Part shown: positions 1 to 64,000 of the stretch, piece after piece
How positions within the stretch are numbered: position 1 is the stretch's first letter
Layout: each line of letters begins with the position of its first letter
From: Podarcis bocagei
Lineage: Eukaryota
DNA length: 64,000 nucleotides
Assembly: GCA_964188305.1 (NCBI GenBank)
Contig: OZ076888.1
Direction: 5' to 3' (one strand)
Made by a program: the position numbers and the translations under genes
Notes under the pieces: generated by a model
The model's input: the letters and a program-made list of their open reading frames with translations, nothing else
What the model was told of the DNA's origin: nothing
The model's database searches: none

Positions 1-517
1 ATTCCGAAGCCTCCAGTTACTGCCTAATGCCCTTCGTGGTGCTCTGGCTGGTGCTTGAACTATTTCCTGCTCCTGTTTGGAAGGCAGGGGAATTATTGTG
101 ATTCGGGCACCTTGCGCTTACTAGGCTTTGCACTTCAACCTAAAAGATTAGCAACCAGAGCCAGCCCACCAAGGAGGCGGGATGAAGGACACGTCTCAGG
201 CAGCGAAGCGGAAGAGTCGGCACCATTCCCACCTCACCACTTCTTCCCTGTCCCTCAGCCATTAGGCCCAGTTCCAAATACCAGCACACAGAAAACTAAC
301 AGGCTGTGGAGAAGACTAAGCTAGAAGCCCTGTCCTTAACATGCTATTTTTCCATCTTGATTTAAAAAATAAAATAAAATAGAGGGACAATTCAGTCATA
401 TGAGCCCCTTCCTACAGTATCCTGGAGGTTTAGCACTTCTGTGAGAATGTGATTTTGCTTTCCTGCCACAGGAAGCCTATTCTCATTTTAGTTGGCCTAA
501 TGTATCTATTTCCAGTC

Positions 518-851
518 TAGTGGCGTAGTGTTAGGGGTGCCAGTGAAGCCCCGGGTGCACAGTCTGGGTCTGTGTGAGCTAGGTGCTCCCTCCCCCCCAG
601 AGATCCCCATCGCGTGCCCAGCTTGCAAGCGCCTGCCCATCGGCAGCGAGGGCTGGGGAGGGGAGGGTGAAGAGCCCCCTCCATGCCCACCCAGTGGCAA
701 AGGAAGCTCTTCATCCTCCAAGCCCCACCCCCACCCAGTGTGCAAGTGCCTGCCTGGTAGTTATGTGGGCTGAGGAGTGTGGAGGGGGAAGAGCACCCCC
801 TGTGGGCCGCCAGCAGCGAGGGCTGGGCATGCGCACCCATCCTGGCCACTG
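518..851. mobile_element. Old GC-rich non-autonomous DNA element (hAT-like MITE)
   Basis: GC-rich block bounded by tagtggcg...ggccactg (degenerate CAGTGGC/GCCACTG termini); no clean TSD. Confidence 0.3.
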
Positions 852-1331
852 GCAAACAAGGCCCCTGTTCCAGTCTTATAATTATCTTCTTCAGGTGACT
901 AGATGGTGACTAGAACCATATTCAGTAGGGCAGACCCAGCAGTGCCAGAGGTCCATATCACAGCACAGTTACGTATGGGAGTTTGCTGTTGATCCCTTTG
1001 CGGTTGAGCTATACAGAAAACTGTACTGAGACATTTCCTTTTAAGGAGCAGCATTGCTGTTTTTTTGGTTTCTCCCTCGTTTCCCATGCCAAGTTTGCCT
1101 GAAGCCACTACTTTCATTCACACAAAACAAAAGACCATCTGAATGACATATTCATTAGTATGTGAATCATTTCACTTTCCCCACAAAGTAAACAAAGTCA
1201 TGTGCAGACTTTTCTCCTATATGATGAAGGAAATATCTGATTCCCACAAACATTGTGGGAATAGCAGGCCTCCACAAACTGTGATCTGCAAAGACAAGTA
1301 TAGTCCACCTGGTATGTCCAGCAGCCCCTGC

Positions 1332-1335
1332 TGTG

Positions 1336-1370
<35 letters not shown>

Positions 1371-1373
1371 GTG
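1332..1373. repeat. (TG)n microsatellite
   Basis: Directly visible, one interruption. Confidence 0.95.
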
Positions 1374-3437
1374 TCACACACAGTTACCACAGTTCACATA
1401 TGTAGTCAATAGACACTATATTTTAGATCCATACTTAAAGTATCTTAGCTGTAAACCAAAATATATGTAAAGTGGCCTACAGATTCAACACAAAAAGTCC
1501 CAAAGCAGTTGGTATATTTGCCTGCACATGAAACTGACAAGATAGTCAATAAACTGTCTTGAGGTTGATGAGTTTCAACACCATGGAGAACATCTGCTCT
1601 AGACAGGGCAAGATTTTAAATTTGTCTCTCAATCTGACACTGCGTATGCTCACATTAAGGGATTCTACACTTGGTTGTAATCTGCAAATGCCTAGTGTTG
1701 TATCAGGAGCCATTTGTAGCAACAACCTCAACCTCTGCAATGGCAATGGGGAGCTGCCATGCTGGCTGGCAGAGTGGGGTGGGCTTTAACTCCAGAGATA
1801 GCTGGCAGGGGGGGGGGGTAATAAAATTGCTGGAGATCTACATTCAAGCATTGGGTGAGAGGAGTGCAGAGGCTCCAGATTCAGTGAGAGAAGAAAAAGA
1901 AATAAAACCAAGGTAAAAAATAGAGAATCCTCTTGTAAAAGAAATCACAATAATAATAAAAAAGTGGTGCAGCAAAGTGCCCAAGTGTGAACTACACACA
2001 GCCAAGGACTCCATAGGTGGCCTTAATTGTGTGTGCAGGTCCTTCTCTCCAGTCACTTTTCTCCATTCCTGACTCAGGTCAGATGCAGGATGGTTGAGGG
2101 TTCAGGACCCTGTTTTTGAAGCAAGACACACATCCCATCCTGCTTTATTTGTAAATGGGGCAGATGCATGAATGATGACTCCATTCCATCTGGCATGTCC
2201 CTCTGCGGTATGTTGGTCTGCCCCTCTCAAACCCCCATCAGTAACATGGGGAAAACAATACTGGGCAGAGCCTGTGCACTAGCAAGATGCTGTACATACA
2301 GTGTGTTAAGTATAATTGCTTAATTGTACATTGACATGGAAAACAACTCTGCATGCATACTGCTAAATGCAGAGCATGGAAACTTCTACTGTAGTTAAAC
2401 AAAGGTGTTGCAGAAAGCCTAACAGATTGATAATTATCTTAGAATATATCTCTGCTACTCTGTCATGAAGTGTTTAACTTTAGATCACATGAGAAAGGTA
2501 TTCAGTTGCAAATATCCATTTTGTGGGACTTGGCATTTGTAAGAATTTAAATATAACAGGACTAAAGCTACTTGGTATTGCTAATCTGTACATGTTTACT
2601 CAGAAGTAACTTCCACTATACTCAATCAGACTTATTCTTAAGTAAGTGTCTAAAGCAGTGTTGCCTCCTGCCCCCCCCCCCCGGATATTCCAAGGGGGCC
2701 ACAGGTGAAAATCATGTAAATAGGTGGACACAGCACGAGTCTTGGGGGGCACAGAGGGAACTGAGAAGTGAAGGGAGGGAAATCCACCCCAGCATCTAAC
2801 CGAGTGGGGTCATCTGGTGCTGCTGACCTGCATCTAAATAACTGTCTACTTAGAAGAAAACAGCATATTTTCTCAAGAGGTAAACCTCACAAATCAAGGA
2901 GGTTGTTTGCTTTCACAAAAGGGACATAAGACTAAAATGTCCACGCCACCAATGTGTCCTGCATACACAGAAAGGCACAAAGAACAAAATATGCTGTTCT
3001 TCCATGCATTTCAGGGAAGTGTATATTCCACACACCCTCCCAAGAACTCTGTGGAACAAGTTAATCGGAGGTGTTTGTGACTGGCACAAGGCCATCCCGT
3101 GAATGTTGTGTCCAAACTGACATTTGAACCCAGATCCCTGGAGTTGATACCAAACACTCTAGGGGTCAGCAGCTGAATGTCTCTGGGCCAAGTCCCTCTC
3201 CCTCAGGGATGCCAACTGCCCAGCAGTTGCTGGTAAAGAGGAAAAAGTGACATCCATAGTCACAGAAAGTCCTGGGTGGGCCAAATGTGTTCATGTGTTA
3301 GCCTGGTCACTCCCCAAAGTGGGGCTTCAGGAAAACTAGATGTTGAGAAGGGATGTATCTTCTATACACCATGCTAGACCTCAGTGTAATGGCTGAATCC
3401 ATGTCCTGGGATTCTTCTGCTCTGTCTTGGTCTTATG

Positions 3438-3748
3438 CAGGGGTCAGCAAAGTTTTTGTGGCTTGGGCCGGTTCACGGCCCCGCAGATGCCGCGAGTGCG
3501 CGTGTGTGCTTGTGCAAATGCTATTTCCGGTGCAGAGGAGGTGTGCACAGCTTCTCATTGGATGCAGGAGCTTCCTGCATCCAATGGGAAGCCGGCCAGC
3601 GTCGTGGAAGGGGGTCCCCACTCTGCTCCGCGCCGGTTTAGTGCGGTGCATGGGACCCGACTGACCGTGTGGCAGAGGGGTCCACAGGCCGGTTAAATGA
3701 CCCCCATGGGCCGCTTGTGGCCCATGGGCCTTAGGTTGCCAACCCCTG
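3438..3748. mobile_element. hAT-type MITE
   Basis: TIRs caggggtcagcaa / ttgccaacccctg; degenerate 8-bp flanks gtcttatg / ctcttgag; internal 20-bp hairpin at 3550-3592. Confidence 0.7.
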
Positions 3749-4994
3749 CTCTTGAGCTCTTGAGCAAGACCCCATATCATTGTCAGGGGAGGGGGAGACA
3801 GACAAGGGTGAAGAATAGAGCTGTCTTCCAGACCAGTGCCGACTTTTTTCCAGTTGAAAGGAAAACATCAAGATGTTCGTTTCAATATAACATTAACTCC
3901 CTCCCACCCACCCCCCTTTGAGAGGGGTATTCCAGGCTCATTGGCAAGTGACTAGAAGGAAGAATTTATAGTGTTGGCCTAGGAGATTTGTTGCTTGTTG
4001 TTTTTGTTTATCCACCTGTTTTCTGACTCCTTGAATAACTTTTCTCTCTGTCTCTCTCTCCCCGAAAAAGACAGGCGTGCAGTTACTGAAACAAGTCGGC
4101 ACTGTCGAGCATCTGAGACCCCCTCTTTGTTTGACTGCTTGTGCGTTAGGTGGGTTTAGTGGCCAGATGCACTGAAGTTTGCAACAGACAGTCCTTAGAC
4201 CATCTGCGCATTGTTTGGGTGGGTGGGGGGAGTGGACGAGTGGGGGGCGTGAAAGAAAGGCTGTTTGTGCAAGTCGTGGGAAATCTAGTGGCTGGCCTTG
4301 CCAGCATGCTCTATGAATTGAACTAATTGAAGATTAGGCTCGAGAGCTGGCCATAGCTGAGGGAGAGGATAATCCTTCATCAGTCCCAGTCGAAGGCCAG
4401 TAATTGGAGCTTATTGCAGGGCGGAGTTCCCCTCCAGTGCTGAAGAAACTGAGAAGCTTTTGCTGTTTAACTATGAATTCTCAACAGAAATTGAGGTTAT
4501 GGGCTCTGTGCATGTGGAAGAATTTAAAGCAAGGGCGGAGGGGGGGGACCTGCAAGAGGGGAGAAGTGGGTGGGAAGCGTAATGCAATTTTGATAGTCTA
4601 GGCTCAACTTTCAGAAAACAAAAGAAATGAAGGCTTCTTTTGTTGCCCAAACCAACATTTTAGCATACATAATGAGCCCTTGGGTTGTATGTAATTAACC
4701 CTTAAACCTGTCTCCAGGAATTTGTGTGTTTTAAAAAAGCTGCCTTATCTTAAAATAGGAGGCATTACCCCACAATCAACACAGGTAGGGAGACTTTAAA
4801 GGGATGCTAATCTGCTGTTGCTACATTTTCTCTGCCTTTAATTTATACTGCATGTGATGTTCTTATTACTGGTATTCACACAAGTGGTTGTTTCAGTTCA
4901 GGACAGAACAAGATCCTTTGCTGGGACTCCATTTATATTGAGCCAGTACTTCTATCACAGAATCAAGCTGTGGCATCAATTTAGTTGCTATTAC

Positions 4995-5142
4995 CAGTGC
5001 TTTTTTTCTGGGGGGACGCAGGGGGGATGCATACCCCTATACATTTTATGAATCCAAGTTTGGCCTCATTGAGGGACATTATTTCAATATGAGTAGGAAA
5101 ATGAGGGTACGCCTAAACTTTTTTAAAAGAAAAAACACACTG
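4995..5142. mobile_element. hAT-type MITE, 148 bp
   Basis: TIRs cagtgctttttttct / agaaaaaacacactg; perfect 8-bp TSD gctattac at 4987-4994 and 5143-5150. Confidence 0.9.
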
Positions 5143-5179
5143 GCTATTACAGATGTGCTTTTAAAAAAAAGCTTTATAA

Positions 5180-5310
5180 GGGGGACGGTGACTCTGTAAC
5201 TCTCCAGATGTTGTTCAGTATCAATTCCCAACAGCACAGCCATCATAACCAATGGTCAGGGATGACAGGAGGTGAAGTTCAGCAACAAGTGGAAGCTTAC
5301 AGGTTCTCTA
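5180..5310. mobile_element. Degenerate palindromic MITE (ctccagatgttg...tcagcaacaagtggaag family)
   Basis: Imperfect foldback, similar to the element at 16885-17030. Confidence 0.4.
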
Positions 5311-7129
5311 TTATTTTATAAGTAAACCTTCTAAAAATAATAATGTATGGGGAACTTAAGATTTGAGGTTACACTTTTCCCAGTATTTAGAATTCAAACA
5401 TTTTTTAAACAAAAATATTCCAGCAACTGTTTGATGGCCAAAACAAAAACATAAGAAGATAATATGAGCTTATGATATCTCAGAAGATGCTTTCAAACAT
5501 CAGTGGAGCAATGCAATGGATGTGCAAAGTCATGATTGGAAAACACTACTGTGACTTTCAGAGGATTTTTCATTATGCTGAAATGCTTATATGTAATGGT
5601 TTTATTTTGATTTCATTTTACTGGCATTGCAGGGTTTGTTGTATTTGTATTCTGTTTTTACATGTTATGCTGGAAACCACACAGTGATGACCATGTAATG
5701 AAGGGAAGTCAACAGATCTGTTTAATAAATAAAATAAAAACTACCCAATAGAACAACAGAATAGCACATTTTTTTAAGGCCCTCTGAAAGAACCATTCTA
5801 GGTGGAGGCCGGGGGAGGGGGGGCAGCGGGATTGTGGAAGAGGCAGCGTCTCAATACTGCTGTTAATGCATCTTCCCCCACGTCAACCTAGCAGCGCAAG
5901 TTGCGAAGGGCCAGATAACTTGCTCAGTTTCAAGAGCTGAGAAAAGCAAGGTTTCCTTCTCCTCCTGGGATTGTTGATTAAGGTTAGAGCACTGTCAGTC
6001 TCCCAGCTGGAGAGACCTTCCTAATTTAGCAAAGGGAGCACACTTTGAGACACTGTCACCACTGCCAGGCAAGGAATGTCCAAAGTGAGGAATTAACTCT
6101 TTTTTTGGTCAAAAGTACACTTACAGGTTAGGAAAAGGCATGTCCGTCCGTGAGTCCTAAGCCTCTCAGCTACTCCTAGGTTTGCACCCAATGAGGCAGC
6201 TGCAGCAACAGAGAGGCCTGCCCCAGCCACAACTTATGTCCCTTCCCCACCTGAGCTGCGTGCAAAGACTCCATCTGTGTGTCCCCTCTTTCTGTTCCTC
6301 CCACCCCAATCCTCTCCTGGAGGAGTAAGTGATGCTCCTTTCAAAGATGAATCCTATGTTTATTATGTGTTATCTTCCACTTCACATTAGAAATGAAGGC
6401 CTGTTGAAGAAAGGCAAGGTAAGACTATTAAATGAATAAACCAACTAGCCAGTAACTATTTTCAACTGCATCAGGCTTGCCTGCCCCCCCCCCATGAGTG
6501 AAAGGTTTATTTCCTTAGTCAGCAACTAGAGTTCCTTGAGATGGGACTGAGTGTAAAGAGCCAGTGACAAGCATTTAGAAAACAGAGAGAAGACTTTTCT
6601 GCTTCGACTGGACCACTTCACCACAGCAAGAGATTCAGAGTTTCGTCTTCAGTCCACCAAAGGGCATATATTGATTCTATATGTTGCATTGACAGCCAAC
6701 GGCTTTTTGTGGAATTATAAATAGGAATAGGCAAATATTGTTTTGACTAATTTCAAATCCACTTCAAATTTAATAGGTTTGAGATCTGAACAGGTTTTGA
6801 GGTTTGTTCTGTGTTGGGAACTGGGACTTTGCCAAAGTGTATCTGTACATTTAACTTGAACTTTCCAAGCCAAGTACATATTGGTTTCTCATTATAGGTC
6901 ATTTACATTTCTTTATGTTTCCCGTTGCCTTGTGTTCCAGCTGCTTCATTGGCAGCAAATTTTGGAATAAATATGTCATTAATTTCCTGTAGGACTATGT
7001 TATGTAGCTCTTTCTATGTGATCATATGGGGGGAAATGGTAGCGAATAGCATAGTGAGTGGTTGGGAACTCTTTGATAGTTGAAATTAAGCATGTGAAGA
7101 GCCTAGTTGGGAAGACCCACATAATTTGT

Positions 7130-7395
7130 TTGTTTAAATCTGTATACCACTCTTCATTCAGAGATCACAACATAAAAATACAAAATTAGAACACAATATA
7201 AGAAAACAAAACTAAGCCAATAACCCCCTTCCCACAAACACATTTAAAAGATTGTTTAATCAGCCAAAGGCCTGGCTATAGAGAAACATTTTCACCTGAT
7301 GCCTAAAAATATGTAAAGAAGCTGCCAGGAAGGCCTCCCTGGGGAGAGCACCCCCCAAAAGGGAAGCCACAGTGGAAGAGGCTCATTCTTGTGTC
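7130..7395 (-). mobile_element. Old L2 LINE 3' fragment
   Basis: Reverse complement resembles the L2 3' fragment at 55560-55800 (ggcctccctggggagagca..., aggcctgg). Confidence 0.55.
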
Positions 7396-8344
7396 CAGGG
7401 GTGCCATGGGGGGCGGGCAGAGAGGCCAGTTAATGAGGAAGCAAGACTGTGGAATTGGCACAGACAGTAACACATTGATCCACCATCTGTCTTTCATATG
7501 AACTATTCCAGAGATGATTCTGAGGCCCTCATAAATGTTCCCTCACCAATGTAGGTCTGGTTGGTGGGGAGGAGGGAATACTTTTTTTGGCTGTGATTTT
7601 TGCTTTTAAAATGAGGGTTTCCCACACCACAAATCAACTGAACACCTCATTGCAGAAGAATACATAGAATATGAAGTGGCATAGATTAAGAAGGAAAGTT
7701 TTACATTTCTACATCCCTCAGGATCCTGTCATGCTAAAGCAGGGCTAAGTAAAGCAGGGCTAAGATTACACAAAATTATTATGGAATGTTTCTCTGCTAA
7801 CTTTTCTCCAACATTTCTGACTCTTGATTTTTTTATTAGCATCAGAAATATTTTCTGTATTAGGACCAGCTAACGTTTCAATGCAGTATGTGAACTTTTG
7901 AGTTACACAGAACTCTTCCTCGGGCTTTAAAAAGGGGGGTGGGAGATAGAGGGTGTTTATGCTGCATGGCCTTAAGCTCATCTGCAGTTTTTTCCTCTCT
8001 TCATGCAAATGGAGGAAGCTGCACCTGAACTGTAAAGGCTGCACCTTGAGTAAAGGCTTTTGGGCTAGGCAGAGGCATGCTGGGACAGAGGCACAGGTGA
8101 GACTATCACTTTGGAAAAAGAAAAGGAGAACAAGCTGTCTAACTGATACTTCCATAGGTGTTCATAAATCCTTACCCACCAAGTTAAGCATAGTTCACTG
8201 GGCATGTGTTTTGGCCTGGTATTATATTGGCAACACCCCTCTTTTCACACTGCTGGGTAGGCAGGTGGCCAAATGTATCAAGTACATACCCTCCAACATT
8301 TATCTGATGAAAATAGGGGGGTCCCATTCCATAATGATAATTTT

Positions 8345-8717
8345 ACTATTTATATCACACACATCTTACTGGGTTGCCCCAGCCACTCTGGGTAGCTTCC
8401 AACATACAAAAAAAAAACATAATAAAACATTAGACATCTTAAAAAACCTTCCCTATACAGTGGTACCTCGAGTTACAAACGCCTCAGGTTACAAATGCTT
8501 CACGTTACAAACTCCGCTAACCTGGAAGAGTTACCTTGAGTTGAGAACTTTGCCCCAGGATGAGAACGGAAATTGTGTGCCAGTAGCGCAGCGGCAGAAA
8601 GAGGCCCCATTAGCGAAAGGATGCCTCTAGTTAAGAACAGTTTCAGGTTAAGAACGGACTTCTGGAACTAATTAAGTTCATAACTAGAGGTACGACTGTA
8701 CAGGATTGCCTTCAGAC
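8345..8717 (-). mobile_element. L2 3'-tail fragment split by a Tigger-type MITE
   Basis: ctgggttgccccagccactctgggtagcttcc...ccctata|MITE|caggattgccttcaga matches the reverse complement of the L2 tail at 41070-41190 and the copy at 52890-53000. Confidence 0.75.
8458..8698. mobile_element. Tigger/pogo-type (Tc1-mariner) MITE
   Basis: TA|cagtggtacctcgagtta ... taactagaggtacgactg|TA; same subfamily as 35113-35338. Confidence 0.9.
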
Positions 8718-8724
8718 ACCTGGC

Positions 8725-8788
8725 GGGTTGGGATGCTGGACACGATGGGCCGTTGGACTGATCCAGCAAGCTATTCTTACCTTCTTAG
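8725..8788 (+). mobile_element. CR1-type 3' tail fragment (CR1 or CR1-tailed squamate SINE)
   Basis: gctggacacgatgggccgttggactgatccagcaagctattcttaccttctta; similar tail at 10810-10880. Confidence 0.45.
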
Positions 8789-10051
8789 TTTCTTACTCCC
8801 CTCAGAGCTACAATTCCCAGCAGCCCTTGAAAAACGACAGTGCCCAATAAGCCATGCGTTCCCCAGCAACTGGTGTCTCTGATCTTGCAGACTGCGTGTT
8901 GCCACCATGACAGGCAGCTGCTGACAGCACTCACAGGTGTAAACATGCAGACAGTCTCCTCTGCAGGCTCCTCACACATTAAGAGCAACATCACTATGAA
9001 AACATTAAATACTTAAAAATATCACTTCCTTACATGTAATAAATTAGCATATCAGAGATTTTTTTATGTGTGAGGCATTCAAAGATATATACCCACAGTC
9101 CCAAATTATACCACCTCATTCTGCAAGACCTGTACAATGGATTGACCTACTTATTATTTTAAAATGCTTTTATTTGCCCTTAAAAATAAAAAAAGAATCT
9201 AGTAAAAGTGCATTTAAATAGAACTATTAAAGTTTTCAAGGTTCTTCACATTCATTATTATCATCATTACTTTTCTGTAATCCTTACAAGGTAGTTTTGT
9301 TGGCTCTGTATTATTAAATGAGTGGTTGAGGTTGAGAGACAATGGCTTCACTAAATCTAGAGAGTTTTCGGGTGAAGTAAGATATGATTGTTATGCTCCT
9401 CTCCTGATATTTTACAGCAAAACAGTTTGCCAGCCCTGATAAACAAAAATGCTCAGAACGTGCAGTTTCACGGGATCACTAAAATGTGACAAATAAAATT
9501 GTGTCTGCTACATACAATGGTTAATTTATTCACTTCCTTGTTAAAAAAGGAAAGGAAAGGAAAGCAGCTTTGGGAGAAGCAGTAAGAAGCAGAGAGGAAG
9601 TGGTATTTAACTCTTGGAATGGGAAAGTCTGCAGTTCCTCCACGGTTTCCCCACCTCACCCATTTTCAAACGTGAGGAAAGCAGAGGGAGGGAGGTATTT
9701 TGGAGCAGAGAAGAGGCAGTGGGGAATGGTTTTGCTACAACTTTCCTCCTCGCTGTTTCACACGGTCCCCACAGTAAGCTTTTTTTGTGTGGGAAAAGAC
9801 AGAGAAAAAGTGCCACTGATTGCGAGTTTCACACATTACATGCATACATGTAAAGCCTGGTTTAGCTTAGAAGCAGGGTTTGAGTTTACAAAATCGTAAA
9901 CTGCATGGAAAGAAAGCATCAAACACCACTTGTCACCTTCTCACATAACAGCAGGGCCAAATTCACCCACTTGCCAAGTTGATTGGCAGTTAGAAGGAAG
10001 TGCTTCTCTACACAAACAGGAGATGATGACTGCCATCTTTGTGTCCTGCGA

Positions 10052-10465
10052 GTAGAGATGGGGAAGAAATTTGATTCTGCTTGTATTTTAATAAGAAACT
10101 ACCTCATTCACACTTCTTGAATCAAAACGTGAACTGAAACCCAGCTGTCCTTCAATATTTGCACTTCTCCAAACTTTGCAGTGCTATTCTCCAACCACTC
10201 TTTACAAAAATGTGTATGTTGGGGAAAAGGGTGAATATGAAGGCATATATTTATGAAAAAGCATACAAAAATGCTGTATATTGTGGGGTTATTTTGGCAG
10301 TAATGTGTACATTAGTCAAAACTGCATACAAAAATGTGTTCATTAGGAGAAATTAACACAAAAATGGTGATGAATTCTCTTGGGGATTTTTGCAGATTGT
10401 TGGGAAAATGTGGAGAAATAAACTCACATTTGCAAAAAAAAGAGAAAATACCAAGAGAACCTGAA
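10052..10465. mobile_element. Unclassified non-autonomous interspersed repeat with internal gcatacaaaaatg repeats
   Basis: Repeated tacaaaaatg(t/c) units; related sequence in opposite orientation at 63375-63545. Confidence 0.5.
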
Positions 10466-12054
10466 GCTGGCACATTTGTACAACGCTACATGGTCGGGGC
10501 CCCTGGGAAGCTGACCTGACTAGCTGTGGCTGGAAACAGAATCCTGGACCACAACAATATTCCCCCACCTGTTGCCCTCCAGATACTCTGGAGTACAGCT
10601 CTCATCAGCATCAATCAGCATGCCTGTGCTGGATGGCCTGACGGGAATTACAGACAGTGGCCATTTTATGTGTGTCTCGTTGACTTACGACCACACGCAT
10701 GCTCATTGCCACGGACCTGGAAGTGGCCAGAAAAGGGGGCATAACGAGGTAGGGTGGGGGTGGGAGGGGCTTATGCATGCAGGGGAGCATGGGGGGGGCA
10801 GGAATGCAACACCTGGCTAGGGATGACTAGACTAGATGGATCTTGGTAGAATCTACAAAGCTCTTCTTCTGTTCTTAAAGCATTCACAGTCCCTGCATTT
10901 TATTTTGCATTATTGCCAGGTCCCTAAATGCCAGTATAAACAGTTACCCTGTATAGAGAAATAAACCAGTATATTTCACTCTGGTTAAGCTGAAAAAGTT
11001 AGATAGCTAAACACTGTTTATTTAATCTCCACACTGTGCTGAGTTAGAAATATGGGGATAATTATTGCATTCAAAAGTTAGCGCTCTCTGCTTCAAAAGA
11101 AAAAAATGAAAGAACATATGGATTTCTTTAAAACATCTCTTTGAAATGGTTTAACTTCACTGGGCTAATTTACAAGCAGTTTTAACATATGAAGAGTTCA
11201 TTTCAGGACATAAGTTTTCCTGTGTGTGTGTGTGTTTTAAAATGTCTTCCTGTGTAAATCATTGGGGGGGGGGGAGAATTAGGCTCTAGACTCTGATGCT
11301 GTTGTATTTTGGCATTCTGCCTCTTGACTGTTTTATTGTCTACTTTGGCTGGACTCAAAGTTCCAGTTAGAGTTGCCTGCCAAAAAGAAAGGGGGAAAAT
11401 GTTAGGTCCTTTAAGGATACTGAAAAATAAAGCCAGTTTTTAAATCTGCCACGTCCTGTAGGCAAATAAAAACCAAATCTCTATGGAGCTCAGGCGTTCT
11501 TTCCTGTTCTCCTTTTTGGATTCCAAGTAGGAATGAAACCGTTTTCCTTTGCATCAAGGAAAAGGGTTCAAGGGCCTCACAGCTCTCTTACCAGGCATGC
11601 CGCCCCCTCCCTTCCCCTCGTTCAGTCAAGTCAAGGTCCAGATTTACAGCCTCCAGTGGGAAAATTATTCCTCAGTTCAGGTTTTTGCACATTTTAAACA
11701 AGACAAACAATGTAAAATCTATATATCACTCTTGCACATCTGAGCTGTTCAGTGTGGTTTTGCTCTCAGGCTGCTGCCATGTAGGACGTTAAACCTATAA
11801 ATGCTTCAGGGTTTTTAAGAATTATGAGTACAATCCTGCCAACAGTTAAGCACTTTGAAAGCCCACTGATTTCAGCTGAAATTTCTCCTCACTGAAATCA
11901 CTGGGGCTTAAAAACTGTCACCTTTGCTTCTTTGTTATGTTTGTTTGATTATGACCTTTCTTTTATTACACTTTTGTAAGGAAGGAGGTGAAATGAACAA
12001 AGTCCCAAAACATAGGGTCAGGGGTACTCAAGGGTACGCAGTACCAGCACCTCA

Positions 12055-14890
12055 TTTGTTCAATATATATGATTTCCTTGGTTTACAAAAGTACATGCCT
12101 TGTCTCTTTTTTCAGGTTGTAGTCCTTCTTACAAATCAGTTACATTTGCTGTGAGACATTAGTGTTGAGTACAGTACAGTGGTGCCCCGCAAGACGAAAT
12201 TAATTCGTTCCGCAAGTTTTGTCGTCTAGCGAATTTTTCGTCTTGCGAATCACGAAATCCCATAGGAATGCATTGAAAATCAATTAATGCGTTCCTATGG
12301 TCAAAAAAAGTCCAAACAAAGCCAAATTTGGTACAACAACAGTTTATTAACTGCTCTTTAAAGTCACACATACTGTAAAGAGCAGTTCAAAAATTGAAGG
12401 GAAAATAAATTAACTTTATAAACAAAACATGTCTTTGTTTTTAGACAAAGGAAACAAAGTCGTGAGACGTTTTCGTCTTGCGAAGCAAGCCCATAGGGAA
12501 ATTCGTCTTGCGAGGCAAATCGAAAACGGAAAAACCTTTCGTCTAGCGAGTTTTTTGTCTTGCGAGGCATTCGTCTTGCGAGGTACCACTGTATAAGGTT
12601 GGGGAAGTCGAGTGGGGAGGGGGAGGCTTATATTCTTTTGTATGGTGTCCGTGTGGGGTTTTGTGTCAGCGTCAACTGGGTAAGTTCTCTTTCTATTTGT
12701 TTATTACATTTCCTTGGTAGTGAGAGGTATTGGGGGCCAGGGTGTGGGTGCTTGTCTGTGGTTGTCTGCAGTGGGGTTTGCATTTACGAGCGGGGGTGGG
12801 GGTGGTCCTTGTTAGGTCAGGTAAGCCAGATTGATTCGTATGCTGTTGATGGATTTTTGTCATTGTCCTGTTGGGCTGTGTATGTGATAAAGGGAAGCCA
12901 TACCCTTCTTCTATTTGTTCCCATGTCAGTTTCAGTTTATTGGTTAGTTTTTTCTAATAAGGCTGTTTCCCACACAATTTGATACCATTGGTTCATGTTT
13001 ACTCCTGACAGGTCTCTCCAGTGTCTGACTATGAGGTTTCTGGCTGCTGAGAGTAGGTGGGTTATAAACTCTCTATACTGTGAGCGGTGATTATGATCTT
13101 GGAAGATGTTCAGTAGGGTCACTTCTGGGTGAGTTCTAATACCTGTTTAGTTATTTTGCATATCTCTTGTAGTACTGCTGTCCAGAAGAGTTGGATTTTA
13201 GGGCATTCCTACCACATGTGGAGGGATGTGCCTGTGGAGGTGCAGCCTCTCCTTGGTGAGGTTCCTGGGCATATCAGTGCCAGTGTCTATGGTGTTAAGT
13301 ACCACCTGTAGGTGAGCTTCAGAGTCAGTTCCCTTCTTTTGGCTGATATGGACTTAAAGGGAGGTTTAGACCACATTCTAGTCCATTTGGTGGGGTTAAT
13401 TTCATAGCCAATGTCATGCTCCCATTGTTCTTCGATTGCGTCAAGGGGGGTTGTGGGATTGTGGAGCAGTATTTTGTACATTGTGGATGCCATCCCTTTG
13501 CTGTGTCCCTCTGCTGTCAGGAGAAGGTTTTTGAAGGTGGTCCAGGGCCTAGTGGCTGCTGATTTTACCGCTGGATTGTTTAAGAAAGCGTATAGTTGAC
13601 AGTGTGTTAGCCAAGGTATTTGGGTGTCCCCTAGTTTGTCTTGTATTTCTTGTGCTGGTATGGGTTTGTTGTTTTTGTAGAAGTCTTTTAGGCAGTGCAG
13701 GCCTTCGGTTTGCCAGGTGTTTTTCTGGAGGTTTTGTGCTGGGGGTCAGGCCAGGGGGTTAGTGGGGATGGGGAGAGTTTGCCTGCTTTTCACTTCTTGT
13801 TCAGTGAACCTGTTCAGTATTGTGGGGATTTTCTTTAGTTTATTTGGAGAAATGGGTGTGCTGTTGTGGAGAGGTTTTCAACGGTGTCTCTCTCCAAGAC
13901 CCATTGTTTCGTCTCGTTTTCTAGAATATACGGGATTATGTGGTATACTTGGTTGGCGATGTAACATAATTCTATGTTGGGGATTCCCTGTCCTCCTTCT
14001 GAGGAGGGGAGGTGCAGGTATTTAGGGCTTATTCTTATTATTTAGGGCTCTTTGTGTGATAAAATAAACGAGTGTAGCCACTTCTGGAGTTGGCTGGGGG
14101 AATCCAGATTGGGAGGATTTGGAATCAATAGGTTAGCTTTGAGAGAGTGATCATTTTGATCATGGCTATTTTGTCTGAGAAGATGAAGTTGGCACTGTTC
14201 CATTTCCTCAAGTAACTGTTGATTTGTTGCCACAGGGGCTTGTAATTGTGGAGGTATAATTTGAGGTTTCTGGTTATTTGAACCCCTAGGTACCTGAATT
14301 TGGTGCGGCAAAGTTTTATCTTTGTGATGTTGGTGAATTCCTTTTGGGTATGCGGGTGTGTGTGTGTGTGTTAAAGCACATAGCCTCAGTTTTTGCAAAG
14401 TTTACTTGCAGGCCCGACACCATTGCGGATGTGTTGAGTTGCTGTGTTTATGGGGTCTGGTGTCATGACCATCAGGTTGACCTGCAACCCTAGTTTATAG
14501 GTTTTACCTTTTATTTCCACACCCTTGATATCTGGGGCTGCTCAGAGTTAGATTGCAAGGGGTTCCAGGGCCAGGATGAATAGGAAGGGAGACAGTGGGC
14601 ATCCTTGTCTTGTGCCTCTTGGGATTGCTATGGTATTGGAGTCCATATTGCTAATTCTGCATTTTGCTGAGGCTTGGGAGTAAATTTGTAGGAAGTTGGG
14701 CCCAAATTTCATGTTAGTTAATACTGCTAATAGATATTTCAATTCTAAGCAATCAAAGGCTTTAAAGATGTCTAGGGACCTGATCGCCAGTGGGAGTTTG
14801 GTTGTTTTGCTGTGTTCTATCAGATTCAGTAGTTTCCTCCTGGGGTCTGTTACGTTGCAACCAGGAACAAAGCCTGGTCAGCCCTGCTAG
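12055..14890 (-). mobile_element. Old, internally deleted L1-clade LINE (ORF2 RT to C-terminus plus 3' UTR)
   Basis: Minus-strand peptides RGTRQGCPLSPFLFILALEPLAI (RT), ELTLKLTYRWYLTP, HLLSAARNLIVRHW; many frameshifts; divergent from the 36-42 kb L1. Confidence 0.85.
12177..12591. mobile_element. Tigger/pogo-type MITE inserted in the L1 3' UTR
   Basis: TA|cagtggtgccccgcaagacgaa ... ttcgtcttgcgaggtaccactg|TA; about 8 copies of a ttcgtct(t/a)gcga motif. Confidence 0.9.
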
Positions 14891-15189
14891 GAATCTTCTG
14901 ATTTCCTGTTCAGGTTTAGTATCATTTTAAAAAAAAAAATTGCCCGCTTTTAATTTTTATTTTCTCATTAAAAAATTGCCTTCTCACTATTACTATCATT
15001 CATCTTATTTCTATCTTTTATTTTTTAGATTCCAACAGCTAGGTAAACTGGTGCTCAGCTGAGGGAGAGTCCTTTTTGCCCCCCCCCCTTCAACTCCGGA
15101 GGCCTTCAGGCCTTGGAGCTTCACTGGGCCGTCGGGGGGGGGTGTGCTCCCGGTCCCAGCAAAGTTGAGGCCAGTGGGAGGGGGGTAGA

Positions 15190-15294
15190 AGTCCGGCACC
15201 TCTATTTTGTTCTTGTTAAAAAGTGTGGCACGTAGCGTAACAACTTCATGGCAAGTACCAGCACCTATTTTTCTTTTTTAAGAAAGAAGCACTG
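15190..15294. mobile_element. Right end of a hAT-type element; matching left-side fragment at 12019-12055
   Basis: Ends agaaagaagcactg like the TIR of the 4995 MITE; gtaccagcacct motif shared with 12041-12052. Confidence 0.55.
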
Positions 15295-15639
15295 GTGAGT
15301 GGAGACACTGCTCTCCTGCCCTGTAGTTTCCCAAGATGGATATTCTGCTATTGCATCCCAAGGCAGGGGACTTTGGGATTTTACCTTCCAGGTTTTCAGT
15401 GCAGCAGCCAGAAACCACAGCACCCTCCACCTTGCTGGTTCAAGAGGTCAATTGACCTATTGACCATCCCAATGAAGCTGCAACACTTTTGCAACAGCAC
15501 AAAAAGAAAAGAAAAAAATGCATCCATTTCACTGTGGAGAACTGGTCCTGCGACAAAGTTAGCATATATTGTGCCCATACAAGGTGACCAACAGAGATAG
15601 AACTTCATTGGATGTATGTCTCTCATACATCTTTCTCAT

Positions 15640-15810
15640 TTAGTTATCACATTTATATCCTGTATTTTCCCCAAGGTGGTCAAAGCAGCCTATGTGAGGT
15701 GGGGGAGTGGCTGGATGCTATCCTTACAATAGCCCTGAGTGGTCCAGGGGAACTTTGTGGCTGAGTGCACATGAGGTCTCCCTGATCTGCCACACCACAT
15801 TGGCTCTCAT
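15640..15810 (-). mobile_element. Old tRNA-derived squamate SINE fragment (MIR/Squam3-like)
   Basis: atttatatcctgtattttccccaagg...tgagtggtccaggggaactttgtggctgag; resembles 32470-32635. Confidence 0.45.
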
Positions 15811-16884
15811 ATATTAAAATGACAAATACTGAATAATATTCAGCTAGAACTGAAACAAATATCGTTGCCACAAAATTATCTTCAACATTCTCCTCTTTGA
15901 AAATCATGGATAGTAAATCCAATAGGTATAAAAAATATTCGTATACACCTTAGAATATATATATTATTGTATATGTTATAAATACTAACATAGTCCTAGG
16001 CTACCAGTCTTGAACTGGCAGGATTTTGGGGAGGAACAGGATTTTGCTGAGAGGTGCAGCTGGGACTGGGTCACCCGGGAGCAGGCTAGGGATGGGGAAG
16101 GAGAGGTTGTTGTAGACAATACTCACAGGGTGACAGAGGATGATGAGAGTGCAGGGGGCAGTGCACAGGAAGCCAAGCAGCGGGACCCAGAGCCAGAGAG
16201 GCCCCCGTCCCCATGAACATGACAGGTCCTAAGACATAGGGAACAGCGGGCAGAGCACTCCAGGATGCAGAGTCAGGCCAGGGCCTGCAGCCCAGTTCAC
16301 TAGCTGGCCAGGTGGGGAAGGAGGCATAGACTCCTCAGCTGGGGCAAGCTGGAGCAGGCGAGGGTCACATGCTCATCAAGCCCAGGTGCTGCAGTTAGCA
16401 GACACAGTATCAGAAGGCAGCAGAGCTGAGGGGCTGTGTTTGTTAAACCTTGAGGGATCTTGTCTGGGATTCTCCTTAGACCTTCACAGGTTTCTACTTT
16501 GAGATTGCCTGCTGAGCTACTTACTGCTTACTTGGACTGACTCTGGACTGCATCTCCTGACTTGGCTTGTGTGGATTGGCATCTGGGACTTGGAACTTCA
16601 TCTTGGCACACTGTCTGCCAGGTAGGCCAGGGGATAATAATAACCCCCCTTTGAGCTTCAATGGTTCTCATTAAACCCATAGAAGGTGCTATGAGAGGGA
16701 ACTGATAAGGGGTGATGGATTTCCTGGTCGTCTTGTGCATTTGTAAATAAATCATGGGTGACAAAAATGTCAAATGACTTTGGGAAATGTCTTCTCAAAG
16801 TCAAACTCTGGCAAGTGCAGCCTGCAGAACTTCTCAAGGCTTGGGGAAGTGGGGAGCATGTAGCAATATATTTACTTTCACATG

Positions 16885-17030
16885 TTAGGCCATTGTTCCC
16901 CAATCTGGTGCCCTCCAGATGTTTTGGGCTAAAGTGCCAACTGTTCTATCCTAACCATTGACTATGCTGGCCAGAACTGATGGAAATGGTAGTTCAAAAC
17001 TTCTGAAGGGTGGCCGCTTGGAGAAGGCTG
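16885..17030. mobile_element. Palindromic hAT-like MITE
   Basis: ccctccagatgttttgggcta ... tagttcaaaacttctgaaggg imperfect inverted repeat. Confidence 0.5.
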
Positions 17031-18063
17031 CTTTAGGCACAGAAGGAGAACATTCTGTTAGACACAACAGTGGTCCAAGGGACAGCTCAGCATCCTGGCT
17101 ACTGCCCTCCCCTCCAAGTTGTAGGTCAACCTGTGTGGAGTGAGATATTGGGCAGGGGTTGCAATCTGGAATTAAGAGGGTCAGGATTTCTGCTGGCAGA
17201 AATTTCTTCCACTTTTATCATGCCATGTAAGTTCTGTATAGTTCTTGAGACTTTGATCTGTTAACATGCTGAGGCTTCCCTGAAGAATGATTCACCTCTT
17301 AGCCTTGTGGTTCTCCTTCTGTGATTTCAGCCAACAATTGGAAAGAAGTCTTCAGTGCCTTCTTAAACTTCCTGCGACATTCCCCTTTGCTCTTCCGGGT
17401 TAATCCGGTGATTAGGAGGGGATTTAGGCCTACTTTGGGCTAGGAGTCCTCCCGGCTTGGACTGCATGCCCTGACAGTGCTCCTGCCTTTAGGAGGCTAC
17501 TGCTCCGTCTTCTGTTTCTTCCCTCAGAGTCTAACGTATATATCAAATTTGCAGTCAAACCAAATCATGTTTTGGCAGATAGGCACATGAAGGGGCTGAG
17601 GCCCGTAGGGATCACTTCCCTATTGTGGCCTGAGGGCGTAGCTATATATCTGCTCCTCCCTGCCTGGGCACACCCCCACCCCCGCTCTTCTCCATCATAC
17701 CTACGGCTACAACATTAGAACAACTGCAAATAGGAGCTCAAGCTCAGACTCCATTTTTAAGCCAGACCTTAGTACTGTATGTCTTAGAAACTCAATTAGC
17801 ATTTTAAGCCTGCCTGCACAAATCTGCTGAATCTGCTATTCTTTAAGATGTATACTGAGTGAGTAAATTTTTTTCTACCTTTTACAAGACTTGTTTCTGT
17901 GTGGTTATTATTTTAAGGGAGAAAAAAGGAGATAATACCAGGAAGATCCAGTTCACCTCAAAGCATTCTGGATTATTAATACCGAAAGGCTAAAACTAGC
18001 CTGTCTAATCCATCTGACTGGGTTGCCCCAGCCACTTTGATGAAGAAAGGATAATAAGGCAGG

Positions 18064-18431
18064 ATGGATTCATTGAAGTATCAGGAAATCCTAGGAGGAA
18101 ACATCATGCTGTCTGTGAGGAAGCTGAAGCTTGGGTATCATTGGACCTTCCAACAGGACAATGATCCCAAGCACCACTCAAATTCCACCAAGGCTTGGTT
18201 ACAGAAGAAGTCTTGGAAGGTTCTACAGTGGCCATCACAGTCATCTGAACTGAACCCCAATGTCTGGTGAGATTTGAAGAAGGCAAATGCAAGAATATTA
18301 TTGAACTGGAGGCCATTGCTCATGAGGAATGGGCTAAGATTGCTCAGGAACGCTGCCGCAAGCTGCTGTCTAGCTATGCATCTGGTTTGCAGCAGGTCAT
18401 AGCAGCAAAAGGCTGCTCTACTAAGTACTAA
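18064..18431 (+). pseudogene. Tc1 DD34E-type transposase C-terminal remnant
   Basis: [19 protein letters not shown] and terminal KGCSTKY* motifs; deletions and frameshifts after the LNP motif. Confidence 0.9.
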
Positions 18432-18540
18432 AGATGCTTGCCATGAAGGGGTTGAATAATAGTGAGACTGGAGAAGCCAGTGTAAGTTGCAATTTCAGCT
18501 GAATTTGAACCTGAAGCATCCATTGTGTTGAGCTATTTCA

Positions 18541-19777
18541 TTTTTTAAAATAATAATTTTTATTAAGTTTTCCATTTTAACAATCCAATCAAATCACATT
18601 AAATATTCCAAATTATACAAATATATATATCATGAAGTCCAAATATTTTGCCAAATTATAAATTTTTTGTTGGGGGTTCCCATGCTTCAAGTTCAGTGGG
18701 GTCCAATCATCTCATATTTCTACTGCTTTGAGTGTCCACTAGTCCCATCTTTAAATCTTCTTGTTATTATCCTTCTTCTTTCATAGCCTCTGAGTTGTTT
18801 CCACAGGTGAGCTGAAATGAACAATATTATGCTTCTGTGTGAACTTTGTATGACTCTCCCCCCCTTTTTTGCAGCTGATAAGTCTTTTATTTGCAATATG
18901 TCCTCACACGCTGGTATTTATGCCGAATCCATCCAAAAGTCCTTCTCGGGTGGCAGACGCCATCTTTCCTCAGTTCCGATGAAATAGAATCTAGGTGTTT
19001 GCTCATTAATTTTCTCAGACAGGTTGCACCAAACATTAGTCTTTCCAGAGGAGGATTGCCAAATCGAACTTGAGATACCGATATAATAACAAAGTAAGGG
19101 CTCGCCTCCCCCATGACTATTAATCTCTGCAACACAGTCTGTCTCATAATGGCAGATCCCGATTACAAGAGAGTCTTTTATCTTCTTCCAAATATTTCGA
19201 AAAACAAAGGCTTTAGATAATATTATTATTTCCACACAGTTTATATTTTCCAATCTCACTTGCTATAGGTAATATAGACGGTTCTTCTGGGGCGGGGGGG
19301 TTGTTAGGTAGTATCGTAGTAGAAAAAGAAAAAGTTTTATCCCCCCTCCTTTCCATTCCATTTCAACATACTGGCTTAGATGTTATTCTTTGATGTTATC
19401 TTTCCTCCAATCCGTCACTCTTAGCATCTCAGTGGCTGGCTTAATTAGCAGATAAAATACCCTTTATTTGCTCGAAGCATGTCCATAAATCTAATATCCA
19501 ATCTTTTATCTTAAGAAATGGAACTTGGAGCGCTCACAGAGACAGCGTCCAGGAGATCCAAGCTCCCTCGAGGGCTTTCCATCCAGTGCCCCCACCCCCT
19601 CCTTCTTTTCGACTCGGGGGTGGTTTGTGGGCAGCCGCGAATGAGACTGCATCTTCCCTTCTACCGGGAAGAAACCTGGGAGGCTGATTACTCCCATCTC
19701 AGCCTCTTAATTACCTCATGTGAGCTGGAGAGATGGTATTGTCGGCCATCTTCCGTGGTGCCCCTAGCGGAGCCCCC
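18541..19777 (-). mobile_element. Non-autonomous L1-type retroposon, 1237 bp
   Basis: Perfect 16-bp TSD gtgttgagctatttca (18525-18540 and 19778-19793); minus-strand 5' end GGGGGCTCCGCTAGGGGCACCACGGAAGATGGCCGAC; 3' end AAAACTTAATAAAAATTATTATTTTAAAAAA; no ORF1/ORF2 motifs. Confidence 0.8.
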
Positions 19778-20203
19778 GTGTTGAGCTATTTCAATCGCTT
19801 TTGTTTGATTGCTCATTGCAGACAGCTGAAATTTTGATAATAAACACAATTTACAGTGGGGGTTGAATCATTTTGATTGCAACTGTATATACTGTCCTAG
19901 TATCCATGAGCATGATGACCAGCCTAAAAATATTTTTAAAATAAAATAAGGAAAAATATGTGAAGAATTGGCTATTATTTATTAAATGTCTTTACCACCC
20001 TTCATCCGAGGATCACAGGGCAGGTTACAATATATATATACTTCCTTTTGTAATTTCTGAAGCTATGGCCAATAAACTTAATTGGGTACACTTGGATTCT
20101 AGTATTCTAGGGAGGAATAAACATTTATTTTTATCAGAAGTTTTCATACTAATTGTAATTGTATATAATATGTTCCAGCATGTTCTTCCTTGGAGTGCCC
20201 TCT

Positions 20204-21046
20204 CATACCCTCCAACATTTTTCAGATGAAAATAAGGGCATTCTATTCTACACCAGAAAGATTTTCTTGCTGCACACATAGACGTCATATACACATATGC
20301 ACCTGTCACCTTGAGCCAGTTGCAACCTCTCCACCGAACCTTACCTCACAGGATTGTTGTAAAGAGAAAATGTGTGAGGGAAGGGATTGTGTACAACACC
20401 TTCCACAGATAAATGGAATGAAATAAATTTTCAGAGGTAAGCTGGCTTGAGTCCCTGTCAGGGAAAAAGCGAGGTAACAATAATAACAACAATAAAAAAT
20501 AGAAATTGTCAGAATGATCAGAAACACACCAGAGAGTAAATCCTACTGCACTCAGTGGGATTTACTTCTGAGTAAAAATGCTTAGGATTGCAGTATAAGG
20601 CTGCCCAGTCTTTACCCAGTTACCTGGGAGTAAGTTCCACTGAATACCGTAGGGCTTCTGAGCAGAGATGTAAAGGCTTGCTGTATGAGGCTCCATTTGC
20701 AATACGCTTCGCATATTTCTTAAGAAATGGCTGGCTGCTGAAGCATTGCAATTGAAGAGTTTAAAGTGAATTGATGACATTTTCCTTCAGAAGTATAGGG
20801 AGGGCTTCATATGCCAGCTTCACCATTTCCTTCATTTGAGGCAAGGATTTTATTTTCGGTTTAAACAGGACTCTGTTTTTGTACCTACACACACACACAC
20901 ACACACACACACCACTTTCAATTGTTTGCTGTGATGGGGAGGGGAGGAAAAAGGAAAACTGGGACATTATGGGATCAATCAGAAACTGGGGTGGCTTCAG
21001 CAATTCTGAGACTGTCCTTGGAAAATTGGGACATTTGGAAGATCTG
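20204..21046. mobile_element. Composite TIR element with heterogeneous interior
   Basis: Termini cataccctccaacatt ... gggacatttggaagatctg; flanks tgccctct / tgcactct; same left terminus at 8285. Confidence 0.5.
20886..20911. repeat. (CA)n microsatellite
   Basis: Directly visible. Confidence 0.95.
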
Positions 21047-21196
21047 CACTCTGAAGTGGGACGCACAGTGGTAGATCCACTTCTGCTTCCAAAATTCTTG
21101 CTGGTCAGGGCAGGATCTGTGGGGGGAGGGGCAGAGTTCTTCTCTTTGCCTGTGTCCCCACCCCCCACCCCCCTTGCCAGAGTCTGCAGGTGTAAG

Positions 21197-21395
21197 TAGT
21201 AGATAGGTAGCCGTGTTGGTCTGCCATAGTCAAAATAAAAAAATTCCTTCCAGTAGCACCTTAAAGACCAACTAAGTTAGTTCTTGGTATGAGCTTTCGT
21301 GTGCATGAAGAAGTGTGCATGCACACGAAAGCTCATACCAAGAACTAACTTAGTTGGTCTTTAAGGTGCTACTGGAAGGAATTTTTTTTATTTTG
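21197..21395. mobile_element. Penelope-like element pLTR foldback containing a minimal hammerhead motif
   Basis: 77-bp near-perfect inverted repeat (21231-21307 / 21318-21395); TSD tgcaggtgtaag (21185-21196, 21394-21405); tgaaga-a-gtgtgc-at-gcacac-gaaa-gctca motif. Confidence 0.8.
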
Positions 21396-21555
21396 CAGGT
21401 GTAAGGTTAGCTACTTCCACAAGCAGCAGCTTTCTGCCTGTGAAGTGATCCACTTGACTGCTGGCACAGTTCTCTGCCAGAGGAGGTGCAGCAGTTTTCC
21501 TTCTGAACCTTCTCCAGCCTGTGGATCTGGGGCCTAGAATTCCATTGCTTGCAAT

Positions 21556-21740
21556 ACGATACGATAATCTTTATTGTCATTGTCCCATGCAGAACAACGA
21601 AATTGAAAGTCATTCAGATACCAACAAGCCAGCTATCCCAGCTATCCCAGCCAGGTTAACCCCCTAAAAACTCTGATACCCCATAATTAAATACAATAGA
21701 CTCCCACAGAGACTACCTTACACTGCGTTTAAAACCTGCG
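21556..21740 (-). mobile_element. Non-LTR retrotransposon 3' end (Rex/Babar- or L2-like)
   Basis: Minus strand ends ACAATGACAATAAAGATTATCGTATCGTAT, a short-repeat tail after AATAAA. Confidence 0.45.
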
Positions 21741-21949
21741 CTTACAACCTGTGCCTGAATACAAATGCCCCAAATGCTTGGCCTTTCTTCATAGGGAACT
21801 GCCCCTCTCCCAGCTCCACAACAGCCCTTTTTGACAGCATTCTAGACCATAGTCAGACCACAGAGTTGCACAGTAGCATTAAGTATTATTTTCAGTCCCT
21901 TTTCTTATCATTATTAAGGTTGAAGTTTGTTTGTTTAGTTACTGCATTT

Positions 21950-22960
21950 TAGACCACTCAAGAGCAGAAGCTTCTTTGGGCAGCTTACAATACATGTTAA
22001 ACCAAAAACAAATATAATCATAAAGCAAATACAGATTAAAGTCAGCAACTGCACGTAAAGTTATGATAGCAAAAACCGCATCAGCTCTGTAAAATTCCAC
22101 AGATCTGAATACTTTAATAAATATCTTTAGTCACTAAAAGTTTTTAAAGTTTAAAAAGCCTGGGCCCAGAAGTGGACAGGAAGCCACTGCTGGTGAAAAA
22201 GCACTGGTTTCATATATGACCATATTCTGTTGTCTTGTGGCCCTATTCTGGACCAGTTGAAGTGACTGGAGCATTTTCAAAGGCAGGCCCGTGTATGATG
22301 CATTGCTGCAATCCAAGTGAGAGGTTATCAGCATGGATAACTAGAGGAAGGCTGGTACAATATACATATCAGTCAAGTACTACAGTCCAATTTCCCTATG
22401 TTCTGAGCAGGTTAGGTGAGCGCTTGGATTGTGCCCAGCCCTGCTGGCCTTCAGCTACAGTGACACCAGCATAATTGAGCAGGCATGGACCTCTTTCTGT
22501 TCCATCTGCCAAACAGGCAGATTCCCACCGGGTGGCAGCCTGCAAAAAACCCCCAATTGGGTGAGGAGTGGGCAGGTCTCAGCTGGCCCAAGATCGGCTG
22601 TATCCTCAGTCAGCCACAATCACTGAGCCAGCTCCAGGTTTAGATTACACAGTATCCTGGTAAAAAAACACATAGAAGCTGCTCATTCTCTCCAGCAACA
22701 AGGCTGAGGATGAGTGCCAGTCCTCCAGAACAAAATGAACACCACTTAGCTGGCAAACTGCCCATTAACAGCACCTCCATCTTAATGGGATTGAGTGCCA
22801 GTTTATTCATCTTTGACCAGTATGTTACCATGTCCTGAGACCGATTTAAAAACACCATCATCTGGATTTGATAAAAAGGAGAGCTTCAACTGTTCCCTAG
22901 GCAGATATTAGTGACATCTTGCAATAGGACGTCCTTCAGCAGCTTCATGTAGATGCACTA
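21950..22960 (-). mobile_element. Old degraded L2 LINE fragment
   Basis: Peptides LITSHLDCSNASYTGLPLKMLQSLQLVQNRA and NKLALNPIKMEVLL align by eye with the young L2 (LVISRLDYCNALYVGLPLK; NRLRLNPDKTEVL). Confidence 0.8.
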
Positions 22961-25319
22961 CCATTGCGCAACCATACAATAGTTTCTGCAAACTGTTCCA
23001 CTGCCATATTGAGATATTTCCTTAGGTAGCCACCACCAGTTCAAACTCCAACAAGGCAAGTTTGGGATTTTATTCATTGATTCATTTTTACTATTTAATA
23101 AAACAAGATTTCTAAGCCATTTACACAAGTTACAATGGTAAAATCACAAACAAAAAGTAAATGCACAATCAAAATATCACAAAAAGCTGATAAAACATTA
23201 AAATAGAAATACTGAGCAGTGTTATTTGAAAGTTGAGATGGTCGGGTGTGTTTTTTTGTTTTGTTTTTTATGCCAATACTTGTCACAAATCTAATGGAAA
23301 TGGCCCAAGCCAGACCCCTGGTGCATTTTTGGCCCCAGTTCATGTCTGCTCTGTGGGTTGTTTTGCCCATTACACAGCAACAAGCCACAACCAGTCAGGG
23401 CTTCTGATGAGCACGCACATAGGTGTGCTTGAAAAACACCTAGAAATTATAATATATGAGGAGGCCCTGTTAGAAGTAACTCTCCAAGGCCTTAAGAGGT
23501 GTTTCCCCATCCCATAATCTGAGACCCTTTAAGGAGAGATGCCAAGGAATGAACTTGGTGCCTTTTACGGGCACAGAGCCATAACCAGCAGGAAATTTTG
23601 GTTAAATGAGAAATATAATATGACATCTAGTTCAGAGATCTGATGATGTGCTATGATGGAGAAAGCACAAGGCATTTTTAAAATTCCTGCACCTGCCTCC
23701 CCCCACCCCCCTCATCCCCACCCAACAGTGCAGTGATTTTTAAAATATTAATGGTTCTGGCAATAGCAATTTATCTGCTTATCATATGCTGCCTTCTCTG
23801 TGCCATGTTTAAGTAAGTGTAAAAGCCACTTATTTCCAGTAACATTAATTTTTTTAATGGATTCATTTAGGGTCATGTATTTCAGCAAAAATAGATACCT
23901 TTATTTCATTTCGCACCCAGCATGTCGACTGTTGTAACATTTGACCAGTTATTAATCAAGGAGCTAAAAGGTTGACTGTTCCAATTGAGATACATTAGCT
24001 TGCATTCAATATTAATAGCTTCTGCCAATATTTATTTTGCCCATTATTTAAGTGGCTGGTGTCATTAATACTCCAGTCTTTCACTTGATGTCAGCATTTT
24101 GAAGCAAAGCTACTGGGAGTGCAGGGGGCACGAGATGGACTGACCTCCACCTGTGGACCCACCTGAGTGCTTGGGGAATGTATGGAGACTCCTTTGGCAC
24201 TGCCATTTGTGGGGAGTGCAATCCCCATCGTGGGGGCTATGCGGCCAGCATGGTTTCCTTGAGTGTCCTTGTCCTTTCCTTCATGGTGACCGCAGAACCA
24301 AAGTATCCATGAAGGTACTGTCCATGTAGAGCACGGAATCACACTAATGGCTGTTTTGTGTCATGTGGAGATGACTGCACTGGCACAAATAGATTTAGCA
24401 CGCGCGCGCACACACACACAGCATATTCAGAGGCATGCCCATCTGCTTGCCCATGGTTTGGGACACCAGCTGCATGAATGACTGCGCCCGATCCTCTCTG
24501 CAATAGGAGCGTCTGGGTGTGTCAAACATTGGGAATCTTCACTTGTGTTTAACCATGTAGCTTAACCCATGATGTTCTGTCATGATCTTTGTGTTGAAGC
24601 CTTTTACAGAAACAGAGTCGAGAGACCTACTCATCTATACAGCCGCAAATAAAATGTTTTCATTGTGTTGTGAAGTGCAATATACAAATGTGAACTATGG
24701 CAAATTCAATATATTTTTCAGAACGTTTTAAAAAAAGCATTTTCACAGTGTTTTTTTTGTAAGTGTAGATTCCACCCACGTGCTATGTCCACCAGTGAGA
24801 GCCAGAGCAAATACAATATTGTCTTGTTGTATGGATTACTTTGAATTGAATGTTTTTGGAGAGAAATAAGATTTGGACTATTCCTTGAATTTTAAGGCTG
24901 ACAAGATACTGGAAAGCATCAAATAGATTTCACAGGTTCTTGAATCGAGGAACAGAAAACCTGCAAACCCCTCTTTACAAGAGTCAAAAGCATTCCCACC
25001 ATAAGCAGCACTTATTTCTACAGTATATGAAAAAAGTGAACTATCGTTTATCTCTAGTCCTTATATTTCTCCCAAAGTCCCATAGAAAGCTTTGTTAGTA
25101 CTCTTTCGAATGCAACTGTAATATGCCTGGAAGCCTCAGCTAATGCCTCATCGTTTAAAAATCCTTGCAGTTTGAATTGGAAATGAAGAAGCCTAATGCA
25201 TTTTGCAAACGCTGCTTTTCTGCACTGAGCTGCTGCTGAAGCAGAGCCAAGAGAAGTCATATGTCGACCTCTGTATCCATTCTGCTGTATTTCAAAATAT
25301 ATGAACTGGAACTGTAGGC

Positions 25320-25564
25320 GTCTCTGATTGGTTGGCCGTGAAAACATAGAATGTGAAGGGGGGAGGCTGCGATCTTCCACATTTGTACTGTATGATAGTT
25401 GTGTAATCCAATTTTATGTACTGCAGTAAAGCAGTGCAGAAGATGCTGCCTGCCAGCAGATGGCACCAAAACGGAAAAAGTCGACACAAAGTGAGACTAC
25501 AGTGGACAAAAGGCTTCAGATTTCTAGCGCTCTTAGTTCCACTAGCCTGTTTTTGATATGCAAG
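25320..25564 (+). promoter_or_regulatory. Candidate promoter / first exon
   Basis: Inverted CCAAT box ctgattggttgg at about 25324; CTCF-like ccagcagatggcacc at 25453-25467; consensus donor AAG|gtaagt at 25564/25565. Confidence 0.4.
25451..25470 (+). promoter_or_regulatory. CTCF-binding motif
   Basis: tgCCAGCAGATGGCACcaa matches the core consensus CCASYAGRKGGCRC. Confidence 0.55.
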
Positions 25565-26222
25565 GTAAGTTAGGAGAGGGTTCGGTCTTCCTCAGTGCTG
25601 GACTGCGTACATCTGTCACGTATTGTGTAAATTTAAGATTTCTGGTGATGATGACAAGTGGCTAATTTATAGTAATGGTTTCATACCACTGTGTTTTCTT
25701 AACAACTTCTAATGTTTTAGATTGTATAATTTGCAGAGCATTATCCATCTCTAAACATACACACAACTTTTGGTAGATACTCAGAGTAAACTGCCCTAAG
25801 GTGACCCTCCCCATGGAAATATAAAGTTGAGCCTCTCTAGATTTGAAACATGCTAATAATTTAAGGCTGCATGTTTGCAATTTTAATTTATTCATTCATT
25901 TATTTATTTACACTGATACTGAAGCTTCGGTAGTTGCAGATAAGGCCACTGTGAGCAAGTTGGTAAGAACTGTACTGTACTCATGGCAAACAGACAGATT
26001 TGTACATTTTGTGACTGAGAAAGGTTGGATTGCACGTTCAGATGTGTGTGTTGCAGGATAGCATATTCTTGCTTTTAAAATCAAACTTTTTCCAGTGAAT
26101 TTTACATTTTAAAACAAGGTCTGTGGTTGGCTAATTTAAACTGTCACCCATTTCATATTATATTCTGTGCTTAACTGGCAATAATTTCTTCCAAACTAAC
26201 ATTTATTTTCCTTTAAATACAG

Positions 26223-26286
26223 GATCAAAGCAAGAGAAGTACCAGGTGCCACTTATTATAATTCTTGTCCAGAAATAACACAAAAG
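26223..26286 (+). other. Candidate internal exon (64 nt)
   Basis: Branch point actaac (26195-26200), pyrimidine tract, tacag| acceptor, AAG|gtaagg donor. Confidence 0.5.
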
Positions 26287-29200
26287 GTAAGGAATTGGTT
26301 TCATAACTAATCTGTTTTGTGATTTATTTATTTTTAAAAAAACAAAATTTAAAATTAGACTTTGAAAGGCTTTCTGTTTTTGACTAGATAACTGGCACTT
26401 TTTCTTAAACTGTTATCTGCTACATAAATTGTATTCCAAATGTGTGGTTAAGTATGTACCAGATATTGCTATGTTTCCTGACGTTCATTGAAGTGTGGAG
26501 AATGTGTGTGTGTGTACACACATATTTTAAACCTTATTGAATAGATGCCAGACACTGCTAGCAAAGGAGTAGTGGCTAGTGAATCTTCATCGTCATACTG
26601 ATTTTGGATCTTTTTGCATATTTCTTTAAAAATGTTCTTTTTCTTGCCCTCTTCACCTCTCCAGCAAATATTTAGACAGTTGTAGTAGCAGCATAACCCC
26701 ATCCCCCCCCCTCAAAACACCAGCCAGTTTTAATGATGGCCTCCAGAGATCTTTGATTGCAATAGCCCAAGGGTTAGTTCAAATATGTCTTTACTCAATG
26801 CAGAGCCTGTTTGTTTTGAGAATTATTGAAGGCAAAACATCTCTCAGTGATCAGAAACAGAATCTTGAATTTGCAGGTGGTGCCTGGAAGATGCAAGGAA
26901 GGGAAATTGCGAAGGCCTCGTGTGTCGGTGCGCCAGTGCCTTGAGTGGACATCACACTGGGCAAGTCTTTAGTTAGGCTGAAGATAAGAAGCTGACAGGG
27001 CCCTACGCAGCACCAGTCATATGGCACATCCTTCTAAGAGGCAAAATCCTTTCAATCAAGTATTTTCTGGGGTTAACTTGAAACACTGCATATCGATGCC
27101 TTGCATGACTGAGAACCTGGCACTTCTAGAGCAAAAGTCGTAGAAGTGAAGCAATTCTGTCGACCTAGTTAATGTAATTCAGGAGGTTCAAATCCGGGCC
27201 AAGTTATCTGCATTCCCTACATAGCATCTTGGTCTTTTTTGAATGCCATTATCTCATCAGGAATCCATCCAGGCAAAAAAATAAATGCAATTCTCAGGAG
27301 AACAGATTTGCATTAGCCAGGGTTATAGCATGAACACAATATCTAACCAATAACATTTTCCCCTTCCATTTTCAAGGGGAAATGTTCCTCTTTTTAGGAT
27401 GGATTTCAATGTATTCTTCAGTTCAAGGAGGGCAGTTTTCCTAAGCAAGCTTTCCTGGAGGTAAATTTCATTGAAATTAGTAAGATTTACTTCTGAGTTA
27501 ATGTGGTTAGATCAGGCCATAGGTTTCTGTGGGGAAAGGGGGGGGGGAGATTGTAGTGAGGTAAAATAATATTTTTTAACATGAGTAAATGACATCAGAT
27601 TGAACAAAATACTCATTGCTTCCACTGAAGTCTTTCTCAAAGCTTGGGTTGACAATGAATTCATTCTCTATGAGGTTTTCACATGCAGTAAGTTTATTTT
27701 TTAAAAAATTACAATTAAAATTAATAATTTATATTACATTTGTGTTAATGCAGACCAGACAATTGCAAAAGCAGATGCACAATCCATTCTGAGATAATAG
27801 AAAACCCCCTCCACTATCTCATTGAACTGAATGAGAGAATTCAGTGCATCCAACAGTGGTTTTGATTTAAAACAACTATATTTTCTCTACTTTGGTTTAG
27901 CATAAAACTTGAAGCAGCTGTCAGTTTCTTCCCTTGTCATTTGAATTTATAAAAGAAGGAAGAGGAAACTTTGCGTAGCTTTGAAGTGTTTATAAAGTAT
28001 TTAGCTTTAGCACAAATCTAAACAAATGTCTGTTTTTCCAATTCGTAAGAGCTAAGCTGAGGGAAATCACGTTATTTGATATGTGATTACACCAAATGAC
28101 AAGAAAGTATGAAAACAGCAAAAATAAGGTTGCTAGTTTCAATGTACAGTATCTACTTTATGCACTAATCCTAACTTCATTACTTATGTGGAGACATGTC
28201 ATAGGCAAATGACTATTGATCTCTTAAGCAACAGTGTCTACTGTTCTTAAGACATGTTTTAGGAAGTATGCTTCTTTTCACAACAGTTGAAAATGTTAGC
28301 TCCTCTTTACATGATATACAGTATTTACAGAGATCAATGCATTAGATTAGCAAAAATGATACGGTAGTAAAATAACATTCATCACATGTAGGGGTTGAAT
28401 ATTAATTTTTTAGGTTAGTTATTGTATTCCCTCTATATTCCCTCTATAAAGATGATTCTCTCATTTCAATAAGGTTTTATATTTCTGAAGAGTGTTTAGC
28501 AATCCTGTGCATAATTACACGGGAGTAAGTCCCACTAATGCCAAAGAGGTTAACTGCCAAGTAACCATGTACAAGCTCAGCTGTGAGGGCAAATTAACAA
28601 CCTGTAAATGCAGCTGAAAATAACTCATATACAAGATTTCAAGTCTCTGTATTTTCAGTTTATTTGTTTTTACAGGTCCAAAGAGATCTGTTTTCTTAAC
28701 AGGTTCCAGAGTCCAGTTATGAACTAGAGATCTTGTTCATTTACAGTTTTAATAACTATTTTGTTACATAATACAAGCATGGTGCTTTGCCCTCCAGAAA
28801 ATTCATCTCTTTTTTGTTAGGTAACATTAGTGTAACATTTTTGGTATTATTTTCAAACGTAAAAACTTGGAAGCCTTCACTTCTGTATTCAGAGAAATAA
28901 TTTTGGTAAATGTGAATGTGGATGCAGTTTCAATAGCCCCATAAAACAACTTTGCAAATTAAGAGAAAGCAATACTAGTAAGTACCAGTGAAGTGTGTGT
29001 GTTTGTGTTTTAAAAGGGGGAAAGCTTAAAATAAATAGGAATGTGGTTGACTGTGTAAAACCTGCCTCCGTTTTTAATTAGCAAATAACACCTCTGAGGG
29101 AAAATGCTTGTCTTCTACTTTTCTTTATAAATCTAAATAATGTAATGATTTCATATTTCAACCTGAAATACAGTACAGAAATTGATATGTACAAAGTTGA

Positions 29201-29590
29201 GGCCAGAGTATAGAATTTCTGCATTTCTAACTTCTTGTTTTTCATAAGCAACAATACAGAAAACATCAAATAAACTCATCCCCTTTTGTTCAAAAATAAT
29301 TACAATACCCTACCCAGTTGCTTACTTTAATTTAGCTTGACTTCATGTAAAATGTTTAGTTAAGCACTTTGCCTCCCATTGATTTCAATGCTGCCCTTGG
29401 TTTTTAGGTTATCTAGTATCAACAGCATGATTTTCTATTTTATATCATTATAGAGAAATAAGAATACTGCAGTTGTGCGCATTTGTGTGTCTTGTGACTG
29501 AATGAGTATCTGTGCAAACATTCAGATAAATAGACGCACGCAAGGGTTTTGTGATGCCTTAAATGCTAACCAGTTTTAGATATATTTGAT

Positions 29591-29669
29591 GCATCGGATG
29601 AAGTGGACTCTAGCCCACAAATGCTTGTGTCTCATTAACTTTTTCAGTCTTTAGGGTGCCACAAGACTT
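29591..29669 (+). mobile_element. Degenerate Penelope-like pLTR remnant with decayed hammerhead
   Basis: cggatga-a-gtgg..ccac-aaatgctt ... agtctttagggtgccacaaga; tail parallels ggtctttaaggtgctac in the 21.3 kb element. Confidence 0.55.
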
Positions 29670-32399
29670 GGCATTTTCTGTAAAAGCCAAAGGCTGCAAT
29701 TCAATGCATGCTTAGCCTAGGCTCTGGGGCGAGGGTCACTAGCACACCACCCTTGGGTGCAATGGCATTCTTGAGGCTGTCTCCTGGATCCCATGAGTTT
29801 CTGAGCCCCCCTCCCTTCACTTCAGCCTTTGTCATGAGAAGGTGAGACTGGATACATGTTTTTTTTCTAAGAAACGATGTCCCTTCCCACGTCCCCTGTC
29901 AGTTGCAACCACTTTTCAAGGCTTAGGTTGGCACCTGAGCAGCTGCACAGAGAGTGGAGTGACCAAGAGGAGAGGAGGGAAAGGAGGAGAAGATAGAAAA
30001 AGGAGTGATGTGGGAGACGGAGGGGGAGGGGAGGGGATGTCACAGGTGCTGGGACAGAGGGGGAGCAGAGGGAGGATAAAGTAGCAGCAGTAGAGAGAGG
30101 TGGGTTGGGCCACACTGCTTACCTGACCTCCCTCCAGCGAAGGGAGTGGTGGCAGCGGGGGCAAGTTGTGCTGGCAGGAGCACCAGATTGACTCACCCGA
30201 TGTGTGTTTACACTGTGCCCACCTCTCAGTCCCACTATGTGGCAATGACTGGCGGGAGGTCAGGTAGGAGGCAGAGCCCTGCAGTGTCATCTTTTACTGA
30301 GTAGCAGGGGGAGAATGGACGTATTTGCACATGCACACACACACACACACACGTGTGCACACATACTGGATCCATTAAAAGTGATCCTCTTGAAATTGCG
30401 CCGGTTTCCCACTACCATCAGAACCATCAGATTGCAGATCACATCTGTCTTCACTGATGATTCATAAAAAATGTGGATTTGGTGCTTTCCAGTACTGCTG
30501 TGGTGCACAGACGTGGATCTGCATCACTCAGAGATACTTATGCATCCTCATAGTTGTTTTTACAATGGATCTGCTCAAAACCACTATCAAATCATAGGTC
30601 ACCTCTCTGCACACAGATATCCTCTGCGACACATGAAGATCTGTGCCTCGGATCAACATTTTCCTAGTGGTTGCAAGCATTGGAAATGTAAATTTAACAC
30701 TGTAAACTTAATTTTGTACAATCAGGCAAATTCAAGAAACTCTGTTTTAATTCTTCTCTATCCAACTTTTACTGAAACAATAGTTGACAATAGAACTCTG
30801 CAAGTGAAAGGGATGCAGCTTTATACTGTTCTCTGTAGTCCTTGTGGGCTTACATGCCTTAATAAATTACTTCCAGTTTAGGGCTTTAGACTCAGCTGTT
30901 TGTGTTTTTCCATTCACAATATATTTCCAACAAGTGTAGCCAACAGAGACTTTGGTATTTTTCATTGTGAAATAGTTATGGAACTTGGATAATGCTTTCT
31001 CCCATGTGCAGCATTATGACCTCTGTCATGAATCAAGGCCACCATCGTAAGGACAGAACTAGAAAGGAGAATAGCAGCTCACTAAATCCCACTTCCTGTC
31101 ACGATAACAAGAAGTTATGAGAGCACTTTGCAGGATGACACCAATGTAATTTCCATTGCCATTCCTGTTCCATGTTATCAACTACTGGTCAGTACTGGGG
31201 AAGCACAGCCCCACTTTCTCTCTTGACATATTTGTTAATAGAGGGGGCAGGGACATCCAAATTGGGCTTTCCCTAAATATAGGAAGTAATGGGAAAACAT
31301 GCTGGGAAGTGATTGGTCTTCATTCCATAGCAACAGAAGAAGGCAGTAACTGGGGTTGAGCAACAGCAGCCATAGAATGAGACAAAGCCAGCCACAATCA
31401 TCTACACCGCTTTTTAGCACACATTTATGAAGCAGACAAACTTCCTCGCATTCACTGTCCACTGTCCATGTTCAGCCATAGTTTTAGCCCTCAGCAAAAT
31501 GTGTAGTTGGATATTTTTTTAAAGAAGAAGAAGAAGGATACTACCATTAGAGCAGTTTCCAATGATTTCTTGTTGTGCAGAAATAGGATGTGTAACTTCC
31601 CCCTGCTTCCTGTCCCTTTGCCTGAAATTCCAATATATCTCTGTATGAGGAACTTGTGCATTTCTTAGGCAGGAGGGATGCAAATACCACATTTAAGACA
31701 CAAGTTAGAAGAACCTGGTCCCTAGTCCCCCTGCCCGGACCCTGGATAAACAGGCCTCTACAGTGGTGATGCCAAAGATGCTCTCACACATTGCCACCAT
31801 CCACTGCCTTTTCCTGCTCCACCCTTCAAAATTGTGACCATTTTCCATGTATAAAAGTAAATGGCAAAAATAGAATTTGCTGGGAAAGGTCTCTAAGTAT
31901 GAACCAAGAAACTTTCTCATGCAGGAATAAATTATGTATTCTGTCTGTAGCCCCTTCATAAAGCCTGCAGAAGAAGCACACACCAGACACTGTTTGCAAG
32001 GACAGAACCCGTCCTTGAAGGTAACTTTAGCAACTGTGCCACCTAGGATCTTGGAGGGTAAAATATTAAAACATGCAAACAAAAGTCTTCATCTCTACAT
32101 AGGCATTTTTATATTTTTAAAAAATAAGGCTCAGTTCAAAAAATCATCTTACCTTTAAAAGTTGACCTTTGCCTTCACTTTTTCCACTTTATTACTCTTA
32201 GCCACTCAAATGTCAATGGCGCTGCCCATTCCTCCTTGTTGTAACAGCTGTGTGGTGTCACCTCTTTGCTTCTCTTCCTTCAAACCCAAATGAAAACTCT
32301 GCATTTCCTGTGTAGCTTCACTTTAAGCCACTAGGGCCAACCTCAATGGAACAGAAACATACACAACAAATGTTGCTGCCCCATCCAGTCTACTATATC

Positions 32400-32437
<38 letters not shown>

Positions 32438-32466
32438 CAGCAGCAATAGCAGTAGCAGCAGCAGTA
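32400..32466. repeat. (AGT)n/(AGC)n compound microsatellite, probably a SINE tail
   Basis: Directly visible, abuts a minus-strand SINE. Confidence 0.9.
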
Positions 32467-32469
32467 TAT

Positions 32470-32635
32470 AATTACATTTACACCCCACATTTTCCCCAGT
32501 ACCTCATGGTAGCAAATTTATCTCCTTTCCTCTGAGGGTTAGGCTGAGAGATAGTGACTGGCCCAAGATTATCCGGTGAGCTTCATGGCTGAGTGACGAT
32601 TTGAATCCTGGTCTCCCAGGTCCTAGACCAGCACA
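32470..32635 (-). mobile_element. tRNA-derived squamate SINE fragment (MIR/Squam3-like)
   Basis: ggttaggctgagagatagtgactggcccaag...gatttgaatcctggtctccc; the reverse complement contains a B-box-like GGATTCAAATC. Confidence 0.6.
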
Positions 32636-32805
32636 AAATGGTGAATGTTTGTTTAGTGTTTTCCACATGCAAGTATCGCTCTGCTAACTCAAGGACAGCC
32701 TGGGTTTTGGTCCTAGGGCACCTCACCACAACCAATGTTGCTACCAAAATTGAACATTGCTACGGAAATTAGAAGTAATAACTTTTAAGATCAACTACTT
32801 TTGAC

Positions 32806-33160
32806 AGGACACGGGTGGCGCTGTGGGTTAAACCACAGAGCCTAGGACTTGCTGATCAGAAGGTCGGCGGTTCGAATCCACACAACAGGGTGAGCTCCCG
32901 TTGCTCGGTCCCAGCTCCTGCCAACCTAGCAGTTCAAAAGCACGTCAAAGTGCAAGTAGATAAATAGATACCGCTCTGGCGGGAAGGTAAATGGCGTTTC
33001 CGTGCGCTGCTCTGGTTCACCAGAAGTGGCTTAGTCATGCTGGTCACATGACCAGCTGTACGCCGGCTCCCTCAGCCACTAAAGCGAGATGAGCGCCGCA
33101 ACCCCAGAGTCGGCCACGACTGGACCTAATGGACAGGGGCCCCTTTACCTTTACCTTTAC
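32806..33160 (+). mobile_element. Sauria SINE (lacertid type), full length
   Basis: tRNA head with A box tggcgctgtgg and B box ggttcgaatcc; (acctttt/accttt)n tail; approximate TSD tacttttgac / tacttttggc. Confidence 0.92.
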
Positions 33161-35112
33161 TTTTGGCTATAAGCTTGTTTTCTTTTCCCATATAAATCCA
33201 TGAGACTTAAATGAGTCTAACAAGCTGGATTGTGTCTATAATGGCCTTTCTGGATTCAGCCTTCCATTTCTAGTGGTGACTAGCCAGATAATCTGGGCAC
33301 TCAGAAACAGGACATGAAAGTGATCGACTTTCCCCTGTGGTTTGTCCCCAGCATCTGGTAAGCAGAGCAAATGCCGCCTCTGTGCATGCACAACCCATTT
33401 AGCAATCATAGCTAATAGCTGTTGATTGCCTCATCTTCTCATTCATTTTAGGGGGATTAATTTGGACATGAGCAAGCAATTCCAAGAACTGTGCTCTTTG
33501 TACACAATCCAAAACACTTTTAATATTGAAAATACAGAATAGGTGTGGAATGATAGACAGATAAAGATATGTTTTCTTTACATTTGCTTTTCAAGTCCTT
33601 CACAAACTCCCTCAAAATTATTATTTCTCAGAGGCCACAGAAAGAAAGTCGATGGTGTAAAAAGCCATAAACTAGACCAAAGCGTCATATGGTCCATCTG
33701 AGGCTGGCAGTAGACAAAAGGTCTATTTGTATGATGAGAAAGGGGTCCTAGAAGACAAAGGCATGCAGTGATCCTGATGGCAAAATAAATCATCAGACCA
33801 CTAAATAGATCAAGCATCTTACTCCTCCAACAATTCTACCAATTCAGTCAATCTAGTGAGATTCTGAGTCGACTTTGTAGAAGCTCAATGTCAAGGGAGG
33901 ACAAGCAGATATGTTTCTCTGGTCCAGTGAGACCGTTAGTGATGAACCAGGCCCAGCGAATGTTGTTCAGCTGACAATTGCCACTGTTAAAAGTGTGGTG
34001 CCTATTTCTCATGAAATTTAAAAAGGTGCTGTAAGTCTGTGTTCCTCAATGCACACAGAAACACATTGCACCTCCCCTTGGGACCCTTGTCAGGTCTGCC
34101 AGTGACTGGGATGGAGGGGAAGGTGGTCTTCCTCACTATGCCCACTCTCCTCCATGTGGCGTGCCTTACTTTTCTCCATAGGAATATAGGATTGAACTGC
34201 AAGAAAACTGGAGAGAAGCGGCTGCATCCTCAAAAATCTTTGGTTGTGGGAGAAGTCTATTGCCACCAGAAACCCTTAAAGAAACATATCTGTGATTCCT
34301 ATTGTTCCCATGCCAAAATGGTACAATCTGCCCTTGCAAGAGGATCACCCCAGCTATCATTCTGAAATTTGTTAGGCTCCTGAAAACCCCTTAATGTATC
34401 TGCCTACAGTTTTGCAGGCTTAATCCAGCGTGGAGGGGATCTGCAATGCCGGCATATTTCATTGATTTCTATGAAAAGTGGGGAGGGCGTTATAGCCATT
34501 TTTTAGATTCCTCATTATAGTGAACAGAGAAAAACATAGCTTCATTGTTAACATATCTAATTTAGTTCTGAATAATGAGTTGAATTGGAAAGATATAGAG
34601 CAGCTCCAAAACAGTTTGGGCTGCTTCCAAACCAACAGTAGATTTCTGTGTTTGTATTGTGATGACTTCTTTTGTAATCATGCAGTGTCATTGTGGAGTT
34701 GTAAGGGCCCTGAGGCTTCCCTAGTTCAACCTCTTGCGATGCAGGATTTGATTTATATATCCTTCAGTAAAAACCATTCATTTGGTTCAGGTTCAGTTTA
34801 AGTGATAAGACATCTGCTTCTTCTGTAGAAAAGCACTGAAGCCAGTCTCTGCCTCATGTGTTAAAACTTTAATTCCATATGTGTGTGTGTGTGCTAATAA
34901 TTAGAAAAGTGATTCATAATAACATTTAGCCATATTGTGTCTGCACTTCACATTCCGAATGACTTCTGTATCCATTTCCCTCAACCAGATTTTTATGCTT
35001 CTTTAATGCCAAGGCTTGCAATTTTAGAGAGGAATTAAGTAGCATAGGATACAAAAATGTCTTCCGTTTCTGTAACTATTCCTGACCAGCATTTTGGCTC
35101 TAAAGTACAGTA

Positions 35113-35338
35113 CAGTGGTACCTCAGGTTACATACGCTTAAGGTTACATACTCCGCTAACCCAGAAATAGTGCTTCAGGTTAAGAACTTTGCTTCAGGAT
35201 GAGAACAGAAATCGTGTTCCGGTGGCGCGGCGGCAGCAAGAGGCCCCATTAGCTAAAGCGGTGCTTCAGGTTATGAACAGTTTCAGGTTAAGTACGGACC
35301 TCCAGAATAAATCAAGTACTTAACCTGAGGTACCACTG
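35113..35338. mobile_element. Tigger/pogo-type MITE
   Basis: TA|cagtggtacctcaggtta ... taacctgaggtaccactg|TA, perfect 18-bp TIR. Confidence 0.92.
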
Positions 35339-37605
35339 TAATGATCTCAAATTGTACTGCCCACAGAAAGTTTGTCTGCTAACGAACCAATGGACCTTTT
35401 ACAGAACTACTGTGTGTGGTAGAGGATTCTGAATTCTTTTTCAGAGCACCCACAGACAGTTTAGGAGGTATAGTCTCCAGGTTTCTTGGGCCTCATCAAA
35501 ATCATGTGTGACCTAGAGCATACAAAATATTATTCTGCAGCAACCCTTTGCATTTGGGGCCTATGTGTCTCTGAGGGGGCAAGCCTGTGTGTTGTTTTTT
35601 ACTGACACACTCATTTTCTATTTGGAAGGATTTACTTGTATGTAGGAACATTCAATTGTGTGCCATCGCCTTTCACTCTGAAATGCTACAGCTGAGACAT
35701 TGTTTTACTACCTTGGTGAGAACCAGGACATCATCTCTGACCATAAAGAGCATTTGTGTTCACCAAACTGTCTTTCAGAGAAATTTAGCTGCCATTGCTT
35801 TTCTTTTCTTTTCTTTTCTTTTTTATAAATATTTTATTCAGTTTTCAGATACAAAGATTATAAACATAGACTAAGAGAAGAAATAAAAAGAACAAGAAAA
35901 AGAAGAAAGAAATAAAAAAGAAAAACCAGCCGTTCAACATTTTTTTTTAATAACTAACTGGACTTCCTCACATCTCCCTTACCCTGCATTCTTTATAATA
36001 AAGTTTTCAGCAAATTATTACCTTGTTTCATACCTTATTTTGTACTTTTCAAGTACTATACCTCAAGTTTTTCATACTTTTCATCAATTACTTATCTCCT
36101 AAATTAAACATAATATTACCTTAAAATTTAACCTTTTCATACTTAAAATATAATTTCTTAATTCACAACTTAAGTTGCTGAAGCTATAGTTTCCGAATCG
36201 TGAAAATTTTTAACATTCATATAACTTATATTGTTTTTGTAAATAGTCCTTAAATTTTTTCCAGTCCTCTTCCACTGTTTCTTCTCCCAAATCTCGGATT
36301 CTGCCAGTCATTTCAGCCAGTTCCATGTAGTCCATCAATTGCGTCTGCCACTCTTCCAGTGTGGGCAAATCTTGTGTTTTCCAATATTTTGCGATGAGTA
36401 TTCTTGCTGCTGTGGTCGCATACATAAAAAAGTTCTGTCCTTCTTTAACACTTTCTGGCCGACAATGCCCAAGAGGAAGGCCTCTGGTTTCTTGGTAAAG
36501 GTATACTTAAATACCTTTTTTAACTCATTATAGATCATTTCCCAGAAGGCCTTCACTTTTGGACAGGTCCACCAGAGGTGAAAGAATGTCCCTTCAGCCT
36601 CCTTACATTTCCAACATTTATTATCAGACAGGTGATATATTTTTGCAAGCTTGACTGGGGTCATGTACCACCTATATATCATTTTCATAATATTTTCCTT
36701 CAGGGCATTGCATGCCGTGAATTTCATTCCTGTGGTCCATAACCTTTCCCAGTCTTCAAACTCAATATCCTGAGCCCATTTTATCATGGCTGATTTGACT
36801 GTCTCATCCTGCGTGTTCCATTTAAGCAGCAAGTTATACATTCTCGAAAGAACCTTAGTCTTTGGTTCAAGCAGTTCTGTCTCTAATTTCGATTTTTCCA
36901 CCTGGAATCCTATTTTTTTATCCAACTTAAAAACCTATTGGATTTGAGCATAGTGTAACCAATCTCACACCTTGTTTTTTAATTTTTCTAAACTCTGCAG
37001 CCTCCAATTGTCTCCAGTTTTTTCTATTATTTCCCAATATTTCGGCCAACCGGCCTCCATATTGAGTTTTTTTCGAGCCTTGGCCTCCATTGGTGATAAC
37101 CATCTCGGGGTCTTATTCTCTAGTAAGTCTTTGTATTTTGACCAGACAATAAATATTGCTTTTCTGACAATATGGTTTTTAAACATTTTGTGAACCTTTA
37201 CCTTGTCATACCACAAGTATGCATGCCAACCAAAAGCATTATTAAACCCTTCCAGATCCAGGACATCAGTGTTCTCCAAAAGCAACCAATCCTTCATCCA
37301 GCAGAAAGCTGCAGCTTCATAATATAACCTTAAGTCCGGCAGGGCAAATACCCCTCTTTCTTTTGCATCAGTTAGTATTTTAAATTTTATCCTGGGCTTT
37401 TTGCCCTGCCAGACAAACTTAGAAATATCTTTCTGCCACTTTCCAAAACATTCCACTCTGTCCACAATCTGTAGGGTTTGAAACAGAAACAACATCCTTG
37501 GCAGTACATTCATTTTTACAGCTGCAATTCGACCCAACAAGGAAAGTTTCAATCTTGACCAAGTTTCTAAATCCTTTTTGATTTCTGACCAACATTTTTC
37601 ATAAT

Positions 37606-37968
37606 TAGAATCATAGAATCATAGAATCATAGAATCATAGAGTTGGAAGAGACCACAAGGGCCATCGAGTCCAACCCCCTGCCAAGCAGGAAACACCATC
37701 AGAGCACTCCTGACATATGGTTGTCAAGCCTCTGCTTAAAGACCTCCAAAGAAGGAGATTCCACCACACTCCTTGGCAGCAAATTCCACTGTCAAACAGC
37801 TCTTACTGTCAGGAAGTTCTTCCTAATGTTTAGGTGGAATCTTCTTTCTTGTAGTTTGGATCCATTGCTCCGTGTCCGCTTCTCTGGAGCAGCAGAAAAC
37901 AACCTTTCTCCCTCCTCTATGTGACATCCTTTTATATATTTGAACATGGCTATCATATCACCCCTTAA
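37606..37968 (-). mobile_element. 5'-truncated CR1 LINE inserted in L1 ORF2
   Basis: (tagaatca)n, i.e. a TGATTCTA tail on the minus strand; minus-strand peptide LRGDMIAMFKYIKG...TRSNGSKL...NIRKNFLTVRAV*QWNLLP...FKQRLD. Confidence 0.92.
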
Positions 37969-40294
37969 CTGTCTTTGAATAAATTAATTGTCTTTGAATA
38001 AATTAAAATTTTTAGCAGACAAATTAACCCCTAGGTATTTCACCTTTTTAACCACATTTAACTCTGTCTCTTTCTGAAACCCGTCTGTTTCTAAAGGTGT
38101 CAAGTTTTTCTCCAAAACCTTGGTCTTTTGCTTGTTCAGTTTAAATCCCGCCACCCGACCAAACTCATGAATTAGTTCTAAAACTCTCTTTGTACTAGAT
38201 TCTGGCTCCTGTAATGTTAAAACCAAATCATCTGCAACAGCTTTCAGTTTATATTGTTTCTCTCCGACCTGTATTCCTTGCACCAACCGGTCCTCCCTAA
38301 TCATGTTCAAAGCACCTCCAGGACCGAAATAAATAACAGAGGGGATAAGGGGCAACCTTGTCGTGTTCCTTTTTCAATTTTAAACTCTTCTGTCACCACA
38401 TTGTTAACTATCAATTTAGCTTTTTGCTCTGAATAAATTGCCTCTATTCCATTTTCAAACCCACGTCCCACTCCCATCCCTTCCAAGTTTTTTTTCATGA
38501 ACTTCCAAGAAATGTTGTCAAAGGCCTTCTCCGCATCTATAAAGATTAATACTGCTTTTGTATTGATGTTAGTTTGCAAAAGTTCCAAAATGTCAATAAT
38601 GTTCCTAGTGTTATCAAACAAATGTCTGCCTGGGAGAAAGCCTGCCTGGTCTTTATGAATTACTTCATTTAGTACTTTTTTAAATCTACTTGCCAAAATA
38701 TCTGCAAAAATTTTGTAATCCACATTTAGGAGTGAGATGGGACAGTAGTTCTTAAGTTGGGTCTTTTCAGTTTCCACTTTTGGTATCAATGTGATGAAAG
38801 CTTCTTTCCACGATTCCGGTGCCTTCTTCCCCTCCATAATCTGATTGCATACCTCCATTAATGGTTGAATCAAAAAGTCTTTCAATATCTTGTAATACTT
38901 GGAGGTAAGCCCATCTGGGCCTGGAGATTTGCCTAATTGCATATTCTGAATGGCACCCTCAATTTCTTGTTGCGTTATTCTGTAATTCAGGATTGTTCTC
39001 TTTTCCTGAGCTAGTTTTGGTAGTCCATTGATTTTTAAAAATTGGTCTATCTCAGTCTCTTCCTGCGGCCCTTGCGTATAAAGCTTTTTGAAATATCTCT
39101 GGAAACACTTTCTAATTTCCTCGGGTTTCTGGATATTTCTCCCTTCAATCTCTAGATTAGTAACTGTATTCAATTTTTGTCTCTTTTTCAACTGCCATGC
39201 TAGCAGTTTCCCACACTTGTTCGCTGATTCAAATGATCTTTGTTTCATTTGTTTAATTTTCCATTCAGCTTCTTGATTTATCAGTTTCGCACATTGTGCT
39301 TGATGGAATTTAATTTCTCTCAGAACCTCCTTCGATTTTGGTTTTAATCTCAATTTTTTCTCTCCATCTCTTATCTTCTCTAAGATCTTATCCTTTTTTT
39401 CATTCCAGAGTCTTTTCTTAATCGTGTTCTGTTGTATCAGAAACCCTCTCATGACTGCTTTACTTGCGTCCCAGATTGTTCTCTTTTCCACCGTAGTGTT
39501 CAAATTTATTTCAGAATAGTCTTTTAAAGTTTTTTGGGCCTTCTTCACAATCTCCTGATCTCTTAATAGGGTGTCATTCATTTTCCATCTGAAGGAACCG
39601 ATTGGAGTAAGTCTCAATTCCACTTTCATGGCGTTATGGTCGGAGCAAGTTTTTGGGCAGATTTCCACTTTTATAGTCTTAGGTGCCAGCCCTCTAGTTG
39701 TCCATATTTGGTCGATTCTTGTCCATGACAAATGGGCCTCAGAAAAGAAGGTTCCTTCTTTACCTAAGGGGTTCTTTGTCCTCCATATATCAATCAAGTC
39801 CATATTGTCAGTTAATTCGAAAAAGGTTTTAGGTAGTCTGCCATCTTTTGTTAAATTTTGATTTTGTGACTTGTCCATGTTTGTAGATACCACCCCATTC
39901 ATATTTCCCATCATGATGATGTTAGTATAGTCCAGATAGTCCAGCATTATCTCATGCAGCCTCTTATAAAATTCTGATTTCCCCTCATTCGGTGCATAAA
40001 TTCCTAATATTAAAATTTTTTTCTCCTTGCGTCTGTGTTTCAATTGCCAAGATTGTTCCTTGCTCATCTTTAAATAGAAATTTTGGTGACAGGCTCTCTT
40101 TTGCGTAGATCACCACTCCTCTTTTCTTAACTCTGTCCGATGAAATAAATTCTTGGCCTAATCTTTTATTAATTAGCACTTTCCTGTGGAGCCTAGTCAC
40201 GTGTGTTTCCTGCAAGCAGATAATGTCCAATCGTTCTTTTTTCAATATATGAAAATTTCTTCTTTTTTCCGGGGAATTTCCGCCATTAATGTTC

Positions 40295-41191
40295 AGAATA
40301 ATCAGAACCAGTGAAGGCGGCGAAGGTCCTGTGTGAGTGTCTGGAGGCGGTTGGAGGATGGATGGCGGCTAACAGATTGAGGTTGAATCCTGACAAGACA
40401 GAAGTACTGTTTTTGGGGGACAGGAGGCGGGCAGGTGCGGAGGATTCCCTGGTCCTGAATGGGGTAACTGTGCCCCTGAAGGACCAGGTGCGCAGCCTGG
40501 GAGTCATTTTGGACTCACAGCTGTCCATGGAGGCACAGGTCAAATCTGTGTCCAGGGCAGCTGTTTACCAGCTCCATCTGGTACGTAGGCTGAGACCCTA
40601 TCTGCCTGCGGACTGTCTCGCCAGAGTGGTGCATGCTCTGGTTATCTCCCGCTTGGACTACTGCAATGCACTCTACGTGGGGCTACCTTTGAAGGTGACG
40701 CGGAAACTACAACTAATCCAGAATGCGGCAGCTAGACTGGTGACTGGGAGCGGCCGCTGAGACCATATAACACCGGTCTTGAAAGACCTGCATTGGCTCC
40801 CAGTACGTTTCCGAGCACAATTCAAAGTGTTGGTGCTGACCTTTAAAGCCCTAAACGGCCTCGGTCCAGTATACCTGAAGGAGCGTCTCCACCCCCATCA
40901 TTCTGCCCGGACGCTGAGGTCCAGCGCCGAGGGCCTTCTGGCGGTTCCCTCATTGCGAGAAGTAAAGCTACAGGGAACCAGGCAGAGGGCCTTCTCGGTA
41001 GTGGCGCCCGCCCTGTGGAACGCCCTTCCAGCAGATGTCAAAGCGATAAACAACTACCTGACATTCAGGAGACATCTTAAGGCAGCCCTGTTCAGGGAAG
41101 TTTTTAACGTGTGATATTTTATTGTATTTTTATGGAAGCCGCCCAGAGTGGCTGGGGAGGCCCAGCCAGATGGGCGGGGTATAAATAATAA

Positions 41192-41248
<57 letters not shown>
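40295..41248 (+). mobile_element. Young 5'-truncated L2 LINE inserted in the L1 endonuclease
   Basis: RT C-terminus (RLNPDKTEVL, SRLDYCNALY, LHWLPV, RAFSVVAPALWNALP) open except one TGA at 40758-40760; 3' stem-loop; (ATT)n tail; 10-bp TSD attaatgttc (40285-40294, 41249-41258). Confidence 0.95.
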
Positions 41249-41256
<8 letters not shown>

Positions 41257-41295
41257 TCCAGCTGAGAAGCTGCAGGGACATCCTGAATCAATCTG

Positions 41296-42344
41296 TTAGT
41301 TCTGTGGTGGCGTCTCTTCCTTTTGGTCCTCTGGTCCCGAGGGTATAGGTGTCGGTACAGGTGCAGACAGAGGTGGTGGCCAAGATGCTGCTGCTCCCTT
41401 TTGAAGGTCTTCTTCGTGGTCGTTCAAGAACTTTTGTTGGTCTTCTGTTGTTTTGATTTTAACTTTCTTTCCTTTGAAGTTAAAAGATAGTCCTTGGGGA
41501 AACTCCCACCTATAAGGAATTGAGTTGCCTCTCAGTAGTCTTGCTAGTTCTGTGTATGTAGCTCTGAGGTCCAAAAGTTCAAAAGTTGTTTCGGTATGTC
41601 TCTATAGATTTCTGCTCTTTTGCCTTGAATAACAAGTGATTTTCCAAAATGAAGGCCTAGTATTTTATCTCTCTCTTGCTTGGATCTCAAAATGATCAAA
41701 CAGTCTCTGGATCTGTCCTTCCTCACCACTCTTCCCAGTCTAAACGCAGTTAGAATTTTAAAGTCTTTGTCTTCTTCTAAACCCCAGAACTTTGAGAATT
41801 CTGATGTCAAATAACCAATCAAATCTTCCTGTTCAAGTTCTGGAATAGCTCTCAGTCTAAGATTGTTTTCCCGATTTCTCAGTTCCACCATAGACAGGTA
41901 GGCCTGTTGTTCACCAATCTGTTTGTGCAGTGGCTTCACTTCTACTTTGATTGCCTCGACCTTCTTATTGGCTTCCTCTGCTTTTTGATTGGCTTCCTCA
42001 GCCAGTTTACGATTTTCTGCAGTTGCTCCCTGGAGATTCCCAATTGCTTGTGTATGCTGGGCAACTTGGTCAGTCAGTTTGCTAATAGAGGCTGTAGCTT
42101 GATCAATTTTTGTCGATTGATCATCCACCTTTTTGTTTAAAATTGCCAGTTGTTCCAGAATTTGATTTAAGACAGTTTCAGATCCTCCTGCAGCCATGTC
42201 CTCTGAAGATGTCAGCTCAGCTTCCCCTTCTTGTATTCCTAACACAGCAGGGACAGATGATCTGCGTGATTGAGAAGTCAAGGTTGTTTGTACCGAGTGT
42301 TTTGCTTTCGTTTTAGCCAGTCTTGTTTTGCCTGTGCCACTCAT
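41296..42344 (-). pseudogene. L1 ORF1 (coiled coil - RRM - CTD), frameshifted by an 8-bp duplication
   Basis: Heptad-rich region, RNRENNLRLRAIPE, IYRDIP, YRWEFP; removing one caaaagtt copy (41572-41587) gives 1041 nt = 346 aa plus stop. Confidence 0.92.
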
Positions 42345-42818
42345 TCCAAACCTGTCTATGTGTCAAGGTCAAATTATGTATAATCCCATGGGAAAGGCAG
42401 TTCCAGAGTATAAACAACAAGGCAGCAGAGAGTCAAAACAGAATACAGTTCCCAGACAATTGTAATTCCCAAATCCTCTAGGGGGAGTACAACTGTAGTT
42501 CAGAAGAAAGAAAGAAGTTTGTCCGCCATTAAAGTTCCTGCAGTCCAAAGCAAGTTTAAAAAGAACCTTCAACTTCCCTTTGGCATGTAGGGCTTTTCCC
42601 AAATTTAAACAAAGTCTCAAAGAAGGTGCAAGTAACAGTTTCCCTGTTTCTATCCAATCTGTAGCACTTGCATGTAACACTTTCAAAGTTAAACACAGTT
42701 TCAGCAATTTGACAGTCTTCTTTAGCCCGGCAGTCCGAGGCTTAGGATTTCTTAATTATTTGCAGTGGGTTCAGATGAGAGGGAAAGATGGCTATATAGT
42801 TTGAATCAAATATTTGTA

Positions 42819-43042
42819 CAGTGGTACCTCGGTTTACGAACTTAATCAGTTCCGGAAGTCCGTTCTTAAACCCAAACTGTTCTTAAACCGAGGTGCACTT
42901 TCCCTAATGAGGCCTTCCACCATTTGGTTCCGTTCTGAGGTAAAGTCCGCTAACTTCCAGTTTTAACACAACTTCCAGTTTTGTGGAGTTCGTATACCGA
43001 ATAGTTCGTAAACAGGGCTGTTCCTAAACCGAGGTACCACTG
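42819..43042. mobile_element. Tigger/pogo-type MITE
   Basis: TA|cagtggtacctcggttta ... taaaccgaggtaccactg|TA. Confidence 0.92.
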
Positions 43043-43409
43043 TACTTGGGAAAATCTTGTGTTTCAGTTATATTTCATGCACAATGTCCATGTGCAGTTT
43101 GGTTGACAAGAATGCAGTCTGTGTAGTGGCTAGCTCAATGAATGTGGGTTGTTCTTTCACATGCTTTCTGTAAATAACATGTTCGGATTTACTATAAGAG
43201 GCAATAACCTGATTCAGCAAACAAAGGAAGAGCAGGAACAGAAAATTCTTTCCCAAGCAGTTGGGGTAGTCTTGGATGCAAGATAAATACTATACCTCTT
43301 ACACAGCTTGATGGTCACTCACTATACCTGATCTGTGGCTGCATTATGGCTCAGTTGATGCATGGGGAATTTGAGTGAATGTATGGAGTCCATTTAGAAG
43401 AATAGCTTA

Positions 43410-43660
43410 TGCAAGCCAATAACTTGAGGTCTTGGTGGAGACAAGCAATTTTATCCTCAAAATGCTTTGCAAACAAGTCACAGCGAGCTACTGTTGGTTC
43501 TACCACCTCCTTGGGCCGGCCTGTAAAAGGCCCCATACATCCCGGAAAAGCTCTGCCAGACGACATAATGAGGATGGTCTTCACTGCCCCCAGGTAGGCT
43601 CGATAATGAGCCCTGACCAGTGTTTGGTTGCATACATTCAGATCTTTCCTCCACTTTCCT
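43410..43660 (-). mobile_element. Internal L2-type ORF2 fragment
   Basis: Minus-strand peptide ARCDLFAKHFEDKIACLHQDL resembles the L2 linker region. Confidence 0.5.
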
Positions 43661-46600
43661 AAAATGAAGTCTTTACAGCATCAGTGAATCTCTTTTCCAT
43701 GAGACATCAGTACTTGCAGAACTCCTTAGGAATGTTTAATTCATAGTCAATGAAAACTGAATGTGGGAAAAGAAAAATACCCACTAAACCTGTATGCCAG
43801 GAAAAATCTAAGGAACTTATTGCATACACACAGCATAATATTTTTATTTTAAGTTATGAATAATATATGAATAATAAAGAATGTTAAGTTACAATCAAGA
43901 GAGCTTTGTTACATTGCAACACAGATTTTTATTAGAAGAGGTATTTGTAATTAGATCAAATACTTTTTAAAATGTATGGCTATAAGTCGGGATCAGATTA
44001 TATGGGGATAACAAGGTAAAGGAGTCCCCTTTAGCAAGTACTGGCACCGTTGAGATGTGCAGATGGTAGGTGATGTCCAGCTTATCACAACTTTTGCATT
44101 TCCCCCCTTCACTTTTTAGTTAGCTGAAGCCTTAGGTTTTCTGATGTGTGCGTTGTCAATCCATCAGAAAATAGCAAGTAGTTCAAAGCAGATGGTGCAC
44201 GAATTACTTACTTGTCACCACCAGTGTCTGCTATTTAGCACAGTGTCTTTAGCTATTTTAGCTGCCCCCACCCCAATGTTTCAGGTTGGTCTATACCTCT
44301 GGATCTTCACTAATACTCATATTTCTTCAGAACAGAAAAAGGTGTAGATTCCCAGCCAGGACAATGTCACTCTGCCTCCCTGCTATGCATGCTGCCTTTC
44401 TGTTGTCTGTCCAGCCAGGAGCTGTGAGGATTAGGCAGTTTATGATTACAGTATTCTGCAGCCTACTGCAGCTTGCCCATGTGAGTTCAGAATTTTCTAA
44501 TTTTCTAACATGCAGATAGCGTAGGAAGAGTCTACTGTATGTACATGACAAACAGACTTACTGTGCATTGATAGAGCCTCTTCCTTATTGCTGATCTCAA
44601 TGGGATGTGGCATTAGTTGGGGCAGCTTGCCCAAATTACTTTCCTGTTCCAGTTGACTTTCTGATTGTGTCTCTCTTCTGCCCACCCTGGTGAAGCAGGA
44701 GAAAAATCTGGAGAGATTCAGTCGTTCAGTCATACACTTGCCCAGCGATATCTGCAATATTATAGATTGCTTCCTGTGGCCTATTGTATTGACCATTAAA
44801 GAATATGTTTGTTGGCTATGACTATGACAGAATGGATAACATTTTACACCCTGGGGCAGTAAATGCCTTCCACGTGTGACATCATAATAAGCATTATTTT
44901 TAGGCATGGCTATAGCTGGCCAATATGGAGTGCTCCCTCCTTAGTGATTTATACCATACAGCAGGGAGGACATGAAGTGCAACATGTTTTCCTATTTGTA
45001 CTTGTAGCTCTGAATGAGCATTTTGTAATTTGCCACTTACCTTTAAGATTCATAGATAAAAGTGTCAAGAATGCTAAGTTGCAACCCCACAGATCTGGAC
45101 TCTGCGCCACTGGCTCACACAGGCAGGATAGATCTGCCTGGCTATGTAGCCGCAAATGTTCTGGCTCATTATTTGAAATAGCTCTGTGGTGCCTGTGTAT
45201 TGCTGATTCAGTAGCTGGGTTAATACTCTGGCAGGTGGGGGGGGAGGGGGGAGAGATGATAAGAAAAACTGACTATAATACCCTGGAGTAGATGAGGTCA
45301 TTGATGGATATGATGAATACTAATATTAGGTGACTGCTTATGATCACATCTTCCCAAGCGTAGAAGCCGTGATTCAGCTCTGCCCTGCTAGGAGTGGGTG
45401 GGTGGAAGCAGAGATTATTGAATCCTAACCATAAAGTGGGTTAAATCATAATTGGCAGTTGGCCAAGCTGCTCAAGGTCCCAAATAGAATTTATAAAAGG
45501 GTTTCAAAGCCGGGAAAGGAAGCTCTGAATTTATGCCAAATCTACATTCCTGAAACAAAAGCTTCATGCATTAGCTATGTGTTTATTGAATAAGTTCTGG
45601 ATTTTGGTTATGCTGTAAGTGTATGAGGGTGGGCAGACTTAATTGGTATACACCCTTGAATGGAGTTGCCACATAGAGTAATATTCAAGTGAATTTGGAG
45701 GGGCTCCTACTATAATGTGGGGAGGGGAGACCTTTTTTCAACCTGAGGGTTACATTCACTTCTGGGTAACTTTCTGGGAAGGGTCAGAGGCAAGAATGGG
45801 CCAAGCAATTTATCTTTGTACAGTAGGCTAGTTTCTTTGCCGACTCGCACACCCTTTCCGTCCTCCAGAGAGGGAAGCGAGAGTTCATGGTCACTTTCTG
45901 GCCAGGAATAAAAACCTCAAGGCTGGTCCATCTACCTCTGAGTTGCACAGAATTCCCGCTGCTGCTTTCAGTCTGCTCCGCCATGGGTCAAGGAAAGATT
46001 GTATTGTAGGAACCAAACCAGGGCAATCCTCAGGTGAAATGTCTGAGGAATTTCAGGGAGAAAGCAAAAGAAGAACAGGAAGAGGGGCAAGCTCTGAATT
46101 AGAATTTAATATAGGAAAGCCATGCAGCCCTCCACATACACAAATCCATTTCTACTTATTATAGACCATTTGTTTGCTGCAAATTGACTTTTAAAAATGT
46201 AAATATTTTTCTTAATATTAGAGATTTTAGGGTAATGGTGGATAATGAAAATGGCAACTCGGTTTGCGGGAAGTGAAGAAGAGACAAAAAAGAGAAAACC
46301 ATGTTATGGAAATTGCCATAAATCTTTCAGGTGCAACCAGGACAGGTCCTAATCCTAACCTCAACTCACCTGAAAGTGATTCCCATTGAATTCAATGAGT
46401 AGGGTTTCACTCTGGTTGTAAAAAGAAGAACTGGTGTGTGTTTAAAAAGAAAAAAAAATGTAACTGAAATGATATCAGATTAGTTTGTGAACTACTTTAG
46501 AATCAGAGAAAGAGGAAATCAGACACAGGGAATTTTTATTGATATGTTATGAGACTGAGATTTCCTGTTACAACACTTAGCCATTGTCATTATTTTGTTG

Positions 46601-48568
46601 CAGTTGTGAATTTCTATTGTTCTTCATAATGCTGCTATTGGAATTTATGATGGTAAAGTTTCCCAAGGAGCGTCATACATCCTAATAGAAACATATAAGG
46701 GTTGATTCATCAGGAACAAGGGGGGAGGAATCAAATCAGCCTTACCCAATGGTTGAAGTGGGAATAAAAGCCTGTAACGGGGGGGGGGGGGGAGGTGTGC
46801 TCTGAATTACTTCAGGCAGCAGTGGCATAGCGTGGGTTGCTGGCGCCCGGGGCAGGGCAAGTCTTGTGCCCCTTAATGGATTGGGCAGCTGGGGTGGAGG
46901 CGCGTGTTCCCCCCTTGGGTGCTTTTCTGCCTCCCTCACTCCTTGGTGGAAGGTGGCGGCACCACCCTCCCCCTCCATCCATCTCAGCCATGCAGGTGGT
47001 GGCGGCAGGCAGGGGGGCAGGCTGGTGAGTACCTGTGCTGGGAGAGTTTGGGGCTGCCCTTGTGAGCATTGCCTGCTGGCCATATCCCCCCCCCCCACCG
47101 CTGCTGCCGGCAAGACCAGCACCAGGAGCACTGAGTGGCGCTACTGCTCTGACTGCAGTGACCCTGGTCCCTGGTGACTCCGCCTCCGCTGCAGCCTCCA
47201 TCTCCCCCTCCTTGGGAGCAGCCTCCTCCCTGACCTTCTACGCTTTGGTCACCAGCGTTCCCCAGGGCATGCTGCCTGCATCCTCACCACCTTGCAGGCT
47301 GGGTGAACCCTCAGCTCTCGGCCAGCCCAGGGACAGGCAGGTGTCCAAAGAGAAGGAGGCAGCCCTGAAGGTTGAAGGCCCAGCCCAAGGCCCAGCTGGC
47401 CTGCCCATGCCTCCGGAAAGCTGCGGGAGCTCAGCAGGGAGTCTGTTGCGGGCATGCCTGGTTGCACCCCTCTCAGGATTTTATGCCTTGGGCCACAGCC
47501 CCCTTGCCCCCCTCCACTGCCAGGAGAGCAGCCCCTGAAATTTCCTCCTTAGGGGTGGGAGGAGACCAGCAGTGCCTCCTGTTCGCTGCATGGAGGGGGG
47601 CTGCCGAGGCGGCGGCTCATTTGGCCTCCAAGGCGTGTGCCACAGCTGTAAAAATAATTCTCATCTACTTTACAAATAATATTTGTGAAATAGTTTGAAC
47701 ACTCAAAATTGCCAAACAAATGCTAAATATCCTCCTCATCCTTTTGAGAGTAATTTAGAGTTGTGGGCATTTTCTAACAAATTACCTCCCATATGCATTT
47801 TATGTGGTAGAATGTCTTATGTCTTACTCAGACATTTGAATTGACTCTTTGCACCCAGCGCTGCATAGCTGAGACCCTGGAAGGTGGATTGTTGGTGATT
47901 TGGAATCTATCCTTGAAGATTCAGGATGCTAATCTTCACCCAGGGATTCCCTTTTACCATCTTATCACATTTTACCTTTGGGATTTTGGGAGCCAGTAAC
48001 TGATTCTGCTGCGCCCTCTTCTAGTGTTTGAAGTCATTTCTTGATGCGCAGTTGCATGCTCCCAAATGAATAGAACCATTCCGCTTTTCCTATCCATTCA
48101 TAATTATTTATCACAGCTATAGGCAAACTATTCTTCACATTTGGTTGAATAATTTAGGGTTGGAGTTTAAAAATTACTTTATAGACCTATCAAAAGAATT
48201 ATTAGTTGATACCATTTGGAGAAGCACTGTGACATATTTTGGGGTGGCCTTTTTATTATTGCCTTCCGTGCATATTACACAAAATTGATTTTGTATTTGG
48301 AATTATTTTGCTAACGAAAACTATGTTATCTTTGGGATAGGCAACTGGTTGTCCAAGTGTCCAATCCAGCCAACATGGGCTTCCGTTCTGGCTCCTGCAT
48401 GATCTCATTAGGAACATCAACCAATTTCTTCCAAGCCAAGATCCAACTAAGGGCTCTTTAGCCCATTCCCTTCAACTATGAATAGCAACATAGGCTCCTC
48501 TCTTGTACTCCAACTGCTTGCCCTTGTGTATGAGCCAAGGTGTGGGGATGAGCAGCAAAGGTGTAGAC

Positions 48569-48755
48569 CAAGGGTTGTCCACCTGGTCCCTCCCGCCCAC
48601 TAGTGGGCGTTTCAGGATTCTAGGTGGGCAGTAGGGGGGTTCTACGGCACAAGCTGAATCCTCCTTCCACCGAGCACTGGGGGGCGGCAAGAAAATGTTA
48701 CCATCAAGAAAGATGCATTAGTGGGCGGTAGGTATAAAAAGGTTGACTACCCCTG
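48569..48755. mobile_element. hAT-type MITE
   Basis: TIRs caagggttgtccacct / aggttgactacccctg; 8-bp TSD gtgtagac / atgtagac. Confidence 0.8.
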
Positions 48756-49316
48756 ATGTAGACACAAAAGGACATTTCTGCTACTGCTCCAGCTTCAACT
48801 TGTGCTCACACTGGGGAGGTAGAAGCTTTTGCTTGTGGAAGAACCGATGCTGTTTGCCCTTTTGTCATTGTTTAGTGCAGAATATGGTCATTATTAAAAA
48901 GCAGTTATCAACCAGGCAAGTCTGTCTTACCTCTATGGCTACTTGTTTTTCAGGGGTGAGAAGAGCTATGACTTCTGAATACTCTCATATCCACAATGAA
49001 GGAGCCATCTCCTCCTTTGTAGACAGTAACCTATCACTTTCATCCTAGTCTGTATGTCTCTCCCCATCCCACAAAAACCCTTCCCATAAGGTATCGTCAT
49101 CTAAAATTAGAGAAGGACTATCAGCATATTCACATTAGATGAGCATGCAAAATCTTTTCACCCAATAAAGTATGACTATGTAGTATTCATTTTGCTGATA
49201 TATGGAAAAGTTGGAATATTTTGCAAAATTAAATAGTGTAAAACGATATGAAGACTCAGCTGAAGAACTGTGTCTAGTTTGGTGATGTATTTTGCTTTTC
49301 AATCTAATCGTTTCAG

Positions 49317-49340
49317 ATGATGGTCAGTGGGTTCTGACGT
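49317..49340 (+). other. Candidate 24-nt frame-preserving microexon
   Basis: ttttgcttttcaatctaatcgtttcag|ATGATGGTCAGTGGGTTCTGACGT|gtaagt. Confidence 0.4.
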
Positions 49341-50496
49341 GTAAGTAGTTAATTCTGAACTTGATTTTATCATTTGCAATTTTCTCCCCCTCTCTGTTGT
49401 GTAAAGCATTTATTAGCACTTGAAGGGAACACTTTGTCATTTACAAATGGAATGATACATATTCAGTGAAGGATCATGTTTAATTGGAAAGGGAGGAGAC
49501 AAGCAGTGAGGGGTCCAAACAATGTCCTCCATCATGCAGATTCGATAATTAGCAGAAATATGCTGGCAAATTGTGAAATGGGGGGAGTTATGTGAGATGG
49601 ACCAGCACTTTGGCATACTTGAAACATGCCTGCAAGTGTAAACCTCACACAGTTCATGGTCTGGAAAGCTGATTTTTGGACACTGAAGTTAAGTTAGTGT
49701 TACCTAAACTTCTGAAACCTAGTGCACAACACACACGCACTGATTAAAATTGGAAGCAGGCATAATTCACACATGAAAAGATTATTCAGAGAGCGAGAGA
49801 AATGAGAATAATGGGCAGATATATACCTTGCAACTGCAAAGAGCCCAGTTAATATTGTCAAACATTGAAAATTAACCTCTTGTGCTGGATTCAACCGCTA
49901 CCCAGTGTCTCTTAACGCTCTGATTCTCTCCTGCTCCCCTTCTTACAGCTCTACAGTGCAACCCTGCATTTCTGCGTTGTTGTTTTCTATTCCACCTTTT
50001 ATCTTACAGGAATCCAGGGTAGTTTATAACATAATAAAAGAAAACCCAAACAATCCAACAATTAAAATATTAAAACCACATATATAAACAAACAAAAAAC
50101 CACCCAATGTAGGAAAGCATAATCAGTGGTGATGCTTCTGGTAACCCCCCACCATACCCTTCAGGATAGTGTCACCAAGTGAGGTGGCATTGATGCCCTA
50201 TGGAGCTTCCAACAGGCCAAGAGTGGTAGCTGAGCCCAACACGGTGGCTTAATTTTTCAAGGCTCACTTCAGCCTCCGCTGGAGCACCCTGGTGTGTTCT
50301 AGTTCTGGTATTCAATTTGGGAATCGTAGGCTGAACAGCAAATGCATGAAATTAAAGAGGTCGCTTATTGTACAAAAACCTTAAGTCTTCTGACAGCTGA
50401 TATTTGCTAAAAGAAGCACTTTTGGTTTTATTTATATCTTAATTAAAATATTTATAATCCCACCCTTCATCTGTAGTACAGATTCTTTACAGATAC

Positions 50497-50836
50497 CAGG
50501 GCAGTGTAGGCAGTGGGGTCGCAAAGGGGGGCGCGCCCCAGGTGCCATGTCTGTGGGGGTGACAAAAAGGCACCCCACAGGGGCTCACGGCGGCGCAAGC
50601 GGCCATTGCGCTGCTGCAGCCACATGTGAAGGATCCTCCATTCACAGCTGCAGCCGCGAGCAGAGGATCCGGAACCATCCATATGGCGCTGGAGTGGCGC
50701 AGGCAGCAAACTGCTATGTATGGCGCATGTGAGGTGTCACTACGTATGGTGCATGTGTCATACATAGCGACACTGCACATGCGCCCTATGTAGCGACGCC
50801 CCGCCCCGGGTGTCATGACGCCTTCGTTTGCCCCTG
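50497..50836. mobile_element. GC/CpG-rich hAT-like non-autonomous element
   Basis: cagggc...gcccctg termini; repeated cgccccRggtgYca subterminal motif. Confidence 0.5.
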
Positions 50837-50839
50837 GGT

Positions 50840-51198
50840 GTAAAGATAAAGGTAAAGGGACCCCTGACCATTAGGTTCAGTCGTGGCCGACTCTGGGGTT
50901 GCGGCACTCATCTCGCTTTATTGGCCGAGGGAGCCGGCATACAGCTTCCGGGTCATGTGGCCAGGATGACTAAACCACTTCTGGCAAACCAGAGCAGCGC
51001 ACGGAAATGCCGTTTACCTTCCCGCCGGAGCGGTACCTATTTATCTACTTGCACTTTGACGTGCTTTCGAACTGCTAAGTTGGCAGGAGCAGGGACCGCG
51101 CAACGGGAGCTCACCCCGCCGCGGGGATTTGAACCGCCAAATTTCTGATTGGCAAGTCCTAGGCTCTGTGGTTTAACCCACAGTGCCACCCGCGTCCC
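50840..51198 (-). mobile_element. Sauria SINE (lacertid type), full length
   Basis: Reverse complement of the 32806 copy; aaaggt-type tail; approximate TSD cccctgggtgta / cccctgggggta. Confidence 0.92.
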
Positions 51199-51299
51199 CA
51201 CCCCTGGGGGTAGAAGACGTAAAATGAACAAACTGTACAGTCATCAAATATAAAATAATAAAACGTAATAAAAATAAAAAGTTGCTAAAAGCACCAGCA

Positions 51300-52140
51300 C
51301 TAGAGCAAGTTAAACAATTGCTCATGTAAACCCATTGAGATATTTAAAATGTCTGGGCAAAGAAGTACCGTATGTCTTAGCCTGGCTCCAAAATGATTAC
51401 AGGGTTGGCATGAGACACGCTTTGCCGGGGAGGGAGAGGTCCACAAAGAGGGCACGGCTACAGAGAAGACTGTTTTGTGTCACCAGATTGTGAATTTCCC
51501 TTAATGATGGAACATAGAAAAAAGCCCCCTCTGGAGTTCTTAAGGCACAGGCAGATTGCTATAAGGAGAAGCGTTCTTTCAGGTATTTGGGTCCCAAAGC
51601 ATCTAGGGCTCTAAAAGTAAGTTTCAGCATCTAGAATCGGTCTGTGTTATGTGACTCTGCCTGGTTAAAATTATGGCAGCTGTGGTCTGTAGTAAGTGAA
51701 GGTTGAGATGCCTTCAAGTGCAGCCCTTGAACAATACATTACAGTAACCCCACTGGGGGGTTTCCAGAGCATGGCTCCTCTTAGAAATACCATCCTTATG
51801 CAGGAATAGTTGTGGCTAGTGAACCAGCTAAAGCTGTTAAAATGTGCTTTGCACCACTGAGGCTTCTGGTAGTGACAGTGCTGGTTCCAGGATTACTGTG
51901 CCCCCAAGACTAGATGTACCTTTTTCTCCAAGGGGAGCAGAACACCACTGAGAACAGGCCCTACACTTGATTCTCAGACAGAAGGACCAGCTGCCCACAG
52001 CATTTCTGTCTTATCAGGATTCAGCTTCAGTTTACTGGCAGTTGATTTCCAAATCCAAGCAGCAATGCAACACCTGTGCAGCCTCACTAGACTCAGATGA
52101 CAAAAAGAAATAGAGATGAAGATCATCAGGATACTGATCC
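51300..52140 (-). mobile_element. Old degraded L2 fragment
   Basis: Decayed similarity to the L2 3' region (gggctctaaaagt, cagccccttgaacaatacattacagta, gtcttatcaggattcagcttcagt = KLNPDK). Confidence 0.6.
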
Positions 52141-52481
52141 TATATTAGCAAATTTATTAAAACAGCTTTTCAGCAAGAGTTTAGTTATTTATGTTTCCAT
52201 AAATAGCTATTGGCACAAGCAACTCACACCACAACAAGTTTAATAATCAGTTGTGTATGTTGTTTTATATTAGGAATGATTTGTGCAAAAATAGGCAGAG
52301 GAAATAGTGTGTCAGTTTATCGTCAATATGTGAAATGCAGGGAAAATACCAGCTGGCACAAGAATATGGTCCAGGTGAATGGAAGCCAAGAGGGAGGGGG
52401 GAAATGGGTGGCGAGTGTGGACAGCTTGAAGGGCAGAGTTTGAGAAAAGTAATGTAGTTAACAGCATCCTTGGTTCTTAAT

Positions 52482-52872
52482 TGTCACGATGGCATTTGTT
52501 ACCATATAGGTGTGTTGGTGTGAAGTCTGCTGGGGACAGTGCCTGCTCACTGAAGTTGTCTACCTGCCCTCCGCCAAGTAACATTGACGGGAGAGCCTTG
52601 GCAGAGATAGTCACAGTGCCTTCTTTGAGACTGTTTCATCTCCCTCCCCCAAGGTAGCCTCAGAGAGTGGCTTGCCCAGTGGGGTGGGCCCACAGCAATA
52701 GCCTCCTGGCAGCAGCACTGCCACTTATGATAGGGGAAGGGGTATGAAAGTCGCAAGGTGGGTGCTGGGCAGATACGCCTGTGGGACCACTCGGTGGGCT
52801 CCACCGGTGGCCCCTTCACAACTCAGACCTTGCCACTGCCTCACCTTCCCCTCCTGGTAAGTAGCAGTGACA
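52482..52872. mobile_element. Possible solo LTR
   Basis: GC-rich 391-bp block bounded by TGTCAC...GTGACA; no clean TSD. Confidence 0.3.
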
Positions 52873-52877
52873 CCAAT

Positions 52878-53262
52878 CATAATAATACCCCACCCATCTT
52901 GCTGAGTTTCCCCAGCCACTCTGGGCAGCTTATAGCATATCTAAAAACATAATAAAAACATCAAGCATTAAAAACTTCCTGATACAGGGCTGCCTTCAGA
53001 TGTCTTCTAAAAGTTGTGTAATTCTTTATCTCCTTGACATCTGATTGGAGGGCGTTCCATGGGGTGGGTGCCACTACCAAGAAGGCCCTCTCCCTGGTTC
53101 CCTGTAACCGCACTTCTTGCAGTGAGGGAACCGCCAGAAGGCCCTCGGAGCTGGAACTCAGTGTCCGGGCAGATTGATGGGGGTGGAGATGCTCCTTCAG
53201 GCTGTTTAGGGCTTTAAAGGTCAGCACCAAAACTTTGAATTGTGTTCAGAAACATACTAGGA
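52878..53262 (-). mobile_element. L2 3' fragment, same family as 40295-41248
   Basis: VLTFKALN...SEGLLAVPSL..LQGTRERAF..WNAL..FRRHLKAALYQEVFNA plus 3' stem-loop. Confidence 0.9.
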
Positions 53263-53382
53263 GCTTACTGCCAGGAGGCTATTATTGCAGTTCTGTCCCA
53301 CTAGACGAGCTACTCCTGGGTAGCACCTTGGCAGAGTTGTGAACTTGTATCAATAATATTGCCACACTCAGAATAAGGTTTA

Positions 53383-53385
<3 letters not shown>

Positions 53386-53416
<31 letters not shown>
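53386..53416. repeat. (GA)n microsatellite
   Basis: Directly visible. Confidence 0.95.
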
Positions 53417-53419
<3 letters not shown>

Positions 53420-53704
53420 GTGTTACATTATTTGATGCAGGTGTTTCCAAAAATCCAGGCAATACAGATTCAATTCATCAAAAAGAAAAGAAGATATCAG
53501 TAAAGCTTTATAGGACTCTTTTTCAGCAAAAAGAAGGGGGCCGAGTCTGTTTTGGAACACAGTAGAAAAGTCCAAGTGAGAACCACATAGTAATTTAAGA
53601 AATACAGTAGATTTTAGACTTATTAGATCATTTGTGTGGGATAGGATCATGGTATGTGCATGGGAGGGGGGCCTTGCTACATGTTTGGACTGGGTTCAAA
53701 AAAC

Positions 53705-54330
53705 TCCTTTATTATTTTATTTATGATTTTCAGTTTTATACATGTCAATAATTATATAATCATTTTAACATTTCAAAACTTGACTTCCTTTCCCCTCTTT
53801 CTGCGGTTCCTTAAGCTTATTTTTTAATATTTTCTGCATATCCAAATTAACAATTTACTCAATTTATTCATCTACTTTAAATATATACTCTTATAAAACT
53901 GCAGGTTATTATAATAATCCTGCCAATGTTCTTATCTGTTTACAATTTATTTGTAAATATTCAATAAACCATTTCCATCTTTTATAAAAAGTTTGCTATA
54001 TTGATTTCTTATTTTCCCAGTAAGTTTCACAATTTCTGCATTTTCCATAAGTTTTTGTATCCATTCTTCCTTTGCTGGGACTTCTACTTCTTTCCATTTC
54101 TGAGCAAGTAACATTCTTGCCGCTGTAGTAGCATACGTAAATAAATTTCTATACAGTTTGGGTAGTTCTGTCCCTATAATTCCCAAAAGGAAAGCTTCTG
54201 GTGTGTGTGTTTTTTAACAAACGTTATTTTAAACATCTTTTTCAATTCATTATTTATCATTTCCCAGTAACCTTACTACAAGACCAGCACATATGATGAA
54301 AAGAGCCTTCTTTCTCTTTACATTTCTGGT
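53705..54330 (-). mobile_element. 5'-truncated L1 fragment (ORF2 C-terminus plus 3' UTR)
   Basis: YATTAARMLLAQKWK...EEWIQKLM is homologous to YATTAARILIAKYWK...EEWQTQLM of the large L1. Confidence 0.88.
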
Positions 54331-55559
54331 TTTTACTTTTTGAAATATGGCAACCCTAAAAATAAGCACTGAGACAAACTGCTTTTTTAAAATAGTTCAC
54401 CCTTCTTCCTCCCAAGCACTAGGGTTAGAGAAGGTTGGGTGAGATTCCAGCCCTGGATTGGAAGCTGGATCTATCAAGGAGCAAAGTCCAGCTTTCCTCC
54501 TCCGCCTCTCCCTCTTAAATGGTTTTGTTTTGAATTTTTGCAACACTTGGGAGACAGGCCTTTGTGCTTTTTTAGAAAGTGTTTTGAGTTGGTCTGAATA
54601 AATTTGGATTAATTTGATGAAATTCAGATCTGCCTTGACCCACTTTGAACCAAGTCCAGTTGGCTTGTTTCGGTTCAGAATTTGGATTTAATCCAAAGAG
54701 GTTGCACAACTCTCCCTGCTCCTTATATGGAGAGTTTGTGAAAATTTTACTGTTTGAAAGAATGTGAATTGCTTGGGTGTATAATTTTATTTTATCATTA
54801 TTTCTGTGTTAAGTACATAGGCTTGGATATGGTGCTTGAATGGATCAGTGTACTGTTCAGTTCATTTAAAGTGGTATATTATGCTTCATCAAGTATTATA
54901 CGTTGGAAAATTCCATAGTGAGTTGCATTCTGATGCCATAAGTGTTTGTTGAGTCCATGCTTCTTAACTGAAAATTAAACAAATAGCTGTTACTGCCTAT
55001 TTTGTACACGCACCTGCATTTATCTGAACAGAAAGAATCAAATCATTATACGAATGAACCCAGGTGCACATAGTGGAAATGTTGCTCACTCAGAGAATCC
55101 GCTCAGCACACCTGAATGCATTTGCAAGTGTAATAATTTAATAAACACCTTTAACATTAAGAAGTAATGACTTTTAAATATTTTTCAATGTTGCTAAATT
55201 ACTGAGTCCAGGGTATACAAATTGAAACAGGTCTAACAAGAGGACCATAGTAACTAAAATCAAGAGAGCAAGAGACCTTTGAGTGACTGGAGAGCAGTAA
55301 AGTTGAAAGAGCAGTATTCCTGGGCAGAGATGCTTCATTTACGAGATAATTTGTGTATTCCTGTGAACTTTCCCCACAAAATGGTGCTCAAAGCAGTTCA
55401 AAACATATCAGATGAAGACAATAGTAAAAAAAAAAACCAGAGCATGAGCAATTACAAGCACAAATCCCCATACCAAATAAATGCACCATTAAAGAATGTA
55501 AACAATTCAGTACAACTGAAGCAGCATGTAAAACAAGGCAAATAAACTGATCTACATGG

Positions 55560-56085
55560 CAACACGAGAACGGGCCTTCTCTGCAGTGGCTCCCCCTCTG
55601 TGGAATGCCCTCCCCAGGGAAGTTCGCCTGGTGATTATACACCATTAGGCGCCAGGCAAAAATGGTCCTTTTTAACCAGGCCTTGGGTGGACCTGATCAA
55701 CATCCCATACCCTTTTAAAATGTGGCTCTTTTGTTTTTATTTTAATTTTATATACTGTGATCCTTTTATATGAATCTCCCTGAGACCTCCGGGTATAGGG
55801 CAGTACAGTGGTACCTCTGGTTGGGAACGGGATCCGTTCCAGAGGCCCGTTCGCAACATGAAAAGAACGCAACCCACGTCTGCGCATGCGCGGGTTGCGA
55901 TTTGCCACTTCTGTGCATGTGTGTGATGTCATTTTGCGCTTCTGCACATGCGCAAGCAGCAAAACCCGGAAGTAACCCTTTCCAGTACTTCCAGGTCACC
56001 GTGGGACGTATCCTGAAAGAACATAACATGAAGCAGACGTAACATGAGGTATGACTGTATATAAATTCAATAAATCATCATCATC
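55560..56085 (+). mobile_element. L2 3' fragment with (CAT)n tail, split by a MITE
   Basis: RAFSAVAPPLWNALP-like sequence; gggcagta|MITE|tatataaattcaataaatcatcatcat. Confidence 0.7.
55806..56057. mobile_element. Tigger/pogo-type MITE
   Basis: TA|cagtggtacctc ... gaggtatgactg|TA; inverted sibling at 60152-60411. Confidence 0.88.
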
Positions 56086-59039
56086 TAATCTAACACCTTA
56101 AAACCAAACGGGGAGAGTTAAAGCCTAAGAGAAATGGCCTACAGGACCCTGGAGGCCAAGCCCGTTATTCCATTCTGAAGTACTGGCATGGGGTTGCCAC
56201 TCTTCAGCGGCACTCATTAGAGGTTAGCAACCCTTGGCTCTCTCCTCTCAGCCCCTTTCCTGCTCTGTGCACCTGGGAGATAAAGACTGCCGCTCCTTCT
56301 TCAAACCCCACATATGCTTGCATTTCACGGCAAGGCAGTCTCCCCCCCCCCCTCCCCAGCATTGCTTCATATTTGCAGTCACTTCTGTTTTTAAAAAGAC
56401 CCTGAGCTTGGTTTTTCTTTCTGGAGACTGCCATGCTGCCCAAGTGTGCTGGGGCAGCCTTTTGTCTTTCCCTGGCATGCCCACGCACGCACGCAGGCCG
56501 GCATTTGATGCAAAGAAACGTGAATGAAGAAAGATGGCTGTTCCCTTGTAAGATTGTGGTTTCATGTCTCAGTCAAGTGCTTTCCTAAAGCTGTTCACCC
56601 CCACCCCTCCTGCCCCAGACCATGTATTTTGCATGCGTGGGACAGTGGGCTATTGTTAGTCTGTGAGACACAACTCCGTCTCAGAGCCGTTCAGGAGTAG
56701 CTTGTGAAGCAAGTCAGCTTGATTTGCATTTGTTCCAGTCACAAAGGTTTATAGGTCAGTGGAGGCTGGCTGGAAAAAAAAATCACCATGCTTTTGCACC
56801 ATTCTTCTATGGTTGTCAGGAATTCAAACAGGCTGGTTTGTATATTTCTTCTCGGCCATGAATATATGATGGCGCAGTTGGAGCTGCTTTGTTCCTTGGG
56901 AGCCTGGTACCAGCTGGGACTAAGATGGAGGACATGGCTTGATGCCAGCCTGCCCCCCCCCCCCCCCCCGCTTCTCTGCCTCTCACCCTCTTCCTTTTGC
57001 CCATACTAATCCGCATCTGCTTGGATGTCAGTACAGCCAGAGACAGTGAGAGGGCACTGCTCACCTGTGTGCTGTGCCTCTTACATTTCTTCTCTTCTGA
57101 GAAAAGAATCCAGATGAATAAAAGGCAACATTTGCCGTTTTCATTGGGAGCTTTGCAGGAGCTTAATCTCCATGCTGTTGTTGTCACTGTGTATTTCAGT
57201 TCATGCAGGTTTAAAAGCTGAACCGGGGGCTGCTTAGCTATGTAGGAAGAAAAGCCATGCTTCTGTCTCACAAGCCAGATAAAGAGCACGTTTTATTTCA
57301 GGCATGCATTAATTCAGACAGCCTTTTGTTTTTGGCATTGGAGGTGGAGGAGGAACCCCTTACAATACAAGATTTTTGTGGAATATAATGATATAAATGT
57401 ACCATTTATATAATGGTGTTAAATTTTGCTATGTTGGATATAGAGGGTTCCTAGATAGAAAGAAAATATATATTTTAAACATTACTAGACTTTAATTTTA
57501 GATAAAGCAAGAGGTTTTGAAAGAAAAATCTGCAGTTTGAAACTGTGAAGTGTCACACAGATTAAAGGAGACCATGGCAAGATGCTATCCTATTAAACGC
57601 TGGCAACTCTGCTTCCAGGGGACTTAGCCTGAGCTTGAAATGCATTTTGCATTGGTTTTGGTGTCAGATCGCCCTCCCTCTCCTGAGTTGATGAGAAGAT
57701 CAGTTTCAGTTGCAAAAACCAGTTCATCCCTTAACTGTCTGAAATCTGCAGCCCAGAGATTTTCCTTACAGATACCTGAAAATGTGCCAAGCATGGTGTT
57801 TTAATGCCTCTATTTAAATGCAAGCAGTGATTCTCCCATTCTGAATCTACTTGAAAGAGGCTTTCTGTAGAATATGAATTGTTTTCCATCCAGTGAGACT
57901 TCACTTGGTAGGGTGGCTGCTGCTTCTGTAAACGAGTGAGACCTTGGCTGAATATCACATTGATGCCTCCATTTGAAACGGCCAGGGAAACCCATTTGAA
58001 TATATGAATCGCTGCCAGGTTGGCACTGCCTTTCATTCACAGATTAGAATTCAGCCCATGTCTTTAACTCTTCAGCTGCACAGGCTGCAAAACAACATTG
58101 CCCTAAACAAATGTTCAGGTACAATTGCTTTATTCTCCTGCTGTCTCAATCAGGTCCTGTTACACTGTTCACTTAGGAACATGCACCATTTACGTATTTA
58201 ATACACATGCAAACAAATGCATCATAACTTTTTAAAGGATCGAACATCAAATTCTGTTATTGAAAAAATACAGTTTCCAATTTTGTTATTGCTTTTTAAA
58301 ATTGGTGCTTTATTTTTATCTTAAACACACACTTGTGTATGTGTTACATTATAGTCAGACTGCAATATTTAGCAGATTAATCAATGCCTAGCACAATCCT
58401 ATACATATCTGCTCAGAAGTAAGCCCCACTGAGTACAGGAGCACAACCCTGTTCTCACTTACCTTGGAGTGAGTCCCATTGAACGCCGTGGGACTTACTT
58501 TGAGTAGGCGTGTATTGTATGGAACCCCATGATTAGTTGCTGGACGCCAATTTTAATCAAGGAAATGAGGTTAAGGGCCTTCTTGTTAAATTTTTAAAGC
58601 TATTTTGGTAGTGTTGTATAATGCAATAGAGAAAAATGAAAATTTTAAGAGATGGCATTTTCTTGTGATAGTAAATTGTAGCCTTTGTTTATTAAATTTT
58701 AAGTTGTGTTAAGCTTTCTTCAGTTTCTCAAAAAGTGCTGATGTTTAGGGATTGGTAATGTACCAGTTTATTTACATTTCATTCTTTTAGTGACAATGTG
58801 GAAAATTAATCAAAGTAAAAATAATGTTGGTGGACATATCCTAGTTATAATTACTTCAATGCAAACCACTGGTTTTAATGTCCTTATTCACTCCTTGTTT
58901 CAGACACTAAGGAAATTCATCAATTGTCTCTTATCCATCAGATCTACAGTAGTAACCTCCCATAACAAGCCCATAACATTAATTTCTGCCAAATGATAAA
59001 TAATGCAAGTTATTGATATGTTGATATTAAGAATTCCTG

Positions 59040-59246
59040 CAGTGGTGTCCAAACTTTTTTCAAAGAGGGCCAGATTTGATGAAGTGAAGGGCCGTGAGGG
59101 CCGACCAAAAGGACAACCTTTTTTTTAGGATTGAAGTTGTTGTGCTTTTTTATTTTTTTACCCCAGGAAATAAACTGCCACAGGAGATGAATTAAACCGA
59201 CCGGCGGGCCGGATTAGGCCCCCGAAACAGACTTTGGACATGCCTG
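59040..59246. mobile_element. hAT-type MITE
   Basis: TIRs cagtggtgtccaaa / tttggacatgcctg with gggccg subterminal motifs; TSD not recognisable. Confidence 0.65.
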
Positions 59247-60151
59247 CCAGCATCATGAGCAGCAAATTCTCATAAAATATGTATAAATGGAGAGGGAGAT
59301 GATATAAAATCGAGAGGGTGAAAGAATGCTTGGATTGTACTAAAAATACATTTTGTAGCTATGAGATTGAAATTCAATTTATAAACTTATTGGGACTGGG
59401 ACTTATACGCGTTTTTATAATATTTTGTAAAGCAGTGCATGCATAATGCTAATACTAATGATGTGACAATATATTGTAGTAATTAGTTAAACTATAAATA
59501 TTTGATTTGAAATAGTGACAGTACAAAATAAACATTGTTTTTAAGAGTAATAAATAATAGTATGATCCAGTCAAAATTAAGTCACACTACGGTCAGTTGG
59601 AGAGTTATATATTTGCCTTTTGTTTGCTATGTTGGCCCTGATGCCGCCTCCTATTGCCTCCCCCACATCCTCAAGCTACATTTTGTGGCCTGGCGGTGGC
59701 TTTGTGAACATGGTTTTGCTGCCCATCTGTGACTGTGCAGGAATTAAGATCATGGTGATATAAGTCGTCATGGCAGGCCAGCAGACCTGTCCAATAGGCC
59801 ACAAGTTGTGGAGGCCTGAGTTAAATTCTGTCATTTCACCTTTTCTTATGGAGATCTCTTAAAACGCTCTGTTCTGTGGAACATATCTGATTTTGGTCAT
59901 GGTGGCATATATCCTGCTTTACAGTCCTCAATTCAAAGACATACTCTGCTTGATGGCCTGCCCAATCCATATCACTGTAAGAACCGTAAGAATGGAATTC
60001 AGTATATTGAACAGTTAATATGTCAGTGGACAGTACCATAGATTGAATAGGCACGTAGGTCATCTGGTTATAGTCTTCCCAATTATAGTAAAAGATATTG
60101 TACTTCTGTTTAAATTTTAGTACTGCTTTGATGCATGTAAATTAACACATA

Positions 60152-60411
60152 CAGTCATATCTCGGGTTGAATGTGCTTCGGGATGAGCTCCTTTGAGTTG
60201 CGCTCCGCGGCAACCCGGAAGTAATGGAGCACGTTACTTCCAGGTTTTGCCGCTTTCACATGCACAGACGCTCATAATGCCGCCACGCGCATGCGCAGAA
60301 GCGGCGAAAAACGATGTGTGCATTTGCAGATGTGCCGTCGCTAGTTACGTTTGCTTCTAGATGCGAACGGGGCTCCAGAACGGATCCCGTTTGCATCTAG
60401 AGGTACCACTG
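60152..60411. mobile_element. Tigger/pogo-type MITE
   Basis: TA|cagtcatatctc ... gaggtaccactg|TA. Confidence 0.88.
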
Positions 60412-63374
60412 TATATATTATGCAAAACTGTCCTCCTTTTTGATGATGGGTAGCTGCCATAACATTTGGTGGGGTGGGAGCATTGATCTAATCTTTCAGC
60501 AGTGTCGCTGTGTCTTACTAGGAGGGGTAAGGTCAGCATGGTGCAAACACACTGGCAGGATCAGTGGATTGGCTCTGCTGGTGCTTTTGCACTGTGCTGA
60601 CCTTGCAGGCACCTCCCTCCTTTCCCTCCTGCTAAGCCACAGTTGGCAATGCCCCACTGACCACTAATGGCCACTCTGCGTGACCCACACTCATTGGAAA
60701 TCAAGGGGAAGTGCAAAAGAGCCCTTCAAGAATTGCACTGTGTTCTTCCGTGAAACTTGTGTAGGAGCACTTATTGCTGGATTCCACCCCATGTAGCTGA
60801 TCAGTGCTTCTTTTTGTCATAAATGCACTTCCTTCCATAAGAAGATATAGAATACAGAATATTTCATGTGCTGTTGGAATGCATTATGCATTGTTGGTTG
60901 TTTCTGAGTACAATATCGAAAAGTTCTAGGAGCAGCTATCCAGGGCTTGTTTTCCTTTGAATAGGAGAGCCCTGGAGATTTACAGAGTCTTCATATATTT
61001 GCTTTATTTACAAATATAATACAGAGCATAGTTTGTCAATCCTAGAGATTCCCAGAGAATAAACTGTGCAGCCACATACCCCACCCTCTACTTCCAAGGC
61101 TACTCCCCCCCCCCCAGTTTCCTACTAACTTCAGCCAGCAACTCTCAGTTCTCAGTCTGCTTCTCTATGTCCATGCAATTGACAATTTGTTTTTAACTCT
61201 CACAGTCACACCCCCCCCACCCTGCAGAGCAGTATATCTGACAAACTGCCTCTGCAAGTAACTTGTCTAGTCAAGAAACACCCAGAACCATTAAAGGAAG
61301 ATCTAGGGTGGAATTCTGCACCCTTTGGGAGTCAGCCCCATTCAATGCAGTCAGGCCTACTGCTGAATAGAATTATTCTGCATTCCAGCAGAACCAGAGC
61401 AAGACAGACCCAACACACCATGGTATTACCATATTTTGAGATTAGAGGAAAACAATTTGTAAAAAGTCTGCTATTTCATTTTTAATTTTGTTTAGTTTGA
61501 AGTCATATGTACTTTCTGTGGTTGAAAATACTTTCATAATCACAAGTATATTTTAGGGTGCTGGAGGCTCCTTAAAACTGGCTTTAGATGTGGCATCAGA
61601 TCAAAAGAAATCTTAGACTGTGATCCAAGCATAGGCAGACCTTGATTTCTTCTCACATTTCCCCCCTTTACATTTTTTCTTTTATTCTTAATGGCTTTTT
61701 GAGGCAAAGGAGGGTGTTAATTGTCCAATGTAAACATGATATTGATATGATTATAAATCATATTTCCCTCTCAAGTCATGTTGACTTTATCATAGAAGCA
61801 GCTTTTCTTGGCAAAAACGGGCTCCTAGAGCTGCAGATGATTCCTGCCTATTGTGTACGATATGCAAAGTTAATAATTTTTTGCTATTAATTCCTTAAAT
61901 AAAACACATATCTTTTTACCCACTCTGTTATTCCTCAACCCCAACTGAAGCAAAGCCTAACTAGGTATAAAAGCATTTTCTGCTATCCATACCTCTCTCT
62001 TTCCTACCCTCCTTTGTTCTAAGAAGGGGGCACAGTGAAGCACCCCCCCCCTCTATACTGGTCTCTGTTGATAGCAGCCTGTCCTCCACCTGAATGGACA
62101 GGACACTACCATATGGGGAGCCTCCACTGGTTGTAACCAGTGTGGGGCTCAAAGTGGGACGCTTGAGGGATGGGTGCCGGGTGGCCAAGTATCCACTGTA
62201 TTCTTTGCCAGCCTGCTGCCTGATTCGGGCCCCTCTGCTGTGGCTGCCTGGAGGTAGTGCAGCAAGAACTGGCAGAAAGCAGCAGGGCTTGGGATGAGGT
62301 GGTGGCCGTGCCACTGGGATCGCTTCCTCTCTTTCCTCCTCCCCAGGCAGGGTTAGGTTTGCTCTGCTGGTCTACTTAAAACTGGGAATTGTTATGACTT
62401 AGTATTTTTCGCTTTTTCGTCTATGACTATCACTTGCACCGTTTCAGCTTTCAGTGTTGTAAGAAGAGGTTTTGCCGGGGAGGAGACAGGATTCTTAGAA
62501 AAGATTAAAAAGTCATTCTGTTCATATTCAAAAATGGCAGGAAAGCCTTCTAAAGAGCATTGGTTGCATACCCTTCAACATTTCTCTGAAGAAAATATGT
62601 GGTTACATTTTAATACCTCAAAATATCTAGAAATATAGATGTTGCTAGATAATAACTTGCTCAAAAACATGGGGGTGGCCTTCCTGCCTTTCCCCAAGTG
62701 ATGTTCCAATGGAATGAATCCATTGCTCGCTGGTAGAGCTCACATTTGGCAGAAGACAAACCTATTTTCTTTTACCTTTTACCTCTTCTAAAGCACTAGC
62801 ATCATTTTGACGTTTTGCCTTTTGGGGAGAGGTTGCGTGTCTAGAAATCAAATCTTTGATTGATACTTTTTGACTGTAGTGCACATGTGCGCAAATGTGT
62901 CCTAGTGGACCCAAAATGGCAGCAGATGGCTTCCCTTCCACCCTCACACAATTGCATACCCAGAAAGCAAATGTTGTCACATGTGTGTGAGTAGCAGCTA
63001 AGTAAATTGAAACATTTAGTCGAACACCCTTGTGGTGGTTGTCTTTTTTAACAAAAGTAAGCTGCTATTTTTAGTTTGATAAGCAACAGCCAGAAAAGCA
63101 TATTTAGTAATGTTCGAGTGGAGGAGGGATGCCCTTGCATTGGTGTGAAAATATGGGTGCTATAACTATCCAACTCATGCACCCCATTTTTTATATATTA
63201 AATGCTGGAGCGTTAAAAGGATGGAGGGTGGGGTAGGGCAGAGCCTGAGATTTCACAGACCTTCTGCCAGTCAGGTAAAGCAGTGCTGGATTAAATGGTC
63301 TCCCTCAAGGATCGGCAGATCCCCTTAAGTCTGTCCAGTCTCATTTTTCTGGCAGTCATTGATCTATTTTGTCC

Positions 63375-63545
63375 TGCTTTGCATTTTTTAGTATGCATTG
63401 CCCCCAAAGTATGCATTTTCCAATGTGCTTTTTGTGTGTGTTAAAAACACATTTTACATGCACTTTAATCATAATGTGCATATTTTTGTGTGCACCTTTG
63501 TGCACCGAAATTGCATTGCAAAATCCAGAGATGTGTGTCATCTGA
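63375..63545. mobile_element. Fragment of the same repeat family as 10052-10465, opposite orientation
   Basis: tgcatttttt/atatttttgtgtgca units. Confidence 0.4.
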
Positions 63546-64000
63546 TTGGGAGCTGTATTCGGATCCATAAGCAAGTGTAGGGCTGCTGCAAAAAGCGAGC
63601 TGAACAAGGTTCTCCTCCACCAACAACTGACTCAGAATAAGGTGACTGCGTACAATCATAGCTCTGATTAACTCTTGCTGAATTATGCTCATTAATAATA
63701 AGGCATACACATATATACAGCAGCGCTTTTAGGAACACTTAGGTTGAAACATTTATCGCACAGTAAATAAGGTAATGCTGACTATCAGGGTGTTTTTTAA
63801 AAATATTGTGCTTTTTTAATGTTGTGCTTTCTCCCCTTCATCTAAATCAACAATTTAATAAACTAGAATAGAAAAAATATTGTTTGCATGACCACATGGA
63901 ACATGTATAAAAAAATACAAAGCACAAAATCCCAGACATTCAATTCATCGCACGCAGACAGGTTCTGTCAGTTGCCAACCTCTTTGGGAAAATGTTGAAT

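What the first reader, a model, noticed from the sequence alone, without database searches (positions are those of the whole stretch)
18541..19777. Complete 1.24-kb non-coding retroposon with an L1-style YY1 promoter: candidate L1 parasite family
Seen in sequence: a perfect 16-bp TSD. The minus-strand 5' end starts with a G-run followed by AAGATGGCCG about 25 nt in. An 8-bp hairpin (GAGGCTGA/TCAGCCTC, 19680-19707) lies in the CpG-rich leader. The 3' end (GAAAACTTAATAAAAATTATT-A6) resembles the 3' end of the resident L1 (GAAAACTGAATAAAATATTTAT-A). No tRNA A/B boxes and no ORF1, EN or RT motifs are apparent; the longest frame (113 aa) lacks an ATG start. Established: AAGATGGCCG near the 5' end is the YY1 site that positions the L1 internal pol II start, and long TSDs with A-tails are marks of L1 target-primed reverse transcription. 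Inference: this is a full-length, pol II-driven, non-autonomous element mobilised in trans by L1. It is neither a SINE nor an ordinary 5'-truncated L1, and its interior is of unknown origin.
Basis: partly seen in the sequence, partly recalled or inferred. Interest (0 to 1): 0.75.

Follow-up and report, generated by a model that had tools for sequence, protein, structure and literature searches.

The report
Non-coding L1-dependent lizard retroposon copy
This 1.24-kb stretch is a young, complete copy of a moderately abundant, protein-less jumping element of wall lizards that starts like a LINE-1, ends in a poly(A) signal and short A-tail, and almost certainly borrows LINE-1's copying machinery; it is a real family but of a known general kind.

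Summary
A 1,237-bp insert on the minus strand (18541-19777) lies between a perfect 16-bp target-site duplication. It ends in AATAAA plus a short A-tail. It starts with GGGGGCTCCGC, with AAGATGGCCG at nt 26-35, and has no protein, tRNA or Rfam signal.

New here: it is not single copy. In whole-genome contigs of two lizard samples the interior has about 30-160 times single-copy depth. The first ~85 nt reach about 650-700 times and the last ~150 nt about 500-1,300 times. Diverged contigs from other copies tile the element colinearly from 18646 to 19780. Depth drops at both TSD-defined ends. This rules out a one-off retrocopy and a local deletion within an L1. Stranded RNA reads from relatives are 5-7:1 on one strand, most likely sense, though a few loci dominate.

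The 5' start resembles the published conserved 5' termini of lizard and mammalian L1. The resident L1 in the window is not the parent.

The scan has noted this element type before on other DNA of this genome: at least five 1.1-1.2-kb copies, plus larger RT-less L1-like elements. Verdict: a real family and a new variant of a known kind, of moderate interest.

The parts
19778..19793 (.). Target-site duplication, copy next to the element's 5' end (GTGTTGAGCTATTTCA on +)
   Evidence: 16/16 identical to 18525-18540; paralogous empty sites carry it once
18525..18540 (.). Target-site duplication, copy next to the A-tail
18541..19777 (-). Complete 1,237-bp non-coding retroposon copy
   Evidence: Bounded by the TSD. 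Summed contig depth falls about 10-fold or more at both boundaries. Diverged contigs of other copies tile 18646-19780 colinearly (table 8).
19678..19777 (-). 5' head, first 100 nt: G-run, GGGGGCTCCGC start and YY1-like core. This is the most abundant and best conserved 5' module.
   Evidence: Depth is 21,811 (X1) and 10,976 (X3) in bin 19691-19765, against ~3,000 and ~1,700-2,600 in the next two bins. Loose ends pile up at 19678. The motifs resemble published L1 5' termini (PMC5381506).
19743..19752 (-). AAGATGGCCG, YY1-type core at element nt 26-35
   Evidence: Only exact match in the window. The mammalian L1 consensus contains CAAGATGGC (PMC5381506). Function not tested.
19680..19706 (-). 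Hairpin 1, 8-bp stem GAGGCUGA/UCAGCCUC
   Evidence: Present in the MFE and centroid fold of the 240-nt leader, z -2.78
19649..19675 (-). Hairpin 2, stem UCUUCCC/GGGAAGA. Relatives' consensus sequences fold at the same place with different stems.
   Evidence: loose-end consensus sequences at 19678 (agreement only 0.74-0.75)
19538..19777 (-). GC-rich leader (58% GC, 10 CpG)
18716..19540 (-). Family-specific A-rich interior. It is non-coding, with no repeats and no homology found.
   Evidence: Depth is 1,000-5,300 in X1 against a single-copy depth of ~33. No hits. No tandem or internal repeats.
18541..18715 (-). AT-rich 3' module with AATAAA (18559-18564) 12 nt upstream of the A6 tail (18541-18546); the signal ends 18 nt from the element's 3' end
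   Evidence: depth 16,700-39,100 in X1. Part of this may reflect low complexity or 5'-truncated copies.

Best explanation
This is a young, full-length copy of a non-coding, non-autonomous retroposon family of wall lizards that is copied by L1 target-primed reverse transcription. The proposed mechanism has three steps. (1) A source copy is transcribed by RNA polymerase II from an internal promoter in its first ~100 nt. This head has the look of an L1 5' terminus: a G-run, a GGGNGCTSCGC-type start and a YY1-type AAGATGGCC core at +26. (2) The ~1.2-kb RNA is cleaved and polyadenylated at its own AATAAA. (3) L1 ORF2 protein, made by autonomous L1s of the genome, captures the poly(A) end in trans, nicks an A/T-rich target and reverse-transcribes the RNA. 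This leaves a 16-bp target-site duplication. Shown here: the insertion marks, the absence of coding capacity, family status with shared boundaries, and strand-biased transcription of relatives. Inferred: promoter function of the head, Pol II, and L1 as the driver. The element is most likely the smallest, protein-less end of a series of internally deleted L1 derivatives in this genome, rather than a foreign sequence that acquired L1 ends. That last step is the weakest (about 50%).
For: A perfect 16-bp TSD, an A-tail and AATAAA 12 nt upstream of the A-tail (ending 18 nt from the 3' end) are present. Paralogous empty sites of the flanking repeat carry the TSD sequence once. Family status comes from Logan contigs of two DNA samples (X1, which carries this very insertion with 0 mismatches over 19729-20022, and X3). 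Summed depth is ~30-160 times single copy over the interior, ~650-700 times over the first ~85 nt and ~500-1,300 times over the last 150 nt. Most pieces are 85-95% alike, and depth drops sharply at 18541 and 19777. Diverged contigs chain colinearly: 18646-18807, 18775-19027, 18951-19111, 19033-19393, 19364-19661, 19572-19780 (table 8). So the internal arrangement is that of the family, not a local deletion. For RNA, raw stranded reads of X23 lie about 5:1 (7:1 outside the AT-rich tail) with the first mate on +, which is the usual signature of minus-strand (sense) RNA. The element is non-coding. It is not Pol III: there are five internal T4-5 runs in the sense strand from nt 321 on, no tRNA and no Rfam family. 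The head resembles published conserved L1 5' termini. Anolis clade 2 is GGGNGCTGCGCATGC with the first 100 bp conserved across families, Anolis clade 1 is ...N8ATGGCG, and mammals have G2-6...CAAGATGGCGGA (PMC5381506). Unverified leads from other notes of this scan include at least five further 1.1-1.2-kb copies with the same kind of head, and larger RT-less L1-like elements.
Against: No other copy could be fetched as sequence, so uniform 5' ends and distinct TSDs of siblings were not seen directly. Summed contig depth is only a rough proxy for copy number. The AT-rich tail may attract spurious matches at 85% likeness. The RNA reads carry a minority set of variants (for example 18766 A>G in 24/24 reads but ~14% of DNA depth). 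Expression in that library therefore comes from one or a few loci, which may be read-through within host genes rather than self-driven. No start-site pile-up was found. The nick site (bottom strand ATTTCA/ATC) is only a loose match to the L1 endonuclease preference TTTT/AA. The resident L1 shares nothing beyond ~32 nt at the 3' end, and no L1 with this head was recovered.
Confidence: 0.8

Rival explanations
1. Retrocopies (processed pseudogenes) of one host long non-coding RNA or mRNA gene. A single, highly expressed source gene repeatedly feeds L1, and the copies themselves are dead on arrival.
For: The insertion marks are the same. The RNA reads come from one or a few variant loci. The origin of the interior is unknown.
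Against: There are tens to more than a hundred copy equivalents spread over 85-99% identity. The head and tail modules are far more abundant than the interior. The head carries L1-terminus-like motifs at the exact 5' end. There is no ORF, although the copy is young. Other notes describe size variants with the same head.
Confidence: 0.1
2. A single L1 copy that suffered a deletion after insertion, leaving its 5' UTR joined to its 3' UTR at this locus only.
For: The head and tail are L1-like, and the 5' and 3' modules are much more abundant than the interior.
Against: Diverged contigs from other copies, in two DNA samples and one RNA sample, bridge every part of 18646-19780 colinearly (table 8). 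No junction is therefore private to this locus. The interior itself is repeated ~30-160 times. There is no similarity to the resident L1.
Confidence: 0.03
3. A SINE-type element transcribed by RNA polymerase III, or an SVA-like composite.
For: It is non-autonomous, has a short A-tail and depends on a LINE.
Against: It is 1.24 kb long. Five T4-5 runs lie in the sense strand from nt 321. There is no tRNA/7SL/5S head. There is no VNTR or internal repeat. It has its own AATAAA.
Confidence: 0.02

Closest known systems
HAL1 (half-L1) elements of mammals, and the HAL1-like / single-ORF RT-less L1 derivatives noted elsewhere in this lizard genome
   Same: They have L1-like ends, no ORF2, depend on autonomous L1 and amplify as their own family.
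   Different: HAL1 keeps an ORF1, whereas this element has no ORF at all and no recognisable ORF1 remnant. Sequence kinship to the lizard single-ORF elements could not be tested.
SVA / LAVA (hominoid Pol II-transcribed, non-coding, L1-mobilised retroposons; trans-mobilisation shown in PMC3287187)
   Same: They are kilobase-sized and non-coding, are polyadenylated at their own AATAAA, and are mobilised in trans by L1 with TSDs.
   Different: SVA is a composite (hexamer, Alu-like, VNTR, SINE-R) without an L1-like 5' terminus. This element has no repeats and starts like an L1.
RIME/ingi and NARTc/L1Tc of trypanosomes (own knowledge): short non-coding deletion derivatives that keep the two ends of their autonomous LINE
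   Same: The architecture is 'LINE 5' end + LINE 3' end, no genes', propagated by the parent LINE.
   Different: The host kingdom and LINE clade differ. Here only ~100 nt of the head and ~30-150 nt of the tail look shared, and the ~800-nt interior is not yet traced to any L1.
L1 5' termini described for Anolis and mammals (Boissinot & Sookdeo 2016, PMC5381506)
   Same: It starts with a G-run. GGGGGCTCCGC matches GGGNGCTGCGC at 10 of 11 positions. An ATGGC(C/G) YY1-type core lies within the first 35 nt. A ~100-nt conserved head is followed by divergence.
   Different: It is a mix of the clade-2 start and a YY1 core, which was reported for clade 1 and mammals. The core sits at +26 rather than +13. 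The match is between motifs, not an alignment to a Podarcis L1.

Membership tests
L1-mediated (TPRT) retroposition product | Target-site duplication of ~7-20 bp flanking the insert | tested here: met
   16/16 bp; empty paralogous sites carry it once
L1-mediated (TPRT) retroposition product | 3' poly(A) tail preceded by a polyadenylation signal | tested here: met
   AATAAA at 18559-18564, with an A6 tail at 18541-18546. The tail is short.
L1-mediated (TPRT) retroposition product | Insertion at a TTTT/AA-like endonuclease site | tested here: inconclusive
   The bottom strand reads ATTTCA/ATC at the nick. It is A/T-rich but a loose match.
Repeat family (as opposed to a one-off retrocopy) | Many diverged copies sharing interior and boundaries | tested here: met
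   Depth is 30-160 times single copy over the interior, pieces are 85-95% alike, tiling is colinear, and depth steps at both ends. Individual copies with their own TSDs were not seen.
Autonomous L1 | ORF1 and ORF2 (endonuclease, reverse transcriptase) | tested here: not met
   The longest ORFs are 113 and 86 aa, with no Pfam hit, no tblastn hit to L1 proteins and no relatives
HAL1-like element | Intact or recognisable ORF1 | tested here: not met
SINE (Pol III) | tRNA/7SL/5S-derived head with A/B boxes, and no internal Pol III terminators | tested here: not met
   No tRNA and no Rfam family. Five T4-5 runs lie in the sense strand. Length is 1.24 kb.
SVA-like composite | VNTR and SINE-derived modules | tested here: not met
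   No tandem or internal repeats
L1-type internal promoter head | Conserved 5' terminus motif of lizard or mammalian L1, including a YY1 core near the start | tested here: inconclusive
   The motifs match the published consensus sequences, and the head is the most abundant and conserved module. No Podarcis L1 with this head was recovered, and no transcription start was mapped.
Processed pseudogene of a host gene | Colinear with a spliced host transcript from an intron-bearing parent locus | not testable with these tools
Named Dfam/Repbase family | Match to a curated consensus | not testable with these tools
   No repeat library was on hand. Literature searches found no description.

The most novel reading that the evidence does not exclude
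Wall lizards harbour a self-sustaining, protein-less 'stowaway' of L1. It keeps only an L1-type promoter head, with a structured leader of two hairpins (one possibly covarying between subfamilies), plus a polyadenylation tail around an unrelated or fully decayed interior. It would be the end point of a living size series of RT-less L1 derivatives (2.4 to 1.1 kb), and it spreads YY1/CTCF-like sites through the genome. That would be a vertebrate counterpart of RIME/NARTc and a natural system for asking which RNA features L1 needs in trans.
Probability: 0.3. Interest if true: 0.6.

Novelty: new variant of a known kind. Interest (0 to 1): 0.4.

Why it matters
Non-mammalian L1s are many, young and diverse, but their non-coding parasites are barely described. 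The textbook L1 dependants (Alu, SVA, HAL1) are mammalian. This family keeps just an L1-like 5' head and a poly(A) end. It would show that L1 trans-mobilisation of Pol II transcripts has produced stable parasite families outside mammals. It would also pinpoint the ~100-nt head as the conserved, probably promoter-bearing, unit of lizard L1-type elements. For annotation, it explains a recurrent 1.1-1.2-kb 'orphan' repeat in this genome.

Tried and rejected
- A search for other copies or fragments in the 64-kb window found none (blastn word 9 and 7, nhmmer).
- The resident L1 (35.8-42.8 kb, minus strand) was tested as parent and rejected. Only the last 32 nt are alike, which is marginal, and no protein remnant was found.
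- The word search with the 113-aa frame gave no relatives.
- The attempt to reach full-length lizard L1s through the resident ORF1 gave 6 hits, among them two Podarcis muralis proteins.
- An exact-match scan of metagenome contigs with a 23-nt head motif gave 0 hits.
- Rfam, ARAGORN, Pfam, internal repeats and tandem repeats all gave nothing.
- The idea that the depth break at nt 100 marks a hard module boundary was softened. The relatives' sequence just beyond it is a homologous hairpin with a different stem. Part of the 'break' is therefore local divergence.
- Read depth at the flank cannot be used as start-site evidence, because reads from other copies cannot lie on this locus's flank.
- No consensus of the family was built.

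Full report
**What is in the sequence**

Read on the minus strand, window 18541-19777 is a 1,237-bp insert.
- It begins GGGGGCTCCGCTAGGGGCACCACGGAAGATGGCCGAC.
- It ends ...GGAAAACTTAATAAAAATTATTATTTTAAAAAA.
- It is flanked by GTGTTGAGCTATTTCA (+ strand) at 18525-18540 and 19778-19793, 16 of 16 identical.
- AAGATGGCCG sits at element nt 26-35 (19743-19752). It is the only exact match in the 64-kb window, so its weight comes from its position, not from enrichment.
- The 8-bp hairpin lies at 19680-19706 and is part of the minimum-energy fold of the 240-nt leader (z -2.78, 1 of 200 shuffles as good).
- AATAAA lies 12 nt upstream of the A-tail, ending 18 nt from the element's 3' end.

- The leader is GC-rich (58%) but has only 10 CpG, with o/e 0.49. 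That is the same as the rest of the element; the window average is 0.28.
- The likeness to the 3' end of the resident L1 is confined to the last 32 nt and is marginal: 7 of 300 shuffles score as high.

**No coding or small-RNA identity**

- The longest frames are 113 aa (GTG start) and 86 aa (ATG start). All three sense frames are full of stops.
- Six ORFs have no Pfam match even at E 1.
- The 113-aa frame has no relatives in the word search.
- L1 ORF1/ORF2 proteins of the window and six lizard ORF1 relatives give nothing better than E 0.13 by tblastn.
- There is no Rfam family and no tRNA.
- There are no tandem or internal repeats of note.
- The sense strand has five internal T4-5 runs from nt 321 on. 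A Pol III transcript could not span the element.

**It is a family, not a one-off**

This is the main new result. I laid the contigs of two DNA samples and one probable RNA sample, plus raw RNA reads, on 18041-20277.
- Sample X1 carries this very insertion. A 294-nt contig with no mismatch spans the 5' junction (19729-20022). Single-copy depth there is about 33, and about 16 in X3.
- Over the interior (18716-19540) summed depth is 1,000-5,300 in X1 and 700-2,000 in X3, roughly 30-160 copy equivalents.
- Depth declines gently from the 3' to the 5' side, as expected if some copies are 5'-truncated.
- The first ~85 nt reach 21,800 (X1) and 11,000 (X3), about 650-700 times single copy.
- The last ~150 nt reach 17,000-39,000 in X1 and 8,500-20,300 in X3, about 500-1,300 times single copy.
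- Depth falls about ten-fold or more beyond both TSD-defined ends.
- Most pieces are 85-95% alike.
- Diverged contigs chain colinearly across almost the whole element: 18646-18807, 18775-19027, 18951-19111, 19033-19393, 19364-19661, 19572-19780.

The internal arrangement therefore belongs to the family. It is not a deletion private to this locus.

The tool warns that summed depth is not a copy number. The AT-rich tail may also collect loose matches at 85% likeness. I use these figures only as orders of magnitude.

**The target**

The element sits inside an older repeat of roughly 10-20 copies.
- Several single-copy-depth contigs join 18505/18507 directly to 19778.
- They carry ~25 letters in between that align to the pre-TSD flank.
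- These are paralogous 'empty sites' with the TSD sequence present once.

This confirms that the 16 bp were duplicated on insertion. The nick site (bottom strand ATTTCA/ATC) is A/T-rich but only a loose match to the L1 endonuclease preference.

**Transcription**

- Raw stranded RNA reads (X23) lie about 5:1 with the first mate on the + strand, and about 7:1 outside the AT-rich tail. In most stranded libraries this means RNA of the minus strand, that is, sense to the element.
- The reads are 85-95% alike, so they come from relatives.
- They share minority variants, for example 18766 A>G in 24 of 24 reads but ~14% of DNA depth. One or a few loci therefore dominate.
- No pile-up of read starts was reported.
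- Reads of other copies cannot lie on this locus's flank. The fall of RNA depth at 19777 therefore says nothing about a start site.

Sense-biased expression of family members is supported. Self-driven transcription is not shown.

**The head**

Boissinot and Sookdeo (PMC5381506) report the following L1 5' termini.
- Anolis L1 clade 2 starts with GGGNGCTGCGCATGC and keeps its first 100 bp conserved across families.
- Clade 1 starts GACTTCCGGTG-N8-ATGGCG.
- Almost all mammalian L1 start G2-6...CAAGATGGCGGA, with the YY1 site needed for accurate initiation.

The element starts GGGGGCTCCGC, which matches the clade-2 start at 10 of 11 positions. It also carries GAAGATGGCC at +25.

Its depth profile breaks about 100 nt in, and many DNA and RNA loose ends pile up at 19678. 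The relatives' sequence just beyond that point is not unrelated. The loose-end consensus sequences fold into a hairpin at the same place as this copy's second hairpin (19649-19675), but with different stems: UCUUCCC/GGGAAGA here, GUUCCCC/GGGGAAC and a C8/G8 stem in relatives. This hints at a conserved stem-loop. The consensus sequences agree only 0.74-0.75, so it is a lead and not a finding.

**Relation to L1**

- The resident L1 (about 35.8-42.8 kb, minus strand; RT domain in 38307-40067) shares neither head nor interior.
- I tried to reach other lizard L1s through its ORF1. This gave six hits, including two proteins named from Podarcis muralis.
- A 23-nt head motif has no exact match in metagenome contigs.

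The partner lineage and the origin of the ~800-nt interior remain open.

**What the scan noted before**

These notes are unverified leads and are not counted as support. On other DNA of the same genome, said there to be a wall lizard, earlier readers and agents listed:
- at least five complete 1.1-1.2-kb non-coding elements 'with a CTCF + YY1 head' (s1-359610, s1-354287, s1-354239, s1-354232, s1-362159);
- a 1.75-kb non-coding element;
- RT-less L1-like elements of 1.6-2.4 kb that keep a cut-down ORF1 or a 201-aa ORF.

The follow-up of s1-359610 could not decide whether its element belonged to a family. The read-depth result here answers that for this element type. The size series makes descent from L1 by internal deletion and decay a reasonable origin. 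I could not test kinship between these elements.

**Verdict**

The YY1-type promoter, Pol II drive and the L1 partner remain inferences.

The closest known analogues are HAL1 (which keeps ORF1), SVA (a composite without an L1-like head) and RIME/NARTc-type end-to-end LINE derivatives of trypanosomes. It is a new variant of a known kind and of moderate interest. It may well already exist as an unnamed consensus in automated repeat libraries, which I could not check. No consensus of the family was built.

Noticed in passing
Consensus sequences of relatives' sequence at the same place (DNA and RNA loose ends at 19678) fold there with different stem sequences, which may be covariation.
   Followed up: partly
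window 18041-18540 and 19778-19900: The element is inserted in an older repeat of roughly 10-20 copies. Paralogous copies without the insert are seen as contigs joining 18505/18507 to 19778.
   Followed up: partly
window 19916-20065 and 20141-20277: These are very high-copy repeats (summed contig depth 10^4-10^5 against ~33 for single copy). Many loose ends sit at 19973, 20034 and 20204. They were not identified, and there is no Rfam or tRNA hit.
   Followed up: no
window 42850-43045 (minus strand): A palindromic MITE-like element with terminal inverted repeats (CAGTGGTACCTCGGTTTA...TAAACCGAGGTACCACTG) lies directly upstream of the resident L1's ORF1 leader.
   Followed up: no
window 35800-42800 (minus strand): The resident L1 has a broken ORF2 (fragments of 586, 195 and 196 aa) and a 266-aa ORF1-like frame. 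Its closest database relatives are 343-359 aa and include Podarcis muralis proteins. Its 3' end carries a (GAAAA)n tail.
   Followed up: partly
window 19757-19770 (minus strand, element nt 8-21): CCGCTAGGGGCACC resembles a CTCF core motif (own knowledge) but has one G fewer than the canonical run. Other notes of the scan report a perfect CTCF motif at this spot in sibling copies.
   Followed up: no
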